64,000 nucleotides of DNA from an uncultured Gammaproteobacteria bacterium (lineage in GTDB: Bacteria > Patescibacteriota > Microgenomatia > UBA8517): the NCBI GenBank assembly GCA_964600575.1, contig CAZRJH010000001.1, positions 28,651 to 92,650 of the forward strand, written 5' to 3'. Below, in pieces: positions 1-64,000 of this stretch; positions within the stretch are counted from its first letter, which is position 1; each line of letters starts with the position of its first letter. The notes under the pieces were generated by a model. That model worked only from the letters and a program-made list of their open reading frames with translations. It did no database searches and was not told the origin of the DNA. The position numbers were made by a program, and so were the translations under genes.

Positions 1-736
1 TTGCGGGGTTCCGGTTCTACTTCACGAGCAGACCAATTCGGCCGGAAGAGCATCTTTAGCTAGTGCACCCCTGGCGAAAACTGTCTGTATCTCTAGAGAA
101 GAAAGTTTAAAGTATTTTCCCAAAAGCAAAGTAATTCTGACCGGCAATCCCGTTAACAGGGAAATGTTTGACTTAAAAACAAATGAAAGTATAGAAAAAA
201 CAATTTTTGTAACCGGGGGCTCCAGGGGTTCTCAGAATATTAATTTAGTACTCGAAGAAATATTACCAAACATATTAAAAAAATATACTTTATTTCATCA
301 GACGGGAGACCTGGATTTTGAAAAATTTACAAATCTCAGAGCAGCACTGCCGACCGATTTAAGGAACAAATATTTTGTTAGCTCCGTCCTTTCCCCAAAA
401 GAAATGGTCGATGTATACAAAAGGTCTAATTTAGTGGTTGCTCGTGCCGGAGCCAATACCGTATCGGAGATTGTTGCCGCAAAAAAACCTTGTATTCTTA
501 TACCCCTACCAATAAGTTTTATGGACGAACAGACATTAAATGCTAAATGGGTCGAAAATTTTGGTTTGGCAAAAATAATAAACCAAAAAGACCTCAATTC
601 CGTCTTGTTGCTTCGGGAAATCGAAAGTCAGCTCAAAATGATTCCTGATATAAATAAAAAAGTTTCTAAAAAAACTTCACCTGACTTTGGCGCTTCTCGG
701 AGAATAATCAAGGTAATAGAAGATTCCATTAGGTGA
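1..736 (+). CDS. murG: MurG (UDP-GlcNAc:lipid I N-acetylglucosaminyltransferase), C-terminal part; 5' end lies outside window
   Basis: Frame of ORF 164..736 stays open back to window start. Motifs 'ILTGNPV', 'VTGGSRGSQNIN' and 'VARAGANTVSEIVAAKKPCILIPLP' fit the MurG C-terminal domain. Followed by ftsQ-ftsA-ftsZ. Confidence 0.8.
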   Translation, partial: CGVPVLLHEQTNSAGRASLASAPLAKTVCISREESLKYFPKSKVILTGNPVNREMFDLKTNESIEKTIFVTGGSRGSQNINLVLEEILPNILKKYTLFHQTGDLDFEKFTNLRAALPTDLRNKYFVSSVLSPKEMVDVYKRSNLVVARAGANTVSEIVAAKKPCILIPLPISFMDEQTLNAKWVENFGLAKIINQKDLNSVLLLREIESQLKMIPDINKKVSKKTSPDFGASRRIIKVIEDSIR

Positions 737-1401
737 AAAAATATATATATCTCGGTGTTCTATTTATTGGTGCTTTATTTATTTTTTCTTACCCATTTTT
801 TATAAAAATAAAGACTTCCTGTAAAACACAGTACGGTGATTGTCCCAAGGAAATTAAAGAAATTACACAAAAAAGCGACGGCATGAGTTTGGTTTCGGCA
901 AGGAGTCTTCTGAAAAAGGAAATCAAAAAAAATGTTTTAGTATCAGATGTTTCTTTACAATTTAAATTACCAAATGAACTGGTGGTAGACGTTATTATTA
1001 AAAAACCGGACTTTAATTTACATTCCTATTCTTCAAACCGATATGTGTTGGTGGATAGAGAGGGTGTTGTAATTTTGGAAGGAACAAACTCTGCGCTGCC
1101 CCTTATCGAGTTGGATCCGGATCTTCCTAAGGTTGGCCAAAATGTAAATCAGAATATCCTGTTTAGCTCTAAAATAATGTTAGGGGTTAATAGTATGTAT
1201 CAGGTTAAAACAGGTAGGCTTGTTGATTCGGGTTTGGTTGTTGAACTCCCAAACACAATTAGAGTAATATTTCCTTTGCAGGGTGATGCCGATATACTTC
1301 TCGGTTCTTTGCGTTTAATTTATACAAAGATCGAATCGGGTGGAGTAAACGGAGGGTATACCGAAATTGACTTGCGTTTTAAAAATCCGGTATTAAGATA
1401 G
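733..1401 (+). CDS. ftsQ: cell division protein FtsQ/DivIB-like (N-terminal TM + POTRA)
   Basis: 222 aa with N-terminal hydrophobic anchor and a POTRA-like segment 'VSDVSLQFKLPNELVVDVIIKKPDF...YVLVDREGVVI'. Sits between murG and ftsA in a dcw-type arrangement; 4-nt overlap with murG. Confidence 0.6.
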   Translation: MKKYIYLGVLFIGALFIFSYPFFIKIKTSCKTQYGDCPKEIKEITQKSDGMSLVSARSLLKKEIKKNVLVSDVSLQFKLPNELVVDVIIKKPDFNLHSYSSNRYVLVDREGVVILEGTNSALPLIELDPDLPKVGQNVNQNILFSSKIMLGVNSMYQVKTGRLVDSGLVVELPNTIRVIFPLQGDADILLGSLRLIYTKIESGGVNGGYTEIDLRFKNPVLR

Positions 1402-1425
1402 TATTAGAACAAACAAGTATTAAAT

Positions 1426-2703
1426 ATGTCAAAGAACAGAATTGTTGCAGCAATAGAAATTGGATCCTCAAAGGTTGCTACATTGGTAAGTAAAATCGAC
1501 GAAGACCCCGTTAGCTTGGAATCTGTAGTTAACATTGTAGGAGCCTCCTCTACTCCATCTAAAGGAATCAAAAAGGGCCAAATTGTAGACATTGAAGAAG
1601 CTGTTGAGGCAACCGTTACCTCGGTTGAATCCGCGGAGAGAATGGCGGGATACAATCTTGATTCGGCTTATGTTGCGATAGGGGGCGGTCAAATTCATTC
1701 TCAAAATTCCCACGGGGTTGTTGCTATATCGGACCCCAACGGGGAGATTAATCAAAGCGATGTCGATCGTGCAATAGAGGCAGCTTCGGCTGTAACTCTT
1801 CCCGCTTCGCGCGAGGTAATTCATGTTTTACCTAGGGAATATATTGTAGATGGGGAATCCGGAGTCCGTGACCCGATTGGTATGAGCGGTGTAAGGTTGG
1901 AGGTTGATACTCATATTATTTCTGCGAGCAGTGCAACTATTAAGAATATTAGAAAAGCGGTCGCAGAAGTGGGGATACAAATAGAAAGTCTTGTTTTTAC
2001 CGGATTGGCATCAGCTGAGGCTGTAGTATCGCCCACAGAGAAGGAATTGGGATGTGTTCTTATCGATATTGGCGGCGGCACAACATCTATTGTTGCTTAT
2101 GTAGACGGATCTATAAGCTATTCCGGTGTGATTCCAATTGGGGCGAACCATGTAACTAACGATTTAGCTATAGGGCTTCGTTGTGACCTGGGAGATGCGG
2201 ATAAAATAAAGCTGGCCCTTTCTGCAAAACGAAAAAAGGCTGCGGGGACTACAGGTTTAGAAGAGGATGAGTTGGACCTTGCTACCTTGGGGGTTACAGA
2301 AATAAGAAAAATCAGCAGAAAGACATTACTGGAAGGTATCATTAGGCCTAGATTGAATGAAATTTTTACCATGGTAAAAATAGAACTAGAGAAGCAGAGT
2401 CTGGCGACAAGAATTCCAGCGGGTGCAATTATCACCGGAGGCGGCGCAGAAACTGCAGGTGTAATTGATTCCGCAAAGCGAATGTTGGGCCTTCAGGTTA
2501 GAGTTGGTATTCCTTCGGGTGTTACAGGATTAATAGACGAGATAATAACCCCGGCATATTCAACCAGTATTGGACTTTTACATTTTGGCAGTAAGCAAGC
2601 CCCCTCTCACAACTTGACATCTTTCAGAAAAAAGATAAAACTACCTCAAGCATCAGGATTTTTTGGAAAAATTGTTGATTCAGTACGCGATCTTCTGCCT
2701 TGA
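1426..2703 (+). CDS. ftsA: cell division protein FtsA (actin-like ATPase)
   Basis: 425 aa, 'IVAAIEIGSSKVATLV' phosphate-1 motif, 'LIDIGGGTTSIV', 'IITGGGAETAG'; immediately upstream of ftsZ. Confidence 0.85.
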   Translation: MSKNRIVAAIEIGSSKVATLVSKIDEDPVSLESVVNIVGASSTPSKGIKKGQIVDIEEAVEATVTSVESAERMAGYNLDSAYVAIGGGQIHSQNSHGVVAISDPNGEINQSDVDRAIEAASAVTLPASREVIHVLPREYIVDGESGVRDPIGMSGVRLEVDTHIISASSATIKNIRKAVAEVGIQIESLVFTGLASAEAVVSPTEKELGCVLIDIGGGTTSIVAYVDGSISYSGVIPIGANHVTNDLAIGLRCDLGDADKIKLALSAKRKKAAGTTGLEEDELDLATLGVTEIRKISRKTLLEGIIRPRLNEIFTMVKIELEKQSLATRIPAGAIITGGGAETAGVIDSAKRMLGLQVRVGIPSGVTGLIDEIITPAYSTSIGLLHFGSKQAPSHNLTSFRKKIKLPQASGFFGKIVDSVRDLLP

Positions 2704-2760
2704 GTTTTTCTACTGCTCACTATACAATGCGGCGTAGCTTAGACGTTCCTAAAAAATAAT

Positions 2761-3915
2761 ATGGCACTTGTTAAACCCGACTCTGCTAGGATTGCAAAAA
2801 TAAAAGTCATTGGAGTTGGTGGAGGTGGTGGTAACGCAATCTCTTCAATGATAGATGCGGGTAATATTAACGGAGTTGAGTTTATTGCTATTAATACAGA
2901 TGCTCAGGTGCTTTTGGCAAACAAAGCTCCTACAAAACTTCAGATCGGGGACAAACTTACAAAAGGGCTCGGAGTAGGTGGTCATCCGGAAATCGGAGAA
3001 CAAGCCGCGCAAGAATCCATAGAAAAAATAAAGGAGCTCCTCATTGACTCGGATATGGTTTTTGTAACAGCGGGTATGGGTGGCGGAACAGGAACGGGGG
3101 CAGCACCAACAATCGCAAAGCTCGCAAAGGAAAGCGGCGCTTTAACTGTGGGTGTTGTTACTAAACCGTTCTCTTTCGAAGGAACAAGAAGACTTGTTGC
3201 TGCGGAAGACGGAATAGAAAAACTAAAAGAAGCAACGGACACCTTAATTGTTATACCCAACCAAAGGTTGATGGATGTTATCGATAAAAAGATGCCGCTT
3301 GTTGAGGCCTTTAAAGTTGTCGACGGAGTTTTGGGCCAGGCGGTTGGTGGAATTGCAGACATAATCACAACGGCAGGACTTGTTAATGTGGACTTTGCGG
3401 ACGTCAAAACAATTATGAAAGACGCGGGAAGTGCGCTTTTGGGAATTGGTGTCGGAGTTGGAGAAAACAGGGCCCAAATGGCTGCAAGGGCTGCAGTAAG
3501 TTCTCCACTTTTAGATCTTTCGATAGAAGGAGCCAGGGGTGTTCTCTTTAACATAGCCGGAGGTGATGATTTAACAATGTTCGAAGTAGACGAAGCGGCG
3601 AAGATTATAAGTGGGGCGGCGGATCCCGATGCCAATGTTATTTTTGGAGCCGTAATAAAAGACGACTTGGCGGATCAGATCAAGATTACGGTTATAGCTA
3701 CGGGTTTTGATGAAACTCGTTCAAAATTGGCTCAGATGAGCCAACCTGTTACACAACCGCTACAGGGAGTGATGGGCGAGGCACCAAGGTCAAACCAGTC
3801 TCAGGCGGAGTCGGGTGAGGACGACAACCCTCCGGAGGACGATGGTGGAGATAATGACCTATTTGGTAGTAAATTTGAAATTCCGGCTTTTTTGAGGAAA
3901 GGTAGGCAAAATTAA
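2761..3915 (+). CDS. ftsZ: cell division GTPase FtsZ
   Basis: Tubulin signature '[15 protein letters not shown]', '[15 protein letters not shown]'; acidic/Pro-rich C-terminal tail. Confidence 0.95.
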
Positions 3916-3955
3916 GCTTCCAAGTGCTATTACGATGTAGTAGAATAGGCTTCAT

Positions 3956-6900
3956 ATGGCCAAAACCAAGGCGTATTTTGATTCCCCCGAGCCTAATGTC
4001 AATTTCCCCGAGCTCGAAAAAGAGCTTCTGTCACACTGGTATAAAAAGGGTGTTGTTAAGAAATATTTAGCAAAAAACAAAGACTCCAAGAAGTATTTTT
4101 CGTTTCAGGACGGACCAATTACCGCCAACAATCCCATGGGGGTGCACCATGGCTGGGGAAGAACATATAAAGACCTTTGGCAAAAGTACAAGAATATGCA
4201 GGGTTTTAGGCAACGTTTTCAGAACGGTTTCGACGCTCAAGGTTTATGGGTTGAGGTAGAGGTAGAAAAAGAACTTGGTTTTAGGAGCAAAAAAGACATA
4301 GAAGATTTTGGTGTAGCAAAATTTGTCCAACTCTGTCGAGACAGAGTCAAGAAATATTCAGAAATACAAACCGAACAAAGCAAAAGACTGGGATACTTCA
4401 TGGATTGGGAGCATTCCTATTACACACTAAGCGAGGACAATAACTACATGATTTGGCATTTTCTCAAAAAGTGTTTCGACAACGGCTGGATTTACAAAGG
4501 CAACGACTCTGTTCCTTGGTGTCCCAGATGCCAAACGGCAATATCACAACACGAGATGTTAACCGAAGATTATAAAGAGCTTACCCACGAATCGGTTTAT
4601 TTGGCTTTTCCAATAGTTGGTCAAAAAGATGAGTTCTTTATGGTTTGGACCACGACCCCCTGGACTATTCCCGCCAATATTGCAATTGCAATTGATGAAA
4701 AGCTAGAGTATTCCCAAGTAGAAATCCAGGGCAAGAAATACTGGATCGCTAAAGAATCTGTCCCAAGGGTTGTGGGTGGCGCTAAACATAAAATTCTTAA
4801 AACAGTCCCGGGCGCAAAACTTGCCGGGCTTAGGTATAAAGGTGCATTTGACGATATACCAAATGTACAAACGGTTTCCTCAAAATCAGAAGACAGATTC
4901 CACATTGTTGTTTTAACAGACTCTTTGATTTTGCCAATAACAACATCCGAAGGAACAGGTCTTGTTCACACTGCCGTTTCGGCGGGGTCGGAAGACTTTA
5001 AGCTGGGTAAAAAATTGGGGTTACCCATGATACCTGTTATTAATGATGACGCTTCGTATATAGAAGGAATGGGATTTTTGTCAGGTGGAAACGCCAAAAA
5101 ACACCCCGAACTCATTTTAGATCATTTGAAAAAACTCGACGCGGAAGGAAAACATTTTTATTTTAAAGTAGAAAAAATAACTCACAGATACCCGGCTTGT
5201 TGGAGATGTAAAACCGAATTGGTTTGGAAAGTAACGGATGAATGGTATGTCTCCATGGATACCCCACCCGCGGTTTCAAAATCTAAACAAGACAAACCCG
5301 TTAACTGGGACGAAGACGAAGAAGCACCTAAAGCCGATACCCGCACCCTTAGAGAAAGAATGAAAACGGTTGCCTCAAAGATAAATTGGATCCCTTCTTT
5401 TGGTTTGGACCGGGAGTTAGATTGGCTTTCTAATATGCATGACTGGTTGATAAGTAAGAAAAACAGATACTGGGGTTTGGCCCTTCCGATTTGGGAGTGC
5501 AAAAGTTGCGGACGGTTCGAAGTTGTCGGTTCAAAAGAGGAACTAAAAGATAGGGCTGTTTCGGGTTGGAAAAATTTTGAGCGTTTGACACCCCACAAAC
5601 CACAAATCGACGAAATAAAACTTAAATGTTCATTCTGTGGACAAGAATCAGAAAGAATTGAGCCCGTGGGTAATCCGTGGTTAGATGCAGGTATAGTTCC
5701 GTTTTCAACAATAAGCGAAGACAATCTAGCCTGTAATTTTGCGAAAACAAAAACTAAACCTTTGTATTTGGAGGATAGGAAAAAATGGTTGAACTGGTTT
5801 CCTGAGAGCTTTATAACCGAGAGTTTTCCGGGGCAGTTTAAGAATTGGTTCTATGCAATGATCGCAATGAGCACTGTTCTGGAAGACATTAATCCTTTTA
5901 AAACTGTTTTAGGTTTTGCAACTTGTGTAGGGGAAGACGGCAGGCCAATGCATAAAAGCTGGGGCAATGCCATCGAATTTAATGAGGGAGCAGACAAAAT
6001 TGGAGTAGATGTTATGAGGTGGATGTATGTTCGGCAAAACCCTGCAGAAAATCTGCTTTTCGGTTACAAAATAGCAGATGAAACAAGGAGGCGTTTTCAC
6101 CTAAAACTTTGGAATATTTATAACTTTTTTGTTACTTATGCTAACTTGGACGGCTTTGTGCCTTCAAACTCCAAAAAATCAGACTCGGTTTTAGATAAAT
6201 GGCTAAACGCCAGATTGGACGAAACAGTTTCTGTTGTAACCGAAAGCTTGGATAAATTTGATCCATATACCGCAACCGCCTCCATAGATAAATTCGTTGA
6301 TGATTTTTCTTTGTGGTATGTCAGAAGGTCCAGAGATAGAGTGGGGCCCGCAGCCGAATCAGAAAAAGACAAAAATGCTTTTTACTCCGTTTGTTACGGA
6401 GCACTTGTTACGCTATCTAAACTTTTGGCTCCATTTATGCCGTTTATGAGCGAAGTTGTTTATAAAAATCTTACCAAAGAAGAATCCGTTCATTTAGCAG
6501 ATTGGCCTAAAACCAAATCTGCAAGAACTAATTCGGATGCTTTGATAAAAGAAATGGAGTTTGCCAGGCTTGTGTCCGAAAAGGCTCACGCGTTAAGAAA
6601 AGAAAAATCACTAGCGGTAAAACAACCGCTTTCCAAACTTGAGGTTACCGGATACAAGTTTAGTGATGCTATAGCCGAACTTATAGGTAACGAGGTCAAT
6701 GTTAAGTCTGTGGTATCCAAAGAAGGAAAATCCGGCTTAACTGTTAAGCTTGATACTAAAATAACAAAAGAGCTTAAAGAAGAGGCGGCGGTAAGAGAAT
6801 TGGTAAGGTCAATTCAAGACGAAAGAAAAAAGCTTGGCCTCAATCTTACTCAAAAGATTAATGTTTCTGTTCCAAGCCTGCCGACCGATAAAAAGTTGGT

Positions 6901-6970
6901 GTCTTGGATGCAGAAGAAAGCCCAGATTTCTGAAATCTCAAGCGGTAAGTTTAAGGTAGTTAAGGTATAA
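3956..6970 (+). CDS. ileS: isoleucyl-tRNA synthetase (class I, long type-2-like form, 1004 aa)
   Basis: Editing-domain motifs 'WTTTPWTIPANIAIAI' and 'GTGLVHTA', zinc-knuckle-like 'VPWCPRCQTAIS', KMSKS-like 'MHKSWGN'. N-terminal 'DGPITANNPMGVHHGWGRTYKD' region aligns to the IleRS catalytic core, but the HIGH-equivalent reads HHGW (atypical). Confidence 0.85.
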   Translation: MAKTKAYFDSPEPNVNFPELEKELLSHWYKKGVVKKYLAKNKDSKKYFSFQDGPITANNPMGVHHGWGRTYKDLWQKYKNMQGFRQRFQNGFDAQGLWVEVEVEKELGFRSKKDIEDFGVAKFVQLCRDRVKKYSEIQTEQSKRLGYFMDWEHSYYTLSEDNNYMIWHFLKKCFDNGWIYKGNDSVPWCPRCQTAISQHEMLTEDYKELTHESVYLAFPIVGQKDEFFMVWTTTPWTIPANIAIAIDEKLEYSQVEIQGKKYWIAKESVPRVVGGAKHKILKTVPGAKLAGLRYKGAFDDIPNVQTVSSKSEDRFHIVVLTDSLILPITTSEGTGLVHTAVSAGSEDFKLGKKLGLPMIPVINDDASYIEGMGFLSGGNAKKHPELILDHLKKLDAEGKHFYFKVEKITHRYPACWRCKTELVWKVTDEWYVSMDTPPAVSKSKQDKPVNWDEDEEAPKADTRTLRERMKTVASKINWIPSFGLDRELDWLSNMHDWLISKKNRYWGLALPIWECKSCGRFEVVGSKEELKDRAVSGWKNFERLTPHKPQIDEIKLKCSFCGQESERIEPVGNPWLDAGIVPFSTISEDNLACNFAKTKTKPLYLEDRKKWLNWFPESFITESFPGQFKNWFYAMIAMSTVLEDINPFKTVLGFATCVGEDGRPMHKSWGNAIEFNEGADKIGVDVMRWMYVRQNPAENLLFGYKIADETRRRFHLKLWNIYNFFVTYANLDGFVPSNSKKSDSVLDKWLNARLDETVSVVTESLDKFDPYTATASIDKFVDDFSLWYVRRSRDRVGPAAESEKDKNAFYSVCYGALVTLSKLLAPFMPFMSEVVYKNLTKEESVHLADWPKTKSARTNSDALIKEMEFARLVSEKAHALRKEKSLAVKQPLSKLEVTGYKFSDAIAELIGNEVNVKSVVSKEGKSGLTVKLDTKITKELKEEAAVRELVRSIQDERKKLGLNLTQKINVSVPSLPTDKKLVSWMQKKAQISEISSGKFKVVKV

Positions 6971-6974
6971 GTTA

Positions 6975-8003
6975 ATGAAGGATATTTTGTTGGTTGCCCC
7001 AATTGCGTTTCTTTTATCACTAAGTGCATTTGTGTTGCTTTCTATTTCTCCCGGACTGTTTCCATTGCACTTTGTATATCTTTTTTTGGCTATTTTTGCT
7101 TTTTGGTTATTTTCACAAATTGACTTTGAAATACTTTCGATGTTTTCGATACATTTATATGTTATTTCGGTTTTTCTTTTGATAATCACTATTTTTATAG
7201 GTGCGGTTACAAGGGGGACTGTTAGATGGATCCCGCTTGGCCCTGTAAGCCTTCAACCTGCGGAGCTTGCAAGACCTTTTCTTCTTGTTTTTTTTGCTAA
7301 ATTTTTAACGGAGGGTAGATTCAATCTTAAAAAAATTATTTCAACATTTTTACTTTTATCGTTTCCCGTTTTTCTTATCCTTAGGCAGCCATCTTTGGGA
7401 GTATCGATTTTGACGGTCATCGGTTTTTTGGGAGTTTTGATATCAACGGGTTTTAGTAAAAAATATATCCTTTTAGGTTTTGGGGTCTTGGTCCTTATGA
7501 TGCCGCTGTTTTGGAATATCTTAAAACCCTATCAAAAAGATAGGATAATGGCATTTGTTTCACCGTCAAAGGATACCTTGGGTTCCGGTTACAATAGTTT
7601 GCAATCGACCATTGCAGCAGGGTCCGGTAGGCTTTTTGGGTTAGGCTTGGGACACGGGTCCCAAACCCAGCTTTCTTTCCTACCCGAAAAACAAACCGAT
7701 TTTGTGTTTGCAGCTACCGCCGAAGAACTAGGTTTTGTAGGATCAGTTTTAATGCTTTTAACAACTGCAATGATTCTTTGGAGACTTACTGTTTATGCCG
7801 AACGTCCGGAGAACCCTGCTGCAAGGGCCTATTTATCGGGGCTTTTTTTGACTTATCTGGCCCAAGTGTTTGTTCATGTGGGAATGAATATGGGAATGCT
7901 CCCTGTTACGGGAATACCGTTTCCTTTAGTTTCGGCAGGAGGGTCTTCGCTTTTGGCCACAATGATAGGGTTGGGGATTGCCACAAAAGCTGTTAGGAGG
8001 TAA
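6975..8003 (+). CDS. ftsW: SEDS-family peptidoglycan glycosyltransferase FtsW/RodA
   Basis: 342 aa polytopic membrane protein; C-terminal SEDS hallmarks 'FAATAEELGFVGS' and 'GMLPVTGIPFPLVSAGGSS'. Confidence 0.85.
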   Translation: MKDILLVAPIAFLLSLSAFVLLSISPGLFPLHFVYLFLAIFAFWLFSQIDFEILSMFSIHLYVISVFLLIITIFIGAVTRGTVRWIPLGPVSLQPAELARPFLLVFFAKFLTEGRFNLKKIISTFLLLSFPVFLILRQPSLGVSILTVIGFLGVLISTGFSKKYILLGFGVLVLMMPLFWNILKPYQKDRIMAFVSPSKDTLGSGYNSLQSTIAAGSGRLFGLGLGHGSQTQLSFLPEKQTDFVFAATAEELGFVGSVLMLLTTAMILWRLTVYAERPENPAARAYLSGLFLTYLAQVFVHVGMNMGMLPVTGIPFPLVSAGGSSLLATMIGLGIATKAVRR

Positions 8004-8014
8004 AATACGAGCTT

Positions 8015-8323
8015 ATGAAGTACGCTGTAGTGCGCATAACAGGCAAACAATATAGGGTAGAAGAAGGTAAAGAAGTCTTAGTGGACAAAGTTGTCGACAC
8101 CAAAAAACTCGCTTCGGAAGTTTTGATGATTGTCGATGGCGACAAAGTAGAAGTTGGGACTCCCGTTTTAGAAAAGGCCAAAGTTAGCCTCAAAGTGGTT
8201 CAAGAAATGGAAAAGGGCGTAAAAGTAGAAATTTATAAGTTTAAGGCCAAATCTAGATACCGAAGACACACAGGTTTTAGGGCACAATACACCCGTCTTT
8301 TAGTCGAAAAAATCTCCGCTTAA
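8015..8323 (+). CDS. rplU: 50S ribosomal protein L21
   Basis: 'MKYAVVRITGKQYRVEEGKEVLVDK' is a canonical L21 N-terminus; 102 aa. Confidence 0.9.
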   Translation: MKYAVVRITGKQYRVEEGKEVLVDKVVDTKKLASEVLMIVDGDKVEVGTPVLEKAKVSLKVVQEMEKGVKVEIYKFKAKSRYRRHTGFRAQYTRLLVEKISA

Positions 8324-8359
8324 CCCTCAAAATATATCAGTCTATAACTTAGTGATCTC

Positions 8360-8388
8360 TTGACAACTGTGAAAAGTTGCTTTATATT
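8360..8388 (+). promoter_or_regulatory. sigma70-like promoter upstream of rpmA (TTGACA - 17 nt - TATATT)
   Basis: Read directly: 'cTTGACAactgtgaaaagttgctttaTATATTgtgg', ending about 12 nt before the rpmA start. Confidence 0.45.
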
Positions 8389-8399
8389 GTGGACTTAAT

Positions 8400-8651
8400 A
8401 TGTCTACACACAAAGCGGCAGGAAAAGCTTCACAACATGTAAGCCCGGCAGGAAAAAGGCTTGGAGTTAAACTTTTTGGCGGTGAAAAAGTCACAAAAGG
8501 GCAGATCCTCGTAAGACAAAGAGGCACAACCATTGTAAAAGGTGTTGGTGTAAAAATCGGCAGAGACCACACGGTTTATGCAACCTTGAACGGTATCGTT
8601 AAATTTGGAACAAAGTTAGGCAGAAGGTTTGTGTCGGTAATTTCGGGATAA
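8400..8651 (+). CDS. rpmA: 50S ribosomal protein L27
   Basis: 'HKAAGKASQ...GKRLGVKLFGGEKVTKGQILVRQRGT' is the canonical L27 sequence. Confidence 0.9.
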   Translation: MSTHKAAGKASQHVSPAGKRLGVKLFGGEKVTKGQILVRQRGTTIVKGVGVKIGRDHTVYATLNGIVKFGTKLGRRFVSVISG

Positions 8652-8652
8652 T

Positions 8653-9489
8653 ATGGCAGAAGAAGTTATACAGCTAGAAATTAATCAAGTTCAACCCAAC
8701 CCCCTTCAACCTCGTGGTGCAATTACTCCTGAAAGTTTGGTAGATTTGGTAGATTCTATAAGAGAACATGGCATTCTAGAACCTCTCGTGGTTGCCAAGA
8801 CCCCCGCAGGATTCCAACTTATAGCAGGAGAAAGAAGATGGAGAGCCTCAAAACTCGCAGGTTTGACTCATGTCCCTGCAATTATAAGAGAAACTTCACC
8901 CAAGGGAATGCTCGAAATGGCCTTGGTAGAAAATGTACAAAGAGTAGATCTTAACCCACTGGATCGCGCTAAAGGTTTTGAGCGCTTAATGAACGAATTC
9001 GGCTTAACCACAAGCGAAATCGCGGTAAGAATCGGTAAATCTGTTGCGTACGTAAGCAATTCCTTAAGACTTTTGTCACTTCCGGATGCACTTAAAGACG
9101 GACTGCTTTCGGGTTTGATTAGCGAAGGCCACGCAAGAGCGCTTGCCGCAATCGACGATAGCAATTTAATGATCGAGGCTTACAAGATTATTCTTAGAGA
9201 AAGTGGCTCAGTAAGACGCGCAGAAGAACTTGCCAGAAGAATGAAAGTTAAGTCTCAACAGGTTACAAAAGCCCCCACAGAACATATGAGAGTGGTTTCG
9301 GAAGAAATTGACAAAATGCAGGCGGAGTTAGAGCACGCATTTGTTAACGGCAACCCCGACGAGGCCAAAAAATCTACGGTTAAACTTATAAGATCCAGAA
9401 GAGAAACAAGAATTCTTTTTATATTTAAGGGTGGCTTAGACGAAACAGAGGACAAACTTCAGAGGATTTACAAAGCAGTAACAGAATAA
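8653..9489 (+). CDS. parB: ParB/Spo0J-like partition protein (no parA adjacent)
   Basis: ParB box 'QLIAGERRWRASKLAGLTHVPAI' and an HTH region 'TTSEIAVRIGKSVAYVSNSLRLL'. Confidence 0.8.
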   Translation: MAEEVIQLEINQVQPNPLQPRGAITPESLVDLVDSIREHGILEPLVVAKTPAGFQLIAGERRWRASKLAGLTHVPAIIRETSPKGMLEMALVENVQRVDLNPLDRAKGFERLMNEFGLTTSEIAVRIGKSVAYVSNSLRLLSLPDALKDGLLSGLISEGHARALAAIDDSNLMIEAYKIILRESGSVRRAEELARRMKVKSQQVTKAPTEHMRVVSEEIDKMQAELEHAFVNGNPDEAKKSTVKLIRSRRETRILFIFKGGLDETEDKLQRIYKAVTE

Positions 9490-9547
9490 TTAAGACTCGT
9501 CCCCCTTTTTGCATCGTTTGAGAAATTTATGTGTGATTTTCTGTGAC

Positions 9548-10105
9548 TTAAAGGGAATAGTTTGGAAGTTTTACAAAAGAAGCATTTTTTACAGGCCAAT
9601 AAACCAACCAGGCTTTACCACTCATACTCTTTTTGGTTATAGCACCAAAAGCACGAGAATCGGATGAGTGAGGTCTGTTATCTCCCATTACAAAATATTT
9701 ATCATCGGGTACTAGGTACTCGGTGCCTTCCGGGAGGAAAAACCCGTCGTTGGTATACAAATCGCTGGCAAGGTATGGCTCTTCTAAAATTTTATCGTCG
9801 ATATACACTCGGCCATCTTTAACCATAACCCGCTCTCCTGGCATGCCTATTACTCTTTTGATATATTCGTCTGTTTCCGAGGTGGGTGGAGTAAATACAA
9901 TTACATCGCCTCTTATTGGATCTCTTCTGTAATATGTTACCTTTTCTGTTAAAAGGTATTCTGCGTCGGGAAAATTTGGTTGCATGGACTGCCCCTTAAT
10001 CTTGTGAGGTCGCATGATTAGAAGGTATACAAAGAAAAATATACCCACTGCAAAAACGACTACCTCCAAAATATCCAAGAAAAAAGCGCCAAGTTTACCA
10101 AACAT
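9548..10105 (-). CDS. lepB: signal peptidase I
   Basis: N-terminal TM, box B 'GQSMQPNF', box D/E 'YIKRVIGMPGERV' and 'VMGDNRPHSSDSRAFG'. Confidence 0.85.
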   Translation of the reverse strand: MFGKLGAFFLDILEVVVFAVGIFFFVYLLIMRPHKIKGQSMQPNFPDAEYLLTEKVTYYRRDPIRGDVIVFTPPTSETDEYIKRVIGMPGERVMVKDGRVYIDDKILEEPYLASDLYTNDGFFLPEGTEYLVPDDKYFVMGDNRPHSSDSRAFGAITKKSMSGKAWLVYWPVKNASFVKLPNYSL

Positions 10106-10176
10106 AATTCATTATGTTTATTTTTTATTTAAATTACAAGTGCTTGGCACCACCCTTCGTGTTAAAATACGCATAA

Positions 10177-10251
10177 GGACGACTAGCTCGGTGGTAAGCT
10201 GAGCTTGCCACTGAATTGTGGTAAGCTGCTTCGCATCTTGCCACCTAGTTT
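10177..10251 (+). other. tRNA-Val 5'-half-derived fragment embedded in short imperfect direct repeats (not a functional tRNA)
   Basis: 'GGACGACTAGCTCgGTGGTA' (10177-10196) matches the first ~20 nt of the tRNA-Val 88 nt downstream with one mismatch. It is followed by duplicated 'GTGGTAAGCTG' (x2) and 'CTTGCCAC' (x2). There is no T arm and no complementary acceptor 3' strand. Confidence 0.5.
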
Positions 10252-10264
10252 TTTGTCCAATCCA

Positions 10265-10336
10265 GGACGACTAGCTCAGTGGTAGAGCGTTCGATTCACA
10301 TTCGAAAGGTCGTTGGTCCGATCCCAACGTCGTCCA
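10265..10336 (+). tRNA. tRNA-Val (anticodon CAC)
   Basis: Manual cloverleaf: acceptor GGACGAC/GTCGTCC, D arm GCTC-AGTGGTA-GAGC, anticodon stem TTCGA/TCGAA with loop TTCACAT (anticodon CAC), T arm GTTGG-TCCGATC-CCAAC, discriminator A. CCA is not encoded. Confidence 0.8.
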
Positions 10337-10342
10337 CATTTA

Positions 10343-10371
10343 TTGTCAACAATAAAATCTGAGGTTATACT
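10343..10371 (+). promoter_or_regulatory. sigma70-like promoter upstream of the alpha-2-macroglobulin gene (TTGTCA - 17 nt - TATACT)
   Basis: 'tatTTGTCAacaataaaatctgaggtTATACTgaatttgtcGTG' ends about 9 nt before the GTG start at 10381, implying a near-leaderless transcript or a downstream real start such as the Met at 10435. Confidence 0.4.
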
Positions 10372-10380
10372 GAATTTGTC

Positions 10381-13300
10381 GTGTTTTTCCAAAAACTTTT
10401 TTTCAAGGTATTAAGTTTCCGCAATCTGGCCATAATGGCCGTATTTCTTTTCCTTATTACAGGCGGATATTTTCTGTTAGGAAAAAAAGCCCCTAAAACC
10501 GACGCGGGATATCAATCTCCGCAAATATTTATTTACGGAGGTGATAATAGTTTTTCGGCAGGCGGTTTAATTTCTTTAGCTTCAACAGACGAGCCCGCCG
10601 TTCAGATTGGTGGCTATAACATTTCGGGTAATGCAACGGTGGAAGTCTATAAGGCCAACCCGGATATGCTTTTGGACTACCTAACACACGATAAAGACGG
10701 TAAGCAGACAAAAACAAAGCCCGATGTTTCAAAACTCGAATTTGTAGGCACCACATCTCATTCAATAAATACCAACTCATACGAAGGTTCAAAAGTTAGC
10801 CTTCCTTTGGCTGAGAGCGGAGTCTGGTATCTAAAAGTTAAAATCGGCAATGTAAACGCCGACGCCTTTGTTCTACGAAGCGGATATGGGATTTTGGCTA
10901 AAGAAGGGGATAACGAATTTATTTTTTGGGGCCAGGACTTTAAAACTAAGAGGAGTATAAATGCCGGAAGTTTAAGCGTCCTAAATATGCAGGATACAAA
11001 AAAGAGTCTTTCCCAGACTAATTTTGATTCCGAAGGATTGGCAAAAGCTCCGATTACCGAAGAAGCTGATATAGCTTTTGCCCAAATTAACGACCAAATT
11101 GCAATAGTGCCTCTAAATCTCAAGTATCTAAACACGCCCTCGTATAAGTCTTATCTACAAAAAGCTCAAAATACAAATTATTTTGTGTTTACAGATAGAC
11201 CTTTGTATAAACCGGGCGACAAAGTTTATTTTAAAGCAATACTTCGAAACGACGACGATGCCAGGTATACAATCCCTTCGGGTAGTGCAAAAGTAAAGAT
11301 TTCTAGCGGATACGGCCCAGAAGAAATTAAATATGAAAAAACCTATCCTATTTCTTCCGAGGGCACGGTAGTTGGTGAGTATCAATTATCTGCCGATGCA
11401 AAAGTGGGTGGATACAGTCTGGAGATAAGCACAGGCGGGTCTAACGAAAATATTAGCTGGTCGGAGTCTCATTGGTGGAACGGATCGGTTTACTTTGATG
11501 TTGAATATTTCCAGAAACCGCAATATTTTATAGAAGTAACTTCTCCCAAAACCGAGTTGATTGCAGGGGATAAATCTACTTTTAAAATTCAGGCGAGTTA
11601 TTTTTCCGGGCAGCCTTTGGCAGGACAAAAAGTAAAATATAGAGTAGCTGCAGGCGATTATTACGATTATCAATATTACTCAGATATTAATTATCTAAGA
11701 TCTAGTCTCTCAAACGACTACAAATATTCTTATTATGGTTCCCATACTGTTTTGGAGGGTGTAACCGAACTTGATAAAAACGGTCAAAAAGAAATTACGT
11801 TCGATACAAAGATGGATTTCAATAATGGAAGAAGCCAGGTTTTTGCCATAGAGGCAACACTTGACGATAACTCCCAGACTCCCTCTTTCTCCAGACAAAA
11901 TGTTTTGGTTTATGCAGGCCAATACGGAATTTACAGATCGGACTATTCTTATGGCGGCAAAGTAAATACCGATCTCTCCATTCCTTTGCAACTTTACGCG
12001 TACGAGCCTGATGCAAATATCGCTGGTGTCCAACTAACAGCAAAAGTACACTGGGAAACATGGGAAAGTTATAACGATCCTAATCAAAAGTATCCCCAGT
12101 ACAAAAAAGTAGAACAAGACCTGTCGGAAATAAAAGGTACAACGGACTCAAAGGGTAATGTAAAGTTAAACTTTAAACCCCAAAAAGTAGGTTTTTACAC
12201 ATTTAAGATTCAAGGTACAGACGAAAAGGGTAATACTATTGGTAATACATTTTATGCATATGTCAGCGACCAAGATCAACCTGCATATACACCCCAAGGT
12301 GGAAATGAGTTAACAGTTAGTACCGATCGTGAACAATATAGTCCTGGCGATACAGTAAAACTTTCCATCTACTCCAAAACTTCGGACAGAGATGTGTTTT
12401 TAGCGATGGAGAGAGGGAGAGTTAATAGGTTTCAGATTGTTCATCTAAACGGAAACAAAGGCAGTATAGATCTGCCAATTTTAGACACGGATATTCCTAA
12501 TATGTACGCCAAAGTTTCCGCATTTTCTTCGAATGCACTCGACGGTAGCTCTGTAAATCTAAAAGTATCCACTCTAAGTAAGCGTGTTGTTGTGGGGCTT
12601 AAATTTGATAGTAAAAAATACGCTCCGGGAGATACGGTTAACGTTCAAGTTACAACAAAGGATGGATTTGGAAATCCTGTTTCTTCCGATGTTGCTCTTT
12701 GGGCCGTGGATAAGGCCATTTTTGAACTATCAGACTCAAAGTTGGGTAATATATTTAATACTTTTTGGAATGAAAGAGGTGACACCACCCAAGAGGATCA
12801 TTCATTAGAAGGAATTGTGGCATATAGCGCAGAAGGCGGCGGATGCTTCCTGTCCGGCACAAAGATTTTGATGTCAGACGGCAAAGAAAAGAATATCGAA
12901 GACGTAAAAGTCGGTGACTACGTATTAACCTATACCTCTGATTCCTCTAAGAAATTGGTCAAAGCTAAAGTTTTAGCAACTCAAAAGGCGGTTGACCCGG
13001 GTTATTTGATCATTAACGGTAATCTAAAAGTAACTCCCGATCATATAATTATGGCCAATGGAGTTTGGAGAGAAGCAGGAAGCGTGCAATTTGGCGACGA
13101 GTTGTTGTCTTCAAACGGCGATAAAGTAAAAGTTTATTCAATTGAATGGCAAAGGGGCAAAGTAGATGTTTACAATTTAACTGTAGACAAGTATCACACA
13201 TATTTTGCCAACGGACTTTATGTGCACAATCAAAAAGGGGATTCCAGAAGCACATTTAAAGACACTGCATATTGGAATCCCAGCGTTAAAACAAACTCGT

Positions 13301-15510
13301 CGGGTTTGGCAACTGTTTCGTTTAAACTCCCGGACAATCTTACAACTTGGACCGTAGCGGCCGTTGCAGATACGGCAGATACCAAAGTCGGTCAAACCAC
13401 CGAAGAAATTATTGTAACCAAAGATGTTATTGTAAGACCTATTCTTCCAAACATAATAAGGTTGGGGGACACATTAGTTGTTTCTGCTTTGGTCCAAAAC
13501 TCAACCGACTCCGACAAAAACTTCGATGTAGATCTTAAGTTTGATTCAGGAGACGTCACTACAACTTCGTTCAAAAACGTTAAAATAGCAACTAACTCAA
13601 TAGAAAGGTTTGCTTGGGAAATAAAGCCGCAAAAAGAAAACCCTAACGCAAAATTGGAAGTTACCGCACAAGTATCCGATAACGAAAAAATATCAGACGG
13701 TGTAATTTCAGAAATTCCCGTTATTCCTTTCGGATATTTTGTCACGACTTCGGAAGCCGGTGACGGCAACAAGGATTACAACATTGCTATTCCACAGAAT
13801 GTTTCTAAAGAAAAGTCAAAGTTAACACTTTCTCTTTCCCCAACAGTTTTGGGAACACTACCGACAGCGATGAAATATTTGGTTAACTATCCTTACGGTT
13901 GTACGGAACAAATCACAAGCCGATTTGTTCCGGCACTTATAGCCAAGGCAAACCCGACACTTTTTGCCGATGCGCTTAAAGACAAAGATATCGACGAGAT
14001 AATCCAAAAAGGTATAGCAAGATTAGTTGCCACTCAAAATGGGGACGGCGGTTGGACATGGTGGTTTACAGGGACATCCGATCCTTATATTAGCTCCTAT
14101 GTTGCGGAATATTTAGTTTATGCCCAAAAGCTAGGTTATAAAGTAGATAAAAATTCGTTGGACAGAGCCAGGGGTTATTTGGGATCTAAGTCCTATTACG
14201 ACTACAAACAGCAAAAAGAAATTGCATATACTGATGACGAAAAAGCAATTAAAAATTACGGCCTTGTTATTTTAGGAAACACAAAAGACATACACACTGT
14301 AAATGTTGAAAGTCTTTCTTTGGACACGCTTGCTTTAAATGTAATAACCAACTCTTCACTTGGTAATAAAAATCCCGCATCAAACGGTTTAAACAGACTA
14401 ACTTCTATGGCGCAAACCCAGGGGGACAGTGTTTACTGGGAAGCAGGTAGCAAACTTCACTTTGGATCAAAAGACGCTTCTACGGCATTTGCAATAAGAG
14501 CAATAATTGCTTCTAACGGGGATCGGGAATTGGCTGTAAAAGCCTCTAAATATTTAATCAGAAACAGAAAGTTTGAATATTGGTCCAACACTTTTGCAAC
14601 AGCACAAGTTGTAAGGGCGGTGACTGATCTATCCAAAACAGGCGGTGAATCTAACCCAAACTTCTTATACTCTGTAACACTTGATGACAAAGAGCTTGCA
14701 AATGGCCAAGTCCAAAATATAAAAGATAAGTTGCAAGATATAGATATTGATACCTCTAAAATTAACTCTAAAGGATCTAATCTAAAAGTTACCATCGAAG
14801 GCCAAGGTCAGTTATATTCCGCCTTTGTCTCTAAACTTTTCTACACCGATACAAAAGCAGACGCTGTTAAAAATGGACTTTCTATAAAACGGGAATATAT
14901 TAACGAAAAAGGAGATCAGTATCAGTTGGCGGTTGGTGATAGCGTTATCGTTAAGATAACTGCGACAGGGCCCAAAGCACCCGAAAATTATGCCGTAATC
15001 ACCGACGAACTACCTTCGGGAATGGTTCCGGTTAACCCCATGTTCAAAAACGAGCAATATGGCGAAAACCCGCTTCCGGCTTATTTTTCAAACTCTTATG
15101 TGACGGGAATGGATGTTACACAAAATGGTGCTGTCTTGTCTTTGTATCTATTGGAACCGGGAACACACACTTTTACATATAGAGCCCGAGTAGTTAGTGC
15201 CGGTAAGTTTACGGTACCCCCTGCAGAAATAAGTTTGATGTATGATCCCGCAGTAAACGCCAGAACAGAGGTGCAAACATTAACCATAGCAGAAGAATCA
15301 AAACTTATCCCGACGGCATTTATTCAGGTTATATTTAAGAAATATTTCTGGAACATAATACTTGGAGTGTTTGGTGTATCCGCACTCATTGCGATTATTG
15401 TAAAAATGAAGGGTTCGGGGTTTAAGTTGTCAGAGCTTAAATCAAAACTTTTAAAAATTTTCAAGAAAAATAAAGATATTACGCCACCGATCACTCCTGA
15501 CGTACAATGA
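10381..15510 (+). CDS. membrane-anchored alpha-2-macroglobulin family thioester protein (1709 aa) with an embedded Hint/mini-intein domain in the bait region
   Basis: Repeated MG-domain starts 'FTDRPLYKPGDKVYFKAIL', 'VSTDREQYSPGDTVKLSIYS', 'KFDSKKYAPGDTVNVQV'. A2M_N_2 hallmark 'DVALWAVDKAIFELSD'. Post-bait 'RSTFKDTAYWNPS...LPDNLTTWTVAAVA'. Thioester motif 'NYPYGCTEQITSRFVPAL' (Cys at nt 13900-13902), then 'LVATQNGDGGWTWW'. Hydrophobic N-terminal (res ~17-35) and C-terminal ('FWNIILGVFGVSALIAIIV') anchors. Confidence 0.85.
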   Translation: MFFQKLFFKVLSFRNLAIMAVFLFLITGGYFLLGKKAPKTDAGYQSPQIFIYGGDNSFSAGGLISLASTDEPAVQIGGYNISGNATVEVYKANPDMLLDYLTHDKDGKQTKTKPDVSKLEFVGTTSHSINTNSYEGSKVSLPLAESGVWYLKVKIGNVNADAFVLRSGYGILAKEGDNEFIFWGQDFKTKRSINAGSLSVLNMQDTKKSLSQTNFDSEGLAKAPITEEADIAFAQINDQIAIVPLNLKYLNTPSYKSYLQKAQNTNYFVFTDRPLYKPGDKVYFKAILRNDDDARYTIPSGSAKVKISSGYGPEEIKYEKTYPISSEGTVVGEYQLSADAKVGGYSLEISTGGSNENISWSESHWWNGSVYFDVEYFQKPQYFIEVTSPKTELIAGDKSTFKIQASYFSGQPLAGQKVKYRVAAGDYYDYQYYSDINYLRSSLSNDYKYSYYGSHTVLEGVTELDKNGQKEITFDTKMDFNNGRSQVFAIEATLDDNSQTPSFSRQNVLVYAGQYGIYRSDYSYGGKVNTDLSIPLQLYAYEPDANIAGVQLTAKVHWETWESYNDPNQKYPQYKKVEQDLSEIKGTTDSKGNVKLNFKPQKVGFYTFKIQGTDEKGNTIGNTFYAYVSDQDQPAYTPQGGNELTVSTDREQYSPGDTVKLSIYSKTSDRDVFLAMERGRVNRFQIVHLNGNKGSIDLPILDTDIPNMYAKVSAFSSNALDGSSVNLKVSTLSKRVVVGLKFDSKKYAPGDTVNVQVTTKDGFGNPVSSDVALWAVDKAIFELSDSKLGNIFNTFWNERGDTTQEDHSLEGIVAYSAEGGGCFLSGTKILMSDGKEKNIEDVKVGDYVLTYTSDSSKKLVKAKVLATQKAVDPGYLIINGNLKVTPDHIIMANGVWREAGSVQFGDELLSSNGDKVKVYSIEWQRGKVDVYNLTVDKYHTYFANGLYVHNQKGDSRSTFKDTAYWNPSVKTNSSGLATVSFKLPDNLTTWTVAAVADTADTKVGQTTEEIIVTKDVIVRPILPNIIRLGDTLVVSALVQNSTDSDKNFDVDLKFDSGDVTTTSFKNVKIATNSIERFAWEIKPQKENPNAKLEVTAQVSDNEKISDGVISEIPVIPFGYFVTTSEAGDGNKDYNIAIPQNVSKEKSKLTLSLSPTVLGTLPTAMKYLVNYPYGCTEQITSRFVPALIAKANPTLFADALKDKDIDEIIQKGIARLVATQNGDGGWTWWFTGTSDPYISSYVAEYLVYAQKLGYKVDKNSLDRARGYLGSKSYYDYKQQKEIAYTDDEKAIKNYGLVILGNTKDIHTVNVESLSLDTLALNVITNSSLGNKNPASNGLNRLTSMAQTQGDSVYWEAGSKLHFGSKDASTAFAIRAIIASNGDRELAVKASKYLIRNRKFEYWSNTFATAQVVRAVTDLSKTGGESNPNFLYSVTLDDKELANGQVQNIKDKLQDIDIDTSKINSKGSNLKVTIEGQGQLYSAFVSKLFYTDTKADAVKNGLSIKREYINEKGDQYQLAVGDSVIVKITATGPKAPENYAVITDELPSGMVPVNPMFKNEQYGENPLPAYFSNSYVTGMDVTQNGAVLSLYLLEPGTHTFTYRARVVSAGKFTVPPAEISLMYDPAVNARTEVQTLTIAEESKLIPTAFIQVIFKKYFWNIILGVFGVSALIAIIVKMKGSGFKLSELKSKLLKIFKKNKDITPPITPDVQ
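12844..13230 (+). other. Hint (intein-type) domain, 129 aa (res 822-950), no homing-endonuclease insert
   Basis: Block A 'CFLSGTKILMSDGKEKNIEDVKVGDYVLT', block B 'TPDHIIMANGVWREAGSVQFGDELL', blocks F/G 'VDVYNLTVDKYHTYFANGLYVHN'. The first residue is Cys; the last two are His-Asn; the following residue is Gln. Confidence 0.8.
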
Positions 15511-16379
15511 AAAAAGTCATCATTAAGATCGTTTTCTTAACGATAGTTTTTAGTGTACCTTTTCTTATGGTACATAAAAATGTACTGGAAATTCCCAAAG
15601 GCGAGTATAACAAAGTTCTACACTTTGATAAGGAAAGTTTTATTTTAGGAATTTCGGAAGCAGAAAAAGACGGTGGGGAATTGGAATACAAAGTAAGAGG
15701 TGGAGTGGTGCCGCATCATCTTTTGGCTAGTTCGATAATCGCTGATTTTTTTAAGAAACTATCACAAAATCCCCCCGAAACAATAATACTTTTAGGACCC
15801 AATCATTTAGAAACTGGAGATTTTAAGGCGCTAACTAATTCCAAGTCTTGGATGACGGAATACGGGGTAGTTAGGCCCGACCCAGAAATACTAAGCATTT
15901 TGCTTAAGAAAAATTTAGTAAAAATAGACGATAAAGCTGTAGAGGAAGATCAATCTATTTCGTCACCTATGACTTTTGTAGCTTTTTACCTTCCTTCAAC
16001 AAAAGTTGTGCCGATAATTCTAAGTGCAGATATGAAAGAAGAAGATATTTCAAAACTTTCGGAAGAGATTTCAAAAATAATTAAAAGCAAAAACGCAATT
16101 CTGGTTTCTTCTATCGACTTTTCGCACTATCTCAGTTTTGATCAGGCAGAGGCGCGTGACTTGGAATCTATCACCGCAATTAAAAATTTTGGTTGTAGTA
16201 AGATAATCAAATTCGATAGCGATAATATGGACTCCGCACCGGCAATGTGTACGCTTTTGTATACGATGCTTTCTTTAGGATCTACCAATATCGATATACA
16301 AACACACGAAAATTCTTACAACATTCAAAAGTCGGGTAGTGACTCCACTACTAGTTATTTTTCTATTTTTTTCCACTAA
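15507..16379 (+). CDS. MEMO1-family (AmmeMemoRadiSam system protein B-like) protein with N-terminal membrane anchor
   Basis: 'GGVVPHHLLASSI' (PHAG-like), 'ILLGPNH' (LGPSH motif), 'EEDQSISSPMTFV' (EHS..E-like), 'VSSIDFSHY'. 4-nt overlap with the A2M gene (ATGA). Confidence 0.65.
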   Translation: MKKVIIKIVFLTIVFSVPFLMVHKNVLEIPKGEYNKVLHFDKESFILGISEAEKDGGELEYKVRGGVVPHHLLASSIIADFFKKLSQNPPETIILLGPNHLETGDFKALTNSKSWMTEYGVVRPDPEILSILLKKNLVKIDDKAVEEDQSISSPMTFVAFYLPSTKVVPIILSADMKEEDISKLSEEISKIIKSKNAILVSSIDFSHYLSFDQAEARDLESITAIKNFGCSKIIKFDSDNMDSAPAMCTLLYTMLSLGSTNIDIQTHENSYNIQKSGSDSTTSYFSIFFH

Positions 16380-16406
16380 AATAAAAACAGAAGAATTCGA
16401 TAAATT

Positions 16407-17084
16407 ATGTCGGCAAGAAACTTGAAATATATATTGTTAACTATCTGGACGGCATCCATTTTGCTGGGACTATATACAATCTTTAAAAATACCCCCTTTT
16501 CCACACTCAAAACACCTCTTTCTGTTACCGGGTTGCTTCAAAGAATTTTTGGAATAACGGCATTTGTTTGTTTGTTTTACCAAATTATTTTGGGTAGTTA
16601 CATGCAGGTTTTGTCGGAAAGGGTCGGCGGATTTATTTATAAGTTTCATATTCTGCAAGGTGTGTTTGTTTATGTCCTGATTTTGTTTCACCCCGTTTTC
16701 TTTTTGATTTTTAATTACTTTGCAGGGAGAGGGGTTGATCCTTACTATGTTTTTACTCAAGTTTGTGTTTTATGCCAAAATAAGGGAGAACTATATTACT
16801 CTTTGGGTAAGGCCTCTTTCTGGATTTTAAATATTACCGTTTTTTCGGGACTTTTTAGAACAATGAATCACTTTATGAGGGTCAACTGGAAAAAGTTTCA
16901 CAATCTAAATTATTTGGTTTTTGGTCTTATTTCTATTCACGGATATTATGTGGGAAGCGATTTTGGTACTCAACCATTTTTTGGTATGGCGATGGTTTTT
17001 GTATTAATTTATCTTTATGTTTTATTGTTTAGGAAGGCCCCGGAGATGTATTTGGAGTTAAAAAACTGGTTTAGATCAAATTGA
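16407..17084 (+). CDS. ferric-reductase-like transmembrane bis-heme protein (MsrQ/YedZ/NOX-TM-like)
   Basis: Polytopic protein. 'FHILQGVFVYVLILFH' gives H-x13-H; 'FHNLNYLVFGLISIH' gives H-x12-H. These are the paired bis-histidine heme ligation spacings of ferric reductase/NOX/MsrQ TM domains. Confidence 0.55.
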   Translation: MSARNLKYILLTIWTASILLGLYTIFKNTPFSTLKTPLSVTGLLQRIFGITAFVCLFYQIILGSYMQVLSERVGGFIYKFHILQGVFVYVLILFHPVFFLIFNYFAGRGVDPYYVFTQVCVLCQNKGELYYSLGKASFWILNITVFSGLFRTMNHFMRVNWKKFHNLNYLVFGLISIHGYYVGSDFGTQPFFGMAMVFVLIYLYVLLFRKAPEMYLELKNWFRSN

Positions 17085-17092
17085 TCGGGTAT

Positions 17093-17117
17093 CGGTCACA
17101 TGTTAAAAAAGTGACCG
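17093..17117. terminator. hairpin between convergent genes (CGGTCAC - 11 nt A-rich loop - GTGACCG); flanks 'gatcgggta...ggtactccg' are shared with the hairpin at 18468
   Basis: Read directly; sits between stop 17084 (+) and stop 17133 (-). Confidence 0.5.
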
Positions 17118-17132
17118 GTACTCCGCGCCCGA

Positions 17133-17690
17133 TTATGGTTGATTGTAAAACCTATATCCGGCAACCTCACCCTTTTTGGTGACACTCAAAGCCACATCAG
17201 TGGCTCCGTTAAAACTTTGGAACTCGCCGATGTTGTCCGGGTTGTAGGTATAAATGTTACCCGAAGCGTCTTCGAATTTTAGTTCGTAGTATTCGCTAAA
17301 GGTTGAATTGTTTATGCGTTCGCCTGGATTGAGTACGGGTTGTTTCCATGTTGGAACAAAGTCGTAAGCAAAAGCCTCACCGTAACGAAAATGTCTCCAT
17401 TCATCGATAGTGTAATCGCAATAATAGTTGGTGACATCCGGGGTGTCTTCGTCGCCAAGATCGGTTTCGCTCCAGCAATAGGAGTTGTATGCTCCGCTTG
17501 GCGGTGACGAGACGGGTTCGTTGCTGTACTTCACAGGCTGAATCGTCTCAATAGAGACTCTCATGGCCCATGCTTCGGTTGTGAGTTTTGCTTCAACTTG
17601 GTGGGTTGTAGAGTCAGAAATACTTTTGCAGAACAAGCCGATTAATACTACGGCTAAAACCGCAAAAAATATGGGTTTTAATCTTTGCAT
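17133..17690 (-). CDS. secreted/membrane-anchored small protein, paralog 1 of a tandem triplet (unknown function)
   Basis: Signal/TM N-terminus. Shares with the two paralogs the blocks 'AWAMRVSIETIQPV', 'YCWSETDLGDEDTPDVTNYYCDYT..W' (two Cys) and the C-terminal 'SGNIYTYNPDNIGEFQSFN'. Confidence 0.6.
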   Translation of the reverse strand: MQRLKPIFFAVLAVVLIGLFCKSISDSTTHQVEAKLTTEAWAMRVSIETIQPVKYSNEPVSSPPSGAYNSYCWSETDLGDEDTPDVTNYYCDYTIDEWRHFRYGEAFAYDFVPTWKQPVLNPGERINNSTFSEYYELKFEDASGNIYTYNPDNIGEFQSFNGATDVALSVTKKGEVAGYRFYNQP

Positions 17691-17774
17691 GCGTACTCCT
17701 GCGTAAAGTTAGTAGGAAAGTGCTATCTAACGGAGGCTAATTCTAGCACGAAGTGAAGCTAAAGTCAAACTATG

Positions 17775-17811
17775 GGGTTATAATGGAAACACCGGTAATT
17801 GGCTTGTCTGC
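17775..17811 (-). terminator. hairpin downstream of paralog 2 (GGAAACACCGG - 15 nt - CCGGTGTTTCC, 11-bp perfect stem)
   Basis: Read directly; starts 17 nt past stop codon 17828-17830. Confidence 0.55.
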
Positions 17812-17827
17812 CGGTGTTTCCAAAGAA

Positions 17828-18379
17828 TCATCTGATGCTGATAAGAGCGCCCCAGATATTGAATCCGCCAACATAGATTTCTTCGGCATTAAAGCTTCGG
17901 AATCTGGCGGTGTCGTAAACAGGGCGTTGGTAGGTTGTACCTGATTTGTCGGTGAAATACACCTGCATGTATATTTCCAGACTGTCCTCATCCAGCTTCT
18001 CGCCTTGTATGAGAGTGGCAGTTGGCTCGACCACATCTTGGTTGTTGCCGTCTAGGCTGACATATCTAAAAGTCACCCAGTCGGTGTATTCGTATGTGTA
18101 AAGCGGATAAGGATCACCCGAGCAAGAATTGGGATCCAGACACTTGCTTTTGTCGTACTCCGTTCGCTTGCTTACAACCGTAGCACCTTCGGGAACCTCT
18201 TTTCCCTGATCTGTAATCGTTTGGTATGTGAGAACGCTGTATTGCGTCTTCCAGTAGTAGCCAGTGGCGTGCATATCCACATATCTGACTGGAACAATGG
18301 TGGAGATGATCACTCCAATTGTTAAGACAACAAAAGCGGCTATACCCAGCTGCAGTTTAGTCATAGGACCTCCAAACAA
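17828..18379 (-). CDS. paralog 2 of the tandem triplet
   Basis: N-terminal TM. 'GYYWKTQYSVLTYQTITDQGKEVP', 'CLDPNSCSGDPYPLYTYEYTDW', 'SGTTYQRPVYDTARFRSFN' align to paralogs 1 and 3. Confidence 0.6.
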   Translation of the reverse strand: MFGGPMTKLQLGIAAFVVLTIGVIISTIVPVRYVDMHATGYYWKTQYSVLTYQTITDQGKEVPEGATVVSKRTEYDKSKCLDPNSCSGDPYPLYTYEYTDWVTFRYVSLDGNNQDVVEPTATLIQGEKLDEDSLEIYMQVYFTDKSGTTYQRPVYDTARFRSFNAEEIYVGGFNIWGALISIR

Positions 18380-18467
18380 AAAATGTGCAAACCGAAGCTG
18401 AAATATAACACAAGAAGAATGATTTTACAAACTATAGGGGGTTAGAAAAAATCTGAAGTTAGATCGG

Positions 18468-18503
18468 GTACCTGTCACATATATCAAAAGTTGTGACAGG
18501 TAC
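18468..18503 (-). terminator. hairpin downstream of paralog 3 (GTACCTGTCACA - 12 nt - TGTGACAGGTAC, 12-bp perfect stem)
   Basis: Read directly. Flanking 'gatcgggta' and 'ctccg' are conserved with the 17093 hairpin, suggesting the gene plus 3'UTR were duplicated as a unit. Confidence 0.55.
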
Positions 18504-18518
18504 TCCGTCGGATGATTG

Positions 18519-19055
18519 CTAATCTATATCCAAAAGGAATCCCAGTATGTTGTATGTGCCAGTCATTTCGGCAGTATCAGCAAACTTCTGGAATTCTTTG
18601 AGGTTTTTTGGAACCCAAACGAATTGATACCCGCTGGAATCAACGATATATACCTTGGTTACCAACGATTGGCTTCCGTCTTGTATTTGTTCGTTGGCAG
18701 CGAGATCAAGATTCGGTTCTACAGGGTAAAAATTGTAACCATAACTAGTTTCAGTTCTGGTTACTTCCCAGTATGTGGTTCTATAGGTAAACCATTGGTA
18801 TGGCTCACCAAGGCAATCATCTTCACGCGTTTGACAGCTTGTTCTGTCATAGAGCGTCTCCATTTCCAAGGGGGAGGAGCCCATGGGAACTTTCTTTCCA
18901 TGCCCAATAGTGTCGTGGGAAACCATTACACTAACAGACATTTTCCAGTAGGCACCCTCCACGCGTATTTCGCGCTGTTCTGCCGGGATATAGGCGATTG
19001 CCAGTACCAGGACCAAAACAACCAGGGCAGTGATTACCCATGCGTTTTTAAGCAT
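18519..19055 (-). CDS. paralog 3 of the tandem triplet (start placed at Met27 'MLKNAWVITALVV'; the ORF extends to 19133)
   Basis: 'GAYWKMSVSVMVSHDTIGHGKKVP', 'CQTREDDCLGEPYQWFTYRTTYW', 'SSGYQFVWVPKNLKEFQKF'. Starting at 19133 would abut the stop of the upstream gene. Confidence 0.55.
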   Translation of the reverse strand: MLKNAWVITALVVLVLVLAIAYIPAEQREIRVEGAYWKMSVSVMVSHDTIGHGKKVPMGSSPLEMETLYDRTSCQTREDDCLGEPYQWFTYRTTYWEVTRTETSYGYNFYPVEPNLDLAANEQIQDGSQSLVTKVYIVDSSGYQFVWVPKNLKEFQKFADTAEMTGTYNILGFLLDID

Positions 19056-19129
19056 ACAAACCTCAATTCTGAATAATAGAAAATAAAGTGCTATCCGAAG
19101 CCCTATAGTATCACAAATGAAGCTAAATG

Positions 19130-21451
19130 TCAAATATTATAGGTCTTTGAAGTGTTTCTATAGTTTAAGTCGTGGACTTTGAATGTTTTTGGCAAAAAGC
19201 CGTTCAGCTCTACCTCTTTGTAATAGGTTTTCTCTGACTTAGAAATATAGGCGACTATAAAAGTTGTATTTTGAGAGTTTGGAATAAGGCCTACAGAAAA
19301 CGAGGACTTTGGCTCGTTTATTACAAGTATTCCGTTTTCGTCTTTTTTGATCTTGCCGTTTGGGCTTTTTATCCAGAAATTGCTGGAACCTATCAAAACT
19401 AGCATAGACTCGGGCTCTTTTGGCGCTTTGCTCATATTTGAGGCAACTCTTAATAAGCCTGCATGCCCGTTAAGAAACTCCAGTATTTTTGCTTGCCCTT
19501 CGCCGGAGGAAACTAAGCCTCCGTGGTTTTGGTTGATTGTGACATTGTATGTATTGTCTATTTTGGAGCTAGACAACAAAACTGTCCCGTCACCTTGCAT
19601 GGTAGAACTTGGGTTTCCGTAAGGTTTGCCGTCTAGCCAATCTCCGCCAGACACTTCTTTAGCTGTGGGGTTTTTAACATTTAAACCGCTTGGAGTTTTA
19701 AAACCTGTTCCGGAGAGGGTCATAAAATCAACACCCCAAAAATCCTCGGCAATGTTTAAAGGCAAAAGGTTATTTTTAGCATCCATTGAAGAAACAGGCT
19801 TAAAACCTGTCTTGTTTTTAAGGTAATCAAAGGTGGGTAATACACTTTGAATTGACGGAATTTGGTTGCGAATGACAACCCTGTCAGAAGTGTTTTGAGT
19901 GTCACAATGTTTTGAATATAGCGTCAAAAAAACTTTTATTAGAAAGTTATCCTCCATAATCTCTCCACCACTCCAAGGCGGATATGCATGAACAGCTCCT
20001 TTTAATGGTGAACCTGCGGCAACAATTTTCTCTGTCTTGTTTCCTTGGTCGAATGTTAAAAAGTCCAGAGCGACAACTCCGCCTAGACTATGACCCACAA
20101 TGTTTACTTTTTCCTCCGAAGAAGTCTGTGTACCTATTAGACTTTGAAGTTGGGAGGCGGATTGTATTATCGGCTGACGAAAATCGTAGTAAAAAGGCAA
20201 AACTTGCCAACCGCCTGCGGCGAGGGATTCTATTAGCGGTTCATAAACCGACGCTGCATAAGGAGCAAGAGACCAGTTGTTGGGATTTGGATCCGGCTGA
20301 CAACTCAAAAAAGCGTTTCTGTTCCACCCGGAGCCAAACCCCGGCACAACAACAACTTTGTTTGTAATTGGGGCGGGTGTTGGCGTTGGAGTTGGCGTAG
20401 GTATTGGTGTTGATGTTGGTGTGGGGGTGGGTGTAGGAGTGTTGTCAACAAAAGAAGTTTTCCAAACATGGTTTGTGTAATTACCATTTGCAACACCTCC
20501 AATTAAAAACAGATCGTCTCCGACATTAACCAATTGACCACAACAGTTGGATTCCGGCAGACTTGGCCCGTTCGACCAAGATGTAAGCGTGCCGTCTGGG
20601 TTAATATCCGCGTAGTAAACATTGGTAGAGTCTGAGCCTGCAATTACCACCCTGTTTTGCACTCTTGTAATTCCAAATCGCCATATCCCTGTAGGCAGTG
20701 AGGACAAGCTTTCCCACGGCCCAATTGAGCCGTCCGGATTAATTAGGGCACGTATAACCTGGTTGGAATATCCTGTTGGTGTGTACCCACCAAAGACTAC
20801 CAAATAACCGTTTATAACCAACATTCCTTGGCCTTCTGTTTTTTGTGGCAGATTGCCTGCTATTCGCCATGCCCCAATTGTTCCATCGGGATTTATGTCT
20901 GATACATATATCTCACTTATTGCTACATTGGGGTTATTGGCTTGAGAAGGGATTGTGCTTCCTCCGGCGTGGAATAATTGGTTGTTGAATGATGCCGACG
21001 ATGACAAAGCAAGCTTTTGTGGAAGTGGTGTAGTGTTTGACCACCCACCAAGTGAATTGTTACTGTTTTTTGTTGCAAACGATACAGTATCCACATAAGA
21101 AATCACACCGTCAATTGAGTCTAAGAAACCTCCTAGAATATATACATCGTCGTTGCTACTCGTTGTTGTATGCCATATAAGTCTCAACGGACTGTTGGAT
21201 ATGGTCGTCCAAGGTGTGATATTGCCGCCAGAATCAATCGTATTGAGTACATCAGAGCGGCTACCTCCAAGACTGCTGGATCCACCAAAAACAAATATGC
21301 CATCTAAGTATGTGGCTGCAGTGTTGCTGGCAATTGAATACGGTAAATCTATTGCACTGGTCCAGGAGGTTAAACTAGCCTCAACAGTTGTAGGGTGAGC
21401 CAAACAAAGAAGTAAAAACAAGAATAAAAAAAGTTTTCTAAACTTGCTCAT
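19130..21451 (-). CDS. secreted multidomain protein: Kelch-type beta-propeller + Pro/Thr linker + LCAT/PGAP1-like alpha/beta-hydrolase (lipase/acyltransferase) + C-terminal domain
   Basis: Signal peptide. Kelch-like repeats 'YLDGIFVFGG', 'VYILGGF', 'YLVVFGGYTPTGY', 'LFLIGGVANGNY'. Linker 'TPTPTPTPTSTPIPTPTPTPTPAP'. Nucleophile elbow 'IVGHSLGG', acid 'GDGTV', His 'NHGGL' in LCAT-like order. Confidence 0.6.
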   Translation of the reverse strand: MSKFRKLFLFLFLLLCLAHPTTVEASLTSWTSAIDLPYSIASNTAATYLDGIFVFGGSSSLGGSRSDVLNTIDSGGNITPWTTISNSPLRLIWHTTTSSNDDVYILGGFLDSIDGVISYVDTVSFATKNSNNSLGGWSNTTPLPQKLALSSSASFNNQLFHAGGSTIPSQANNPNVAISEIYVSDINPDGTIGAWRIAGNLPQKTEGQGMLVINGYLVVFGGYTPTGYSNQVIRALINPDGSIGPWESLSSLPTGIWRFGITRVQNRVVIAGSDSTNVYYADINPDGTLTSWSNGPSLPESNCCGQLVNVGDDLFLIGGVANGNYTNHVWKTSFVDNTPTPTPTPTSTPIPTPTPTPTPAPITNKVVVVPGFGSGWNRNAFLSCQPDPNPNNWSLAPYAASVYEPLIESLAAGGWQVLPFYYDFRQPIIQSASQLQSLIGTQTSSEEKVNIVGHSLGGVVALDFLTFDQGNKTEKIVAAGSPLKGAVHAYPPWSGGEIMEDNFLIKVFLTLYSKHCDTQNTSDRVVIRNQIPSIQSVLPTFDYLKNKTGFKPVSSMDAKNNLLPLNIAEDFWGVDFMTLSGTGFKTPSGLNVKNPTAKEVSGGDWLDGKPYGNPSSTMQGDGTVLLSSSKIDNTYNVTINQNHGGLVSSGEGQAKILEFLNGHAGLLRVASNMSKAPKEPESMLVLIGSSNFWIKSPNGKIKKDENGILVINEPKSSFSVGLIPNSQNTTFIVAYISKSEKTYYKEVELNGFLPKTFKVHDLNYRNTSKTYNI

Positions 21452-21510
21452 AATAATACGCTAGTTATTCTGAATTTGAATGTCAAGTATGTTCTGATAA
21501 ACTTGCGTGT

Positions 21511-22245
21511 ATGAAAAACAAGCTTTACGAAGAATATCATTCTAAACGGACTACTCAATTTAAAATAATTAAAGATGGCGATTACACTTACCAGACTGTT
21601 ATCGGATTTATAAACAAATATGCTAAAACTGCAAGAAAGATAATCGACATTGGGTGTGGTGTCGGCACTGTAGACTTTTATTTAGGAAGCAAGGGTAAAA
21701 AGGTCTTAGGCATTGATATATCCGGAAATGCCATACAAAAAGCAACTGAGTCTTCCTTCGTGATGGGTTTGGGAAGTACGGTAAAATTTAAAGTGTTTAA
21801 CTTTCCTCATAAAACACCAAGTGGGAAATTCGATCTAATTATTTGTACCGAATTGTTAGAGCATCTTAAAAATGATAAGTTGGCCGTAGACAAGATTCAT
21901 GGTATGGCAACTAAGGGGGGTTTGATTATTTGCTCTTCGCCTTCTAAAAACTCTTTCCTTTATAGGCTTGGTTTGCTTGAGAATTTTGACAAAAGAGTTG
22001 GGCATTTAAGAAGATACCAGCCTAATGAATTTGCTACTATGTTTAAAACATCTGGATTTAGAGTTCTTAAGATTCATAAAACTCAAGGTGTATTGAGAGA
22101 TTTTTTGTTTACGACATTCTTGGGTGGGCAATTACTGCGAGTAGTCAAACGAGAGCCATTCTCGTATGTGGTCACTAAGATTGATAATTTACTTTGTTCA
22201 GTGCTTGGCGAATCAGATATCTACATTATAGCCAAGAAAATATGA
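21511..22245 (+). CDS. class I SAM-dependent methyltransferase
   Basis: Motif I 'KIIDIGCGVGTVDFYL', motif post-I 'VLGIDIS', 'LIICTELLEHL'. Confidence 0.8.
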   Translation: MKNKLYEEYHSKRTTQFKIIKDGDYTYQTVIGFINKYAKTARKIIDIGCGVGTVDFYLGSKGKKVLGIDISGNAIQKATESSFVMGLGSTVKFKVFNFPHKTPSGKFDLIICTELLEHLKNDKLAVDKIHGMATKGGLIICSSPSKNSFLYRLGLLENFDKRVGHLRRYQPNEFATMFKTSGFRVLKIHKTQGVLRDFLFTTFLGGQLLRVVKREPFSYVVTKIDNLLCSVLGESDIYIIAKKI

Positions 22246-23135
22246 AAATTTTATTTCTTTCTAATTATTTTTATCCACACATAGGTGGGGTGGAGACACA
22301 TGCTTTAGAAATTGCAAAAATACTGGCTAAAAATGGGAATGAGGTTTCTGTTATCACGGAAAAATATAGAAGATTAGAAAAAGAAGAAATTCACCAGGGA
22401 ATAAAAATATATAGATTTACCTATCCACACACTAAATTATTTGGAATTATAAGTATCTGGTGGTGGATGTTTCAGAATAAGCATTTAATAAAAAATGTAG
22501 ATGTTGTCCAATGCCACGATGTTTTTATATGGTATTTACCCTTTAGGTTTTTGTTTCCTTTTAAAAAAGTTTATACAACTTTCCACGGATGGGAAGGTGT
22601 GTGGCCCATACCCTTTAAAAATAAATTTATCAAAAAACTTTCCTGGTTATTGTCTAAAGGCTCAATTGGGATAGGAAAATATGTGGGTAAGTATTACGGA
22701 ATAAAACCCGATTTTATTACCTACGGTGGCGTAGAAAAGATAGATTCCAAATTCAAAAAAGAAAAAGGAAGCGTTATTTTTTTGGGAAGGTTAGAAAAGG
22801 ATACGTGCGTTTTTCAATTTATAGAAGATATTAAAAATAAAAAATTCAAAAAAATTATTTTTGTCGGGGACGGCAAATACAGGACCGAATGTTCAAAATA
22901 TGGTTATGTTACGGGATATGCAAGCCCAGAAAAATATCTTAAAAAGGCCGAGTACTGCGTACCTGGTGGATATCTTAGTTATTTGGCAGCCAAGGCTTAC
23001 GGTTGTAAAATTATTACATTTGCAGACAATCCACTTAAAAAAGATTATTGGAGTGAAATAAAAAGTGTTAGAAATTTCCAAAGTTGGAACGATGTAGAAA
23101 CGGTATATGAAAAGCTTTGGAAATTGCACGACTGA
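22242..23135 (+). CDS. glycosyltransferase, GT4-like (GT-B fold)
   Basis: 'MKILFLSNYFYPHIGGVETHALEIAKILAKNGNEVSVIT' is a Glyco_trans_4-like N-terminal domain. ATGA start/stop overlap with the methyltransferase gene. Confidence 0.6.
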   Translation: MKILFLSNYFYPHIGGVETHALEIAKILAKNGNEVSVITEKYRRLEKEEIHQGIKIYRFTYPHTKLFGIISIWWWMFQNKHLIKNVDVVQCHDVFIWYLPFRFLFPFKKVYTTFHGWEGVWPIPFKNKFIKKLSWLLSKGSIGIGKYVGKYYGIKPDFITYGGVEKIDSKFKKEKGSVIFLGRLEKDTCVFQFIEDIKNKKFKKIIFVGDGKYRTECSKYGYVTGYASPEKYLKKAEYCVPGGYLSYLAAKAYGCKIITFADNPLKKDYWSEIKSVRNFQSWNDVETVYEKLWKLHD

Positions 23136-23138
23136 TCT

Positions 23139-24095
23139 ATGAAAGTTTCTGTTTGTATAACGGTTCTAAACGAGGAAGATTCTATAGTAAGACTATTGGA
23201 TGCGCTTTTTAAACAATCTTTGAAACCCGACGAAATAATAATAGTAGACGGCGGTTCCATCGACTCGACAGTTGCTCTAATCGAGTCTTATCAAAAAATA
23301 AACAAAAAATTAAAAGTAAAATTACTTAAAGAAAGATCCAGTCGCTCCAAAGGAAGAAACTTGTCGATAGAAATTGCCAAAAATAACGTTGTCGCCATTA
23401 CGGATGCCGGGTGTGTTCCACAAAAAGACTGGTTAAAAAATATCGTTAGACCTTTCCAAAACAAAGCAGATGTTTCCGTAGGCTTCTATAAAATGTCCTA
23501 CAAAAACAGTTTTCAAAAAGCCGAATCTTTATATTTGGGAGTTTTGCCAAAAAATTTTGATGCTAACTTTTTACCTTCGACTAGATCCGTTGCTTTTACA
23601 AAAAAAGTTTGGGAAGAAGTAGGGGGTTTCCCCGAAAATCTTGGGGGAACAGCCGAGGATACTGTTTTTAATTTAAAACTATTAAACAATAACTCACACT
23701 TATCACGCGTGAAAAATGCGGTAGTAGAGTGGGGGATGCCAAAGAATTTATCGGAGTTTTATCTAAAAATATTTAATTATGCAAAAGGCGACGCCGAAAC
23801 TCGAATCATATTTTTTCCTGGAAAAGGGTTTATGTCGCACAATATTAAAGCACTGTTTGTAATAACTAGATATTTAGTTGCAATCTGGGTTTCTATTTTA
23901 TTGTTACCATATAACCTCTCCCCCATCATTCTGGTTTTGATTTTTGTTTATTGTTTCTGGGCTTATAGAAAACTTTTTAAGGCTTTTGAGGAAAATAAAA
24001 CCGCTATCTGGGGGCCTGTTTTACAAATTACGGCTGACCTTGGGGTTATTTTTGGCTTCATAAACGGGTTCGCTGCAAAAAAAATCCGGAAGTGA
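23139..24095 (+). CDS. glycosyltransferase family 2 with C-terminal TM segments
   Basis: 'VSVCITVLNEEDSIVRLLDALFKQSLKPDEIIIVDGGSIDST', 'ITDAGCV'. Confidence 0.8.
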   Translation: MKVSVCITVLNEEDSIVRLLDALFKQSLKPDEIIIVDGGSIDSTVALIESYQKINKKLKVKLLKERSSRSKGRNLSIEIAKNNVVAITDAGCVPQKDWLKNIVRPFQNKADVSVGFYKMSYKNSFQKAESLYLGVLPKNFDANFLPSTRSVAFTKKVWEEVGGFPENLGGTAEDTVFNLKLLNNNSHLSRVKNAVVEWGMPKNLSEFYLKIFNYAKGDAETRIIFFPGKGFMSHNIKALFVITRYLVAIWVSILLLPYNLSPIILVLIFVYCFWAYRKLFKAFEENKTAIWGPVLQITADLGVIFGFINGFAAKKIRK

Positions 24096-24097
24096 GA

Positions 24098-24117
24098 CTT
24101 TTACCTGTTGGTAAAAG
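24098..24117. terminator. hairpin between convergent genes (CTTTTACC-tgtt-GGTAAAAG); a second nested palindrome 'GAGTG..TTCCGGAA..CACTC' follows
   Basis: Read directly, between stops 24095 (+) and 24157 (-). Confidence 0.4.
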
Positions 24118-24156
24118 GAGTGCTTCCGGAAAGGCTTTTGGCCACTCTTTCACTGA

Positions 24157-24378
24157 CTAGTCAGCACCGTCGAACTCGGGAATAAAAAGATCCGTGTCCG
24201 AAACCGTAAAGGTTAGAATCGAGCCGTCCCTGGCAACAAGTGAGAACTTAAATGGGTGCTCGTTCAGGTCTGCTCCGACTGCCGGAGTGATGATGTTTCT
24301 GACTTCGTAAACAGTCTTAAAAGCGGACAAAAGCGCCCCAAAGGCGGCTATCTTGTCGGGGGTGTTCAATCTTGGCAT
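24157..24378 (-). CDS. hypothetical small protein
   Basis: 73-aa ORF, co-oriented and 2 nt from the next small ORF; no recognisable motif. Confidence 0.3.
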   Translation of the reverse strand: MPRLNTPDKIAAFGALLSAFKTVYEVRNIITPAVGADLNEHPFKFSLVARDGSILTFTVSDTDLFIPEFDGAD

Positions 24379-24379
24379 G

Positions 24380-24565
24380 CTATCTCCAAATAGGTAACCC
24401 TAAAAGGGTTCCGAATATCGCCAGAAAGCTTATGTACAGGAATACAAACAAAAGGAAGACGAATGTTATCGCACACTTTTGAATGTATCCAACATCAAGC
24501 GAGTTTAAGGCGGAGCTCAAAAGGGCCATCATAGATATCAAAAGTGACATCTGCAGGATAAACAT
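24380..24565 (-). CDS. hypothetical small membrane protein (2 TM)
   Basis: 61-aa hydrophobic ORF. Confidence 0.3.
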   Translation of the reverse strand: MFILQMSLLISMMALLSSALNSLDVGYIQKCAITFVFLLFVFLYISFLAIFGTLLGLPIWR

Positions 24566-24677
24566 CTCTCCTCCGTGTGGCTAAAAAGTAAAGTGCAAGG
24601 TTCTATTGTACTAAATTGATTACAATAATCAAATTATAGGGTATATATTGAATTTTTGTTTGGAGTAAAATAAACCT

Positions 24678-25913
24678 GTGGGATATATAAAAGAGGCAGT
24701 CAGGGGTGTTAGCTGGATGAGTCTTTTTAGATTTGTCTACCGACTTGTTGGTGTTTTAAGAATAGCGATTTTGGCTCACATTCTTTCTCCCGGTGATTTG
24801 GGTACATTTGGTGTGGTTGCGGTGGTCTTGGCATTTTTAGAAATAATTACAGAAACGGGAATAAATATATTTTTAATACAACAAAAAGAAAACATGCATT
24901 CTTATATTGATACCGCCTGGTTTGTTTCGATAGTTAGGGGTTTGTTAATTTCTTTGTTAGTTGTAGTTTTGGCAAAGCCGATTTCTTTGTTTTTTAAGTC
25001 AGACCCGTCGCTACCGCTTTTGTATTGGGCAGCCCTGGTCCCTTTTATAAGAGGGTTTATAAATCCATCCATTGTTAAGTTTCAAAAGGACTTGGAATTT
25101 AACAAAGAATTTTTATATAGAATTTCCGTTTTTTTGGTAGAGTCAATCGTTTCTGTTGTCGGGGTTGTGATTCAACAAACTCCATTTGCACTTGTTTTGG
25201 GGTTATTGGTCGGTGCGGTTTACGAAGTGATTCTTACTTTTTTGGTTGCCCGTCCATGGCCCAAGTTTAAATTTGAAGCCGAAAAAACCAAAAAAATAAT
25301 AGACCGAGGAAAATGGGTAACGCTTTTTGGCGTTTTTGATTATTTATACACCCAAAGCGACAACATAATTGTGGGTCGACTTTTGGGAGTAAACACACTC
25401 GGTATATATCAAAATGCATATAAAATTTCGACTGCTCCACTAACGGAAGTTGGGGATGTATTTTTTAGAGTTACATTTCCAGTATTTTCAAAAATTTCGG
25501 AGGACTCCAAAAGATTAAAAACAGCATTTATTCAAAATACAGTTATCAACGCAAGTTTGATGATACCTGCGGGTGTTCTGATATACATTTTTGCCGACCT
25601 AATAGTCAAGATTCTTTTGGGTCCGGGTTGGGAAGAAGCAATCCCAGTTACAAAACTTCTTTCGGTTCTGGGTATAGTTCGCGGAATTGCATCGTCTACC
25701 AACTCGCTTCTGGTTGCAAAAGGACTGCAAAAATATTCCGCTATCGTAACAATCGCAAGTACACTCGGCATGTGGTTAACAATTGTGCCCTTAACAAAAA
25801 CTTATGGTATTATTGGAGCCGGAAGCGCTGCAATAATCGGCACTTTGGTTTCTGTCCCGCTAACTATTTATTTTGTTAGAAAAACCCTCAAGACGATAAG
25901 CCTTCCGGTTTAA
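24678..25913 (+). CDS. oligosaccharide flippase, Wzx-like (MOP superfamily polysaccharide biosynthesis protein)
   Basis: About 12 TM helices; layout typical of Polysacc_synt/Wzx. Real start may be an internal Met. Confidence 0.65.
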   Translation: MGYIKEAVRGVSWMSLFRFVYRLVGVLRIAILAHILSPGDLGTFGVVAVVLAFLEIITETGINIFLIQQKENMHSYIDTAWFVSIVRGLLISLLVVVLAKPISLFFKSDPSLPLLYWAALVPFIRGFINPSIVKFQKDLEFNKEFLYRISVFLVESIVSVVGVVIQQTPFALVLGLLVGAVYEVILTFLVARPWPKFKFEAEKTKKIIDRGKWVTLFGVFDYLYTQSDNIIVGRLLGVNTLGIYQNAYKISTAPLTEVGDVFFRVTFPVFSKISEDSKRLKTAFIQNTVINASLMIPAGVLIYIFADLIVKILLGPGWEEAIPVTKLLSVLGIVRGIASSTNSLLVAKGLQKYSAIVTIASTLGMWLTIVPLTKTYGIIGAGSAAIIGTLVSVPLTIYFVRKTLKTISLPV

Positions 25914-26908
25914 TGAAGAGCGTATTCACGAACAAAAAAATTTTAATAACAGGCGGAACCGGATCTTTTGGATCATATTTTGTTAAAGAGATTTTAAAAC
26001 TCGACCCAAAACTGATAATTATTTTCTCCAGAGATGAAGACAAACAGTATTCTATGCAATTTGAATTTTCTAAATATAGAAATAAATTGGTTTTTGTTTT
26101 GGGAGATGTTAGAGATGTTAACAGTCTTAAAAAGGCTTTTGAATATATGCCCGATTTTGTGATACACGCGGCGGCTTTAAAACAAATACCTTCGTCTGAA
26201 TATAATATTTTTGAGACTGTCAAAACAAATGTTTTGGGTGCCCAGAACATTGTAGAACTGTGTAAAACAGGTAAAGTTAAAAAAGTTTTATCAATAAGTA
26301 CGGACAAAGCAGTTGAGCCGGTAAATGTAATGGGAATGACCAAGGCTCTTCAGGAAAGAATTTTTACATTAGCAAACAGAAACTCGAAAACAAAGTTTGC
26401 ATCGGTCAGATATGGAAATGTCATTAATTCTCGAGGATCGATAATTCCTCTTTTTAAAAAACAGATTGCTGCCGGCGGTCCGATAACAATAACGGATTTA
26501 CAAATGACTCGTTTTATTCTAACCCTAAGACAGACCATAGGGCTGGTTACGTTTGCATTCGAAAATATGAACGGCGGCGAAATATTTGTACCAAATGTAA
26601 AAGCCCTAAAAATATCAGATCTCGGTTCTGTTATGGTAAATGCGCTAAAATCAAAAAACAAAAAAATAATAGAAGTTGGTGTTAGGCCTGGCGAAAAGTT
26701 GCATGAAACTTTAATTTCCAGGCCGGAATCTTTAAGAGTTATAAAATCAAAAAGTTTTTACACTATTCTTCCCCAGATAGAACTCGGAAAGGTTACCAAA
26801 AACGGGAGCTATTCTAAAAACAAGTCTTTTGTTTTTGCATCGCAAGATACACAGCTTTTTAAACCCGAAGAAATAAAAGAAATGTTAATTAAAGAGGATA
26901 TTATTTAA
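25913..26908 (+). CDS. UDP-sugar 4,6-dehydratase, PseB/CapD-like (Polysacc_synt_2)
   Basis: 'KKILITGGTGSFGSYFVKEIL', 'IIFSRDEDKQ', 'VIHAAALKQIP', 'STDKAVEPVNVMGMTKAL'. Confidence 0.75.
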   Translation: MKSVFTNKKILITGGTGSFGSYFVKEILKLDPKLIIIFSRDEDKQYSMQFEFSKYRNKLVFVLGDVRDVNSLKKAFEYMPDFVIHAAALKQIPSSEYNIFETVKTNVLGAQNIVELCKTGKVKKVLSISTDKAVEPVNVMGMTKALQERIFTLANRNSKTKFASVRYGNVINSRGSIIPLFKKQIAAGGPITITDLQMTRFILTLRQTIGLVTFAFENMNGGEIFVPNVKALKISDLGSVMVNALKSKNKKIIEVGVRPGEKLHETLISRPESLRVIKSKSFYTILPQIELGKVTKNGSYSKNKSFVFASQDTQLFKPEEIKEMLIKEDII

Positions 26909-27623
26909 AAGTCGCGGACTTCCACTTTTTACTACCCAAAGTCATATCTTTAGTTAATGGTGGGCCTTTATAATTTTTAAGGGTTATTTTTCCTACTTTT
27001 GGAGAAACTGTTTTGGCAAGTTCATACATAGACATTTTTTTAGTACCAGTTATATGAATCACCCCTTTCCTCTTTTTTGATACGGCTTTTTTAATTTCAA
27101 CTGCTAGTGTGTCTCCAAAAAGATAATTACCATATCTGTCTGTAAAAGCGTTTGGGTAGGGCCAACTTTCTCTTTTTACAAAATTAGTTCTTACTATTAA
27201 TTTGTTTTTTAAACCCGACTCTTGGACAATCATTTCGCCACCCAACTTTGTAAGACCATAAAAGTTTTTAGGATATGGAATGTCTTTTTCGTAGAAGGGC
27301 GCATGTAGTCCGTCGAATACGCAAGCTGTAGATATATATATCAAATAAATTTTAGAGTTAACTTTTTTAACAGCCTCCACAATGTTCTGTGTGCCCTCTA
27401 CATTAATAGTCCAGGCCAAAACTCTATCAGATTCGCATTTGCGAACATCTGTAAGTGCAGCTGTATGAATAACGATACTTGGATTTGCAGATCTTATCGT
27501 TTTTAGAACCTGCTTAAAGTTAGTTATATCCATTTCGCTTCTTTTTGGGGTCGATACATCTTTGTAGAGTTTGGATATTTCGTATCCCAGTTTTCCGCTG
27601 CCACCCGTAATCAGAAGTCTCAT
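26901..27623 (-). CDS. dTDP-4-dehydrorhamnose reductase-like SDR (RmlD-like); start placed at 'MRLLITGG'
   Basis: 'LLITGGSGKLGYEI', 'IVIHTAALTDV', 'YISTACVF', 'YGLTKLGGE', 'RTNFV' parallel RmlD motifs. Confidence 0.6.
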   Translation of the reverse strand: MRLLITGGSGKLGYEISKLYKDVSTPKRSEMDITNFKQVLKTIRSANPSIVIHTAALTDVRKCESDRVLAWTINVEGTQNIVEAVKKVNSKIYLIYISTACVFDGLHAPFYEKDIPYPKNFYGLTKLGGEMIVQESGLKNKLIVRTNFVKRESWPYPNAFTDRYGNYLFGDTLAVEIKKAVSKKRKGVIHITGTKKMSMYELAKTVSPKVGKITLKNYKGPPLTKDMTLGSKKWKSATFK

Positions 27624-27645
27624 GGTATTATATGGCGATATTACC

Positions 27646-29892
27646 ATGAAAAGAGTTAAAAATCCCGAAGTTTCTATAATAATTGTCCATTACGGTGCAG
27701 ACAAAGAAGTCTTTGTTACACTCAAGGCTTTGGATAAAATCCGACGCAAAACAAATAAAGTAGAATTTTTGTTTGTTGATAACGAAGAAATTAAAAAGTC
27801 CGGCAAGTTAGTAAAAAGAGACTATAAATGGATTAAATATCTCGATCCCGTTAAAAATTTGGGCTTCGGAGGAGGAAGGAACTTTGCCGCTAAATTTGCA
27901 AAAGGAGAATATCTTCTGATGTTGGATTCAGATGTCGTTATAGAAAAAAAAGCATTTTCTAAGATACTAAGTTTTATTAAATCCAGAAAAAACGCAGGTA
28001 TTGTTTCCCCCAGGCTAACAAATATTTCCGGTAAATTTACACCCAGTGCAACCAAGGAGTTAACTCCGCTGATAGGAGTTTTGTATTTATCGTTTGTAAA
28101 CAAATATTTTGGAACTTTACCACCAATCCGCCATTATTTGTTAAAAGGTTGGGACAGGAAAAATACCAGGCCTGTTGAAGTTGCGCAGTTGGGTGCTTTT
28201 GTTATTCGTAAAAGCGACTTTGAAAAAGTTGGGGGGTTTGATCCGGAAATGTTTTTATATTTCGAAGAAAACGACCTAGCCAAAAAAATTCAAAGATTAT
28301 CAAAAAAAGTTTATTTGATAGGAGAGGTAGAGGTAGTACATTTAGAATCAAAAGGCACTCCAAAATCTTCCGAGAGGATACAAAATATTTTCAAAAAAAG
28401 CAGAAGACGGTATTTTTCTAAGTACTACGGTTATCTAAATGCTTTAGTAGTCGAACTGTTTTGCTCAGTAAACAAATATAGTTTATTGTTTTTAGCGATT
28501 TTAATACTTGGATCTTTTTTGAGATTCTACAAGGTTGAACAAAATCTGATTTTTAACGGTGAAATGGGGTATGATTACACTGTTATAAAATCATATGTAG
28601 AACAGGGTAAGCTTCCGCTTTTGGGTCCGAGAACTTCACATGAATGGTTTTTTATAGGACCTTTGTTCTACTGGATGTTTCAGGTTTTAATGCCTTTGTT
28701 TGAGTTTAAGGTGGAAACAGGTGCATATTTTTTTGCTCTGGTTTGTGCTTTGGGAATATGGGTATGTTATGTAGTAGTTAAAAAGTTGATGGATGAAAAG
28801 GTTGCATTAATAAGTTCGTATTTAATGGCTATTTCACCTCTTTGGGTAGGGTTGGCTAGAGACGCAAGATTCAACGCGTTTACGGCAATTTTGTTTTTCC
28901 CTTACTTGTGGTTGGTAAATAAATCAATAGTGGATAACGGCAAAAGCTTATTTTGGCTTGGCTTAACCTTAGGGGTTATGTTTAGTTTTTTCCCCAGCCC
29001 TATTCTATTGATACCGGGAGCCTTAGCGGTGCTGTTTTTGTACGGTAAAAAAATAGAACAAAAAAAATACCTCAATGCTTTTTTCGGGTTTTTGATACCT
29101 AATACACCGTACTTGATTTATAACGCCACTCACGGTTTCAAAATCGTTACAGATTTAATTTCCTGGATTCCTTACAGAATATTGGGGTTTGTTGGGCTTT
29201 ATCCAAAAAATAATGCGAATGTATCCATAGTCTCTTCCAACTTCACAGGTCTATTTAGATTTTTTGAAAGTTCTTTTTTTAACGAAAGTAATATTTCTAC
29301 GATGTTATTCACATTTGCCCTATTTTTATTTTCTGTTTACGGTTTTATAAAACACAACAAGATTCGCCCTTTATTAATAGTTGCTTTAGTAAGTTATTTT
29401 GGATTGTTTTTACACGGAAACCCGCCCTCTCATTATTATTTAGTTATATACCCCATACCGTTGATACTGGGTGCTTATTTTTTGAACAAGATTTTAAATA
29501 AAAGTTTTGTAGTAGGAACATTTATATTAATGTTTATAAGTTTTTCGTCCTTTGTTTTTTTCTTCTCCGATAAGTGGTTTTTTGTTAGAACGGATAAAGT
29601 CTCTGATGATATTAATTTTGTTCCCTTTAGATTACAAAAAGAAGTTGTAATGTATATTTCTAAAGATGCGAATGGTCGACCATTCGAACTTAGAAGAGTT
29701 GGCCCTCTTGATCATTTTCGCGAAGATTTTTCACTTCATTACCGATATCTTTTAAAATTGGAAGGTGCCTCAGTCGTAAATGGTTCTAGTTTAATATATA
29801 CAATTTACGAAGACACAGGAGCGATCCCAAAGAACTTGAATACTAAGTGGATATCCAACTTAGCTATTACTAAATATGAAGAAAAAAATTGA
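27646..29892 (+). CDS. fusion of a GT2 glycosyltransferase domain with a large polytopic GT-C-like (ArnT/PMT-type) membrane domain; start placed at 'MKRVKNPEVSIIIVHYG'
   Basis: N-terminal 'VSIIIVHYGADKE...FLFVDNEE...GGGRNFAAKFAKGEYLLMLDSD' is a GT2 domain, followed by about 13 TM helices. Confidence 0.65.
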   Translation: MKRVKNPEVSIIIVHYGADKEVFVTLKALDKIRRKTNKVEFLFVDNEEIKKSGKLVKRDYKWIKYLDPVKNLGFGGGRNFAAKFAKGEYLLMLDSDVVIEKKAFSKILSFIKSRKNAGIVSPRLTNISGKFTPSATKELTPLIGVLYLSFVNKYFGTLPPIRHYLLKGWDRKNTRPVEVAQLGAFVIRKSDFEKVGGFDPEMFLYFEENDLAKKIQRLSKKVYLIGEVEVVHLESKGTPKSSERIQNIFKKSRRRYFSKYYGYLNALVVELFCSVNKYSLLFLAILILGSFLRFYKVEQNLIFNGEMGYDYTVIKSYVEQGKLPLLGPRTSHEWFFIGPLFYWMFQVLMPLFEFKVETGAYFFALVCALGIWVCYVVVKKLMDEKVALISSYLMAISPLWVGLARDARFNAFTAILFFPYLWLVNKSIVDNGKSLFWLGLTLGVMFSFFPSPILLIPGALAVLFLYGKKIEQKKYLNAFFGFLIPNTPYLIYNATHGFKIVTDLISWIPYRILGFVGLYPKNNANVSIVSSNFTGLFRFFESSFFNESNISTMLFTFALFLFSVYGFIKHNKIRPLLIVALVSYFGLFLHGNPPSHYYLVIYPIPLILGAYFLNKILNKSFVVGTFILMFISFSSFVFFFSDKWFFVRTDKVSDDINFVPFRLQKEVVMYISKDANGRPFELRRVGPLDHFREDFSLHYRYLLKLEGASVVNGSSLIYTIYEDTGAIPKNLNTKWISNLAITKYEEKN

Positions 29893-30454
29893 AATAATAA
29901 CCCTAAATAAAAAAAATATTAGAGATTTTGCTAAAGAGAGAAATTCACTTCTAAAGAAGAGTGAATCAGAATGGGTTTTTTTTAAAGATAAAGACGAAGT
30001 GATATCCAAAAAATTGAATAATGAAATCAAAAAAGCAATAAAGAGCAAAGATTTTGACGGTTATTTCGTAGTTAGGGAAAATTATCTTTTTGGCAAACCT
30101 GCAGGTAAAGATAGGATTTTAAGACTTGGCAAAAGAAAATCCGGAAAGTGGGTTCGGGCGGTGCACGAAACCTGGGTTATAAGTGGTAATGTCGGGGTTT
30201 TAAAAAATACACTGAGTCACCAGATTAACGATAATATTTACCAAATTGTAGACAAGTTAAACAAATATACGGACATCCATGCCGCTGAAAATGAAAAAGA
30301 AGGCAAGAGGTCCTCGCTAATTAAAATATTGTTGTATCCTGCGGCAAAATTTGTCCAAAGTATGATACTTGGAAGAGGATTTGCAATGAGCGTGATACAA
30401 TCTTTTCATTCATTTCTATCATGGTTAAAATTATGGAGTTTGCAAAAAGACTAA
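29876..30454 (+). CDS. GT2 (KdtX/WaaE-type) glycosyltransferase lacking the N-terminal nucleotide-binding half; possibly degenerate
   Basis: 'FVVRENYLFGKPAGKDRILRLGKRKSGKWVRAVHETWVISGNVGVLKNTLSH...VDKLNKYTDIHA' matches the C-terminal half of small GT2 enzymes. Only a vestigial 'FFKDKDEVIS' (DxD-like) precedes it. 17-nt overlap with the upstream gene. Confidence 0.45.
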   Translation: MKKKIEIITLNKKNIRDFAKERNSLLKKSESEWVFFKDKDEVISKKLNNEIKKAIKSKDFDGYFVVRENYLFGKPAGKDRILRLGKRKSGKWVRAVHETWVISGNVGVLKNTLSHQINDNIYQIVDKLNKYTDIHAAENEKEGKRSSLIKILLYPAAKFVQSMILGRGFAMSVIQSFHSFLSWLKLWSLQKD

Positions 30455-31563
30455 GCAAGGAAAATATATTTATTTTTCTATTCCTTTTGGCATTCCCATT
30501 TGGGCAGATTATAAAAGTAGGCAACCTTAACCCGATAGATGCTGTTGTTTTTTTTGGAGCAATAACGGCTGTTGTCAGTGGCTACAAAAGGCCTCACATA
30601 TTCACCTATTTCAACAACTTTATTTTTGTTGCGTTAGCAACTTGGATATTTTCTTTTTTCGTTTTTTATTCTAGTAGTGTTATATACGGATTGTTTTATT
30701 TGGCAAGACTCGCTTCGTATTTTTACTTTTTATTGTACTTACTAAATTTTGTCAGTCTTAACCCAAAACATAAAGGTATTTTAAAAAATTCTTTGCTGGC
30801 GGTTTCTGTTACTTCCGCAATTTTTGGTTGGATTCAATTTTTTTGGATACCTGATATCAAACCTTTTTTTACATACGGTTGGGACGAGCATCTTTTTAGG
30901 CTGGTCGGGACATTTCTAGACCCTACATTTTTGGGGTTAATTATTGTACTTGGACTACTAATTGCTTTTTCCAAAAAGAAAAGGTTGATTAGTTTGTTTT
31001 TGTTTGTTTCTTTGGCTTTTACATATTCCCGAGCAAGTTATTTGGCACTTTTTGTCGGTCTTGCTTATCTGGCTTTTGTCAAAAAGAGAATATTGACTTT
31101 TGCCGTGCCATTTATTGCTTTGATAATAATTGCGTTAGCCTTGCCTACTTCAAAAAACCACAGCATAGAATTCTTTAGAACTTTTTCTGCTATCGCCAGA
31201 GTCGAAAATTACAAAACTACATTAGAAATTATTAAAAAGTCACCTATTTTTGGTATAGGTTATAACAATATGTGTTTGGCTTACAATAAATTTGTAGGGT
31301 ATCAGTCTTTATCGTCACATGCGTGTTCAGGATCCGATTCGAGTGTGCTTTTAATCACTGCCACAATGGGACTTTCGGGTCTCTTTTCTTTTTTAACGCT
31401 GGCAAATATTCTGTGGAAAAATTTGGAAGATCTAACAGCAAAGGCTATGATGATTTCTTTGGCAACTCATTCACTTTTTTCTAACTCTCTTTTTTACCCT
31501 TGGGTTTTGGGTTTTTTGATTTGTTACCTTTCTATTTATTTAGGAAACAAAGTGAAGAGTTAA
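30421..31563 (+). CDS. O-antigen ligase/polymerase-like membrane protein (Wzy_C family)
   Basis: About 10-12 TM helices with a central periplasmic loop; 'FTYSRASYLALFVGLAYL' region resembles the Wzy_C core. Confidence 0.55.
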   Translation: MVKIMEFAKRLSKENIFIFLFLLAFPFGQIIKVGNLNPIDAVVFFGAITAVVSGYKRPHIFTYFNNFIFVALATWIFSFFVFYSSSVIYGLFYLARLASYFYFLLYLLNFVSLNPKHKGILKNSLLAVSVTSAIFGWIQFFWIPDIKPFFTYGWDEHLFRLVGTFLDPTFLGLIIVLGLLIAFSKKKRLISLFLFVSLAFTYSRASYLALFVGLAYLAFVKKRILTFAVPFIALIIIALALPTSKNHSIEFFRTFSAIARVENYKTTLEIIKKSPIFGIGYNNMCLAYNKFVGYQSLSSHACSGSDSSVLLITATMGLSGLFSFLTLANILWKNLEDLTAKAMMISLATHSLFSNSLFYPWVLGFLICYLSIYLGNKVKS

Positions 31564-32256
31564 AGTAACGGAGGTTGTGTTACCCGCCTTGTCGGTCGAT
31601 TTTACTTCGAATTTGTTCTCTCCGTCTGTTAGAGAAGTGGTAAATTGAAACTTGCCGCTATCGTCAACCGAAACAAATCTGTCGTTTACAGTAATTTGAG
31701 TGCCTGACTCGGTTGTTCCTTGCAAAGTAACTTGTCTTTGTTTAGTGCCAATAAACTGGGCACCATCTTGTGGGCTATCTATCGTTAGTACGGGCTGGGT
31801 TTTGTCGAATATAATTAGAATTGCCTGAGTTTCCTGGCTCACATTGTTAGCAGTATCAACAGCAGTTGCAGAAAAAGTATTCTCTCCTTCGTTAAGATTT
31901 ACAGTAAAGCTGAAGCGACCGTCTTTGTCGGTTAAAGTTTCTTGTAAAGCTCCATTGAGGGTTAATTTAATATTTGCACCCGCCTCCGAGTTGCCCGAAA
32001 CATCTAGGGTTTGGCTATTTGTAAAGTCGGGAAGTGTGCTAAATCTTGGTGGAGCCGGAGGTGTTTTATCGTTTTGTGTAATAGCTTTACCGCTTTTTCC
32101 AAGATCTGACACAAATGCGGCAAATCTACCCAAAACAGGTATGCCGTAAAAAAACAGAAGTACAAGTGTTGTTATCGACACCAAAACCAAAGTAACGGCT
32201 TTTTTAATATTATTTTTCTCTTCTACCTTTTCTAGGCGTGAGTAATTTCTTCTCAT
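31540..32256 (-). CDS. membrane-anchored protein with two bacterial Ig-like repeats
   Basis: N-terminal TM. Repeats 'TLNGALQETLTDKDGRFSFTVNLNEGENTFSATAVDTANNVS' and 'TVNDRFVSVDDSGKFQFTTSLTDGENKFEVKSTDKAGNTTS'. Confidence 0.55.
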   Translation of the reverse strand: MRRNYSRLEKVEEKNNIKKAVTLVLVSITTLVLLFFYGIPVLGRFAAFVSDLGKSGKAITQNDKTPPAPPRFSTLPDFTNSQTLDVSGNSEAGANIKLTLNGALQETLTDKDGRFSFTVNLNEGENTFSATAVDTANNVSQETQAILIIFDKTQPVLTIDSPQDGAQFIGTKQRQVTLQGTTESGTQITVNDRFVSVDDSGKFQFTTSLTDGENKFEVKSTDKAGNTTSVTLTLHFVS

Positions 32257-32290
32257 TTTCTAAGCCAGTATATCAAATAAGTCAAAAGTT

Positions 32291-32355
32291 GGAGCCAAGA
32301 GTGGGGATCGAACCCACGACCTGCGGTTTACGATACCGCCGCTCTACCAACTGAG
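32291..32355 (-). tRNA. tRNA-Thr (anticodon CGT)
   Basis: Minus-strand cloverleaf: acceptor GCCAAGA/TCTTGGC, D arm GCTC-AGTTGGTA-GAGC, anticodon stem GCGGT/ACCGC with loop ATCGTAA (CGT), T arm GTGGG-TTCGATC-CCCAC. CCA appears encoded. Confidence 0.8.
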
Positions 32356-32433
32356 CTATCTTGGCGCTTCTAACCAAAATTGCAAGCAATTTTGTGCGGA
32401 GACGGAATTATAGCATCCAAAACAGATTTATCA

Positions 32434-33153
32434 TTAATACCCTGTGAATTTTTCCGTGCGGATTCTATCGTCTTTTATACCTATTTTTACAACCAATTCT
32501 TCCATTGCATCTATCATCCCCGGAGGGCCGCAAAGCCAATATGTAGGGTTGTCTAACCCTTCTGCCGCTTTTTTAATCAAGTCCTCATCAACTCTGCCAG
32601 TCAAACCCGACCATTTATTCTTGCTTTCTTCGGGATGGCTAACGGTTACAAAAAGTTTTAGGTTAGGCCACATCTTTGCCCACTCGTTAAACTCCTCGTA
32701 AAAAGCAATTTCTTCGGGGATGGAGTTTGAATAAACTAATGCTATTTTTGTATCTAGGTTTTTATCGATTGCGTATTTGATCATGCTTCTAAATGGGGTT
32801 ACGCCAATTCCTCCCGCAACAAAAACATTATCTCCTGACTCTTTTTCGTCCAAAACAAAAGTTCCGTTTGGGCCTTCTGCCTCTATAACCTGTCCGACTT
32901 TGTAAGTGTTAAGAGTTTGTTTGTATCCCGACTCTTTACGTATTCTTGTGGTTAACCTTAAAAGTCCGTCTTCCGAAGGAGAGGAGGAGGTGGTGAAATG
33001 TCTTGTTGCTCCTCTTGGGTCGGGGAATTTGAGTTTCGGGATAGTAAAATAAAAATACTGCCCGGCAATCCAATCGACTTTTTTTTGTGGTTCCCAAAAA
33101 AAAGATTTGGTTCCCTTTGCATCCTCGGTTATCTTTACCAACTTTAATTTCAT
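32434..33153 (-). CDS. FNR-family FAD/NAD(P)-binding oxidoreductase
   Basis: 'RHFTTSS' (RxYS-like FAD motif), 'VAGGIGVTPFRSM', 'YWLCGPPGMIDAM'. Confidence 0.75.
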   Translation of the reverse strand: MKLKLVKITEDAKGTKSFFWEPQKKVDWIAGQYFYFTIPKLKFPDPRGATRHFTTSSSPSEDGLLRLTTRIRKESGYKQTLNTYKVGQVIEAEGPNGTFVLDEKESGDNVFVAGGIGVTPFRSMIKYAIDKNLDTKIALVYSNSIPEEIAFYEEFNEWAKMWPNLKLFVTVSHPEESKNKWSGLTGRVDEDLIKKAAEGLDNPTYWLCGPPGMIDAMEELVVKIGIKDDRIRTEKFTGY

Positions 33154-33177
33154 CGCTTAATATTATACACTCGATTT

Positions 33178-33360
33178 ATGTGTTTTAACTGCGGTTGCGG
33201 AATTCCTAACGATCCTATGGGTAAGGGTAAAGTCACGGAAGGAGGCGCCAGTTTAACGGAAGATGATATCAAAATAATGTCCGAAAAATGGGGTATAAGT
33301 GTGGATGAATCAAAAAAGAATATTTTGGATTTATTATCTTCTCAACTAAAGTCTAAATAA
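33178..33360 (+). CDS. hypothetical small protein with N-terminal 'CFNCGCG' cysteine cluster
   Basis: 60-aa ORF divergent from the FNR-like gene; no family recognised. Confidence 0.3.
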   Translation: MCFNCGCGIPNDPMGKGKVTEGGASLTEDDIKIMSEKWGISVDESKKNILDLLSSQLKSK

Positions 33361-33506
33361 TTATCTCCTTTTATCCTTAATGCCCAACTGATTCATGCGA
33401 TTTAGGGCGTCCTCTCTTTTTTTGTATGGACCACCCAAGTGAATTTTGGAATGTCGACCAATAACATAATAACCTTCTTTCCTCTTGATGATCACATTTT
33501 AGTATA

Positions 33507-34781
33507 TCAGTCCAAAACCTGATTTCTCACAAAATCGTTAAGCCCGTTTCGACTAATTGTATTCAGAGATTTTATGGGGGTTGTAAACTGCCCGACCACA
33601 AATTCTCTTATGGTAAGATTCTCATTTCTAATTAAACTGCGACTATCCGCGTAAAACTGAAAAAGTGTTAGCACATTCCAAACAAAGATTACCAAGAAAA
33701 CAACCGCGCTTTTTTTGAAACTCCATTTTTTTATAAGGCTGCACATTCCAAATGTAAAATATGGTGCCCCCGAAATTACAAATCTTTGCCCGAATCCCGC
33801 AGAGGTATTAGCCGACCAAAACGAACAAACAAGAAATAAAGCAGAAAGTGCTATTAAATATAGATACTTTTTGGATTTATAAAGTCCAACCAAACTTAAA
33901 AGATATATTGGTGTCCATATAAACAGACCTCGTTTTGCCGAAAGAAAAAATTCCGCTATTTTATAAAATGCCACAGTAAAGTTTCCGCTAGCACCGGTAA
34001 TATACGGGGAACTTAAAACACTTCCGTACATTAAGTAATAACTAGCAAAAAGCGGAGCAGAAAATAAAATCGCACCCAAGGGAGCCATAATAAAGTGATC
34101 CCATTTTGGTTTTGATTTTAGCAAATTGTAATAAACGGGAACCAAAAGAATTACATCGGCAAGCCTGGTCATAAAAAGCACCCCGCTTAAAGCACCAATT
34201 ATAAAATAGTTCAAAAATTTATCTTCGGGTTTTTGTGATTTATATAGAAGATAGGCAACAATAAAAAAAGCCGGTTGATGTGATAAAGCCGGCTCTAAAG
34301 AAGCGTAGTAAAAAAGATTAGAACAAACAAAAAACAGAATACTTCCCCAATTTGCAATGTTTTTTTTAAAGAAGAACTCTAGATATTTTTGAGTGTAGTA
34401 AAGTCCTGCTACGGCAAACAAAATGCCAGTTATTCCGGGTCCGATTTCCAACAAGACACTAAATCTATCTTGAATAAATAAATTAATTATATAAACCGAA
34501 GGAATCCATAAGATACCCGTTCCTATAGGGAAAGGGTTTTTATAAATTCCCAGTGGGCCCAAAGAAGCATTCCAGAAAACCCTGCTAAAAGTATATTTTG
34601 GACCTTGGAAGCTTTCCAGATATTCGTAAATTGGTCCGAAATCTAAACTTTTTTCGAAAATAATAGAGTGCGTGTAACTGTAAAAACCGTTACCGTCTCC
34701 ATATATTCCATGACCCGAAACAATTAGGTGAAGAATAAAAATAAAAAAGCAGGCGATAAATATGAAAAAATATTTCTTCAA
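33507..34781 (-). CDS. polytopic membrane protein, possibly GT-C-like glycosyltransferase (unknown function)
   Basis: 424 aa with about 11 TM helices; no catalytic motif recognised. Confidence 0.4.
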   Translation of the reverse strand: MKKYFFIFIACFFIFILHLIVSGHGIYGDGNGFYSYTHSIIFEKSLDFGPIYEYLESFQGPKYTFSRVFWNASLGPLGIYKNPFPIGTGILWIPSVYIINLFIQDRFSVLLEIGPGITGILFAVAGLYYTQKYLEFFFKKNIANWGSILFFVCSNLFYYASLEPALSHQPAFFIVAYLLYKSQKPEDKFLNYFIIGALSGVLFMTRLADVILLVPVYYNLLKSKPKWDHFIMAPLGAILFSAPLFASYYLMYGSVLSSPYITGASGNFTVAFYKIAEFFLSAKRGLFIWTPIYLLSLVGLYKSKKYLYLIALSALFLVCSFWSANTSAGFGQRFVISGAPYFTFGMCSLIKKWSFKKSAVVFLVIFVWNVLTLFQFYADSRSLIRNENLTIREFVVGQFTTPIKSLNTISRNGLNDFVRNQVLD

Positions 34782-35128
34782 GATTTTTTAGCCTTACTTT
34801 CTTTTTGGATCATATTCCAATGATATTTATACAAGGGAACACCGACCAATAACATCGAAAGTGCAGTAGAAACTTGACGTTGTCTTTGTCGTTCGGTTTC
34901 CTTTTCCTGAATTCTTTTTTGTTCGGCCAGCTCTTCGTCGGTCAGTTTTGTTTCCTTTCCATCCGGAGTATATTTTACCGGGGTTGCGTAGTTGTCGTAT
35001 CGGTCTGCCCCCTGGAATAAGTAAACTTTAATGCCCAGATCAACAAGCTGAATTGCACCAATCACCGCGATAAGAAGACCTATAAAAGAAAAAAGGTAAA
35101 GATACAAAAGTCTGATGGAGAACTTCAT
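34778..35128 (-). CDS. hypothetical membrane protein (2 TM + charged 'EKETERQRQRQ' segment)
   Basis: 116-aa ORF, 4-nt overlap with the downstream gene. Confidence 0.35.
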   Translation of the reverse strand: MKFSIRLLYLYLFSFIGLLIAVIGAIQLVDLGIKVYLFQGADRYDNYATPVKYTPDGKETKLTDEELAEQKRIQEKETERQRQRQVSTALSMLLVGVPLYKYHWNMIQKESKAKKS

Positions 35129-35149
35129 ACAATACTAGTATAGCAAAAA

Positions 35150-36136
35150 TTGTATAATTCATTAAATATGTCGAATTTTTGGCAAAAATTAACCAAACCG
35201 TTTACCGTTCTCGCCCCCATGGACGATGTTACGGACAATGTTTTTAGGCAAATAATATTATCAGCCGCAAGACCTGATGTGTTTTTCACCGAATTCACAA
35301 GTGCGGACGGGCTTGTTTACAATAGCCATGGGGTTCCAAGGAGAAAATTAACCTTTACAGAAGAACAAAGGCCAATTGTTGCCCAAATCTGGGGAAACAA
35401 TGCCGAAAACATGGGTAAGGCTACAAAAATCGTGAGAGATTTGGGTTTTGATGGCATAGATATAAATATGGGTTGCCCGGTGCGGGAAGTTGTTAAAGCA
35501 AAGGCGGGTGCAGGTTTAATTGGTGAATACGAATTGGCGGGAAAGGTAATTAGAGCCGTAAAAACAAATTCGGGAGATTTGCCAGTTTCTGTTAAAACAA
35601 GGTTGGGAATTAATACAAATATTGCTGCGGATTGGATAAAGTTTTTATTGGAACAGGATTTGCCAGTCATTACCCTTCACGCAAGAACAGCCAAACAGAT
35701 GTCAAAAGTGCCTGCAAACTGGGACGAAATCGGAAAAATAGTTGAGCTAAAAAACAATATTTCTCCCAACACTTTAATCATTGGTAACGGTGATGTAAAA
35801 AATTACCCGACCGTTTTAGATTTTCATGAAAAATATAATATTGATGGGGTAATGATAGGTAGAGGAATTTTTGACAATCCTTGGGTGTTTGATAAGACAG
35901 ATCAAACCAGATCTGTAAAAGACCATTTTGATCTCATGGAGAAGCACATAAATTTATTCGAAAATATTTGGGGCGATTCAAAAAATTTTGCAATTCTAAA
36001 AAAGTTTTTCAAAATTTACATAAAAGACTTTAGGGGTGCGGCTGAGCTGAGGCAGGAGTTTATGGAAAGCAAAGACAAAGATGAAATAAAGAGTTTAATG
36101 GAAAAATTTAGAGCTACCGCGATTTTTGAGACCTAG
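35150..36136 (+). CDS. dus: tRNA-dihydrouridine synthase
   Basis: 'LAPMDDVTDNVFRQI', 'FDGIDINMGCPVREVVKAKAGAGL' (catalytic Cys), 'SVKTRLG'. Confidence 0.85.
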   Translation: MYNSLNMSNFWQKLTKPFTVLAPMDDVTDNVFRQIILSAARPDVFFTEFTSADGLVYNSHGVPRRKLTFTEEQRPIVAQIWGNNAENMGKATKIVRDLGFDGIDINMGCPVREVVKAKAGAGLIGEYELAGKVIRAVKTNSGDLPVSVKTRLGINTNIAADWIKFLLEQDLPVITLHARTAKQMSKVPANWDEIGKIVELKNNISPNTLIIGNGDVKNYPTVLDFHEKYNIDGVMIGRGIFDNPWVFDKTDQTRSVKDHFDLMEKHINLFENIWGDSKNFAILKKFFKIYIKDFRGAAELRQEFMESKDKDEIKSLMEKFRATAIFET

Positions 36137-36164
36137 TCCCGAAAAGTCGCGGTAGCATTTAAGG

Positions 36165-36416
36165 CTACTTGGTTTTGTAAAGCAGGAAGCCAAGGACGCC
36201 GATGGCGATAATGTCGAGCCAGGCAAAGCTTCCGGCCGCGATATGGTAGGACCCGCCGTTGAGCAATGCGCCGATGACGCCGATGGTCAGGCCGCCGCAG
36301 ATGCTGAGAACGAACAGGACCCCCAGAGGGATGAGCCCGTGCCACCATGGCCGGCCTGTGTCGCGATAGCGCAAGCAGAGCCAAACGGTGAGTGCAATCT
36401 CTATTACAAGTAACAT
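36165..36416 (-). CDS. small 2-TM membrane protein encoded in a ~280-bp GC-rich (~58%) patch
   Basis: 83 aa: 'MLLVIEIALTVWLCLRYRDTGRPWWHGLIPLGVLFVL...AAGSFAWLDIIAIGVLGFLLYKTK'. Base composition differs sharply from neighbours. Confidence 0.5.
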   Translation of the reverse strand: MLLVIEIALTVWLCLRYRDTGRPWWHGLIPLGVLFVLSICGGLTIGVIGALLNGGSYHIAAGSFAWLDIIAIGVLGFLLYKTK

Positions 36417-36510
36417 TGTTCACTCCTAGGGTGATTTTGATGTGCCGTCTTATGAAAAGACAGGAAATTCTATCATACCAACCTTGTTTTGGTGCTAGAA
36501 TGGGAAAATT

Positions 36511-37611
36511 ATGAAAAATACAATCCAATGTCCCTACTGCAAAAAGGAGTTCGAGGCTACAGACGCCCTTAAACACAAAATAGAGGAAGAGCTAAAAGAG
36601 TCTTTGGAAAGGAAGTTTAAATCAGATTTGGAAGAAGCAAAGACAAATGCAGCCAAAGAGGCATCGGAAAAGGCAAATAAAGATTTAGATGCCGAACGCG
36701 AAAGGGGTAAAAAACTTACCCTGCAAATAGATGAGCTTTTGGGAGAAGTGAGAAAACTAAGGGAGAAAGACGAAGAACGGGAAATAGAGATGAAGAAAAA
36801 ACTCCTAGAAGAGGAAGAAAAAATCAAAAAGGATGCCAGGCAAAAGTCGGAGGATGAACACAAGCTTAAAGATTTAGAAAAGGATAAAAAACTTCAAGAC
36901 GCACTGGACCAGATAGAATCATTAAAAACAAAAATCCAACAAGGTTCGCAGCAAACTCAAGGTGAATCGCTTGAACTAGAGCTGGAAACCAAACTAAGAG
37001 GAGAGTTTCCAACTGATTTAATAAGCGAAGTCAAAAAAGGGCAAAGGGGTGCAGATATTTCCCAAGAAGTAATAGACAGAAACGGCAGAAACTGCGGAAA
37101 GATTTTATGGGAAAGTAAAAATGCGCAGTGGAGCGACGGATGGATAGATAAACTTAAAGAGGATCAAAGACAAGCTAAAGCCGATATTTCGGTATTGGTA
37201 TCTGTAAATCTTCCCCAAGGAGTAGAAAGTTTTTTGTACAAAAACGGAGTTTGGATTTGTGGCTGGAAATATTTTTTAGGGTTGGCTTTTGCCCTTAGAT
37301 ACAATTTGGTAAGTTTACATAACGAAAGAATAAGTAGTGAAGGCAAAGATGAAAAAATGAAGATTCTTTATGCATATCTAACGGGTTCGGAATTTAGAAA
37401 TAGAGTCTCGGGAATAGTTGACGCTTTTAGTAATCTACAAGAGGAATTAGAAAAAGAAAAAAGATACTTTAATGTTAAGTGGGCCAGACAGGAAAAAGAA
37501 ATAAGAAAAGTTATTGACCATACGCACGGGATGTATGGTGATCTACAGGCAGTTATCGGCAAAAGCCTACCAGAAATTAAAATTATGGAGCTTGGCGGTG
37601 GCGAAGAATAA
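36511..37611 (+). CDS. DUF2130-like protein (N-terminal Cys pair 'CPYCKK', long coiled coil, conserved C-terminal domain)
   Basis: 'RGADISQEVIDRNGRNCGKILWESKNAQWSDGWIDKLKEDQRQAKADISVLVS' and 'MYGDLQAVIGKSLPEI' resemble DUF2130. Confidence 0.5.
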   Translation: MKNTIQCPYCKKEFEATDALKHKIEEELKESLERKFKSDLEEAKTNAAKEASEKANKDLDAERERGKKLTLQIDELLGEVRKLREKDEEREIEMKKKLLEEEEKIKKDARQKSEDEHKLKDLEKDKKLQDALDQIESLKTKIQQGSQQTQGESLELELETKLRGEFPTDLISEVKKGQRGADISQEVIDRNGRNCGKILWESKNAQWSDGWIDKLKEDQRQAKADISVLVSVNLPQGVESFLYKNGVWICGWKYFLGLAFALRYNLVSLHNERISSEGKDEKMKILYAYLTGSEFRNRVSGIVDAFSNLQEELEKEKRYFNVKWARQEKEIRKVIDHTHGMYGDLQAVIGKSLPEIKIMELGGGEE

Positions 37612-37615
37612 TCGA

Positions 37616-38074
37616 ATGGAATCAAAAACACAGCGCTCTTCCAGACAAGTAATTGAACTAGATACAAATTACTTGGAAAGTACAACAGGTGCGGCTGTGG
37701 AGAGAATTAAAGGAGTTGTTGTTTTTACAGTTGATAACAGCAACAAAGATTCTTCAATTAAGGCTATTGCAAGTGTTTACGGGGATCAAACTTTGTTTAG
37801 AATAATAAACCCCATCTTTATTGATGACGCCTTGGAGCATGGAACAGATAGGGCTGATATTGATTCTTCGGACTTTAGACGACTTTTTCCTTGGTCTGGT
37901 TTGGATGTATGGCAGGTAGAAAAGAAGGCTACCAGGATGGGTGTTAAAAAATCAGATGTTATATTTGCTGATCCTTATAAGTTGGTAATAAAAGAAACTT
38001 CGTTGTTTGACGGCGAGGGGTGGCCCACCCCAGAGATAGATTTGCGGTTCTTATATATGATTCTGGGCAACTAA
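37616..38074 (+). CDS. hypothetical protein
   Basis: ATG at 37616 immediately after the DUF2130 stop. Overlaps the next ORF by 55 nt in a different frame. Confidence 0.4.
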   Translation: MESKTQRSSRQVIELDTNYLESTTGAAVERIKGVVVFTVDNSNKDSSIKAIASVYGDQTLFRIINPIFIDDALEHGTDRADIDSSDFRRLFPWSGLDVWQVEKKATRMGVKKSDVIFADPYKLVIKETSLFDGEGWPTPEIDLRFLYMILGN

Positions 38075-38628
38075 GAGAGTTGCCACGAACCGACGGATAC
38101 GTTTTCAAAAATCCGAACAATAAAAAAGCAGCACTTATCGGCATAATTAAGATTACAGAAGTTAGAAATAAAATTGACGATTTGGTGGATTCTCAAAAAA
38201 CTATAGACGGTAAATTGAGAGTTCTAGAGCGCGAAATTGAACATGAGTTAAATGTTCACGAAGATAAAAAGGTAATCCCTTACCTTGCATATCATGTAAA
38301 CAAACTTTTATATCATTTATACAAAGGTAAGCCCGAAGCCGGAAATGTAAGATACATAAAAAGACTTGGAGACATGGCCAAGAGAGTGGGTGAAAGAGTA
38401 AGAGCGATTGACTTTAATAAGAACATGCAGGACCAACTTGAGTACACCAAGCTTGCTTTTCTTAACAATGACAGACAGAGAATGTTTACACACGCCACTT
38501 GGCCCGATTTTGTAATCGAAACCATAAACCAACATAAAAAACAGAAAAAGGTGGAACCAAAAGACTTGAAAATATTAGACGAGATTTTGGAAGAAGCTAA
38601 ACTTGTTAAAAAACAGTTTGGGATTTAG
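38020..38628 (+). CDS. hypothetical protein; possible frameshifted continuation of 37616..38074
   Basis: Frame opens right after an in-frame stop at 38008 and has only a GTG start. Long overlap with the upstream ORF. Confidence 0.35.
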   Translation: MAHPRDRFAVLIYDSGQLRELPRTDGYVFKNPNNKKAALIGIIKITEVRNKIDDLVDSQKTIDGKLRVLEREIEHELNVHEDKKVIPYLAYHVNKLLYHLYKGKPEAGNVRYIKRLGDMAKRVGERVRAIDFNKNMQDQLEYTKLAFLNNDRQRMFTHATWPDFVIETINQHKKQKKVEPKDLKILDEILEEAKLVKKQFGI

Positions 38629-38674
38629 TCACCGACTCCAGCTCCTTCTGCCAATGACCATTTGTGGTGATATA

Positions 38675-38938
38675 TTACGAACCGTTTCGATCTTTCCAAT
38701 TCCACCACTTTAATAGTTCCTGTCTGGGATTTTTGGTTTCTGCAAAATAAACCGCACATCTAAAAACATATAAAACACACCTGTCTACATGTGCGCCCAC
38801 TCTGTTCATAAGAGCCTTATACATAATCTCCGGGTTTTTACCTTTTAAGTCCTCTATTTTTTTAATTCCTATGCTTTTTAAGTCTTTTGCAATACTTTTA
38901 CCTACTCCGGGGATTTTCTGAAGAGGATCAAGGTTCAT
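38675..38938 (-). CDS. helix-hairpin-helix small protein (Cdd1/TfoX-C-like); start placed at 'MNLDPLQKIPGVGK'
   Basis: 'LQKIPGVGKSIAKDLKSIGIKKIEDLKGKNPEIMYKAL' is an HhH motif. My coordinate arithmetic around 38936-38939 is uncertain by 1 nt. Confidence 0.45.
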   Translation of the reverse strand: MNLDPLQKIPGVGKSIAKDLKSIGIKKIEDLKGKNPEIMYKALMNRVGAHVDRCVLYVFRCAVYFAETKNPRQELLKWWNWKDRNGS

Positions 38939-38999
38939 TTTTAAAAGTTTGAAGATTCTAACATAAAATTTAGGAATTATTTGACCCGAATCGTATAAT

Positions 39000-39722
39000 A
39001 TGGCCATGAACGAACAAAAAGGTGGAAGAGACTTTGGAACGGGTACTTTCTTGGGTGATAACGGGCAAGACTTTTTTTCTAAACCCATAGAAGTCCAAGT
39101 GGAAGAAATGGGTTGGTCTCATGCCTGCCCTGTTGTTGATGAAGTTGTGTCTAAACACGGCGCCGAATGGACCCTTAAAAGATACGCAGAATGCAATTTT
39201 GTTTACGGGGTTATATTAGAAACAGCCCAAAAGTTTAACCCAAACTTGTATCAAAGACTAACGGAACCTGTAAAACGCATGGTGTCGGAGGTTCCCGGCA
39301 GAAGTTTTAATATGCGTTTTATTCCCCAAGACTTTCCCAAAGAAATGTCTCCGCTTTCCACACCATGGGGATATGCACTACCTAGGGTGATTATAGAAGA
39401 AATGGGCAGAGGCGAGAATAATAAAGATAGAACGGAGCTTAGAATCTTAAGAGCTCTAAGCATTATAGAAAGTGGTGTCAAAAAGTCCAAATCGCCCGTT
39501 GAGCTTTTAGTTAGAACCGCAGAAATGGTTACACACTTGGACGCAGACCCCAAAACAGTGCTTTCCCATGTTTTGTCTCAAGGAATTTTAGAAGAAGAAG
39601 GAACAAAGATTGCTTTTGGAGAGATAAAAAGGAGAATCGGTCAATGGGCCCCAAACCTCAAAAAAACCTATGATTCAATGACAAGCGAAGAAAGAATCGA
39701 GTTGGGCATAATAAACTTCTAA
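39000..39722 (+). CDS. hypothetical protein (ORFan)
   Basis: 240-aa ORF, no recognisable motif. Confidence 0.4.
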   Translation: MAMNEQKGGRDFGTGTFLGDNGQDFFSKPIEVQVEEMGWSHACPVVDEVVSKHGAEWTLKRYAECNFVYGVILETAQKFNPNLYQRLTEPVKRMVSEVPGRSFNMRFIPQDFPKEMSPLSTPWGYALPRVIIEEMGRGENNKDRTELRILRALSIIESGVKKSKSPVELLVRTAEMVTHLDADPKTVLSHVLSQGILEEEGTKIAFGEIKRRIGQWAPNLKKTYDSMTSEERIELGIINF

Positions 39723-39742
39723 CGGGTGTATAATACCAACAT

Positions 39743-40630
39743 ATGACAGAATCCAAGCAGAGCGACGGTATGCTTTTCTATGCTACAGAAAAGTCCAGAC
39801 CCGAAAATGATGCGCGAGCCCAACAAATGCTGGCCACGCTTAGAAGTTTTGATCAAAGGCCATACCCCAGGCAGGATGGTGATCCTGATCTTTCGGTTTT
39901 GATAGCCGAAATTCCTCAAACGGGTTGGTTAACAAACAACGAGTTTAGTGAGTATAGGATAGGCAAGAACACCCTAATCAGAATTGACAGCGATGGGGTA
40001 ACCCACGCTCTTAATCCGCTAGACCACCCCGAAGGGGCCTTTAACTATGCACGCTTAGAAAAAGACTTGCCAACATCAAAGTCCAAAAAACGAAGCAAGG
40101 AAGTGGTGACAAACATTCACTGTGATCCCGGGAAGTTTAGTTATGTCACCGTTTTAGATAAAAAGAATACGGAAACCAGATACACGCTAATTCCTAAAAA
40201 GGTCGAAGATAGGCCAAAAGTTGAAGAAAAGAAAATAAGAAAAGAGGATTCGGAAGTTAGGCAAATATTTAGAATTTGGGTTTCTGACTTATTTAAAAAT
40301 ACCACCAGTAATCCCGAGGCTGCTAACTATCTAACTTTAGCCTATATTTTGGGTTCGGTTCCAAAAGAAGGGTGGACGGACAATGAAAATGATGATAAAG
40401 AAATTAGAAACGATTATTCCAATACGGATAGCGAAGGAAATATTCACAGGGTGGTGGTTAAAAAAGACGGCACTCTTAAATACGATGTTCATAGAACCAA
40501 AAAATATCTGGAGGAACATTCAAAACCGGGAGATATTGTGGTATCAAATATTGAAACATCGATGAAAAAATGTGATGTTGAAATCTTGCACTCTGGGGAA
40601 CCAAAGTCGGTTTCTTTTGAACTAGGGTAA
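39743..40630 (+). CDS. hypothetical protein (ORFan)
   Basis: 295-aa ORF, no recognisable motif. Confidence 0.4.
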   Translation: MTESKQSDGMLFYATEKSRPENDARAQQMLATLRSFDQRPYPRQDGDPDLSVLIAEIPQTGWLTNNEFSEYRIGKNTLIRIDSDGVTHALNPLDHPEGAFNYARLEKDLPTSKSKKRSKEVVTNIHCDPGKFSYVTVLDKKNTETRYTLIPKKVEDRPKVEEKKIRKEDSEVRQIFRIWVSDLFKNTTSNPEAANYLTLAYILGSVPKEGWTDNENDDKEIRNDYSNTDSEGNIHRVVVKKDGTLKYDVHRTKKYLEEHSKPGDIVVSNIETSMKKCDVEILHSGEPKSVSFELG

Positions 40631-40631
40631 A

Positions 40632-41822
40632 TTATTTTAGAGCTACCACAAGCCCCTTTTTGGGTAAAACCAGACCTACTTCTTTTGCAGTTTTATAACC
40701 TCCGTCAACTGCTAGGATACGATCTTGAGTATCTGTAAGTGCAAACGTTTTTCCACCGTCTATTGCGGTGTAGATGCCCTTTGACTCAACTTCGGCATCT
40801 GCCAAATTTTGTATTTGATATTCCCATGTCATAGGCATCAATTTAGACATCCAAAGATCGGATTTAACGGAGTCCGGAATCGGCATCGATCCCATGCTGG
40901 TTTCTACAACAACTGTTTTGCCGTTAACGGGCATGGAATCCAGGTTTTTTTGAAAGTTTTTAGTTGTTCCATCCGAAGCAAAATAATATTTTGCATTCGA
41001 CAAATACACCAAAGATAGAGAAAGTTTCCTTTTTCTTAGATCATCTGCGATACCCGGCATACTCTTTTTGCCCGTAAGATCGCCCATTACGGAGACGATT
41101 TTACCGTTCTCATACATTGTGATTATTTGTTGCAAGTTTTTTTCGTCCGAAATCCAAGACTTGTAGTCTTTTTGTCTATTTTTGAACTTTAAATAGTGTT
41201 CTACTTGTGCAGGGGAGTCGGCTTCGGTGGTTTTCTCACCCGAGGCTTTAACCTTGTCTGTTAGGGTTTTGCCAAGTATGTTCAGTTCGTCTTTGGTGAA
41301 CTCTGTGCTTAGCATCTGCAAGGTTGCAGGAACATTTCTTTGATCAAAATAAGCAATATATTCTTTTGGTGTGGGGTATTTACCTGATAGCTTGTGGTGT
41401 TTTCTGCCGATTTCCAATAGAGCCCTTGTAGTAATTGCTACCGACGGCTGAACATCTACAATGTAAACTTCTTTAAGCTTTGAGTTAACTGCAATGTCCA
41501 GCATCTGGTCTAACCCCACCCCCATTCCCGCACCGTCGGAATCTTTGATATAGGGAAAAACTTCATATAATGATGCTTCGTTGGAAACCGTATTGTGGGA
41601 GACTTCTAAATGTTCTTTGGGGTCATCATAATCTTTTTTGCCGAAGATGGGGGATCTTTCCTTGTTTTTTTTTAAACCTTCAGAGAGTTTATAGATATGT
41701 GTTTGTTTTTCTTCGTCCAAAACCGTTTTTGCGGCCTCTTTTGCACCCGCTTGCCTTAGTTCCGACAAATTTCTGGCTAAATTGTTCCTATATTCTTGTG
41801 TAGGTGTTTCTGTTTCTGCCAT
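40632..41822 (-). CDS. hypothetical protein (ORFan)
   Basis: 396-aa ORF, no recognisable motif. Confidence 0.4.
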   Translation of the reverse strand: MAETETPTQEYRNNLARNLSELRQAGAKEAAKTVLDEEKQTHIYKLSEGLKKNKERSPIFGKKDYDDPKEHLEVSHNTVSNEASLYEVFPYIKDSDGAGMGVGLDQMLDIAVNSKLKEVYIVDVQPSVAITTRALLEIGRKHHKLSGKYPTPKEYIAYFDQRNVPATLQMLSTEFTKDELNILGKTLTDKVKASGEKTTEADSPAQVEHYLKFKNRQKDYKSWISDEKNLQQIITMYENGKIVSVMGDLTGKKSMPGIADDLRKRKLSLSLVYLSNAKYYFASDGTTKNFQKNLDSMPVNGKTVVVETSMGSMPIPDSVKSDLWMSKLMPMTWEYQIQNLADAEVESKGIYTAIDGGKTFALTDTQDRILAVDGGYKTAKEVGLVLPKKGLVVALK

Positions 41823-41855
41823 TTAGTAGATACTAGCACTTTAGAAATATTTTTT

Positions 41856-42302
41856 TTAAGAAGAAATATAAGGGAGCATTAAATTAAATAAACGATCGTT
41901 CGTTAAAAGTTGTCGCATTATGTTTGTATTACGCTCTTCTGCTTTACCCAAAAACGTCCACAACGGATCTTTATCGTTCATTACACTTTCTTGTACAGCT
42001 TGGAACAGTTCTCCGTTTAATTTTCCGGACTCCGCCGCTTCTTCTAGTGCGCGATAAGCCAAAATATAAGTAGCTCCTGTGGGTATTGTTTTGTGTGCTC
42101 TTTGAAAAACAGTACTCAAAGTTTCTTGGGTTAGTTCGCCAGACCTAACCAATGTACGAACAGCCAAAGAACAACTTGCGATTTCTTCCCCAAAGCCCAT
42201 TAGGTTCCTGGATTCCGCAAATTGTGCATTGAATTCTTTTATTTGCTCTTCTGCAGAAGAATTTGATTCATCAAATTCTTGGGGAAATTCGTGTTTAGAC
42301 AT
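41856..42302 (-). CDS. hypothetical protein (ORFan), co-directional with 40632..41822
   Basis: 148-aa ORF, 33-nt gap to the downstream gene. Confidence 0.4.
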   Translation of the reverse strand: MSKHEFPQEFDESNSSAEEQIKEFNAQFAESRNLMGFGEEIASCSLAVRTLVRSGELTQETLSTVFQRAHKTIPTGATYILAYRALEEAAESGKLNGELFQAVQESVMNDKDPLWTFLGKAEERNTNIMRQLLTNDRLFNLMLPYISS

Positions 42303-42467
42303 TTGGGGAAGTATAACATTTTTGTAAAAGTGTAAAAGTCGGTTTGATTCTTGCTGTGAGTGGTATACTCGAGCTACCGAATGGTCTCTTTGATAAACGT
42401 ACCTTTTAAGGGAGCTGATGGCACATTGTGATCCATCTTAGCCACAGGGATCGTTTTTAAAAATATT

Positions 42468-43037
42468 ATGTGTCATTTATCTGCAAATTTTTTGAGTGAT
42501 TTTTGGCCAAATTTTTGGTCGAACTTAATAGCAGATGGTTTAATTATTGGAGTTGCAACGTTTTTACTTACAAGGCACTTTAGCAAAAAGGATGAAAAAC
42601 AAAAAGAAATAGCCAAAGAAAGCGAAAGAAGAGAAAAACTAAAAATTGCCGCTAATATGCTATGGGCTGAAGTAGAACACAACAGAAAACAACTTAAACT
42701 AATAATATCTAACTTAAGCCAAAGACCAAAACCAAACATTGTGTATCCAGCTTTAGAAGTGTCAGCCTGGGAAATTATTGATAGGCAACTCTTAATTGAT
42801 GGTCTCAAACTAAAGGATTTTGCAAATCTTCACAAGATTTATAACAGAACATACACCATTAATAAGATGTATTACACCATGCTAGATAAAATTGAATGGA
42901 TTCTGTTAGGAAAAGATTCAACAGTTAGAAAAGAATACGTGGATGGAATTATTGAACGTTCCAAAGAATTATTGGAATACATTGGGGAGGTGTTTCCCAC
43001 CGAGTTCATCAAGGAAAAGATGAAAAATAAGAAATAG
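42468..43037 (+). CDS. hypothetical membrane-anchored coiled-coil protein
   Basis: N-terminal TM 'LIADGLIIGVATFLL', then a charged 'KKDEKQKEIAKESERREKLK' segment. Confidence 0.4.
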   Translation: MCHLSANFLSDFWPNFWSNLIADGLIIGVATFLLTRHFSKKDEKQKEIAKESERREKLKIAANMLWAEVEHNRKQLKLIISNLSQRPKPNIVYPALEVSAWEIIDRQLLIDGLKLKDFANLHKIYNRTYTINKMYYTMLDKIEWILLGKDSTVRKEYVDGIIERSKELLEYIGEVFPTEFIKEKMKNKK

Positions 43038-43164
43038 GTCCGACTCCAGTTGCCAGTATCTAAATTCTCCAGGCTAACTCCAAAAAACGAAAAAACCTGG
43101 CTCGCACCAGGCTAAATCTTGATTTCTAGGCTAATTTTAATGAAGTTGTAAAACCATTACCGTA

Positions 43165-43238
43165 TGGAGCGGGATACGGGAGTCGGACCCGTTTTTATAC
43201 CTTGGGAAGGTATCGTTAGACCGTTTAACTAATCCCGC
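43165..43238 (-). tRNA. tRNA-Gly (anticodon CCC)
   Basis: Minus-strand cloverleaf: acceptor GCGGGAT/ATCCCGC, discriminator U, D arm GTTA-AACGGTC-TAAC, anticodon stem ATACC/GGTAT with loop TTCCCAA (CCC), 4-nt variable loop, T arm ACGGG-TCCGACT-CCCGT (C at position 55, atypical). CCA encoded. Confidence 0.55.
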
Positions 43239-43282
43239 GTTAAAAGGTGATTATACCATTCGAATTTTTGCACAGCCAAAAT

Positions 43283-43534
43283 TTATTTATTTTTGAGTTG
43301 GTCAAAATAGTCCTGCGAGATAACGCCTTCTTTAACAAGAGTTTTGAGCACTCTTCTTGCGGATTTGTGGATTGCGGGGATATCACTTCTAAATGCAGTT
43401 TCCACTTCCGTAAGACCTTCGCGGAAAGGCTTTCCACCCATATGATATAGCTTTCCTATTTTTTTGACGGTTACAAAATCAACTCCTGTAAACTGAGAAT
43501 CCCCTTCGTTGCCTATGTTTCCATTTTCAGCCAT
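43283..43534 (-). CDS. hypothetical small protein
   Basis: 83-aa ORF, no family recognised. Confidence 0.35.
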   Translation of the reverse strand: MAENGNIGNEGDSQFTGVDFVTVKKIGKLYHMGGKPFREGLTEVETAFRSDIPAIHKSARRVLKTLVKEGVISQDYFDQLKNK

Positions 43535-43549
43535 ACAACATTCTAAACT

Positions 43550-44161
43550 TTATTTTGTAACTCTTACAAGATATGTTAGCCATGAATGTGCAGGAGTTCC
43601 TGTTGTGATTTTTTGACTCAAAATATCAAAACCGTTAACGGATAAAATTTCAACAAATTCTTTTTGGCTGTAGTAGCGAAAATAATACCCTGTTTTTGGG
43701 TCGATTCCGTCGCCTTCGCCTTCTTTTACACTTATAAAACCGACGCCTTTGTTTTTCGTGACACGTACAATCTCTCCAAGTGTCGGCTTTGGATTTTCTA
43801 AATGCAAAAGCGCAGCAGATGCCCAAAAACCGTCGAAACTGTTTTCGGCATATGCCATATTCTGCATATTCATTCGCAACAACAAAGACTCCGGGTTTAG
43901 TTCTTTGGCGATACCAAGCATTGTCTTTGAATAATCAAAAGACAAAACACGATAACCGACATTTTTAAGATATGTTCCGTCGGTTGCAGGACCGCAACCG
44001 ATTTCCAATATCTTGGATCCGGGTAAAAGATAACCTTGCATTTCTATAAGGTTTTCGGCCCAAAAATGCTTTCTATCTTTACCTCCAGAAAACTTTAACC
44101 ACTCCAAAGCCTTTTCGTCGTAACGAACTTTTGTTAGATGTTCGTTTTCCGTTAGACTCAT
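43550..44161 (-). CDS. class I SAM-dependent methyltransferase
   Basis: 'ILEIGCGPATDGTYL' (motif I), 'VLSFDYS', 'FDGFWASAALLHL'. Confidence 0.8.
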   Translation of the reverse strand: MSLTENEHLTKVRYDEKALEWLKFSGGKDRKHFWAENLIEMQGYLLPGSKILEIGCGPATDGTYLKNVGYRVLSFDYSKTMLGIAKELNPESLLLRMNMQNMAYAENSFDGFWASAALLHLENPKPTLGEIVRVTKNKGVGFISVKEGEGDGIDPKTGYYFRYYSQKEFVEILSVNGFDILSQKITTGTPAHSWLTYLVRVTK

Positions 44162-44164
44162 TTA

Positions 44165-44704
44165 CTATCTAGGTAATGTTAAAACGTTCCCAACATGCAA
44201 CAAATTGGGATTAACCAACTTATTAGCTTTTGCAATTTCTACCCATTTATAACCGTCTCCGTATGACCTTACTGCTATTTTCCAAAGGCTGTCACCTTTT
44301 TCGATGGTGTAAGAATTTTGAGAAATCGCTGATGTTTTATCTAAAACTGAAACTACTTTTGTAGCGGTAGGTTTTTTGGCTGAGACTTCTGGAATGGTTA
44401 GCTTTTGTCCAACTTCCAGTTTTTGACTGGTTAGTTTGTTAGCAGAATAAATGTCAACCCAGTTGTATCCGGATCCGTAAGAATCTTCCGCTATAGACCA
44501 AAGTGTTTCCCCCTTTGTAACTACATGATCGCTGGTTATCTCGGTTTTAGAATTATTATTGGTTATTATTTCTCCTTTTTTATCTTTAAAGTAATTAACA
44601 ACTAAAACTCCGGTAACAATTACTACCAACGCACCCAAAAACATGCTGATTTCACTTTCGTTAAGCTTTAGGGTTTTGAGGAACTTTTGTAAATTAAATT
44701 TCAA
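44165..44704 (-). CDS. membrane-anchored protein with two LysM domains
   Basis: 'HVVTKGETLWSIAEDSYGSGYNWVDIYSANKL...GQKLTIP' and 'YTIEKGDSLWKIAVRSYGDGYKWVEIAKANKL...GNVLTLP'. Confidence 0.85.
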   Translation of the reverse strand: MKFNLQKFLKTLKLNESEISMFLGALVVIVTGVLVVNYFKDKKGEIITNNNSKTEITSDHVVTKGETLWSIAEDSYGSGYNWVDIYSANKLTSQKLEVGQKLTIPEVSAKKPTATKVVSVLDKTSAISQNSYTIEKGDSLWKIAVRSYGDGYKWVEIAKANKLVNPNLLHVGNVLTLPR

Positions 44705-44804
44705 ATAAATTCACCGCCTTTCGCCTTCGATTATGTTTGGGAGGTGAACAGGGCAGTTTCGAATTAGTTGAATTTACTGGAGGGAAGTTGCTCCGTCAAG
44801 GGGA

Positions 44805-44851
44805 TTTTGAAAAATAAAAAACCTCCGGTTGGATTTGATTCCTTCCGGAGG
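44805..44851 (-). terminator. rho-independent terminator (CCTCCGG - 16 nt - CCGGAGG followed by a U-run on the minus strand)
   Basis: Read directly; lies immediately downstream of stop 44857 of the Cys-rich gene pair. Confidence 0.65.
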
Positions 44852-44856
44852 CAGAC

Positions 44857-45057
44857 TTACGATTCGCGATAAAGCGAATAACCTTCCCGTTTTTCGTACA
44901 AAACATCAGTTTCGTTTGGTCCGACCTGGCAATCGTCTACAATCACATATGCTTTTGGTGTGATTGCTGCAATCTCCATCGCTGTGTCGAAAGGTAACTT
45001 TATGAGTTTTGCACAATCAAACGATTCACATTCGCAGAATACTTCGATTGTTTCCAT
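44857..45057 (-). CDS. small Cys-rich protein, paralog A (CEC-x4-C ... DDC); start placed at 'METIEVFCEC'
   Basis: Aligns with paralog B: 'IEVFCECESFDCAKLIKLPFDTAMEIAAITPKAYVIVDDCQVGPNETDVL..GYSLY'. Confidence 0.5.
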   Translation of the reverse strand: METIEVFCECESFDCAKLIKLPFDTAMEIAAITPKAYVIVDDCQVGPNETDVLYEKREGYSLYRES

Positions 45058-45274
45058 CGAACTCTTTCTCCGTTTGGTTTCTGATGTAAACGGTATACCC
45101 GTCACCTTCCGAGGACAGAGTATCGGTTGCTTTGGGACCCGTTACGCATTCGTCGATGATGACAGTTGCCCCGGCAACAGTTGTAATTTCCTGCACAAGG
45201 TCAACCGAGAGTCTCACCGAAAGTTTGCATTCGGGGTCGCCGCACTCGCATATCACATTGATTGTTGAAACCAT
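45026..45274 (-). CDS. small Cys-rich protein, paralog B
   Basis: 'INVICECGDPECKLSVRLSVDLVQEITTVAGATVIIDECVTGPKATDTL..GYTVY'. Its 3' end overlaps paralog A's start by about 32 nt. Confidence 0.5.
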   Translation of the reverse strand: MVSTINVICECGDPECKLSVRLSVDLVQEITTVAGATVIIDECVTGPKATDTLSSEGDGYTVYIRNQTEKEFDGNNRSILRM

Positions 45275-45297
45275 TGGTGCTCCTTAGAAAATGTTTT

Positions 45298-45612
45298 TCA
45301 CGAGGTTTCGCTCATGTTATCGGATGGATAGAGGTTGTAGGTTATCGTTCCGCTTAAAAATTCTTTGCCGCTTGCAGGCTTGAATGTCGCGGTAACGGCG
45401 CCGTTGTGGTTTCCGTTCTGGTCCCAGAGAAGGGAGTTGAAAGTGTGGGTATTGTCGGTGATCGAATGTTCAGAACATCCGCGCAATATCACTTTCACCT
45501 GCTCTTCGCCCTCTTTGGCTAAAAAGTCGATGCTCTCTCCGCGAACCAAAAGTTTGTCCAGAAGGTCGACCCAAAGGTTGTCAAACTTAAGGGTTATGGT
45601 TCTGTAGCCCAT
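45298..45612 (-). CDS. hypothetical protein
   Basis: 104-aa ORF. Confidence 0.35.
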   Translation of the reverse strand: MGYRTITLKFDNLWVDLLDKLLVRGESIDFLAKEGEEQVKVILRGCSEHSITDNTHTFNSLLWDQNGNHNGAVTATFKPASGKEFLSGTITYNLYPSDNMSETS

Positions 45613-45681
45613 TGTGAACTCCTTAAAACAAGAATGTGCTAACTCGTCAAGAGCAGATACTACACCGCCCCGTGGACGAGG

Positions 45682-46215
45682 TCAAATTTTTGTAGAAGCA
45701 GCAACTATTCTCAATTTATCGTCTGTTGTTATATTTAGACACAAATCTTCTAGTTTGTCTCCTGTTTTAAGAGCCTCTTTTTCGATGTAGGTCCATAATC
45801 TTTGATTGGGTTTAGAAAGCAGCTTTTGTATTAGGGCTTCGGGTTTGATGGCCGCAAGCGCGATTCTAGAAACGCCGTTTTGGGGAACAACTGTCGTTTC
45901 GTTTTTTAGAACTAACAGCTCATTGTTTGCCTGACTGTTTTCGAAAATTATTTTTGAATTTAATTCTGCTGCAAAAGGAAATAGGACCAAGAGGTTGGAC
46001 ACAATTTCAAGATTTTTTGAGGCTATTGTTGCAGATACCGAATAGGCTGTTACTTTTAATGCCTGGTTGGCAGAAAATCCGTCATTTAAAGCTTTTTTAA
46101 AAAGATCTTCGATATTTTGGGAATCAAGCTCCACATCAAATCTGCCGTTTTTGTTTAGTTCAAACAGCATGGTTTCTATTAAATCTATCTTTGGAATATT
46201 TATTTCTTTAAACAT
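45682..46215 (-). CDS. hypothetical protein
   Basis: 177-aa ORF. Confidence 0.35.
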   Translation of the reverse strand: MFKEINIPKIDLIETMLFELNKNGRFDVELDSQNIEDLFKKALNDGFSANQALKVTAYSVSATIASKNLEIVSNLLVLFPFAAELNSKIIFENSQANNELLVLKNETTVVPQNGVSRIALAAIKPEALIQKLLSKPNQRLWTYIEKEALKTGDKLEDLCLNITTDDKLRIVAASTKI

Positions 46216-46268
46216 AGTTCAAAAAAAACGCCCGGCGGTTTTTGTGCCTCCAGGCGTGCGGTTTTTTG

Positions 46269-46508
46269 TTATTTGCGAAATTGCTTGGCAATTTCGTAAA
46301 TGAACAGTGCGACTCCAATCATGGAAACCAAGCTGCCAAGGGCAAGCCCGGCCATTGCGCCGAGATGCCCTGCGAACATAAAGGCAAAGCTTTCGATGCC
46401 GCCTTCGATTGTTCGGTATGCGCCGACTCCCATGTTGATCAGGGCAAAAATAAAACTTCCGAAGCATATTACAGCTCCTGATATAAACACGATCAACGCT
46501 TGTTTCAT
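46269..46508 (-). CDS. small 2-TM membrane protein in a GC-elevated (~50%) patch; possible homolog of 36165..36416
   Basis: 79 aa. C-terminal 'AGHLGAMAGLALGSLVSMIGVALFIYEIAK' resembles 'GSYHIAAGSFAWLDIIAIGVLGFLLYKTK' in the other GC-rich small gene. Confidence 0.45.
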   Translation of the reverse strand: MKQALIVFISGAVICFGSFIFALINMGVGAYRTIEGGIESFAFMFAGHLGAMAGLALGSLVSMIGVALFIYEIAKQFRK

Positions 46509-46764
46509 TCGAATCCTCCAATATAGAGTTGCAGTAACGTGCGACTAAGGCTATATTTTAGCAAAAGCAATTAAATTAATCTACCTATAGGATTAACTAT
46601 TTATTGTTATAATGGTTTAATATGTCAGAAGATAGCAAAGTGTTTTTAGACGGGGAACATGCAAACCGGGAACATAAAAATTTAAAACGCATCGAGGTTG
46701 TTTTGTATAAACCCAAAGCCTTCGACAGACAAGCGATGGAAACACCACTGCTTTATTTAAAGTA

Positions 46765-46784
46765 AGCGGGATTGACGAGACTCG
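46765..46784. repeat. 20-nt direct duplicate of the tRNA-Asp 3' end ('AGCGGGATTGACGAGACTCG'), 64 nt beyond the tRNA
   Basis: Identical 20-mer at 46765-46784 and 46849-46868 (the latter being the tRNA-Asp 3' end and discriminator region). Confidence 0.7.
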
Positions 46785-46850
46785 CGATGCACAACACGAA
46801 GTACCGCTATACGCATTATCTAGACAAGTCGATAATGCGAATGAAACGAG

Positions 46851-46924
46851 CGGGATTGACGAGACTCGAACTCGCAACCTCTTCCGTGACAGGGAAGCGC
46901 TCTAGCCGATTGAGCTACAACCCC
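46851..46924 (-). tRNA. tRNA-Asp (anticodon GTC)
   Basis: Minus-strand cloverleaf: acceptor GGGGTTG/CAATCCC (one G.U), D arm GCTC-AATCGGCTA-GAGC, anticodon stem CTTCC/GGAAG with loop CTGTCAC (GTC), T arm GCGAG-TTCGAGT-CTCGT, discriminator G. No CCA encoded. Confidence 0.8.
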
Positions 46925-47269
46925 AAGAGTAACTTGGGTATACAAGGCAACTCTGCCTTGAGAATGCTATTTTACTATTTATTTTTCTTCTTAGCCAGCC
47001 ATTTTGACTTAACTGTAGCTATCTGACATTTGTAGGCTTTTTGGCAAACCTGACTCTTACGATAATTTTTGCCGAACCGGTGACAATCGCCGCTAAATCC
47101 ATCTTAAACATTTAGCAATAACCCGCCTGGGCAAGGTAATTTTTATACCCGGCGGGTTTTATTTTGGTTAATAGTTTAATCCTATAACTTGATATCTGTA
47201 CCCCAAAATGTTACTATTCAGCCTTGGTTTAATTGCACATTCCCAAAATTACGCGAAAGGAGCATTTCT

Positions 47270-48304
47270 ATGCTCAAGAGAATTTTGATCTTAGTTTTTG
47301 CAATGTCACTTTTGCTCACCGCCTGTGGCGGGCAAAGCACCATCGGTGCCGTGAATCCGGAAGGATGCACCTATGAATATAGCGGCACCTTTTACGGCGT
47401 AAACGTTGACGCGCTCGAGCTCAAAGTGACCTCCCATGCAAACTGGGTCCAGGACGAAGACCAGCCAGAGTATTGGAACCTTGTTCCGGACAATGATGCC
47501 CAGTGGGTTAACTTTGTATCCCAGTACAACAACACCGTTGACAAGCTCAATGCCGGGCTTTCCCTTCTCTTTGTTGATGACGAATTCCTGCAGGGAGCCT
47601 CGTACTACCGTATGGACTTGGAGCCTCCGGTGCTTGATACCAGCAGTCGCCGTGAATGTCCCAATCCCGACAACTACGGTTACGGGTGGAACCATTGGAC
47701 AGTCGGCCTTCCTTTTGAAGAAATGGAAGATAACGGCTATGTTACAACCACCAGAATCGGTGACACAACGACCTTTGTAGAAGTGAAGTCTGCCAAAAAT
47801 AGTGTGGTGAATTATTCATTCCCCACCACCTATTTAGAAACAATCTACAGCTACGCTTTCGGTCGCGCCGAAGAGGTGTTGACGCTCGAACCCGAGTATG
47901 TGGAAATTCCGCGCCCGGACATGCCCGACGGCTTAACCTATTCACAAGCAATGCTTGAACAAATGGTCAATGCCGACGCAGAAGGCCGCGAAGCAGTCTC
48001 TTTCACTTTGAACATCGAGGACTTTGAGGGCCGCGCTCAACTCAAACCGGTGATAGCAAAAGGTATCGAACTTGCCGCTTCTCAAGAAGGGTATCCGGTG
48101 CTTGCAACTATCCACGCTATGATGAGTAGTGGACAACGCCAGATTGCCTATGCGAGCATGCACGGCAGTTTCTCGATCCGGGGAGCTTTCTTCCTTGGTA
48201 TTGGCGGAGTCAGCGGTGGCGGTTATATCGACGGTCAGGCCGGCAGCAATGCCTGGTTTGAAGACGTTATCAAAGCGTCCGTTTATATCACACCACAGCC
48301 GTAA
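47270..48304 (+). CDS. secreted lipoprotein of unknown function in a GC-rich (~52%) segment; start placed at 'MLKRILILVFAMSLLLTACGG'
   Basis: Lipobox 'LLTAC'. Composition differs strongly from the ~38% background. The ORF-track start at 47189 is probably upstream read-through. Confidence 0.6.
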   Translation: MLKRILILVFAMSLLLTACGGQSTIGAVNPEGCTYEYSGTFYGVNVDALELKVTSHANWVQDEDQPEYWNLVPDNDAQWVNFVSQYNNTVDKLNAGLSLLFVDDEFLQGASYYRMDLEPPVLDTSSRRECPNPDNYGYGWNHWTVGLPFEEMEDNGYVTTTRIGDTTTFVEVKSAKNSVVNYSFPTTYLETIYSYAFGRAEEVLTLEPEYVEIPRPDMPDGLTYSQAMLEQMVNADAEGREAVSFTLNIEDFEGRAQLKPVIAKGIELAASQEGYPVLATIHAMMSSGQRQIAYASMHGSFSIRGAFFLGIGGVSGGGYIDGQAGSNAWFEDVIKASVYITPQP

Positions 48305-48322
48305 TTTTTTTTGGGGGTTAGT

Positions 48323-48359
48323 GAAACCGTTTCTGATGAAAGTCCGAAACGGTTTTTTT
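48323..48359 (+). terminator. rho-independent terminator (GAAACCGTTTC - 12 nt - GAAACGGTTT + T7)
   Basis: Read directly, 19 nt after the lipoprotein stop codon. Confidence 0.7.
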
Positions 48360-48388
48360 GTGGCAAAAATCCTGTTGTATACTGAGGA

Positions 48389-50206
48389 GTGGCGGAGAAA
48401 AAGTATCTAAATAATATAGAAATCTCGGAACTTCTAAGGGATGTTGCTGCTGCCTATCAACTTAAAGACGCCGCAGGCGCTCGTTTCAAGATAATTGCAT
48501 ATCAACGCGCAGCAGATGCCGTTGAACACGCAACAAGCGAACTTAAAGATTTGTGGGACGACGGAAAACTTAAAGATATTCCGGGTGTGGGTGCAAGTAT
48601 TTCCGAACATCTTTCCGAGCTTTTTTCTACAGGCAGGTCCAAACATTTTGAGGAGCTTATGAAAGATCTACCAAAAAGCATGTTTGAGTTTATGAAAGTT
48701 CCCGGAATAGGGCCCAAAACAGCATACAAATTAGCTCACGAGCTTGGACTTAAATCGTTGAGCGATTTGGAGAAGGCCGCCAAAAAAGGAAGGATTGCCG
48801 AGATGGAAGGTTTTGGCGAGCAGTCACAAAAAGATATTTTGGATTCAATTGGAACAGTTAGAAAAAGAATAAAAAGACATCTTCTGCCTTACGCAACAGA
48901 AATATCGGAAAGGGTAATAAAATATCTTTTGGCCAATAAGGCAGTTAGAAAAGCCGACACATTAGGAAGTCTTAGAAGAAAAGTTTCTACAATAGGTGAC
49001 ATTGATATAGCCGCGGCAACCGAGGAACCCGATAAAGTGTTGGAATATTTTACTAATTTTCCCAACACCCAAAAAATTTTAGAAAAAGGGACAAGAACGG
49101 CTGCAATAATCTTACCGGGTGCGGTCCAGGTGGACCTGATGATAGAGACCCCCGACGCATACGGTTCATTACTACAACATTTCACAGGATCTAAACACCA
49201 CAATATTGCCCTTAGGGAGATGGCGCTAAAAAAGGGTTACAGTTTGTCCGATTACGGCGTAAAAAAGGTAGGAGATAAGCAAAGCTTGGACAGTCAGGGC
49301 CCTGGCAAATCCGAGAAGTTGATTAAATTTGATAGCGAAGAAAAACTTTATAACTTTTTTGGTTTGGACTATATCCCTCCCGAACTTCGTGAAGACAGCG
49401 GTGAGATAGATTTTGCAAGGGAGCATAAGTTGCCGCAACTTGTTCAGGTAGAAAATGTTAAAGGAGACCTGCAAATACACTCCAATTTTGATGTAGAAAC
49501 AAGTCATGATGTGGGTGAATCTTCTATGGAAGATATTGTAAAAAGAGCGGACGTAAAGAAATATGAGTATGTTGCACTGACAGACCACAACCCTTCACAA
49601 AAAGGTCATACAGCTAAGGACTTTGTGGAAATATTAAAAAAGCGTCGTGAAAAAATTGAAAAAATAAATTACTCACTCAAAAATATGAACATAAAAAATG
49701 TTCAGAAAGTTTTTAATAGCCTTGAAATCGATATAATGCCGTCTGGAGAGTTACCCGTGCCCCAAGAAGCAATGGAACTTTTGGACTTTGCTTTGGTTTC
49801 TATCCATTCCAGTTTCGACGGAGAACGCGATGTTAATACAAAAAGAGTTTTAACTGCTTTGGCTAATCCAAAAGTAAAAATATTTGCACATCCAACAGGC
49901 AGAAAACTTAACGAACGGGAAGGTGTGGATCTAAATTGGCCCGAAATTTTTGATTTTTGTATTAAGCACAACAAGTGGGTAGAAATTAACTGTGACCCGA
50001 TGAGACTTGATCTACCCGATATTCTAGTAAGAGAAGGGGTAAAGCTTGGAGTTAAATTTACCCTTGGAACAGACTCGCATCATATAGACATGATGGACAA
50101 CATGCCTTACGGCATTACAGTAGCAAGACGAGGTTGGTTAGAAGCAAAAAATGTTGTAAACACAACTTCTTATAAAGATTTAGAACGTTTGCTTACAGAA
50201 AATTAG
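48389..50206 (+). CDS. polX: family X DNA polymerase with C-terminal PHP domain
   Basis: N-terminal HhH 'DIPGVGASISEHL' and 'VPGIGPKTAYKL'. Pol-beta palm 'GSLRRKVSTIGDIDIA'. PHP-type His-rich C-terminal 'DLQIHSNFDVETSHD...ALTDHN...IHSSFDG...HPTGR'. Confidence 0.85.
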   Translation: MAEKKYLNNIEISELLRDVAAAYQLKDAAGARFKIIAYQRAADAVEHATSELKDLWDDGKLKDIPGVGASISEHLSELFSTGRSKHFEELMKDLPKSMFEFMKVPGIGPKTAYKLAHELGLKSLSDLEKAAKKGRIAEMEGFGEQSQKDILDSIGTVRKRIKRHLLPYATEISERVIKYLLANKAVRKADTLGSLRRKVSTIGDIDIAAATEEPDKVLEYFTNFPNTQKILEKGTRTAAIILPGAVQVDLMIETPDAYGSLLQHFTGSKHHNIALREMALKKGYSLSDYGVKKVGDKQSLDSQGPGKSEKLIKFDSEEKLYNFFGLDYIPPELREDSGEIDFAREHKLPQLVQVENVKGDLQIHSNFDVETSHDVGESSMEDIVKRADVKKYEYVALTDHNPSQKGHTAKDFVEILKKRREKIEKINYSLKNMNIKNVQKVFNSLEIDIMPSGELPVPQEAMELLDFALVSIHSSFDGERDVNTKRVLTALANPKVKIFAHPTGRKLNEREGVDLNWPEIFDFCIKHNKWVEINCDPMRLDLPDILVREGVKLGVKFTLGTDSHHIDMMDNMPYGITVARRGWLEAKNVVNTTSYKDLERLLTEN

Positions 50207-50232
50207 TAAGTGGTAAATTAATTTGCAGGTTT

Positions 50233-50832
50233 GTGTTAACATATCTTATGCCTTTTTTAATTTTTGTAGGAATTTTAGTAATCGTTGGTCTTTGGCTTGT
50301 CGGTGAATACAACTTTTTTGCAACAGCTAAAACCAGAGTAGGCGCCTCCATTCAAGAAATTGGCAATCAACTCAAACGCCAGGCGGAACTTATTCCAAAC
50401 CTGGAATCTTCCGTTAAGGGTTACCTTAAACACGAAAAATCGATTTTTGATGAACTTACGGCTGCAAGAAAAGAAGTTGTGAGTGCAGCAGGAAGCGGGG
50501 ATTTGGACAAAATGGCCAAAGCCGGTGCAAGATTCTCCGAAATTTTACCCAGGATTCAACTGGTGGTAGAAAGTAACCCCGAAATCAAAGGTGTCCAGGT
50601 TGTTCAAGATTTAATGGGTGAACTTCGTGACACCTCTGATAAAGTTATGTATGCCAGACGGCTTCTTATAGATCTAACTGCTGACTACAATGTTAAAAGA
50701 GTTACTTTCCCGGGAAACTTTGTTGCGGGAATGTTTAAGTTTGGAGAGTTGAAAGGTTTAGAAACTCCTACCACGGGTGATTCATTTTCTGTCAGTGAAA
50801 ACGACATGAAAACGCCCAAAGTTAACCTCTAA
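50233..50832 (+). CDS. lemA: LemA family protein
   Basis: N-terminal TM, then 'YNFFATAKTRVGASIQEIGNQLKRQAELIPNL...KHEKSIFDELTAAR'. Confidence 0.8.
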   Translation: MLTYLMPFLIFVGILVIVGLWLVGEYNFFATAKTRVGASIQEIGNQLKRQAELIPNLESSVKGYLKHEKSIFDELTAARKEVVSAAGSGDLDKMAKAGARFSEILPRIQLVVESNPEIKGVQVVQDLMGELRDTSDKVMYARRLLIDLTADYNVKRVTFPGNFVAGMFKFGELKGLETPTTGDSFSVSENDMKTPKVNL

Positions 50833-52038
50833 ATGGTCAATCCCAGATTCAATGAGTTAAGACGCAATAAATTTAATTTGTTTTGGTGCAGATTTTTTGT
50901 AGATCTAAATGCGCTCAACTCATTTGTACAGCTTTTTTATCTACAAAGAGGTGTGAGTGTTCCCCAAATTTACTTAACAGGAGTTGCCTGGTCGCTTGGA
51001 ACTTTATTGTTTGATATTCCCTCAAGTTACTTGGCTGATCGCTGGGGCCGAAGAAAAACTATTTTAACGGGAGTGATTGTAAATGTTATCGCCAATGCCT
51101 ATTTGTTTTGGGCGTATGGATTTTGGTCTTTCTTTTTGTATACATTTATTTTTGCAATTTCCTACTCTTTCTTTTTTGGCGTAGAAGATGCTCTTCTCTA
51201 CGACACTCTAAAAGAAATGAAGCAAGAAAAAGTTGTTATGAAAACTGCGGGCAAATATGCTTCCGCAGGTAGAATTTCTAAAATATTAGTTCCAATCTTG
51301 GGTATTTTTGTAGCAAAAGACTTGGCGCCAAGCCAATTTGATTTTCTGCTTTCTATTAATTTAATAAGTTCGATTGTGGCGGTTTATTTTGCCTATAAGC
51401 TTGTGGAACCAAAAAAGTTCGAGGAAAATCTAAAATTAAAATTAAGCGTGTTTAAAGACGGAATAAAAACCTTTTTGGAATCTAAAATATTAAGATCATT
51501 TGCTTTCAACAAGAGTTTAATATTTATATCCAGCTTTGTATTTTGGCGATATTACCAAAATGCTCTTTTGGAACGCGATTTTTCCGTTTTTTTGCTTGGG
51601 TTAATTTACCCTGTTAGTAACGCCCTCTTGGTAATGTTTTTTGTTTTGGCACCCAAAATAACCGAAAAAATAGAAAGGTTACATATAATAAACGGGGTAG
51701 CCTGGGTTGCTTTTGTTTCTTTGGTAGTCTTTATTTTTACCGAAAACACGCTTCTTTTGTATTTAATGTCGATTTCTATATTAACCGTCGCTACAATCAG
51801 AGACCCTTTATTTACCCAACAAATTCAATGGAGGTTAAAGTCTTACAATAGAGCAACCACAGGTTCTATTCTTGGAATTTTCAAAGGAGTGAGTGATATT
51901 CCGGTACTTTTACTTTCGGGATACTTAGCTACATTCGGGGGCAAGTGGGTTCTTGTGACATCTGTAATGCTGGCTTTAATTGTTATAATTTTCTTTGGAA
52001 TCAAAAAAGAATATATAATTGCGGAAGAAGAGAAATAA
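50833..52038 (+). CDS. MFS transporter
   Basis: 12-TM layout; MFS loop-2/3 signature 'LADRWGRRKTIL'. Confidence 0.7.
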   Translation: MVNPRFNELRRNKFNLFWCRFFVDLNALNSFVQLFYLQRGVSVPQIYLTGVAWSLGTLLFDIPSSYLADRWGRRKTILTGVIVNVIANAYLFWAYGFWSFFLYTFIFAISYSFFFGVEDALLYDTLKEMKQEKVVMKTAGKYASAGRISKILVPILGIFVAKDLAPSQFDFLLSINLISSIVAVYFAYKLVEPKKFEENLKLKLSVFKDGIKTFLESKILRSFAFNKSLIFISSFVFWRYYQNALLERDFSVFLLGLIYPVSNALLVMFFVLAPKITEKIERLHIINGVAWVAFVSLVVFIFTENTLLLYLMSISILTVATIRDPLFTQQIQWRLKSYNRATTGSILGIFKGVSDIPVLLLSGYLATFGGKWVLVTSVMLALIVIIFFGIKKEYIIAEEEK

Positions 52039-52971
52039 ATGCAAAACATATACGAAGTTCAATCAGCCAACAAAATAAAAAGCGCTTTTATAGTGGCTTT
52101 CTTTTTGGTTTTTGTTTTTTTGGCGACTTTTGTTATTACAAAAGCCTTTGGGCTTTACATGGGCTATGAACCGGGGGGCTTGGGTTATTTTGGAATGGCC
52201 TTTATTATTTCCGGAGTTTCCAGCTTTATCAGTTATTACTTTTCCGATCAAATTGTTTTGGGTATTTCTGGCGCCCGGCCTGCAAGCAAAGCCGAGGACA
52301 AACTTTTTACTCAAGTGGTAGAAAATCTATGTATAGGAGCCGGAATACCCAAGCCAAAATTGTATGTTATAGAAGACACTGCAATGAATGCCTTTGCGAC
52401 AGGTAGAGACCCAGATCACGCAGTTGTCTGTGCAACAACGGGACTTTTGGCAAGTCTAAACAGAACCGAGCTGGAAGGCGTCATGGCTCACGAGCTAAGT
52501 CATATAAGAAATTACGATACGCGCCTAATGTCTGTAGTTTCGGTTATGGTTGGTCTAATTGCTCTTCTTGCCGATTGGTTTATGCGTAGTATGTGGTGGG
52601 GCGGTGGAAGAAGAGATAGAGATAGCGATAATAGTAGCGGGGCGATACTTATGGTTTTGGGAATAGTTTTTGCAATACTTTCTCCCATAATTGGCCAGCT
52701 TATTCAGTTGGCAATTTCCCGAAGACGTGAGTTTATGGCGGATGGAGGTGCGGTGGAGCTTACCAGGCAACCACAGGGTTTGATTAATGCTCTCCAAAAA
52801 ATATCCGCCGACACAGAGCCCCTTGAGGCTGCCAATAAAGCAACAGCCCACCTTTACATAATGAATCCTTTTAAAGGAAAGTCGCACGGCGCCGTAGGGA
52901 TGCTTGCGGGACTTTTTAATACTCACCCTCCTACCTCCGAACGTATCAAAGCACTTCAAAATATGCTTTAA
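52039..52971 (+). CDS. htpX: zinc metalloprotease HtpX (M48)
   Basis: 'MAHELSHIRNYD' (HExxH) and a downstream 'EFMADGGAVELT' Glu ligand, within a 4-TM topology. Confidence 0.85.
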   Translation: MQNIYEVQSANKIKSAFIVAFFLVFVFLATFVITKAFGLYMGYEPGGLGYFGMAFIISGVSSFISYYFSDQIVLGISGARPASKAEDKLFTQVVENLCIGAGIPKPKLYVIEDTAMNAFATGRDPDHAVVCATTGLLASLNRTELEGVMAHELSHIRNYDTRLMSVVSVMVGLIALLADWFMRSMWWGGGRRDRDSDNSSGAILMVLGIVFAILSPIIGQLIQLAISRRREFMADGGAVELTRQPQGLINALQKISADTEPLEAANKATAHLYIMNPFKGKSHGAVGMLAGLFNTHPPTSERIKALQNML

Positions 52972-52989
52972 GTCGGGTATTATTAGGGC

Positions 52990-53301
52990 ATGGCCAAGCT
53001 AACAAAAAGCGATGTGTTACATGTTGCAAATCTTGCCAACTTAAAACTCACAGACGAAGAAATTTCTACATTTTTTCCCCAGCTTTCTAATGTTGTCGAA
53101 TTTATTGGGCAACTTAACGAGGTGGATACCAACGAGGTAGAACCAACTAGCCAGACAACGGGTTTGGAAAATGTATTAAGAATAGATGAGCCGGACGCAA
53201 CAATTTGTTTACCCCAGGAAAAGGCTCTCAGCGGAACAAACTCGACTTATAACGGTTTGTTTAAAGTAAAAGCGATACTTAGCGAAAGGAGTAATAAGTA
53301 A
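52990..53301 (+). CDS. gatC: Asp/Glu-tRNA amidotransferase subunit C
   Basis: 'MAKLTKSDVLHVANLANLKLTDEEISTFFPQLSNVVEFIGQLNEVDT'. Confidence 0.85.
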   Translation: MAKLTKSDVLHVANLANLKLTDEEISTFFPQLSNVVEFIGQLNEVDTNEVEPTSQTTGLENVLRIDEPDATICLPQEKALSGTNSTYNGLFKVKAILSERSNK

Positions 53302-53303
53302 AC

Positions 53304-54716
53304 TTGTCTATGACAAAAATGAAACTTCCGTTAACAATTGACGCGACCCACGAAGGGTTAAAGAAGAAAGAGTTTTCAGCCGTAGAGTTGGTTGAATCAT
53401 ACTTGGAGCAAATCAAAAAACATAACGGCGAGTACAATATTTTTCTTACAACTACCGATGAGATTGCTCTAAAAAAAGCAAAAGAGATTGATGATCTGGT
53501 TGCGGGTAACCCTAATGTTTTCGAGGAATTTCCGCTTTTGGGTGCAGTTACTTCGTACAAAGATATTTTTATGACGGAAGGGGTTAGGACTACCGCCTCC
53601 TCCAAAGTTTTAGAAAGTTATATCCCCCCTTATTCGGCAACCTCCGTTAAAAAAATGGAACACGCAGGAACCATAATGATAGGAAAAACAAACAACGACG
53701 CTTGGGCACACGGAGCCAGCGGAGAAAATAGTGATTTTGGCGCAACCAAAAACCCTTGGAACAAAGAATTTGTACCGGGGGGCAGCAGCAGCGGCTCTGC
53801 GGCTTCCCTTAGTGCCAATATGAGCCTGATTTCGTTGGGAACCGATACTGGCGGCTCCGTTAGGCAGCCCGCTAATTTTTCCTATTTGGTAGGCCTAAAG
53901 CCAACTTACGGCGCAATCTCTCGTTACGGCGTTATTTCTATGGCGTCCTCACTGGATACTGTAGGAGAATTCGGGCGTAGCGTTTCTGATGTGGGAAAAA
54001 TGTTCGATGTTTTAAAGGGCGAGGACGGATTTGATGCAGCCGTTAAAAACGCAGATTTTATTCAATCTAAACCAAAGTACAAAATCGGAATTGCAAAAGA
54101 ATATTTTGGAACGGGATTAAATAAAGAGGTAGAAAAAAACATAGATGAGGTCAAAAAAGTTTTCCAAAGTCTTGGTATCGAGTTTGTTGAAATCACCTTA
54201 CCACATACAAAATATGCGGTACCTGTTTATTATATTGTTCAGCCCGCCGAAGTTTCTTCTAACTTAGGAAGGTTCGACGGAATACGCTATGGTAACGGCA
54301 GAGAGTCGTTTGGCCAGGAGGCAAAACGAAGAATAATGTTAGGTACTTACGTTTTATCTTCGGGCTACTACGACGCATATTATCTTAAAGCACAAAAAGT
54401 GAGGTCAAAGTTAATCGATGACTTTGACGCCGCATTTAAGGAGGTCGACGCAATTTTGTCACCAGTTTCTCCGACCCCTCCTTTTAAAATAGGAGAAAAT
54501 TCATCGGACCCTTTGGCTATGTATTTGGCGGATGTTTATACCTGTGCAGTTAATCTTGCCGGTATTCCTTCTTTGGCTATTCCTAGCGGTTTTACAGAAA
54601 ACAAACTTCCTTTAGGTTTCCAGCTCATAGGCCCCAGATTTTCGGAACCTTTGCTGTTTGACTTGGGTAAGACTTATCAAAAAGAAACTGAATACAAACC
54701 CGAAGTAGCATTCTAA
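53304..54716 (+). CDS. gatA: Asp/Glu-tRNA amidotransferase subunit A (amidase signature)
   Basis: 'GGSSSGSAASLSANMSLISLGTDTGGSVRQPA' is the amidase signature. Confidence 0.9.
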   Translation: MSMTKMKLPLTIDATHEGLKKKEFSAVELVESYLEQIKKHNGEYNIFLTTTDEIALKKAKEIDDLVAGNPNVFEEFPLLGAVTSYKDIFMTEGVRTTASSKVLESYIPPYSATSVKKMEHAGTIMIGKTNNDAWAHGASGENSDFGATKNPWNKEFVPGGSSSGSAASLSANMSLISLGTDTGGSVRQPANFSYLVGLKPTYGAISRYGVISMASSLDTVGEFGRSVSDVGKMFDVLKGEDGFDAAVKNADFIQSKPKYKIGIAKEYFGTGLNKEVEKNIDEVKKVFQSLGIEFVEITLPHTKYAVPVYYIVQPAEVSSNLGRFDGIRYGNGRESFGQEAKRRIMLGTYVLSSGYYDAYYLKAQKVRSKLIDDFDAAFKEVDAILSPVSPTPPFKIGENSSDPLAMYLADVYTCAVNLAGIPSLAIPSGFTENKLPLGFQLIGPRFSEPLLFDLGKTYQKETEYKPEVAF

Positions 54717-54719
54717 AAA

Positions 54720-55979
54720 ATGGCAAACATTTATTCCAGAATATTTAAAAAGTCTAAGTTCGGATATTTATGGGGGTCACAGATATTGTCTCAAGTAACC
54801 ATAAATATGATGAATTTTCTTTTGTTGGCAAAACTATATACAACCACAGGGTCCTCTATTGCCACCGCGCTTTTATGGGTTTCTTATTCTCTCCCGGCAC
54901 TCTTTTTTGGTCCGATTGGGGCCGCAACGGTAGATGTGGCATCACGCAAAAAAATGCTTATGTATACAAACCTTTTGCAGTCGGCGGCTGTTTTGATGTT
55001 TGTTCTTGTACATTCTCAAAACATTTTTATTCTTTATACACTTGTTCTTTTGTATTCGCTTTTAAATCAGTTTTACGTTCCTGCAGAATCGGCATACCTA
55101 CCCTCGACCGTTAGCAAAGAAGACTTGCCGCACGCAAACAGCCTGTTTTTTATGAGTCAGCAAGGCTCTTTAATTTTGGGATTTGGTACCGCAGGAATAA
55201 TTCAAAAGTTTTTAGGGTTTGATGGAGCAATGATACTTTGCAGCGTTTTTCTTTTTATAGCTTTTATCTGCACAACTTTTTTGCCGGAGGTCAAACCGCA
55301 AACGGAATTGCCGGGTAAAATTGAACACGCACTCAAAAAGTTTTTTGAAAGTATTTTCGAAGGCTACGACTTTATCAAAGAAAATAAAATTGTCTCTTAC
55401 CCTTTAATGCTTCTTTTGGGAATACAATCATGTCTAAGTATAATTGTAGTGAGTCTTCCCGTAATTGCCGTTCAAATTTTGGGTATATCCGTTAACTATT
55501 CCGGTATATCCATTGTTGTCCCTGCAGGTATCGGGGCAATGATAGGGTCTATTGTTATTCCCAGACTTCTGGCAAAAAAATGGAGAAAGATAAAAATTAT
55601 AGAAAATTCACTTCTTTTTATAACTGTTGCATTGTTGTCTATGACAATCGCGGTTCCGTTTTTACCTGTCTCTCTAAGAGTGGTCGTTACTCCGCTTTTA
55701 ATTGTTTTGGTAGGATTCGGGTTTGTGGGTATCAATATTCCCACACTAACCTTTTTACAGTCGGTTACACCTTCCTGGCTTTTGGGTAGAGTAATGGGGA
55801 ATATGTTTTTCTTTTTAACGATAATTTCGCTTTTCCCTGTTCTGTTTTCGGGAACAATTACCGAGATATTCGGAATTAGGACACTTTTGACTATAATCGG
55901 ATTTGGGGCTTTGGCCGTTTACATTTTTTCCAGGAAAAACGGTAGTAAATTTATAAAGGAGGAATTCACAAATGGCTGA
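54720..55979 (+). CDS. MFS transporter inserted between gatA and gatB
   Basis: 419 aa, about 12 TM, MFS-like. Confidence 0.6.
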   Translation: MANIYSRIFKKSKFGYLWGSQILSQVTINMMNFLLLAKLYTTTGSSIATALLWVSYSLPALFFGPIGAATVDVASRKKMLMYTNLLQSAAVLMFVLVHSQNIFILYTLVLLYSLLNQFYVPAESAYLPSTVSKEDLPHANSLFFMSQQGSLILGFGTAGIIQKFLGFDGAMILCSVFLFIAFICTTFLPEVKPQTELPGKIEHALKKFFESIFEGYDFIKENKIVSYPLMLLLGIQSCLSIIVVSLPVIAVQILGISVNYSGISIVVPAGIGAMIGSIVIPRLLAKKWRKIKIIENSLLFITVALLSMTIAVPFLPVSLRVVVTPLLIVLVGFGFVGINIPTLTFLQSVTPSWLLGRVMGNMFFFLTIISLFPVLFSGTITEIFGIRTLLTIIGFGALAVYIFSRKNGSKFIKEEFTNG

Positions 55980-57279
55980 TAAATACATACCAATAATAGG
56001 ATTAGAAATACATATAGAACCAAATACAAAAAGCAAGATGTTTTGTAGGTGCCCTCAGGATCATTTTGGCAAAAAACCAAATACCCAAACCTGCCCGATT
56101 TGTTTGGGTCTTCCCGGGGCGCTTCCTTTTGCTAATAAAGAAGCCGTTTATAAAACAATAAAACTTGGTTTGGCTTTAGGCTCCAAAATAAGTAGCTATT
56201 CTAAGTTTTACCGAAAAAATTATTTTTACCCAGACTTACCTAAAGCGTTTCAGACATCTCAGTTGGATTCCCCGCTATGTATCGGCGGATCTCTTTTTGA
56301 TAAACGAGTAAATCATATTCATTTAGAGGAAGATGCCGGAAAACTTATGCACGAAAATCTCGACGGGAACAAAGTTTCTCTGGTAGATTTTAACCGTGGA
56401 GGATGTGCCTTAATAGAAATTGTTACCGAGCCGGATTTTCATGATTTAGAAAGCGTTACCGAATTTGTAAAAGAAATGCAGTTAATCGCAAGATACCTTG
56501 ATGTTTCTGGTGCTGATATGGAAAAGGGTTCCATGAGATTGGAAGCAAATGTTTCGATGAGCCCGGATGGTAATCTGCCCGATTATAAAGTAGAGCTTAA
56601 AAACATTAACTCCTTTAGATTTTTGGGCAAAGCTATTCAGGCCGAGTTGACCCGACAAGAAAAGGCTCTGTTGGCGGGGGAAAAACTTATACAGGAAACC
56701 AGAGGTTACGACGAAATAAAACAAACAACATTTTCTCAAAGAACAAAAGCGGATGCCCACGATTACCGCTACTTTCCGGAGGCAGACTTGCCGCCTATGA
56801 GATTTACGGATGAAGAAATAGAAGATATCCAAAAAACCGTTCCCGAACTTCCTGCTGGTAAAAGAAAAAGATTTATGGAAAGCTATGGCCTTTCCAAAGA
56901 GTTTGCGGATATTTTGGTCTCCGATAATTCACGGAGTGTTTACTTTGAAGAAGCCGTCAAAGTTGGGGCAAAGGAAAATATCGGTTCCAAAACCATTGCG
57001 GATTTCATGATCAATAAAAAACTTGATGCGGATTTTCCCGAACCCGCTGGGCTAGTCAAAAAAGTCTATGAGTTTAGTAAAGTAGAGTATGCGGATTTGG
57101 ATACAACAGCAGATGCTGTTAAAGCCGTAATTTCCGAAAACGAAAAAGCTGTTAACGACTACAAAAACGGGAACGGAAACGTGATAGGCTTTTTGATTGG
57201 TATGGTACAAAAGAAACTACAAGGTAAGGGAAACATTATACTAGTGAGAGAAAGTTTACTGAAGCAAATTACCACTTAG
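55972..57279 (+). CDS. gatB: Asp/Glu-tRNA amidotransferase subunit B
   Basis: 'IPIIGLEIHIEPNTKSKMFCRCPQ', 'TCPICLGLPGALP'. The truncated C-terminus (435 aa) may fit a short-form GatB. Confidence 0.85.
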   Translation: MADKYIPIIGLEIHIEPNTKSKMFCRCPQDHFGKKPNTQTCPICLGLPGALPFANKEAVYKTIKLGLALGSKISSYSKFYRKNYFYPDLPKAFQTSQLDSPLCIGGSLFDKRVNHIHLEEDAGKLMHENLDGNKVSLVDFNRGGCALIEIVTEPDFHDLESVTEFVKEMQLIARYLDVSGADMEKGSMRLEANVSMSPDGNLPDYKVELKNINSFRFLGKAIQAELTRQEKALLAGEKLIQETRGYDEIKQTTFSQRTKADAHDYRYFPEADLPPMRFTDEEIEDIQKTVPELPAGKRKRFMESYGLSKEFADILVSDNSRSVYFEEAVKVGAKENIGSKTIADFMINKKLDADFPEPAGLVKKVYEFSKVEYADLDTTADAVKAVISENEKAVNDYKNGNGNVIGFLIGMVQKKLQGKGNIILVRESLLKQITT

Positions 57280-58056
57280 ATGTCAGAACCTGCCGGCCCG
57301 CCAAAAGATTACATAGTAGACGCCGCGTTTAGAGCGAATCGTATATTGGGAGGATCAGAAGAAGGTTTAAAGATTTTAAACAGAGGTAAACATGAAGATG
57401 ACGAAGGTGCGATTCTGTTGACAGAAATGGAAAAAGACGCCGAAATCAGGCAAAACTATGATGAGTTGGAAAAAAAAGCTACCACAGATCAGATAACAGA
57501 ACTTCCTAACCAGCTTGCCTTTGATGAAATGATAGACGGTGTTACTAGTTTGTATAATAGGGAACACGCCCAACACGAAGGTGTCTTTGTTGTTTTTGAT
57601 TTGACAGGCCTCAAAATTGCAAACGACAATTATGGTCATATTGCAGGAGACAGATATTTAAGATCTTTTGCTGATGCTTTAAGAAGAAATTCTCGTGCGT
57701 CTGATAGGATTTTTCGGTTGGGTAAAACTGCAGATGAGTTTTTGTTATATCTTCCCGGTAGTATTTCAGAACAAAATTTAAAAATTGTTTTGGATAGAAT
57801 AGAACACAACTTAGAGGTATTCCAAGACATGGCGCAAACCAAAGATCGCGGAATTGAATATGGTGTTAGTTCTGTTGTATCTTTTTTTGGCAGAGGTGCT
57901 ACTCCCCGAGAGGCTTTTTTGGCCGCATCGGAAAAAATGGGAGATGCAAAGGATGTTAAAAAGGCTCGAGCAATTGGCGGTGAAAATGTTAAAGACGGTC
58001 GTGTAATGGGTGTGGGGAGGTTGTATATAAATAGCGCAAAGGATGTTGCGTGGTAG
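57280..58056 (+). CDS. GGDEF-domain protein with degenerate active-site motif (no sensor domain)
   Basis: 'VVFDLTGLKIANDNYGHIAGDRYLR' is a GGDEF core; 'RLGKTADEFLLYLPG' sits where RxGGDEF is expected. Confidence 0.55.
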   Translation: MSEPAGPPKDYIVDAAFRANRILGGSEEGLKILNRGKHEDDEGAILLTEMEKDAEIRQNYDELEKKATTDQITELPNQLAFDEMIDGVTSLYNREHAQHEGVFVVFDLTGLKIANDNYGHIAGDRYLRSFADALRRNSRASDRIFRLGKTADEFLLYLPGSISEQNLKIVLDRIEHNLEVFQDMAQTKDRGIEYGVSSVVSFFGRGATPREAFLAASEKMGDAKDVKKARAIGGENVKDGRVMGVGRLYINSAKDVAW

Positions 58057-58062
58057 AATGCT

Positions 58063-61000
58063 TTGATGTCTAAATTTGTCCATCTACATAGCCATACGGA
58101 ATATTCGCTTCTTGATGGTCTTAGTAACATAAAGAAGTTGATCCGTTATGTCAAAGAACAAGGGATGGATTCGATTGCGATTACGGACCATGGAGTAATG
58201 TACGGCGAAATTGAGTTTTACAAGGAAGCTTTGAAAAATGAAATAAAACCAATACTGGGGATGGAAGGCTATATTGTTCCGGGCGACCTTAAAGAGCGTG
58301 CGGAAAAGGGAAGAGGTAAAAATTATCACTTACTACTTTTAGCAAAAGATTTGGAAGGCTATCAAAATCTAATGAAGTTATCTTCCATCGCCCACTTGGA
58401 CGGTTACTATTACCGGCCTCGTTTTGACAGAGAAACCCTAAAAAAATACTCCAAAGGTTTGATTGCCACCTCCACTTGTCCGCAAGGAGAGGTTGGACAG
58501 GCAATATTAAACAACGATTTTAAGGAAGCCAAAAAGATAACGGAATGGTATGCGGATGTTTTTAAAGATGATTACTACATGGAAATTCAAAGACATGAGT
58601 ACAATAAATGGACAGACAAAGCCGCTACTCCCGAAATAAAAAATACTCTTTTGGAGCTTTTGGATAGTGAAAATAAATGGAATGACGGAATTATTAAATT
58701 AAGTCGCGAATTGGGAATTCCTTTAATAGCTACCAATGATGCCCATTACATTAAACAGGATGATGCTTTTGCGCAGGATGTTTTGGTTTGTATAGCCACA
58801 GGCAAAAATGTTACGGACACAAAAAGACTAAGGTATATCGATGCGCAGACGTTTGATGTTAAACCCGCCGACGATATGGAGACACTTTTTGCCGACCATC
58901 CGGATGCAATCAGTAATACGGTTAAAGTTGCAGAAAAGTGCAATGTAGAAATAGCTCTCGGCAAATGGTTCTTTCCCATCTTTCCGTTAGAAGAAGGGCA
59001 AACTGCAGATAAAGTTTTAAGAGATTTAGCTCACGAAAAATTATTGGAAAAATTCCCCCAGGCAACCGAAGAAATGAAGCAGAGGATAGATTATGAGTTG
59101 GATATTATTTGTACAAAAGGTTACGCACCATACTTTTTAATAGTTAGGGCAATGGTTAACTGGGCTAATGACTCGGGAATCATTACCAACACCAGAGGCT
59201 CCGCAGCGGGAAGTTTTGTTTCGTATTGTTTGGGAATTACCACAGTGGATCCCATAAAATATTATTTACCTTTTGAACGTTTTCTTAATCCTTTCCGACC
59301 TACTCCCCCCGATATCGATTTCGATGTCTCCGATATTAAACGCGACCAAGTTATTAAGTATATGGCCGACACTTACGGACACGATAAAGTTGCGCAAATT
59401 TGTACTTTTGGAAGAATGTTAAGTAGGGCTGCAGTTCGTGACGTTGCCCGCGTTTTGGGTTATGCATATTCTACGGGGGACAGAATTGCAAAAATGATTC
59501 CCCCTCCCAAACAGGGTTTTCCCATCACTATTCCAAAAGCTTTGGCGGAGGTTCCTGACTTAAAAAATGCCTACGAAGAAGATCCCGACACAAAAAAGGT
59601 TATGGATCTGGCAATACAACTAGAAGGAAGTGCCCGCCATATTTCCGTTCATGCGGCAGGAGTTGTGGTTGCCCCTTCCGATATTACGGATTTTACCCCC
59701 GTTCAAAGAGAGCCTTCGGGGGAAAAGATTATCACCCAATACGAAATGCATGCAAGTGAAGATGTGGGTCTAATCAAATTCGATATTCTTGGGATACGCA
59801 ACTTATCTATTTTAGGTAATGCCGTAGAAATTGTGGAAAAAGTCCGCGAAACTAAAGTTGATTTACGAGCTATTCCAATAGACGACAAAAAGACTTTCGA
59901 AATGCTCGCCAGGGGAGAAACAATGGGAGTTTTTCAGATGGCGGGCGGCGGAATGACAAAACATCTTAAAGATCTCAAACCTACCAGGATAGAGGATTTG
60001 ATGGCGATGGTTGCTTTATACCGCCCGGGCCCTATGTCTCAAATCCCAGAATATATTAAAAGAAAGAGGAACCCCGACTTGGTGGAATATTTAGATCCCA
60101 GGATGGAAAAGTTTTTGGGAGCTTCTTATGGGCTTATTGTTTATCAGGACGACCTTTTGTTCTGCGCGCTCGACCTTGCGGGTTATACATGGGAAGAAGC
60201 CGATAAGTTTAGAAAAGCGGTGGGTAAAAAAATCCCTGAAGAAATGGCCGCACAAAAAGACAAATTCACAAAAGGAATAATTGCTAACGGGCAAACGGGA
60301 AAGTTTGCCGAAGAACTCTGGAAACTTTTTGAACCTTTCCAATCCTACGGATTTAACAAGGCTCACGCCGCAAGTTATGGAATGGTTGCTTACCAAACGG
60401 CCTATATGAAAGCCAACTTCCCAGTGGAATATATGACGGCGCTTTTGTCAGCAGAGAGTGATGATAAAGATAAAGTTTCTGCTGCAATCAACGAGTGCCG
60501 AAGAATGGGTGTAAAAGTTTTACCTCCGGATATAAATGAATCCAAAGTCGATTTTACTATTGTCGAAGATCAGGAGTCTTTGGAAGGGCGTGCTATTAGG
60601 TTTGGTTTGTCTGCAATTAAAAATGTCGGCGGAGCCGCAACCGACGCAATTTTGTCTGCAAGAGAAGAAGGTAACTTTATCTCCTTTGGTGACTTTTTGG
60701 CCAGGGTTGACTCCAGAAAAGTAAACAAAAAAGTTTTGGAGAGTTTGATTAAAGTAGGAGCGATGGGTAATTTTGGCGGACGTGCAACCCTTTTGGCGTC
60801 AATCGACAAATTTAGAGAGAAAGCAGGGAAGACTTCCAAAGACGAAAACCAACAGGGTTTGTTTGCCGACCCCGATCTAAAAAAGACTGAGGCTGTTTCG
60901 GTTGTTACTATGGACATAATTGATGAGTTTGGAGAAGAAGAGCTGGCATCTTTAGAACGACAGCTTTTAGGATTTTCTCTTTCGGCAAAACCGATTAGCG

Positions 61001-61551
61001 AGGTTGTCGGCCCTTTGCAGTTCCAATCCACCCACAAAGTATTCGAAATTAGCGGAACAGAAACATATAGCGAGCTTGTTAGGCTTGCGGCAGTGGTAAC
61101 CGAGGTAAGAGTGATTACTACAAAAAAGACGGGTGCCGAAATGGCGTTTGCAAAAGTCGACGACGGAACGGGTGTTATGGAAATAGTAATTTTCCCCAAA
61201 ATATTTAAAACTACTAGAGATTTCTGGGTGGAGGGTTCACCACTTTTGATTGTAGGCAAGGTGGATGTTAGAGACGAGTCACCCAACCTCTTAGTCGAGT
61301 CAATCGAGACCCTAAATAGCCTCAACGAAAAGAAACAAAGGGAAGTTTTTATAAAAATCCCCAAAAGTACGGACACTTCTGCTCTGCAAAGACTTAAAGC
61401 GATTTTTACTGAGAATCTGGGAGATCAGACAGCCTTTTTGCTCTTCGAAGGAGGAAAAAAGGTTAAATTACCTTTCCAGATTTCCTGGAACGAGACCTTG
61501 GCAAAGGGTATAAGCGAGATATTGGAAGCTAAAAAACCTCAAGAGTCTTGA
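58063..61551 (+). CDS. dnaE: DNA polymerase III alpha subunit
   Basis: PHP N-terminus '[14 protein letters not shown]'; 1162 aa, a normal length with no intein. Confidence 0.95.
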
Positions 61552-61576
61552 GAGAGAGGTAAAATCCGTATATAAT
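61548..61576 (+). promoter_or_regulatory. sigma70-like promoter for rplS (TTGAGA - 17 nt - TATAAT), -35 overlapping the dnaE stop codon
   Basis: 'cTTGAGAgagaggtaaaatccgtaTATAATacgc'. Confidence 0.45.
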
Positions 61577-61606
61577 ACGCACTATGGTGTTAGAAACCAA
61601 TGTAAT

Positions 61607-61960
61607 ATGGCATTAAAAATTACGCTCAAAGAGGTTGAATTTGGAGTTGGCGACAAAATTCGTGTTGTTCAAAGAATCAAAGACGGGGACAAGACCCGTG
61701 AAGCTTCTTTTGAGGGCATGGTTATTGGGATAAAAGGCCGAGAACCCGGAAAAACCTTTACTGTCAGAAAGATCGCAGACGGAAACGTTGGGGTAGAAAG
61801 AATCTTCCCACTACACCTCCCTTCCATTGAGAAGGTTGTGGTGGTTAAAAGGGGAGTAGAGGGAGTTAGGCGTTCCAAGCTGTATTACACCAGAGAAAAA
61901 GCTCCTACAGAGGTAGATATGATCTTCAAAAAAGCAGCCCTTAAGTCTGCAAAGAAATAA
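61607..61960 (+). CDS. rplS: 50S ribosomal protein L19
   Basis: '[63 protein letters not shown]'. Confidence 0.9.
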
Positions 61961-61981
61961 TTCCTCTGTTAGTATTTATTT

Positions 61982-62338
61982 GTGAATAAGACTTCCAGAA
62001 GTGTCGGTTTTAGTGCTGAATCTTTGGCCATCGAAATTCTAAAACCCAAAGGTTTTGTTATCTTAGAGAGAAACTTTAAATCTCGCTTTGGCGAAATCGA
62101 CATAATTGCCTCAAAGGAGGGAATTCTTTATTTTATCGAGGTTAAGGCTAGATGGAGTTTGCGATTTGGTATGCCGGAAGAGGCAGTAACTTTGGGGAAA
62201 ATACATAAGATACAAAAAACCGGTCAATACTACGCGCTAACCCGCCCAAACTCTCCTCAAAAACAAAGAATATTAGTGGTATCAATGGTGATGGATGGAG
62301 AAAAAGTTGCAAATTATAAACTGATTGATGTATTCTGA
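61982..62338 (+). CDS. yraN: YraN (UPF0102) family endonuclease
   Basis: 'GEIDIIASKEGILYFIEVKAR'. Confidence 0.8.
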   Translation: MNKTSRSVGFSAESLAIEILKPKGFVILERNFKSRFGEIDIIASKEGILYFIEVKARWSLRFGMPEEAVTLGKIHKIQKTGQYYALTRPNSPQKQRILVVSMVMDGEKVANYKLIDVF

Positions 62339-62382
62339 TATTTACCTGTTGAAATAGATAGTTTAATAGGTGTAATCTTTAA

Positions 62383-62865
62383 ATGAGAATGGATAACGAA
62401 GGAAAAACTTCGAAGAACACAATGAACAAGGTTGGTCTTGTTTTGTTAGTTGGTCTTGCGGCATGGTTACTTCTAGGTAAAAACGGCGCCAAACTTCCGG
62501 AGGCTAATAGCGGCCCCAAAGTCGTACAAAAATCTGCACAACTTTTATCGGAAAAAAGTTCCAAAGATTGGGGTACTGCAGCAAAAACCACAAACGGGGT
62601 CAATTTCGAACTTAATGTTACGGCATTTCTGCCTAGGGTGGCTGGAAATTCGGGTTATTACGTTTTCCTTAAAGGCGACGGAGATGCTTTAAAGGATATG
62701 CTTATCGGAAAAATGACTCTAAACGGCGATGTGTATGGTTTAAACTATCAGTCTGATATGGATTATTTTGGTTACAAAGAAATAATTGTAGTTAAAGAAA
62801 CAGAATCCCAAGCAAAAGCAAATACCATGACACCTATTGTTCTTAACGGTACATTTGCTCAGTAA
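62383..62865 (+). CDS. hypothetical membrane-anchored/secreted protein
   Basis: 160 aa, N-terminal TM 'VGLVLLVGLAAWLLLG'. Confidence 0.4.
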   Translation: MRMDNEGKTSKNTMNKVGLVLLVGLAAWLLLGKNGAKLPEANSGPKVVQKSAQLLSEKSSKDWGTAAKTTNGVNFELNVTAFLPRVAGNSGYYVFLKGDGDALKDMLIGKMTLNGDVYGLNYQSDMDYFGYKEIIVVKETESQAKANTMTPIVLNGTFAQ

Positions 62866-63491
62866 TGTTTACACTTCCGGACCTTCCTTATTCTTACTCT
62901 TCTCTTGAACCTTTCATTGATGAGGAAACAATGCGTATTCATCATGACAAGCATCATGGCACATACGTAAACAATGTCAACGATGCACTCAAGGACGATG
63001 GTGATTTATTGAATATGGACGCACACGAACTATATTTAAATCTTGATAAAGTTCCTGAGAAGGTTCGCGGGAAGGTTAAAAATAATCTAGGAGGGCACAT
63101 TAATCACTCAATGTTTTGGCAGATAATGTGTCCCCCGGAAATGTCTAAAATGCCCGATTTAAAATCGGATTTTATTGCTGCGATGAAGTCAGCTTTTGGT
63201 ACTCAAGAAGATTTTGCGGCAAAGTTTTCCGAATCTTCGCTGTCCAGGTTTGGTAGCGGTTGGGCTTGGCTTGTTGTTGAAAACGAAAAGCTGGATATTG
63301 TTTCTACTGCAAATCAAGATAACCCTATTATGGAAGGTAAAACTCCGATATTGGGCTTAGATGTTTGGGAACACGCATATTATCTTAAATATAAAAATCT
63401 AAGGGCAGATTATGTTAAAGCTTGGTGGAGTGTTGTTAACTGGAATAAAGTAGAAGAAAATTATTTAAAAACGAAAGAAGGTGACAAATGA
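62865..63491 (+). CDS. Fe/Mn superoxide dismutase
   Basis: 'HHDKHHGTYVNNVN', 'HINHSMFWQIM', 'LGLDVWEHAYYLKYKNLRADYV'. Confidence 0.95.
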   Translation: MFTLPDLPYSYSSLEPFIDEETMRIHHDKHHGTYVNNVNDALKDDGDLLNMDAHELYLNLDKVPEKVRGKVKNNLGGHINHSMFWQIMCPPEMSKMPDLKSDFIAAMKSAFGTQEDFAAKFSESSLSRFGSGWAWLVVENEKLDIVSTANQDNPIMEGKTPILGLDVWEHAYYLKYKNLRADYVKAWWSVVNWNKVEENYLKTKEGDK

Positions 63492-63745
63492 TGTACGGAC
63501 AATACTGGAATAACTATTCTGGCAATGTGGGTCTTTTCAACCACGGTCTTTTTGGACTCTTTTTGGTGCCTTTAGTACTATGGAGTCTGGTTTGGAAAGG
63601 TTGGGCGCTTTGGACTGCCGCCAGAAAGGGCGATAAGTGGTGGTATATCGCACTTTTGCTTTTAAATACGGCAGGTATATTAGAAATTATTTATATCTTT
63701 CTGATTTCTAAACAGAATCAAAAAACTTCCTCCAAAAAGAAATAA
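63488..63745 (+). CDS. hypothetical small membrane protein
   Basis: 85 aa, 2 TM, 4-nt overlap with the superoxide dismutase gene. Confidence 0.4.
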   Translation: MMYGQYWNNYSGNVGLFNHGLFGLFLVPLVLWSLVWKGWALWTAARKGDKWWYIALLLLNTAGILEIIYIFLISKQNQKTSSKKK

Positions 63746-63820
63746 AATCCTAAAATCCTCTTGACATTGGTTTATGTCGAACATAAACTCGTATTCTTGT
63801 TCTTTGAATTATTCAAAAAC

Positions 63821-63892
63821 GCGGGTTTAGCTCAGTGGTAGAGCACTTCCTTTGTAAGGGAGTTGTCGGGAGTTCGAATCTCTCAGCCCGCT
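63821..63892 (+). tRNA. tRNA-Thr (anticodon TGT)
   Basis: Cloverleaf: acceptor GCGGGTT/AGCCCGC (one G.U), D arm GCTC-AGTGGTA-GAGC, anticodon stem CTTCC/GGGAG with loop TTTGTAA (TGT), T arm GGGAG-TTCGAAT-CTCTC. Confidence 0.8.
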
Positions 63893-63893
63893 T

Positions 63894-63991
63894 TTGACGA
63901 GCACTTAACGGCAAAGAATGCACCTACGGAATAGGCAACATTAATGTAGTAGCTACAGAAATGACCGAAAGACCAAAGGAGTGCTCGTCAA
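63894..63991. repeat. perfect 12-bp inverted repeat (TTGACGAGCACT ... AGTGCTCGTCAA) bracketing 74 nt, abutting the tRNA-Thr 3' end
   Basis: Read directly; the window ends 9 nt later. Confidence 0.5.
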
Positions 63992-64000
63992 ACATGGCGC

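Follow-up and report, generated by a model that had tools for sequence, protein, structure and literature searches.

In alpha-2-macroglobulins (A2Ms) and complement proteins, a cut in a single loop releases a stored conformational change together with a reactive thioester, and to our knowledge every described member of this family is cut by another protease. The 64,000-nt stretch of DNA analyzed here (the window) contains an A2M gene with a putative autocatalytic Hint domain in its bait region, which raises the question of whether such a protein might be cut from within by a module of its own. The gene (10381..15510, + strand) was assigned from its ORF, Pfam matches and sequence matches to ECAM and SaA2M. 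The ORF begins with a GTG codon and encodes 1709 aa; the public annotation (P0001) begins at Met19 and gives a protein of 1691 aa in which the Hint domain occupies residues 804-932. Pfam profiles placed MG2 at residues 267-355, the bait-region domain A2M_BRD at residues 644-783 (12310..12729, +), ending with DVALWAVDKAIFEL, the A2M domain at residues 962-1052 (13264..13536, +; it contains LPDNLTTW and aligns with the C5 alpha' chain), the TED at residues 1160-1269 (32.2 bits against a cut-off of 22) and the C-terminal MG domain bMG10 at residues 1499-1623 (14875..15249, +; E 5.8e-23). MG2, A2M_BRD, A2M and bMG10 all scored above their Pfam cut-offs, placing the protein in the A2M/TEP family by its MG domains, and the order found with profile HMMs (MG2, A2M_BRD, Hint, A2M, TED, bMG10) agreed with the arrangement proposed in an earlier note on this DNA. 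The thioester motif G-C1174-T-E-Q (residues 1173-1177; 13897..13911, +), recognized by motif and conservation, lies in the TED; its G, C, E and Q were each invariant in 121/121 family members, and C1174 paired with ECAM C1187 in a MAFFT alignment. The entire protein has two cysteines, C822 of the Hint domain and C1174, and both are predicted to form thioesters.

A hydropathy scan indicated a hydrophobic N-terminal signal-anchor at about residues 16-34 (10426..10482, +), lacking a lipobox Cys, and a transmembrane (TM) helix at about residues 1656-1674 (15346..15402, +). The protein had previously been called membrane-anchored, which is borne out at the N-terminus and has to be extended to the C-terminus. 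In the same type of scan an N-terminal TM-like segment was found in 112/121 family members, while the C-terminal helix was present in 121/121 clade-A members and in none of the clade B or Hint-less relatives examined. A Memo-like gene (15507..16379, +; Pfam Memo E 7e-28) overlaps the A2M stop codon, and tblastn located such a gene directly 3′ of A2M in 11 related loci, among them the Hint-less locus L011.

The Hint domain spans residues 822-950 (12844..13230, +), as delimited by Pfam, NCBIfam and profile matches to 2lwy; the earlier claim of a compact 129-aa Hint in the 1709-aa protein was thus upheld. PT-HINT (PF07591) matched residues 837-950 (E 4.9e-13, 49.9 bits against a cut-off of 27.7), Hom_end_hint residues 822-850 (41.8 against 32.1 bits) and NCBIfam intein_Cterm residues 929-950 (27.5 against 15.6 bits). 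Neither the ORF sequence nor Pfam indicated an endonuclease insert within the 129 aa that make up the domain, as had also been claimed. The predicted catalytic residues are Cys822 (Hint Cys1; 12844..12846, +), the candidate N-S acyl-shift nucleophile, which is followed by an invariant Phe; block B, T885-P-D-H888 (13033..13044, +); and His949-Asn950 (13225..13230, +), the predicted site of Asn cyclisation and C-terminal cleavage, which is also covered by the intein_Cterm match. C822, F823, T885, H888, H949 and N950 were each invariant in 121/121 sequences at 45-100% identity, while the other Hint positions varied freely around them. The residue after His-Asn (+1) is Gln951, and across the 121 aligned members this position was Gln in 82, Asp in 20 and Glu in 19, and never Cys, Ser or Thr; in two further loci outside this set it was Asn or Gly. 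Because the +1 Cys/Ser/Thr nucleophile is absent, canonical splicing of the A2M Hint is ruled out, and a canonical intein was rejected as the identity of the domain. The description of the domain in the earlier note as intein-type with all four splicing blocks therefore stands as far as the blocks are recognizable and fails at the +1 nucleophile, missing in 121/121 members.

The closest solved structure was the bacterial intein-like (BIL) domain 2lwy (E 1.2e-9 with the single sequence, 1.5e-18 with the family profile), from Clostridium thermocellum BIL4. PT-HINT-type structures (8w20, 6tmm/6y75) followed, and true inteins ranked lower, the best of them reaching E 6e-10 or weaker with the family profile. 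Type-A BIL domains are reportedly the subject of Amitai et al. 2003 and Dassa et al. 2004. They are defined as Hint domains with a C-terminal His-Asn and without a +1 nucleophile (PMC4031507, PMC7765530); their cleavage products dominate, with splicing possible via aminolysis (PMC4031507, PMC7765530), and BIL domains autocleave and are known from secreted bacterial proteins, where they occupy variable regions (PMC7765530, PMC4031507). The A2M Hint has the C-terminal His-Asn, lacks the +1 nucleophile, is closer to BIL domains than to inteins and lies in the bait loop of a membrane-anchored ectoprotein. Of the class 1 intein features it has the N-terminal Cys, the block B TxxH and the C-terminal His-Asn, but no +1 C/S/T and no endonuclease, and its site is Gly-rich and of variable length. 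Class-1 mini-inteins (Mtu RecA, 2in0) share blocks A, B, F and G with it (family profile E about 1e-9 to 1e-10); they differ in carrying a +1 Cys/Ser/Thr, in scoring below the BIL and PT-HINT structures, and in their host site, since they are found where information-processing proteins have conserved catalytic residues and not in a surface-protein loop. On these sequence criteria the A2M Hint is classed as a type-A BIL / PT-HINT domain and not as a canonical intein. PF07591 is the best Pfam family. In polymorphic toxins, PT-HINT domains are C-terminal autocleavage modules placed directly before the toxin domain that they release; in the A2M, MG, CUB, TED and MG10 domains follow the Hint in place of a toxin domain. 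A Hedgehog-type Hint was also rejected, PF01079 scoring 21.2 bits against a cut-off of 29.7 and a sterol-recognition region being absent.

The position of the domain was determined by alignment with characterized relatives. Upstream lies a bait linker (residues 800-821; 12778..12843, +), predicted to be disordered from AF2 pLDDT and the ECAM alignment and ending in Gly-Gly at -2 and -1 (G820 in 120/121 and G821 in 121/121 members). Downstream, the tail QKGDSRSTFKD (13231..13263, +), defined by conservation, AF2 pLDDT and the ECAM alignment, opens with the non-nucleophilic +1 Gln and has K952, R956 and D961 invariant in 121 members and G953 in 119/121. The motifs quoted in the earlier note were all present, with R956 lying 6 aa and the thioester Cys1174 224 aa downstream of N950. 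In the MAFFT alignment with E. coli YfhM/ECAM, which is approximate at the residue level within the bait loop, the insertion falls between ECAM G951 and K955, the pre-Hint linker aligns with ECAM bait R923-G951, and Q951-K952-G953 aligns with K955-R956-G957. In ECAM, R923-L942 is a disordered bait segment and R956/G958/N963 belong to the cleaved bait (PMC4498604); the Hint is thus aligned just after the former and just before the latter. The DVALWAVDKAIFEL motif aligned with ECAM 893-906 and C5 599-612. With the Hint deleted, R956 paired with residue 732 of human A2M, whose bait region is presumably 690-728, and S955/R956-STFKD paired with C5 from 765 onward; this pairing and that of DVALWAVDKAIFEL bracket the C5 linker, RPRR site and C5a. 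By alignment to ECAM, human A2M and C5, therefore, the Hint is inserted in the bait / anaphylatoxin-linker site, as the earlier note had placed it; the bait loop that holds it is short and Gly-rich and divides an MG domain in two. The loop at the same site in Hint-less relatives is short, Gly-rich and variable in length and sequence. The claim that the site is the least conserved part of the protein did not hold, as residues 784-821 had a mean pairwise identity of 61% versus 54% for the whole protein.

An AF2 model of the A2M matched native ECAM (5a42) and SaA2M (4u48) with Foldseek E of about 1e-44. Block means of pLDDT in the Hint were about 81-94, and values fell below 50 in model residues 301-322 (pre-Hint linker) and 455-461 (post-Hint tail). 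The model thus predicts the Hint as a confident separate domain between two low-confidence linkers in an overall native-like arrangement, as the earlier note had anticipated. ECAM/YfhM and SaA2M (5a42, 4u48, 4rtd) are the best sequence and fold matches and share the MG domains, BRD, CxEQ TED, C-terminal MG domain and membrane tether; at the equivalent site ECAM has a Gly-rich GGDG...KRGG segment. ECAM, however, is a periplasmic lipoprotein with a pbpC partner and a plain disordered bait cut by foreign proteases, whereas the A2M described here has no lipobox, TM helices at both ends, a Memo-like neighbor and a Hint in its bait. A compact, confidently folded domain between disordered linkers is also what would be expected if the Hint were an inert insert, a folded spacer or protease-accessible bait without any chemistry. 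This explanation is very improbable given that the residues for acyl shift and Asn cyclisation are precisely those kept in all 121 sequences while the rest of the domain varies freely. The same invariance led us to reject an inactive relic.

The distribution of the Hint bears on whether it serves the A2M or is carried as a passenger. PF07591 was found at the same site in 120/120 best homologues of the gene (45-100% identity), and among the 150 nearest representatives at the 50%-identity level at least 78 were A2M-like proteins with a single Hint; a CPR family of this extent thus carries a putative self-cutting domain at the activation loop. Among the representatives in which the motifs were found, the distance from the Hint to the following D[TIM]A[YF]W was 11-16 aa in 42 of the 43 that were scored, and that to GCxEQ was 219-238 aa (54 representatives scored). 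The invariant Hint residues were conserved together with an intact GCxEQ thioester. Mean pairwise identity was 58% for the Hint versus 54% for the host, which suggests that both evolve at the same rate; against L001, the closest relative in the genome scan, dN was 0.26 for the Hint and 0.22 for the whole gene, and dN/dS by region in this comparison is uninformative as synonymous sites were saturated (pS 0.67-0.84). No direct or inverted repeats of note flank the Hint and its GC content equals that of the remaining gene, and on both grounds a recent invasion was rejected. The family HMM matched no other ORF in the window, so that the Hint occurs there in a single copy. These data point to a Hint inherited as a fixed part of the A2M of Patescibacteria (Microgenomates/WWE3 group) and speak against a recent invasion at varied positions, which the earlier note had named as a refuting outcome. 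Among the genome-scan loci of clade A we found a single, nested loss (L011). The earlier proposal that CPR orthologs be compared with and without the insert is answered accordingly: the 120 best homologues all carry the Hint at the same site, but the Hint-less L011 exists. In this natural example the A2M persists with no Hint domain.

A self-removing passenger, the leading alternative to a cut from within and in our view possible but doubtful, would excise itself and re-ligate its flanks, leaving a single-chain A2M and giving the Hint no host function. C-terminal cleavage would be followed by attack of the Gln951 alpha-amine on the Gly821 thioester, yielding ...AEGGG-QKGDSR... with the junction GDTTQEDHSLEGIVAYSAEGGGQK; such a loop would be like the Gly-rich loops of Hint-less relatives and the ECAM segment. 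Type-A BILs do splice without a +1 nucleophile, but the published ones yield mostly cleavage products (PMC4031507), and among 121 or more sequences no member has regained a +1 Cys, Ser or Thr. The element would have to be long-resident and endonuclease-free, its residues being kept since failed splicing would ruin the A2M; invariant catalytic residues are also expected of a neutral element that must remove itself to spare its host, and the mature A2M could be an ordinary single chain if the BIL re-ligates its flanks. In Patescibacteria, two A2M clades that are not sisters carry the Hint at one and the same site, and identity between these clades is 44% for the Hint and 23% for the host. This fits intein-like lateral spread to a homologous site. 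The Hint has no homing endonuclease by which it could be maintained or spread. A passenger could likewise be lost, as in the nested L011 lineage; yet since the loop tolerates indels, imprecise deletions should be tolerated too, and retention in clade A is nonetheless near-universal. Of the 45 A2M representatives that were defined by strict motifs and had their flanks tallied, 41 had QKG, DKG or EKG at +1 to +3, in keeping with a BIL identity. The flanks are of little help to a host role: the pattern GG/CF...HN/xKG (slashes mark the junctions) is common to A2M Hints and the nearest non-A2M Hints, which are tandem BIL arrays in surface-type proteins with PKD, LamG or pilin-type domains. The flanks are thus generic to the BIL subfamily, as a passenger would have it; they belong to the module and give no evidence of adaptation to A2M.

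We consider it reasonably probable from the sequence data that the Hint processes itself and so cleaves the bait loop internally, giving a two-chain or self-triggered A2M; the earlier suggestion of a domesticated self-cleaving bait or maturation switch is a reasonable one in this light. By established BIL and intein chemistry, Cys822 would attack the Gly821 carbonyl to form a Gly~S-Cys thioester, and cyclisation of Asn950 would then break the Asn950-Gln951 bond. With Gln, Asp or Glu at +1 the transesterification of canonical splicing cannot take place, so that autoproteolysis of the bait loop is the expected dominant outcome, with predicted masses of 91 kDa for the N-chain, 14 kDa for the Hint and 83 kDa for the C-chain; the freed amine may still attack the Gly821 thioester and so ligate part of the protein. 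The internal cut would coincide with the processing position of C3/C4/C5 and with the position at which proteases cleave ECAM, and would free the tail beginning QKGDSR, aligned with ECAM segment K955-N963. In ECAM, K955-N963 docks after bait cleavage on the C-terminal MG domain and thereby sets the thioester domain free. The split MG domain and both membrane anchors would hold the halves together in clade A, and the Hint would serve as an internal switch, independent of proteases, for the maturation or priming of a trap on the cell surface.

Complement C3/C4/C5 offer a parallel, as they too have a whole domain inserted at the same site, and their chain is cut there during maturation; the assembly survives the chain cut because an MG domain is built from both chains. 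Their insert is an anaphylatoxin domain cut at basic sites by furin and convertases, unlike the A2M Hint, which has no RxxR site and is predicted to cleave itself. Compared with type-A BILs (2lwy), the A2M Hint has the same fold, Cys1, TxxH, His-Asn, missing +1 nucleophile and setting in a surface or secreted protein loop, but it is a single copy at one fixed site of a large conserved multidomain protein, is inherited with its host across deep divergence, and sits at the bait, a site at which cleavage has a defined meaning for the mechanism. A constitutive cut at an activation site might fire the thioester prematurely, unless chain cleavage alone is inert, as in C3.

An unlikely extension is that the A2M fires without an attacking protease, with the Hint as its trigger, and serves as a covalent "harpoon" or a self-arming surface shield. 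Cyclisation of Asn950 would then free the QKGDSR tail, release the TED and expose the Cys1174-Gln1177 thioester, with the Gly821 thioester perhaps a second warhead resolved by Lys952 or an external amine; the protein would be a doubly anchored, self-firing one on an epibiotic CPR cell and not a passive protease trap. A Hedgehog-like transfer takes the second thioester further, and we regard it as improbable. Here the Gly821~Cys822 thioester would be resolved by a specific amine or hydroxyl in place of water or the +1 alpha-amine, such as the side chain of invariant Lys952 (giving two isopeptide-linked chains), an acceptor in the cell wall or a lipid, or a protein target, and the bait loop would gain a second covalent-capture chemistry beside that of the TED. 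Hedgehog proteins process themselves at a G/CF junction, which is invariant in this family too, and a thioester could in both cases be resolved by a nucleophile other than the +1 side chain; Gly at -1 would leave it unhindered. The A2M Hint ends in His-Asn, though, has no sterol- or adduct-recognition region after it and stays below the PF01079 cut-off as given above. Conservation of Lys at +1 or +2 followed by Gly across the BIL subfamily, non-A2M arrays included, and exposure at the surface of bacteria that are believed to be host-attached are compatible with such a transfer, which is purely inferential, its acceptor not being identifiable from sequence.

The module and its behavior are of a known kind; the host protein and the site are new. 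Among the papers listed, literature searches found no relevant one linking macroglobulin with inteins or bacterial intein-like domains and nothing relevant on CPR bacteria together with macroglobulin, in line with the earlier note, which was aware of no described A2M with an embedded Hint. If autoprocessing by the Hint does occur, a thioester protein would for the first time be seen to reach a two-chain or activated state by autocatalysis, in a natural counterpart to the furin processing of C3/C4/C5, and the Hint would rank among the clearest cases for assigning a BIL domain a defined role in its host. The surface biology of uncultured, host-attached Patescibacteria would also become more accessible, and protein engineering would gain a small nucleophile-free Hint flanked by Gly-rich sequence; were the self-firing reading true, this would represent a previously unknown activation of a complement/A2M-type protein. 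As to the surroundings of the gene, Rfam identified a tRNA-Val upstream (10265-10337) and no other RNA feature, and the antisense ORFs within the gene are all short. Relatives of the protein are named in databases as either "Alpha-2-macroglobulin domain protein" or "Intein C-terminal splicing domain-containing protein".

The alpha-2-macroglobulin (A2M) is encoded on the + strand by the only long ORF at this place (10381-15510), which gives 1709 aa counted from a GTG start; the public entry for an identical protein (P0001) begins 18 codons further on and comprises 1691 aa, the offset in residue numbering between the GTG model and the public Met19 model being 18. Antisense ORFs within the gene are short. 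Profile HMMs confirmed both the Hint domain and the A2M domain order proposed in the earlier note, the Pfam matches being MG2 (residues 267-355), A2M_BRD (bait-region domain, 644-783), Hom_end_hint (822-850), PT-HINT (837-950; 49.9 bits against a cut-off of 27.7), the A2M domain (962-1052), the thioester domain (TED, 1160-1269) and bMG10 (1499-1623), with an NCBIfam intein C-terminal model matching residues 929-950; the motifs quoted in that note were likewise all found at the distances it gave. By translation, the Hint runs from Cys822 (codon 12844-12846, +) to His949-Asn950 (13225-13230, +), is 129 aa long and lacks an endonuclease, and a family HMM of this Hint detected no further copies within the 64-kb window.

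Conservation was assessed in an alignment of the query with its 120 best database homologues (45-100% identity), in all 120 of which PF07591 (PT-HINT) and A2M domains occur together. The results showed that G821, C822, F823, T885, H888, H949, N950 and K952 are invariant in the 121 sequences, and they include every residue that the N-S acyl shift and Asn cyclisation require; G820 is kept in 120/121 and G953 in 119/121. The +1 residue, i.e., the first after His-Asn, is Gln in 82 sequences including the query, Asp in 20 and Glu in 19, and in none of the 121 is it Cys, Ser or Thr; therefore, the domain cannot undergo the transesterification of canonical splicing. The earlier description of an intein-type domain with all splicing blocks thus stands for the catalytic Cys, Thr, His and His-Asn but fails at the +1 nucleophile (0/121). 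The closest solved structure by sequence was 2lwy, a bacterial intein-like domain (BIL) of Clostridium thermocellum (E 1.2e-9 with the single sequence, 1.5e-18 with the family profile), followed by the PT-HINT-type domains 8w20 and 6tmm/6y75; with the family profile, true mini-inteins ranked behind it at E 6e-10 or weaker. Type-A BILs are defined by a C-terminal His-Asn, the absence of a +1 nucleophile and a location within variable stretches of proteins that bacteria secrete, and they yield mainly cleavage products, ligation occurring solely via a freed amine that attacks the N-terminal thioester (PMC4031507; PMC7765530). Judged by its sequence, the query Hint matches this published definition.

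Three independent alignments, to human A2M, complement C5 and E. coli YfhM (ECAM), agreed in placing the Hint in the A2M bait region, which bears out the location claimed earlier. When the Hint was deleted from the query in silico, R956 aligned with residue 732 of human A2M, whose bait region we take to be 690-728 (UniProt entry). The stretches aligned to C5, DVALWAVDKAIFEL with C5 599-612 and SRSTFKDTAYW with C5 765 onward, bracket the C5 linker, the RPRR processing site and C5a. The MG1655 YfhM sequence was aligned together with relatives that have the Hint and relatives that lack it; here query 800-819 corresponded to ECAM R923-G951 and Q951-K952-G953 to ECAM K955-R956-G957. In ECAM cut by elastase, the cleaved bait R923-L942 is disordered, and the 'cleaved bait region' residues R956, G958 and N963 bind the C-terminal MG domain (PMC4498604). 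Residues 500-1699 were modelled with AlphaFold2 from a 77-sequence alignment (mean pLDDT 82), the Hint forming a confident separate domain (block-mean pLDDT about 81-94) between two low-confidence linkers (residues 800-821 and 954-960, pLDDT < 50). As modelled, the protein overall resembles native A2M forms (TM 0.44-0.45 to native ECAM and Salmonella SaA2M) more closely than protease-activated ones (0.25-0.29).

By established Hint chemistry, Cys822 would form a thioester with Gly821, and cyclisation of Asn950 would cut the chain before Gln951; without a +1 nucleophile, the products would be a 91.2-kDa N-chain, the 14.4-kDa Hint and an 83.4-kDa C-chain (computed masses), and some fraction may be re-ligated by aminolysis. 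C3, C4 and C5 are processed at the equivalent site without their chains coming apart, since the sequences on either side of the cut contribute to a single MG domain; A2M structural knowledge suggests that the Hint cut would fall at this processing position. After bait cleavage of ECAM, the TED is displaced by a segment that docks onto the C-terminal MG domain (PMC4498604), and the new N-terminal tail QKGDSR... of the query C-chain may be the counterpart of this docking segment. We consider a built-in autoproteolytic cut of the bait loop to be the best explanation, with a confidence little better than even; the Hint would then be a protease-independent maturation or priming switch, and by analogy the cut would either mature the protein, as in C3, or fire it, as in ECAM. 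That the Hint is an inert structural insert is contradicted by the invariant catalytic residues, and we give this reading hardly any credence. The 1709-aa protein contains two cysteines only, C822 (Hint Cys1) and C1174 (thioester), a pattern found in 91/121 family members, which at the sequence level suggests selection against any other thiol on a surface protein. The GCxEQ thioester motif is invariant in the 121-sequence alignment, the Hint being kept together with an intact thioester.

The Hint alone was searched exhaustively with HMMER against 1.84 billion representative proteins, yielding 12,579 relatives at E <= 1e-3 and 162 at <= 1e-30. The best 150 of the 12,579 comprised 78 A2M-like proteins with a single Hint and 72 other proteins, nearly all of the latter with 2 to 8 or more tandem copies; phmmer matched 13 stretches in P0121, one of the nearest non-A2M relatives. 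In ten non-A2M proteins that were scanned, Hints lay alongside PKD, Laminin-G, Y_Y_Y or pilin N-methyl domains. Non-A2M junctions read GGG/CF...HN/K-G-(G), slashes marking the Hint ends, tandem copies are separated by minimal linkers (HN-K-G-(G)-CF), and the whole BIL subfamily shares, as a signature, a Lys at +1 or +2 with a Gly directly after it. Since the non-A2M arrays share the Gly-rich -1 side (that preceding the Hint Cys) and the Lys-Gly on the + side, the flanks are a BIL-subfamily trait and not an A2M trait. A Hedgehog-like transfer of Gly821 to Lys952 or to an external acceptor we regard as unlikely. The generic flanks also speak for a passenger that removes itself with re-ligation of its flanks, and conserved catalytic residues would be expected of such a neutral element as well.

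The named best homologues come from Gottesman-, Davies-, Woese- and Woykebacteria. Among the A2M-like representatives within the best 150 relatives, the Hint keeps a constant position, its end lying 11-16 aa before D[TIM]A[YF]W in 42 of the 43 scored (motifs found) and 219-238 aa before GCxEQ in the 54 scored. Scanning a single genome for each GTDB species gave 80 loci; the family HMM found the Hint in L001-L010 and L012-L019, and found none in L011, L020, L029 (a contig-end fragment) or all 60 remaining loci, which are mostly from Acidobacteriota, Chloroflexota, Peribacteria and Armatimonadota. Most records of Hint-positive loci are titled as Patescibacteria-group (CPR) bacteria; several third-party MAG records among L001, L004, L010, L014 and L017-L019 instead bear the title 'uncultured Gammaproteobacteria', 'Nevskiaceae' or 'Bathyarchaeia archaeon', and these CPR-type genes probably come from mislabelled or mis-binned assemblies. 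At the insertion site, Hint-less relatives have a short, variable Gly-rich loop, e.g., GGGGAGGGEPSR or KGGDGGGARR, and Hint-bearing relatives have ...GGG/C...HN/QKG....

In a neighbour-joining (NJ) host tree (Hint columns removed, 1478 columns, 100 bootstraps), the query belongs to clade A (about 1700 aa), which is Hint-positive save for L011; this locus was nested within it in 100/100 replicates, and therefore its lack of a Hint is a secondary loss. L011, a natural Hint-less orthologue, has the loop MGGPEMGG-GGGS-TRD, and its MAG also has L029, a near-identical N-terminal fragment at a contig end that represents either a second copy or an error of assembly. Clade B (L014, L016, L017 and L019; 2100-2280 aa) is Hint-positive at the same site as clade A (about 1263-1584 of 2093-2285 aa) and grouped with Hint-less Chloroflexota-type A2Ms, not with clade A, in 99/100 replicates. 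Hint identity correlates with host identity (r = 0.73); between the clades, the Hint is 44% and the host 23% identical. A same-site Hint in non-sister clades would reflect either a single old insertion followed by several losses or lateral transfer, in which the Hint passed from one A2M paralogue to another at this Gly-rich site, and the NJ trees fit either. The one Hint-less lineage and the intein-like presence at one site in two clades are further points for the self-removing passenger; against it, nearly all of clade A has retained the Hint, although the loop tolerates indels so that deletion should be easy, and although the element has no endonuclease to maintain it. This retention argues for a function, and we hold the passenger to be possible but doubtful. 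The Hint shows no sign of having arrived recently, its composition equalling that of the A2M gene and flanking repeats being absent; in a dN/dS comparison, synonymous sites were saturated.

Both components were already known, as type-A BIL/PT-HINT domains and as bacterial thioester A2Ms, and family members have been publicly deposited since the earliest CPR genomes under the names 'Alpha-2-macroglobulin domain protein' or 'Intein C-terminal splicing domain-containing protein'. Full-text searches found no literature linking A2M with inteins, BILs or Hint domains, in agreement with the earlier note, which was aware of no described A2M with an embedded Hint; as far as could be checked, neither the combination nor its fixed place in the activation loop nor its breadth has been described. 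For the A2M/complement field the finding comes as a surprise, and it can be tested directly; it is less of a surprise for the intein field, in which loops of surface proteins are an expected location for BILs.

A C-terminal transmembrane helix (15346-15402, +; residues about 1656-1674 in the query) was found in 121/121 clade-A proteins, with an N-terminal one too in 112; a lipobox is absent from the query A2M. With helices at both ends, both halves would stay membrane-tethered after a cut in the bait loop. This double anchoring is a feature of clade A and not of the described bacterial A2Ms ECAM and SaA2M. The clade-B A2Ms and Hint-less relatives examined end directly after MG10 without a C-terminal helix, and the C-terminus of L011 is merely weakly hydrophobic. 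In ECAM, the RDDR and ExMY motifs of the C-terminal MG domain hold the TED and bind the cleaved bait. Judged by eye from the clade-A alignment and C-terminal sequences (MG10, residues about 1560-1625), these motifs look altered in clade A: RDDR has become DRExTENG-like and ExMY has become SLMY, the Met-Tyr being invariant in that alignment; clade B and the Hint-less relatives keep RDDR and Y-x-MY.

The only RNA feature nearby, a tRNA-Val (CAC; 10265-10337, +), ends 44 nt before the GTG start. Downstream, a Memo-like gene (15507-16379, +; PF01875, E 7e-28), whose product begins with a hydrophobic N-terminal segment, overlaps the stop codon of the A2M gene (ATGA) and directly follows A2M in 11 related loci including Hint-less L011, which suggests a conserved A2M-Memo gene pair in the query clade; in E. 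coli MG1655, by contrast, pbpC adjoins yfhM. It is followed by a gene for a 225-aa multi-pass membrane protein (16407-17084, +) with a weak match to a ferric-reductase-like transmembrane domain (24.6 bits, below the cut-off of 28), conserved in L001, the closest genome-scan relative. Across 8653-17084, identity to L001 was 97% for ParB and 84% for signal peptidase, against 70% for A2M, 59% for the ferric-reductase-like membrane protein and 54% for Memo, and thus the surface-protein block is evolving much faster than its housekeeping neighbours.

Follow-up and report, generated by a model that had tools for sequence, protein, structure and literature searches.

What is an intein-like Hint domain, ending in His-Asn and followed by Gln, doing in the bait region of an alpha-2-macroglobulin (A2M)? 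The question is raised by a gene within the 64,000-nucleotide stretch of DNA that we analyzed (hereafter the window). Proteins of the A2M family are a textbook case of activation by an external protease that cuts the bait. Bacterial intein-like (BIL) domains have been known for some twenty years, but what they do physiologically is for the most part still a matter of conjecture. A sequence-only reading of this locus had proposed that the domain is BIL-like and that it serves an autoproteolytic rather than a self-removing role.

The host gene (10381..15510, plus strand, as are all features of the gene given below) is a single open reading frame with a GTG start and encodes a bacterial A2M of 1709 amino acids. 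Pfam matches give the domain order MG2, A2M_BRD (residues 644-783), Hint (822-950), A2M (962-1052), TED, and bMG10; the TED match is to TED_complement, and CUB and MG10 also lie downstream of the Hint domain. With the Hint domain deleted, the flanks align with structures of Escherichia coli ECAM/YfhM (E = 1.5e-15). The motif C1174-T-E-Q lies in the TED domain (13900..13911), and CxEQ is present at the aligned site in 101 of 116 Hint-bearing homologs (87%). On the evidence of its MG domains, bait region, CxEQ, and MG10, the protein is assigned to the type I thioester-containing bacterial A2Ms, the thioester being predicted. It shares with ECAM/YfhM, SaA2M, and complement C3 the MG-domain ring, a bait in an MG8-type domain, CxEQ, TED, and a C-terminal MG domain. 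In place of a lipobox, it has hydrophobic anchors at both ends. The N-terminal signal/anchor segment (residues 16-33; 10426..10479) suggests that the protein is exported, and the C-terminal segment (residues 1656-1674; 15346..15402) is predicted to anchor it in the membrane. Hydrophobic 19-mers are found within the first 60 residues of 96 of the 116 family members, and within the last 90 residues in the same proportion (96/116).

The host organism is a Patescibacteria-type bacterium, and the Hint-bearing A2M family comes mostly from Patescibacteria/CPR genomes, a group whose surface biology is little known. A sequence look-up of the exact window protein, with either start codon, returned no record. 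Near the A2M gene lie FtsW, ParB, and signal peptidase genes, a tRNA, and a Memo-like gene. Four minus-strand open reading frames that overlap the host gene (13392-13772, 11710-12033, 10758-11135, and 14457-14795) have no Pfam match and were rejected as spurious.

The Hint domain is inserted in the bait region, as the sequence-only reading had it, on a stretch that aligns with the ECAM bait. On its N-terminal side, the bait linker EGIVAYSAEGGG (residues 810-821; 12808..12843), delimited by conservation and by this alignment, corresponds to the ECAM bait segment AALRFGGDGDELKRGG and ends in Gly-Gly directly before the first residue of the Hint domain. On its C-terminal side, the conserved flank Gln951-Lys952-Gly953 (+1 to +3; CAA AAA GGG; 13231..13239) opens the linker QKGDSRST (residues 951-958; 13231..13254), bounded on the basis of family lengths and followed by a conserved FKDTAYWNP. 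Across the family, the N-side linker spans 12 to 13 residues and the C-side linker 8 to 10. The insertion site is not a conserved active site or functional motif, being itself a variable, disordered, Gly-rich linker; at the same site, relatives that lack the Hint domain read AE[KG]GGGGG[DE]xR. Cleavage of the ECAM bait untethers it and fires the thioester, which is the trigger of bacterial A2Ms (PMC4498604).

The domain itself (Cys822 to Asn950; 12844..13230) comprises 129 amino acids (14.3 kDa) without an endonuclease insert. Judged by conservation, Cys822 (TGC; 12844..12846), residue 1 of the domain, is the predicted nucleophile for an N-S acyl shift. Block B reads T885-P-D-H888 (TxxH; 13033..13044), with T885 conserved in 99% and H888 in 100% of homologs. 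Block G ends in His949-Asn950 (13225..13230), where, from HN conservation and the NCBIfam model TIGR01443, a succinimide is predicted to form and the C-terminal junction to be cleaved. The profile matches are too strong to be due to chance. The best Pfam model, PT-HINT (PF07591), covers residues 837-950 with 49.9 bits (cutoff 27.7; E = 4.9e-13); Hom_end_hint matches residues 822-850, and the match to Pfam Hint (PF01079) scores under its cutoff. TIGR01443 (intein_Cterm) matches residues 929-950 at 27.5 bits (cutoff 15.6) over profile positions 1-23 of 24, leaving unmatched the last position, which falls at Gln951. No further Hint copies and no homing endonuclease were found in the window with the family HMM.

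At the C-terminal junction, the DNA reads TAT GTG CAC AAT CAA AAA GGG GAT TCC in the frame of the gene (13219-13245; YVHN/QKGDS), with Asn950 encoded by AAT at 13228-13230 and Gln951 by CAA at 13231-13233. The sequence-only reading had reported this junction correctly in its codons, residue numbers, and coordinates. It had also named in advance two observations that would overturn it, namely an error in the assembly at the CAA codon and orthologs with Ser, Thr, or Cys at +1. A contig from a different assembly (L001) carries the same CAC AAT CAA AAA GGG GAT. This contig is 98.45% identical to the window at the DNA level (29 mismatches over 1876 nucleotides) and has a synonymous GTG>GTT difference just upstream of CAC AAT. 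For the orthologs, we compiled 138 A2M homologs with a Hint domain at the same site (N-side residues counted over 135; alignment n = 116). The residue at +1 is Gln in 52, Asp in 47, Glu in 16, Gly in 14, Ser in 3, Asn in 2, Lys in 2, Leu in 1, and Ala in 1; that is, Gln, Asp, Glu, or Gly in 129/138 and Cys, Ser, or Thr in only 3/138, all of them Ser. A further 26 metagenomic loci have Gln, Asp, Ala, or Glu at +1, with Cys, Ser, or Thr in 0/26. Absence of the +1 nucleophile for class 1 transesterification is a rule of the family, and the earlier claim that the junction offers no canonical splicing residue stands. With well over a hundred related proteins built in the same way, the arrangement is conserved, and a sequencing error is not its cause.

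By contrast with the +1 position, the residues needed for both end reactions are invariant across the family, with T885 at 99%. Cys1 is found in 135/135 proteins, Gly at -1 in 135/135, Gly at -2 in 128/135, and the terminal HN in 138/138; the equivalent of Cys822 is conserved in 100% of the 116 aligned sequences. Lys occupies +2 in 135/138 and Gly +3 in 124/138; none of six Hint-less relatives has a Lys after its Gly run. These counts leave very little room for the idea that the domain is a canonical class 1 mini-intein with a misread +1 residue, or a decayed, inactive Hint relic left in the loop. The NCBIfam intein C-terminal and Pfam intein models do match, and Ser stands at +1 in 3 of the 138 homologs. 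However, the same CAA codon occurs in an independent, 98.5%-identical assembly, Cys, Ser, and Thr are missing from +1 in 135/138 homologs and 26/26 metagenomic loci, and the insertion lies in a variable linker rather than a conserved active site. An assembly error or a canonical intein is refuted for practical purposes by the L001 codon together with the family statistics at +1. A decaying relic is ruled out in turn, as Cys1, the block B Thr and His, and HN remain invariant while the flanks fall to 12 to 35% identity.

The nearest solved relatives of the domain, by both sequence and fold, are BILs, and the BIL-like identity first proposed is upheld. The best sequence match in the PDB is 2lwy (E = 3.7e-11), and the best named intein is that of Mtu RecA (8.9e-5). 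An AF2 model of the domain (pLDDT 89, pTM 0.83, with low pLDDT after Asn950) retrieves with Foldseek the Tetrahymena thermophila BUBL1 BIL2 (6Y75/6TMM; E = 1.5e-11, TM 0.81, 27 to 28% identity) and then, at rank 3, the Clostridium thermocellum BIL (2LWY; TM 0.78 to 0.85, 34% identity), ahead of all inteins, with a probability of 1.00 that many inteins also reach. Note that this greater closeness to BILs than to inteins or Hog domains is measured against PDB structures and Pfam PT-HINT rather than a curated BIL-A profile.

The C. thermocellum domain is a type A BIL (Amitai 2003, Dassa 2004, and Aranko 2013, cited after PMC4031507). Our domain resembles type A BILs in being a Hint of about 130 residues without an endonuclease, with Cys1, block B TxxH, a C-terminal His-Asn, and no Cys, Ser, or Thr at +1, and in being set in a variable region of a nonessential exported or surface protein, export being predicted here. 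Fold, Cys1 and TxxH, His-Asn, the missing +1 nucleophile, insertion site, and sequence affinity all place it among the type A BILs, with a predicted activity. Unlike known type A BILs, however, its host is an A2M and its site is the mechanistic trigger loop of that host, and its flanks are fixed family-wide (GG/C...HN/x-K-G). Its occupancy of one orthologous site is intein-like, in contrast to the scattered pattern described for BILs. With class 1 mini-inteins (Ssp DnaB, Mtu RecA, and gp41-1), it shares the fold, blocks A, B, F, and G, and a single orthologous site with presence/absence polymorphism among close host relatives. It differs from them at +1, where Gln, Asp, Glu, or Gly stands in the place of Cys, Ser, or Thr, and in occupying a disordered Gly-rich linker of a nonessential surface protein rather than a conserved active-site motif. 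The pretoxin Hint (PT-HINT) domains of polymorphic toxins share its Pfam model and belong to a class that is autoproteolytic and found in secreted or surface proteins, but what follows here is A2M, TED, and bMG10, not a toxin domain. A literature search on Hint or intein together with macroglobulin, at the title and abstract level, found among the papers listed no report of an A2M with an autoprocessing domain in its bait. The Hint-in-bait A2M is a conserved arrangement that is apparently undescribed in the literature.

How, then, would such a domain act? The sequence-only reading had held that only N-terminal or C-terminal cleavage is chemically available with Gln at +1. What is known of BILs does not support this. 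Type A BILs end in His-Asn and lack a +1 nucleophile, yet splicing is open to them: the amine freed by Asn cyclization attacks the N-terminal thioester (PMC4031507; PMC7664689). Furthermore, Tetrahymena BIL2 forms a Gly-Lys isopeptide via the Lys epsilon-amine, without ATP (PMC8616854). Ligation without a +1 nucleophile has precedent, then, both in type A BILs and, by way of Lys, in BIL2. Placing Cys or Ser at +1 reportedly turns other BILs into efficient class 1 inteins.

Our preferred explanation, in which we have moderate confidence, is that residues 822-950 form a type A BIL that is catalytically competent and removes itself, after which its flanks may rejoin as the bait. The host is best read as a membrane-anchored, thioester-containing A2M with a disordered bait linker. 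After export and folding, Cys822 would undergo an N-S acyl shift on the Gly821 carbonyl, giving a thioester, and cyclization of Asn950 would break the Asn950-Gln951 bond. The branched intermediate could not form, and the Hint domain would depart. Gly at -1 gives the least hindered thioester for aminolysis, and the unhindered Gly821 thioester would be captured in one of two ways: as in type A BILs, by the alpha-amine of Gln951, or, as in BUBL BIL2, by the epsilon-amine of Lys952, which is nearly invariant. Lys952 is proposed as an acceptor from its conservation and by analogy with BIL2, and is disordered in the model. Either capture would re-tether a Gly-rich bait of about 21 residues that resembles the bait of Hint-less relatives. 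Hydrolysis in place of capture would yield a two-chain protein with a cut bait, which we take to be a side reaction and not the purpose.

The Hint-less relatives provide an argument for ligation. In Hint-bearing proteins, the N-side and C-side linkers together have a median length of 21 residues (5 to 95% range, 20 to 24), and the bait of Hint-less relatives is 20 to 24 residues long. Two Hint-less sequences (L006 and L007) are nested among Hint-bearing ones, the nearest relative of L007 being the Hint-bearing L002. That these nested orthologs have the bait length of the predicted ligated product runs counter to the earlier preference for an autoproteolytic over a self-removing role; since the two lengths are equal, self-removal is at least as likely as bait scission. 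A tethered bait is probably what the mature A2M needs, given that bait cleavage at this site is the trigger, that CxEQ is kept in 101/116 homologs, that Hint-less orthologs are nested in the family, and that bait lengths are equal. The equal linker length could instead reflect a constraint on the fold of the precursor rather than the ligated product, because the N and C termini of the Hint domain adjoin and the precursor bait would follow the same path either way. The retention and conservation of the domain could also point to a function beyond harmless self-removal.

In characterized BILs in vitro, cleavage products predominate over the spliced product (PMC4031507; PMC7664689), which by analogy argues against ligation. 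It also favors a second explanation, which we judge possible but distinctly less probable: a built-in trigger, in which one or both junctions in the bait are cut by the BIL and left unjoined. Self-processing would then take the place of the attacking protease, and the A2M would convert to its activated form with an exposed CxEQ thioester. Known A2Ms of the ECAM/YfhM and SaA2M kind depend on an external protease; here, the outcome would be a molecule of two chains with two membrane anchors, or else a device for covalent tagging that needs no protease, as when C3 gives C3b and C3a. The Hint domain is placed exactly where bait cleavage triggers bacterial A2Ms, and the hydrophobic segments at both termini would keep both chains at the membrane. 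We take the ANA/C3a domain of complement C3, which is folded and releasable, to lie at the equivalent position, a parallel that would also favor a trigger. About 80% of close relatives keep the Hint domain, as do 21 of 29 close metagenomic relatives; its conservation equals or exceeds that of the best host domain, it has no endonuclease to drive its spread, and the poly-Gly bait of Hint-less relatives could be cut by few proteases. On the other hand, constitutive self-cutting would discharge the thioester before any target arrives, yet 87% of homologs retain CxEQ. A single cleavage would suffice, yet the chemistries of both junctions are invariant. Nested Hint-less orthologs manage without the domain, linker lengths tightly match the Hint-less value, and we identified no regulatory element that would make firing conditional.

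A third explanation, which we consider quite improbable, directs the acyl transfer outward. The Gly821 thioester would pass to an external amine or hydroxyl (of the cell wall, a lipid, a partner protein, or a host surface) and act as a second covalent warhead, much as in Hedgehog cholesterolysis or the "ubiquitin dispensing" of BUBL proteins. BIL2 is the top structural match, and the Gly-Gly before Cys1 recalls the ubiquitin-like C termini that BIL2 hands over; both domains have an N-flank ending in Gly-Gly and a Lys in the C-flank, although a nucleophilic role for this Lys is conjecture here. Non-A2M relatives of the domain on pilin-like or membrane-anchored surface proteins would also suit such transfer. 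Unlike BUBL1 BIL2, which belongs to a polyubiquitin-like locus, no ubiquitin-like domains flank our Hint, and its host is bacterial and extracytoplasmic. The Gly-Gly is also explained by the ancestral poly-Gly bait of Hint-less relatives, and no partner was identified. Unlike in Hedgehog, the Hint domain ends in HN, which is absent from Hog domains, and is followed directly by an A2M MG domain, with no sterol-recognition or adduct-recruiting region.

More speculatively, and with rather low probability in our view, the BIL could be a working part of the trap instead of a tolerated parasite. Its Gly-Gly thioester would react with Lys952 to give a "lariat" bait with an isopeptide bond, be transferred to an outside amine, or be hydrolyzed on cue. 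If this is true, what arms or fires this family of A2Ms from Patescibacteria would be their own BIL and not an attacking protease. They would form a protease-independent device for covalent capture or attachment at the surface with two thioester chemistries, and BIL domains would gain a clear physiological role. Self-excision, perhaps with religation, remains our preferred account. Whichever applies, well over a hundred diverged proteins have a BIL with intact catalytic residues placed exactly on the bait, and the same clade supplies natural Hint-less controls. The family thus opens tests of whether a native type A BIL ligates or cuts, of which amine it uses, and of whether arming or firing an A2M-type thioester protein requires a protease. 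Protein engineers could likewise find the 129-residue module, with Gly at -1 and x-K-G following the Asn, of interest as a means of ligation without a Cys, Ser, or Thr scar.

More than 130 clusters (50% identity) carry the domain, all at one orthologous site. In assembly CAZQCI01, a contig break falls within the Hint domain, which could reflect strains that differ in having it. Its mean identity (n = 116) is 0.44, compared with 0.30 and 0.33 for the two flanks. The Spearman correlation between the Hint domain and the flanks is only 0.13, whereas host segments of the same length give 0.59 to 0.75. Small host clades share more similar Hint domains (0.55 to 0.58 versus 0.43), and Hint identity levels off at about 0.44 where host identity is below 0.40. 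A constraint floor and ancient lateral spread would each account for this pattern. A recent foreign insertion was considered and rejected, there being no compositional signal (GC of 0.390 for the Hint DNA versus 0.395 for the rest of the gene). The relatives of the domain outside A2Ms, on their pilin-like or membrane-anchored surface proteins, often occur in tandem arrays.

The Hint domain of the window's bacterial alpha-2-macroglobulin (A2M) shows every feature of a type A bacterial intein-like (BIL) domain that is accessible to sequence analysis and structure prediction: a Hint fold, Cys1, a TxxH motif, a terminal His-Asn, no nucleophile at +1, no endonuclease and a place in a variable region of a protein predicted to be exported. 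An AlphaFold2 model of residues 812-962 (mean pLDDT 89, pTM 0.83) is confident across the domain and disordered before Cys1 and after Asn950. In a Foldseek search of the PDB, Tetrahymena BUBL1 BIL2 (6Y75/6TMM; TM 0.81) and 2LWY (TM 0.78-0.85, 34% identity) ranked above every intein and Hedgehog domain. By sequence, the best match among solved structures was the BIL 2LWY (E 3.7e-11); the best named intein was Mtu RecA (8.9e-5). Together with Gln951 at +1, these results bear out the sequence-only reading of a BIL-like domain that is not a canonical intein. A class 1 intein was rejected, as Cys, Ser and Thr are absent from +1. A Hog domain was rejected because the domain ends in His-Asn and has no adduct-recruiting region, and a pretoxin Hint architecture because no toxin domain follows.

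The A2M gene (10381-15510, +) is a single uninterrupted open reading frame of 1709 codons with a GTG start. This start looks more plausible than the ATG at codon 19, which would drop the positive residues before a hydrophobic segment. A tRNA gene (10265-10336, +) ends 45 nt upstream. Counted from the GTG, the earlier residue numbering is exact: Cys822 is TGC (12844-12846, +), Asn950 is AAT (13228-13230, +) and Gln951 is CAA (13231-13233, +). The C-terminal junction (13219-13245, +; TAT GTG CAC AAT CAA AAA GGG GAT TCC) reads YVHN/QKGDS in the A2M frame, confirming a Hint that ends in His-Asn and is followed by Gln. Pfam places the Hint between A2M_BRD (residues 644-783) and A2M (962-1052) in a protein that also has MG2, TED_complement and bMG10 domains. 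PT-HINT matches residues 837-950 (49.9 bits, cutoff 27.7; E 4.9e-13) and Hom_end_hint residues 822-850. TIGR01443, the NCBIfam model of the intein C-terminus, scores above its cutoff on residues 929-950; it aligns over profile positions 1-23 of 24, so that the last position falls on Gln951 and is unmatched. The Hint comprises 129 aa without an endonuclease insert, its block B is T885-P-D-H888, and the GC content of its DNA is that of the remainder of the gene. The thioester motif C1174-T-E-Q is intact, and both ends of the protein bear hydrophobic segments. No second Hint was found within the window, and minus-strand ORFs overlapping the A2M gene had no Pfam match.

We find that a non-nucleophilic +1 residue is the rule in this family. 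In a search with residues 790-1000 of 1.84 billion cluster representatives, most of the best 150 matches were proteins of ~1700 aa aligned without interruption over query residues 2-211; these are A2Ms that have their Hint at this site. The Hint was located in every retrieved protein, giving 135 N-terminal and 138 C-terminal A2M junctions. Residue 1 was Cys and position -1 Gly in 135/135, position -2 was Gly in 128/135, and the last two residues were His-Asn in 138/138. Position +1 varied (Gln 52, Asp 47, Glu 16, Gly 14, Ser 3, Asn 2, Lys 2, Leu 1, Ala 1), position +2 was Lys in 135/138, and position +3 was Gly in 124/138. The three junctions without Lys at +2 have it at +1 (two) or +5 (one). 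Full-length genomic copies agree (HN/QKG in loci L002 and L004, HN/DKG in L003). An independent metagenome scan, seeded with the C-flank alone, added 26 Hint-bearing loci with Q, D, A or E at +1 and Lys at +2 in 25; none had C, S or T at +1. A +1 nucleophile in orthologs, which would have pointed to a true intein, is thus limited to Ser in 3 of the 138 junctions. One metagenome contig (L039, Ga0180732_1004262) has a variant C-flank, HN/QCGGKGEGDGCPVRSNF, which differs from the usual x-K-G in having Cys at +2, with a second Cys nearby.

The possibility of an assembly error at the CAA codon was checked and excluded: a different assembly (L001; 98.45% DNA identity, 29 mismatches in 1876 nt) carries the identical CAC AAT CAA AAA GGG GAT; the codon just before it differs synonymously. 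Furthermore, the chemistry of both ends is invariant while host flanks fall to 12-35% identity, and we therefore predict from these alignments that the Hint is active and that both junctions matter. A sequence error or an inactive relic is accordingly very improbable. Contigs of the 98%-identical CAZQCI01 MAG assembly break inside the Hint-coding region (L005 ends at window position 12865, L001 starts at 13014), which could reflect strain-level presence or absence of the Hint or repeated Hint sequences in the community.

Without the Hint, the flanks align to structures of the E. coli A2M, ECAM/YfhM (E 1.5e-15), with the junction SAEGGG/QKGDS opposite ECAM AALRFGGDGDELKRGG. By chain index this lies on or adjoins Arg923-Leu942, although residue numbering in the paper may differ; those 20 residues are disordered in elastase-cleaved ECAM. 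In bacterial A2Ms the bait is largely disordered and lies within MG8, and its cleavage leads to untethering, conformational change and thioester exposure (PMC4498604). The alignment and this role of bait cleavage together indicate that the Hint occupies the trigger loop.

The sequence-only reading held that cleavage was the sole chemistry available with Gln at +1. This is contradicted by the splicing proposed for type A BILs, in which an N-terminal thioester forms, the C-terminal Asn cyclizes and the freed amino group attacks the thioester (PMC4031507; PMC7664689), and by BIL2, which joins a C-terminal carboxyl to a Lys epsilon-amine in an isopeptide bond without ATP (PMC8616854). Three outcomes are thus available: a peptide-bond splice, an isopeptide splice and scission. 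Transfer of the Gly821 acyl group to an outside nucleophile is a further reading, which we consider unlikely.

Hint-less relatives are nested among Hint-bearing ones. A Hint-less A2M from a Woesebacteria MAG (L007) is nearest to Hint-bearing L002 (51.5%) and then to the window protein (48.6%), and one from a Moraniibacteriota MAG (L006) pairs with Hint-bearing P0061. The Hint is present in 21 and absent from 8 of the 29 metagenomic loci whose C-flank identity is 45% or more. Hint-less proteins have a Gly-rich linker of 20-24 residues at the site, AE[KG]GGGGG[DE]xR. The N-linker (12-13 aa) and C-linker (8-10 aa) of Hint-bearing A2Ms sum to a median of 21 (5-95% range 20-24), so the predicted ligated product would have the bait length of natural Hint-less proteins. 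Lys lies within two residues of His-Asn in 137/138 Hint-bearing A2Ms and follows the Gly run in 0/6 Hint-less relatives; the unit that comes and goes is therefore C...HN-x-K. Just upstream of FKDTAYWN, the bait of L006, L007, L022, L026, L028 and L040 is almost pure poly-glycine (AE[KG]GGGGGGG[DE]xR), which would be cut by few proteases besides Gly-Gly endopeptidases.

The host A2M still appears to function as a thioester trap, CxEQ being kept in 101/116 Hint-bearing proteins. The other 15 lack it at the position aligned to 13900-13911, and are thioester-less forms or local misalignments. CxEQ retention, the nested Hint-less relatives and the equality of linker lengths suggest that the A2M functions whether or not it carries the Hint and requires its bait to be tethered and fixed in length, as expected if the Hint excises itself and its flanks rejoin. 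We give even odds to the reading that the domain is an active type A BIL which productively excises itself, an amine serving to rejoin the bait flanks, with cleavage as a side reaction. The same three observations weigh against the autoproteolytic role that had been favored over self-removal. A built-in trigger that only cleaves is a less probable but serious alternative: cleavage is known to predominate in BILs, which keeps the self-cutting bait alive, but constitutive bait scission would discharge the thioester. The C...HN-x-K unit, the conservation of the Hint and its retention at roughly 80% still allow for a positive role.

The Hint is conserved at least as well as the best neighboring host segment: its mean pairwise identity is 0.44, whereas the MG segment immediately downstream has 0.42 and the other host segments 0.24-0.33. 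Among close relatives it co-diverges with the host, small host clades sharing Hints at 0.55-0.58 identity versus 0.43 to others. As host identity falls to 0.1-0.2, Hint identity levels off at about 0.44, a pattern compatible both with a floor set by strong constraint and with ancient lateral transfer among A2M genes. Deeply divergent A2M subfamilies (L004 3978-10529; P0160; P0154, P0157, P0165, P0168) have the Hint at the same site at ~0.44 identity. These proteins have 1835-2199 aa and a C-flank ~18-28% identical to the main clade, and ALF/ALY replaces AYWNP in four of them. The nearest relatives of this Hint outside A2Ms are in small proteins (P0004-P0006, P0015-P0016, P0029, P0094, P0133, P0167) that have membrane anchors or N-termini resembling those of type IV pilins (FTLIEI...). 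Each contains 1-5 directly tandem Hint domains, joined solely by HN-K-(G)n/CF or HNKP/CL linkers. Lys occupies +1 in 36/52 non-A2M relatives.

Both BIL domains and bacterial A2Ms are well known. Within the literature that our search returned, no description was found of an A2M whose bait contains a Hint, intein or BIL. What we rate as new is a putative type A BIL in a fixed GG/C...HN/x-K-G frame, which occupies a single orthologous position in a thioester protein's trigger loop. As a classification this is ordinary; the A2M context makes an in vivo BIL role directly testable, with Hint-less A2Ms as natural controls, and raises the possibility of a protease-independent A2M. The A2M family with a bait-site BIL is large and mostly CPR: named relatives come from Magasanikbacteria, Moraniibacteriota, Woesebacteria, Daviesbacteria and 'Patescibacteria group' MAGs, and a few labels, such as Nitrospiraceae, Gammaproteobacteria and Dehalococcoidia, probably reflect binning noise. 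The window's IleRS shares 67-71% identity with its named matches from Patescibacteria, Woesebacteria and Microgenomates.

The A2M neighbors are housekeeping genes, with FtsW, ParB, signal peptidase I and a tRNA upstream. Downstream, a Memo-like gene (PF01875; 15507-16379, +) has a 4-nt overlap with the A2M stop codon. It also directly follows the A2M in Hint-bearing L002 (10871-11656) and Hint-less L006 (10420-11253) and L007 (10617-11366), and is possibly a functional partner, replacing the Pbp1C that pairs with proteobacterial A2Ms. Further along (19130-21451, -) lies the gene for a protein of 773 aa in which Kelch repeats occur together with an LCAT/PGAP1-like alpha/beta-hydrolase region, an unusual pairing.

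Follow-up and report, generated by a model that had tools for sequence, protein, structure and literature searches.

In the window, which is the whole 64,000-nucleotide stretch of DNA analysed here, a tRNA gene is followed on the same strand by three genes that encode an A2M, a Memo-family protein and a ferric-reductase-superfamily membrane protein (genes 1 to 3), as listed in Table 1. The identities that a sequence-only reading had given to all three products were upheld, and the coordinates of the open reading frames agree with the spacing it described, the stop of the A2M gene and the start of the Memo gene overlapping by 4 nt (ATGA) and 27 nt separating the Memo gene from the ferric-reductase-like gene. 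Translation of the Memo gene is coupled to that of the A2M gene, and because the 27-nt gap contains no convincing terminator, gene 3 is probably co-transcribed with the pair in the window and in two relatives of the same arrangement. The motifs quoted for the three proteins were also found, namely GCTEQ in the A2M, VVPHH, LGPNH and DFSHY in Memo, and H81-x13-H95 and H165-x12-H178 in gene 3. Neither a Pbp1C-like gene, whose absence had been pointed out, nor any other transglycosylase gene of a PBP1c operon adjoins the A2M gene, be it in the window or in the other loci examined. The total of promoter-like sites in the region, one of which precedes the A2M gene, is not above that of shuffled sequence.

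Table 1. Features of the A2M locus in the window (positions in nucleotides of the window; residues numbered within each protein).
Feature	Position	Strand	Residues	Remarks
tRNA-Val(CAC)	10265..10337	+		directly 5' of the A2M operon; ARAGORN, Rfam
Promoter-like site TTGTCA-17-TATACT	10343..10371	+		just 5' of the A2M start; 10/12 matches, consensus only
Gene 1, A2M	10381..15510	+	1709 aa	
A2M N-terminal TM helix			15-33	predicted anchor
A2M bait-region domain (BRD)	12310..12729	+	644-783	Pfam PF07703, 1.9e-19
Hint domain	12844..13230	+	822-950 (129 aa)	bacterial-intein-like (BIL) type
Thioester motif GCTEQ	13897..13911	+	1173-1177	in TED domain
Bacterial MG10 domain	14875..15249	+	1499-1623	Pfam PF17973, 5.8e-23
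A2M C-terminal TM helix			1657-1674	predicted anchor
Gene 2, Memo-family protein	15507..16379	+	290 aa	
Memo N-terminal membrane anchor			4-22	predicted
Gene 3, ferric-reductase-superfamily membrane protein	16407..17084	+	225 aa	
CxxC motif of gene 3			120-123	in outer loop

Domain architecture of the three proteins

The Pfam matches of gene 1 comprise MG2, A2M_BRD, PT-HINT/intein, A2M, TED and bMG10, and the type I domain series is present, as MG2, A2M_BRD, A2M, TED_complement and bMG10 all score above the Pfam cutoffs. The BRD was aligned with residues 722–882 of YfhM. By its conserved CxEQ motif the window A2M is classed as thioester-type, and among the 58 full-length proteins this motif is kept in 23 of the 26 CPR-lineage partners that carry a Hint domain and/or CxEQ. 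The C-terminal TM helix is followed by a basic, Pro-rich tail. The protein sits on the surface of a single-membrane, Patescibacteria-like cell, with both of its ends anchored in the membrane.

The Hint domain begins at GGG/CFLSGT and ends at VHN/QK, with the block B motif TPDH kept. By the definition of BIL and Hint domains used here (PMC7765530), it belongs with the BIL domains, having Cys1, the TxxH block, the terminal His-Asn, a secreted protein as its carrier and no homing endonuclease. Among solved structures, the BIL domain 2LWY comes closest (1.8e-10). The insertion site is a short Gly-rich linker, and the sequence C-terminal to the Hint domain aligns with C5 residues 764–859, which we take to lie just past the end of C5a. 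On alignment, the site of the Hint domain corresponds to the bait position of A2Ms, which is the anaphylatoxin-domain position of complement proteins. No protease-accessible bait region was found in the window A2M, where the Hint domain stands at that position, or in Hint-less orthologues, where the insertion site is a clean short linker of only ~10 Gly-rich residues. The +1 residue is Gln in the window and Q, D, E, N or G in 23 Hint-bearing orthologues; as it is never C, S or T, a canonical (class 1) splicing intein is ruled out. Since some BIL domains reportedly splice without a +1 nucleophile, as is said to have been described by Dassa et al. in 2004, the Hint domain may just excise itself, with an ordinary linker remaining.

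The predictions of a Memo and a Ferric_reduct Pfam match fared differently, gene 2 matching PF01875 with 98 bits (cutoff 27), and TIGR04336 with 102 bits (cutoff 26), and gene 3 reaching 24.6 bits, just below the Ferric_reduct cutoff of 28. The N-terminal anchor of Memo, which is present in 75 of 76 Memo sequences, would place the catalytic domain with its His-His-Asp site outside the cell. No substitution of H70, H100, D204, Ser206, H207 or D242 occurs in the 81 Memo sequences. H70 and H100 correspond in alignment to H49 and H81, which are iron/copper ligands of MEMO1, and the equivalents of MEMO1 D189 and H192 are invariant in the Memo of the A2M pair (metal-ligand assignment of His49, His81 and Cys244: PMC11081632). 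The third-ligand position, C244 in MEMO1, is an invariant Asp (D242) in the anchored Memo, in an alignment with a human MEMO1 sequence whose residues 41–195 agree with the PDB sequence. The Memo family is described as still lacking an assigned primary molecular function (PMC11081632).

Among the annotated neighbours in the window and in 10 metagenome contexts, neither AMMECR1 nor a dedicated radical-SAM activase was present. Pipelines based on TIGR04336 would label these Memo genes 'AmmeMemoRadiSam system protein B', a name that some NCBI/JGI records already carry, although neither of the system's two other components turned up nearby. The sole radical-SAM gene seen (locus L008) is MiaB-like and lies ~4 kb off on the opposite strand.

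The gene 3 product has six helices, with H81 and H95 in helix 3 and H165 and H178 in helix 5. The AF2 model from 73 sequences (pLDDT 97.4), which superseded a poor first model from 4 sequences (pLDDT 63.7), places the His pairs in model helices 76–105 and 161–182, so that in the model and in the 73-relative alignment they fall inside predicted TM helices 3 and 5 of a ferric-reductase-type fold, as had been anticipated. Its top PDB fold matches are NOX5-TM, STEAP1, DUOX1 and NOX2 (probability 0.96–1.00, TM-score about 0.42–0.58), with weak Foldseek E-values (best 0.037). The four His are at least 90% conserved over the 73 relatives, 52 of which match PF01794 at E<0.01 (best 1.2e-9). An exhaustive HMMER search returned 491 representatives of the family with the four His conserved, where a word-index search had returned only 4, and these 491 rule out a misannotated gene; we infer that the product is a genuine bis-heme-type protein. 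Against the MsrQ model it scored 16 bits (cutoff 130), and the annotated recurrent neighbours of the family include no molybdoprotein.

Genomic context of the A2M-like/Memo pair and of gene 3

In 67 of 72 species-level loci (GTDB; Patescibacteria and Bacillota), an A2M-like gene of ~1650 aa lies immediately upstream of Memo on the same strand, with the 4-nt overlap in 24 of the 67. A large upstream gene is present in the remaining five loci too, where a small additional ORF intervenes, the ORF calls overlap or the upstream gene is divergent and 1628 aa long. The metagenome contexts show the same pairing. These loci were mostly selected by Memo; in the reverse direction, Memo was next to the A2M in both of the two A2M-selected loci. 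Chance adjacency is ruled out by the 67 of 72 independent species-level loci. Among 58 full-length partners, 20 have both thioester and Hint, three the thioester only, three the Hint only and 32 neither, the Bacillota partners being without thioester. The A2M-like and Memo genes thus form a two-gene unit that is conserved in Patescibacteria and Bacillota, with or without thioester or Hint.

No partner gene besides the A2M-like one was common to both phyla among the loci examined. PGA_cap, a CapA-like protein, is fused to Memo in two loci (L030 and L071), and its gene is adjacent or near in ~10 Patescibacteria loci; with only these and none in Bacillota (by a three-sequence CPR model), it was rejected as a universal third component. 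The PGA_cap proteins score 70 bits against the epimerase model MslH (cutoff 700), a superfamily-level similarity only. An EPSP-synthase/MurA-family gene lies directly 3' of the pair in 19 Bacillota loci, and this and the other recurrent Bacillota neighbours (HtrA-like protease, DUF218 and others) seem to reflect local synteny of one subclade. Envelope genes such as sortase, rhomboid protease, LytR and glycosyltransferases were seen near several loci, in a set that varies by lineage.

Of the trio, the A2M and Memo genes pass the test of conserved synteny that the sequence-only reading had set, and gene 3 fails it. Besides the window, only two relatives (L014 and L003, with gaps of 15 and 43 nt) have a ferric-reductase-like gene 3' of the pair; no such gene stands beside the pair in 79 of 80 genome loci, the exception (L018) being the L014 genome, and it is likewise missing in most metagenome contexts. 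Conversely, neither Memo nor A2M was found within about 8 kb of gene 3 relatives in any of 42 informative family loci, which include orthologues at 55–58% identity, closer than that of L003 (49%). In L017 the ferric-reductase-like gene adjoins the signal peptidase gene, with no A2M-Memo pair between them. The recurrent neighbours of the family are FtsW, L21, L27, ParB, S26 signal peptidase, an IMPDH-like gene and a beta-propeller lipase, and most of them flank gene 3 in the window too. Gene 3 therefore belongs to the flanking FtsW–L21–L27–ParB–signal-peptidase block and is a local neighbour outside the conserved module, and a role as conserved third component is ruled out by its restriction to the window and two relatives and by the 0 of 42 family loci. 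Lineage-specific functional recruitment of the gene is possible.

Interpretation of the pair

These distributions bear directly on the functional proposal of the sequence-only reading, in which the bis-heme protein would conduct electrons through the membrane to a redox-active Memo on its outer side, and this Memo would then regulate or repair the A2M thioester or the Hint cysteine. The one-strand trio with its 4-nt overlap and 27-nt gap, its recurrence in L014 and L003, the four conserved heme-type His in helices 3 and 5 of a fold that matches the NOX5, STEAP and DUOX TM domains, and the intact metal site of Memo are all in keeping with this proposal, but the pairing with the ferric-reductase-like gene is not conserved, most loci of its family have that gene in a housekeeping block, even orthologues closer than that of L003 lie apart from Memo and A2M, and in L017 it keeps its place beside the signal peptidase gene without the pair. 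Because 32 of the 58 partners have neither thioester nor Hint and Memo is paired with them as faithfully, the data also argue against Memo as a thioester/Hint repair device. An electron conduit as a conserved system is largely refuted, and we consider the proposal in its full form very improbable. Any redox role for Memo is putative. Many hosts of the pair are Clostridia-type Bacillota and groundwater Patescibacteria, which we take to be mostly anaerobes.

Two other readings leave gene 3 aside. Memo, together with PGA_cap where present, and the A2M-like protein might act jointly on a third surface molecule, such as an envelope polymer or a captured foreign protein; the A2M-like protein would hold this molecule as a scaffold or trap, and Memo would be the enzyme acting on it. 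An active site of Memo that is invariant over two phyla, the fusions and adjacency of Memo and PGA_cap, the weak similarity of PGA_cap to the peptide-modifying epimerase MslH and the envelope and EPSP-synthase/MurA-family genes near the pair would suit such an activity; it is nevertheless unlikely, as only the A2M-like gene is conserved across both phyla and the envelope neighbours differ by lineage. Alternatively, Memo could be without catalytic activity and only tether the A2M-like protein to the membrane or stabilise it, in the way that MagB serves MagD, with a metal site that is structural or senses metal or redox state. This would fit the single N-terminal TM helix that Memo shares with MagB, the equal stoichiometry suggested by translational coupling, the requirement of MagB, which binds MagD 1:1, for MagD stability and membrane localisation (PMC5764988) and the finding of no enzymatic activity in human MEMO1 (PMC11081632). 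The A2M-like proteins carry membrane anchors of their own, however, and a complete His-His-Asp site with Asp204, Ser206 and His207 invariant throughout is more typical of catalysis, which makes a purely tethering role less likely again.

The explanation we favour, and regard on balance as probable when taken as a whole, is that the real unit is an A2M-like/Memo module in which Memo is the dedicated partner, the Hint domain is a processing element and gene 3 is an outsider. At the membrane, Memo would be bound to the A2M-like scaffold, probably in a 1:1 ratio, and would mature or process it as a metal-dependent enzyme, in a logic analogous to that by which MagB and other Mag proteins stabilise the type II A2M MagD, and in some Patescibacteria a CapA-like metallophosphatase-fold enzyme would join, or be fused to, Memo. 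In Hint-bearing A2Ms, autoproteolysis (or excision) at the bait position would replace cleavage by an outside protease, and the putative Hint cleavage would be the step that gives a two-chain or activated A2M; the position of the domain suggests a route to thioester-protein processing without an external protease. In the lineage of the window, the pair would have landed beside the ferric-reductase-like gene.

A bolder extension, to which we allow only a small chance, is that the A2M-like protein and Memo form an ancient enzyme-substrate (or enzyme-scaffold) system of single-membrane bacteria, in which Memo carries out metal-dependent processing of MG-domain/thioester proteins, and that in Patescibacteria the bait was swapped for a Hint domain to give a self-arming 'harpoon'. 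If this were true, the pair would show what the Memo family does, and a protease-independent thioester 'harpoon' would stand on epibiotic cells, for example for covalent host attachment or as a pre-armed protease trap. The favoured two-gene module, being strictly conserved, offers a concrete candidate partner or substrate for the enigmatic Memo family, and a two-protein experiment appears feasible, as some members of the pair are apparently in isolate genomes (Petroclostridium sp. X23 and Tepidanaerobacter sp. GT38).

Comparison with known systems

Bacterial A2Ms are described in two operon types, both Gram-negative, with a thioester and PBP1c in one and without thioester and with mag genes in the other (PMC5764988). 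The present locus would be a third A2M operon type, in monoderm hosts and with an apparently undescribed Memo partner. This type is known so far from Patescibacteria and Bacillota alone, and only one partner in it is invariant. No paper on Memo, macroglobulin and operon together was found in a search that left aside Burroughs et al. 2019 (JBC), reportedly the main survey of Memo gene contexts, nor was any found that combines macroglobulin, 'Hint domain' and bacterial.

Gene 3 resembles the NOX5 TM domain/STEAP/MsrQ-YedZ superfamily in its six-helix fold with H-x13-H in helix 3 and H-x12-H in helix 5, which we take to be the NOX/FRE bis-heme spacing, but differs in being a stand-alone protein, for which neither an NAD/FAD domain nor an MsrP-like partner was seen. 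Memo is like MEMO1 and AmmeMemoRadiSam system protein B (PF01875, TIGR04336) in its profile scores well above cutoff and its invariant equivalents of H49, H81, D189 and H192. Unlike MEMO1, it is membrane-anchored, predicted to be extracytoplasmic and partnered with an A2M-like protein, and the Asp at the position of Cys244 would give a 2-His-1-carboxylate site, as in LigB-type dioxygenases; unlike the AmmeMemoRadiSam system, it has no AMMECR1 or dedicated radical-SAM partner nearby.

With type I A2Ms (E. coli YfhM/ECAM, Salmonella Sa-A2M), the window A2M shares the MG array, BRD, A2M, CxEQ-bearing TED and bacterial MG10 domains and the tethering at the outer face of the cytoplasmic membrane. 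The type I proteins are encoded in PBP1c operons and carry a lipoprotein anchor and a bait, whereas here the partner is Memo, the host is monoderm, TM anchors stand at both ends and the place of the bait is taken by a Hint domain or, where there is none, by the ~10-residue Gly-rich linker. The type II A2M MagD of P. aeruginosa belongs to a six-gene mag operon and depends on accessory proteins encoded there, of which MagB, with a single TM, binds it 1:1 (PMC5764988). The present system likewise encodes a single-TM accessory protein in its operon, and its Bacillota A2M-like versions lack the thioester as MagD does, but it has one conserved partner, a Memo-family metalloprotein, and its host phyla differ. 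To our knowledge, the Mag proteins are not Memo-like. Finally, the Hint domain is like A-type BIL domains and the Hedgehog Hint module in having Cys1 after Gly, TxxH, a terminal His-Asn, no +1 nucleophile and a secreted carrier; whereas BIL domains typically lie in hypervariable regions of non-conserved proteins, the Hint domain here occupies a fixed orthologous site in many Patescibacteria lineages.

Layout and conservation of the A2M-Memo pair

The three forward-strand ORFs called in the sequence-only reading, encoding an alpha-2-macroglobulin (A2M), a Memo-family protein and a ferric-reductase-like membrane protein, were recovered exactly where it had placed them, as listed in the table below, with the A2M and Memo ORFs overlapping by 4 bases (caATGAaa) and a spacing of 27 bases between Memo and the ferric-reductase-like ORF. 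The promoter-like site starts within 6 nt of tRNA-Val(CAC) and ends about 10 nt before the A2M GTG start, and this proximity would imply either a very short leader or an alternative ATG start at 10435; promoter-like sites in the region show no excess over shuffled sequence. The window flanks include an isoleucyl/valyl-type tRNA synthetase, FtsW/RodA, L21, L27 and ParB, with an S26 signal peptidase on the opposite strand, and these genes, together with a G+C near 0.40, fit a small Patescibacteria-like genome. Further downstream, unannotated ORFs of ~180 aa occupy the position equivalent to the three unmatched ORFs in the relatives L001 and L014, the beta-propeller/lipase protein was also observed in the locus L105 (7477-9876, minus strand), and the surface-glycan set is also kept in the relatives L001, L003 and L014.

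Features of the A2M-Memo locus and its surroundings (window positions)
Feature	Position	Strand	Length	Remark
tRNA-Val(CAC)	10265-10337			Directly upstream of A2M
Promoter-like site	10343-10371			Between tRNA-Val and A2M; consensus match only
A2M ORF	10381-15510	+	1709 aa
Hint domain, bacterial intein-like (BIL) type	12844-13230		129 aa	A2M residues 822-950; PT-HINT 4.9e-13; intein C-terminal motif above cutoff
Memo ORF	15507-16379	+	290 aa
Ferric-reductase-like ORF	16407-17084	+	225 aa
CxxC of ferric-reductase-like protein	16764-16775			C120, C123
Three ORFs	17133-19133	-	~180-200 aa each	No Pfam match
Large protein	19130-21451	-		Kelch/PQQ-type beta-propeller and LCAT/PGAP1-like lipase domain
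Surface-glycan set	21511-26908	+		Methyltransferase, GT4 and GT2 glycosyltransferases, Polysacc_synt flippase, epimerase

The A2M-like/Memo pair is conserved and often translationally coupled; its members are a giant MG-domain protein and a Memo protein whose metal-type site is invariant. Among 10 metagenome/MAG contexts, the order Hint-bearing A2M then Memo was observed in 8/8 distinct Patescibacteria contexts, and a Clostridia MAG displayed the order A2M-like gene, small beta-helix gene, Memo. A Memo scan took one genome for each GTDB species and kept the best 80 of 451 relatives' loci, with ORFs in fetched loci called greedily in this analysis. Upstream sequence of 1 kb or more was available for 72 of these loci, and in 67 of the 72 the gene directly before Memo, in the same orientation, is an A2M-like gene of ~1650 aa; 24 of the 67 share the 4-nt overlap of the window. 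In the five exceptions there is a small ORF in between, ORF calls overlap, or the gene upstream (1628 aa) has no match to the A2M profiles used. Memo was likewise next to A2M in both loci selected via A2M rather than Memo (a small reverse test). The hosts, by record titles of which several look unreliable for MAGs, fall in many lineages of Patescibacteria and in numerous Bacillota, among them Clostridia, Tepidanaerobacter, Petroclostridium sp. X23 and Clostridium thermobutyricum.

No further gene is conserved at the pair across both phyla, Patescibacteria and Bacillota. A CapA-like PGA_cap gene was observed beside or near the pair in ~10 Patescibacteria loci, including two single-ORF Memo-PGA_cap fusions (L030 2170-3993, 607 aa; L071 5036-6805, 589 aa), and since the two are fused, Memo and this metallophosphatase-fold enzyme are suggested to act on the same substrate. 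None is present in the window, and none was found in Bacillota loci with a small model derived from Patescibacteria lineages. In 19 Bacillota loci (L032 10945-12231 and 18 others), the next gene after Memo, ~130 nt downstream, is a co-oriented member of the EPSP-synthase/MurA family, and beyond it lies an HtrA-like protease gene in the reverse orientation; these and other recurrent Bacillota neighbours look like subclade synteny. The genes just upstream of A2M vary by lineage, such as rhomboid protease, sortase, trypsin-like protease and AhpC/redoxin, none being conserved (envelope/proteolysis genes at L004 4237-4893; L008 1942-2664; L173 605-1765 and 3023-3553). The A2M gene is broken into two or three ORFs in several MAGs (L024 3498-8772; L173 3771-8742; L023 1223-6309), a pattern that frameshifts, pseudogenes or errors of assembly could explain.

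Domains of the A2M and Memo proteins

The A2M exhibits MG2, A2M_BRD, A2M, thioester (TED) and bacterial MG10 domains in Pfam, with the thioester motif GCTEQ at residues 1173-1177, and by domain content is a thioester A2M. A hydrophobic helix near its N terminus (15-33) and a second helix near its C terminus (1657-1674), which precedes a basic tail rich in proline, predict a protein anchored in the membrane at both ends with most of its length outside. The Hint domain starts at GGG|CFLSGT, contains the TxxH block as TPDH and ends at VHN|QK. In alignments, the A2M segment ahead of it corresponds to the E. coli YfhM bait-region domain and the segment behind it to complement C5 residues 764-859, which we take to lie just beyond C5a, placing the Hint at the bait/anaphylatoxin position. 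Orthologues lacking the Hint display a clean empty site, with a Gly-rich linker of ~10 residues (AEGGGG…) and then the conserved R..FKDTAYWNP; the domain is found at the same site in two distinct Patescibacteria A2M-like subtypes and is cleanly missing in others. Its nearest solved relative is the BIL domain 2LWY (1.8e-10), followed by secreted-toxin Hint modules. A canonical splicing intein is ruled out, because in 8 aligned orthologues and in the 23 proteins with a Hint at species-level loci the terminal His-Asn is followed by Q, D, E, N or G and never by Cys, Ser or Thr. The definition of A-type BIL domains combines autocleavage with a terminal His-Asn that lacks a C-flanking nucleophile (PMC7765530).

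The second gene clearly encodes a Memo-family protein by its profile scores (Pfam, 98 bits against a cutoff of 27; TIGR04336, 102 bits against 26), and its N-terminal hydrophobic anchor, preceded by lysines, predicts a catalytic domain outside the cell. Human MEMO1 structures match the profile of 26 Memo relatives, with PHH corresponding to His49, GPNH to His81 and DFSHY to Asp189/His192. The metal ligands of MEMO1 include Cys244 as the third (PMC11081632), and an invariant aspartate, D242, is placed at this position by a profile-sequence alignment whose human query agrees with the PDB sequence over residues 41-195. His70, His100, Asp204, His207 and Asp242 are invariant in 81/81 members of the clade and the anchor is present in 75/76, which together predict an extracytoplasmic 2-His-1-carboxylate site, as in LigB-type dioxygenases. 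Neither AMMECR1 nor a dedicated radical-SAM gene is present among the annotated neighbours, so this Memo is not part of the AmmeMemoRadiSam system as defined, and that name on relatives in some NCBI/JGI records is misleading.

The ferric-reductase-like gene

The third protein falls short of the Ferric_reduct cutoff (24.6 bits against 28), and a word-index search returned only four relatives; an exhaustive profile search returned 491 cluster representatives. In a 73-member alignment, 52 members match Ferric_reduct and each of His81, His95, His165 and His178 shows conservation of 90% or more, and the AlphaFold model from this alignment (pLDDT 97.4) places the His pairs inside helices 76-105 and 161-182. 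The top PDB fold matches were the NOX5 transmembrane domain, STEAP1, DUOX1 and NOX2 (probability 0.96-1.00, TM-score ~0.42-0.58, weak E-values). Given the conserved histidines, their helix placement and these folds, the ferric-reductase identity proposed earlier is right at superfamily level. An MsrQ equivalog was rejected (16 bits vs a cutoff of 130). The CxxC falls within the loop predicted to connect helices 3 and 4 on the outer side; at least 90% of the 14 close-subfamily sequences keep it, but the wider family does not.

The sequence-only reading had also made this protein a functional partner in the operon, suggested to be part of a trans-membrane electron conduit, and the synteny does not support it as a conserved one: the trio was observed only in the window, in the genome represented by L014/L018 (60% identity) and in L003 (49%), and Memo or A2M in 0/42 loci of the protein's own family (those with at least 1.5 kb upstream among 75 metagenome loci). 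In L017 (50% identity), the homologue sits beside the signal peptidase with nothing between. The family's recurrent neighbours are FtsW, L21, L27, ParB, S26 peptidase, an IMPDH-like gene and the beta-propeller/LCAT-like lipase, most of which also flank the gene in the window; a relative of the beta-propeller/lipase gene lies downstream in 30/75 loci, and an IMPDH/GMP-reductase-like gene lies divergently ~230 nt upstream in 31/75 (L098-L172; e.g., L123 3879-5516, minus strand), a position it does not occupy in the window. The most parsimonious account is that the ferric-reductase-like gene was already in place in the window lineage when the A2M-Memo pair, together with the tRNA, became located upstream of it. 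Read-through transcription from the pair is likely, as the gaps in the three genomes are only 15-43 nt; nothing points to a shared function.

Proposed role and comparison with known systems

Among 58 full-length A2M-like partners, 20 have both Hint and CxEQ, 3 CxEQ only, 3 Hint only and 32 neither, the last all of Bacillota type and also without the C-terminal anchor, and Memo follows every one of them. The proposal that Memo regulates or repairs the thioester or Hint chemistry fails on these 32, and its retention beside all partner types indicates a role concerning a feature common to these MG-domain proteins rather than the thioester or Hint cysteine. An oxygen-dependent or electron-fed redox role is also unlikely, since many hosts of the pair are anaerobes and no electron-transfer partner is conserved beside it in the loci compared. 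The two proteins are expected on the exterior side of a single-membrane cell, where Memo would bind its A2M-like partner at the membrane and mature, process or stabilise it. In the Hint-bearing Patescibacteria A2M, autoprocessing at the bait position, by cutting or splicing, would replace cleavage by an outside protease.

In the literature searched, no report linked Hint domains to bacterial macroglobulins or Memo to macroglobulins, the Memo gene-context survey of Burroughs et al. 2019 lying outside this scope. The role proposed for Memo is comparable in logic to that of type II A2M accessory proteins in the MagD system, in which MagD requires the single-TM MagB, its 1:1 binding partner, to be stable and correctly localised (PMC5764988). 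The customary type I features are a PBP1c operon and a protease-accessible bait, whereas the A2M described here has neither. A2M-Memo represents a third type of operon among bacterial A2M-like proteins, one branch of which has a predicted self-processing bait.
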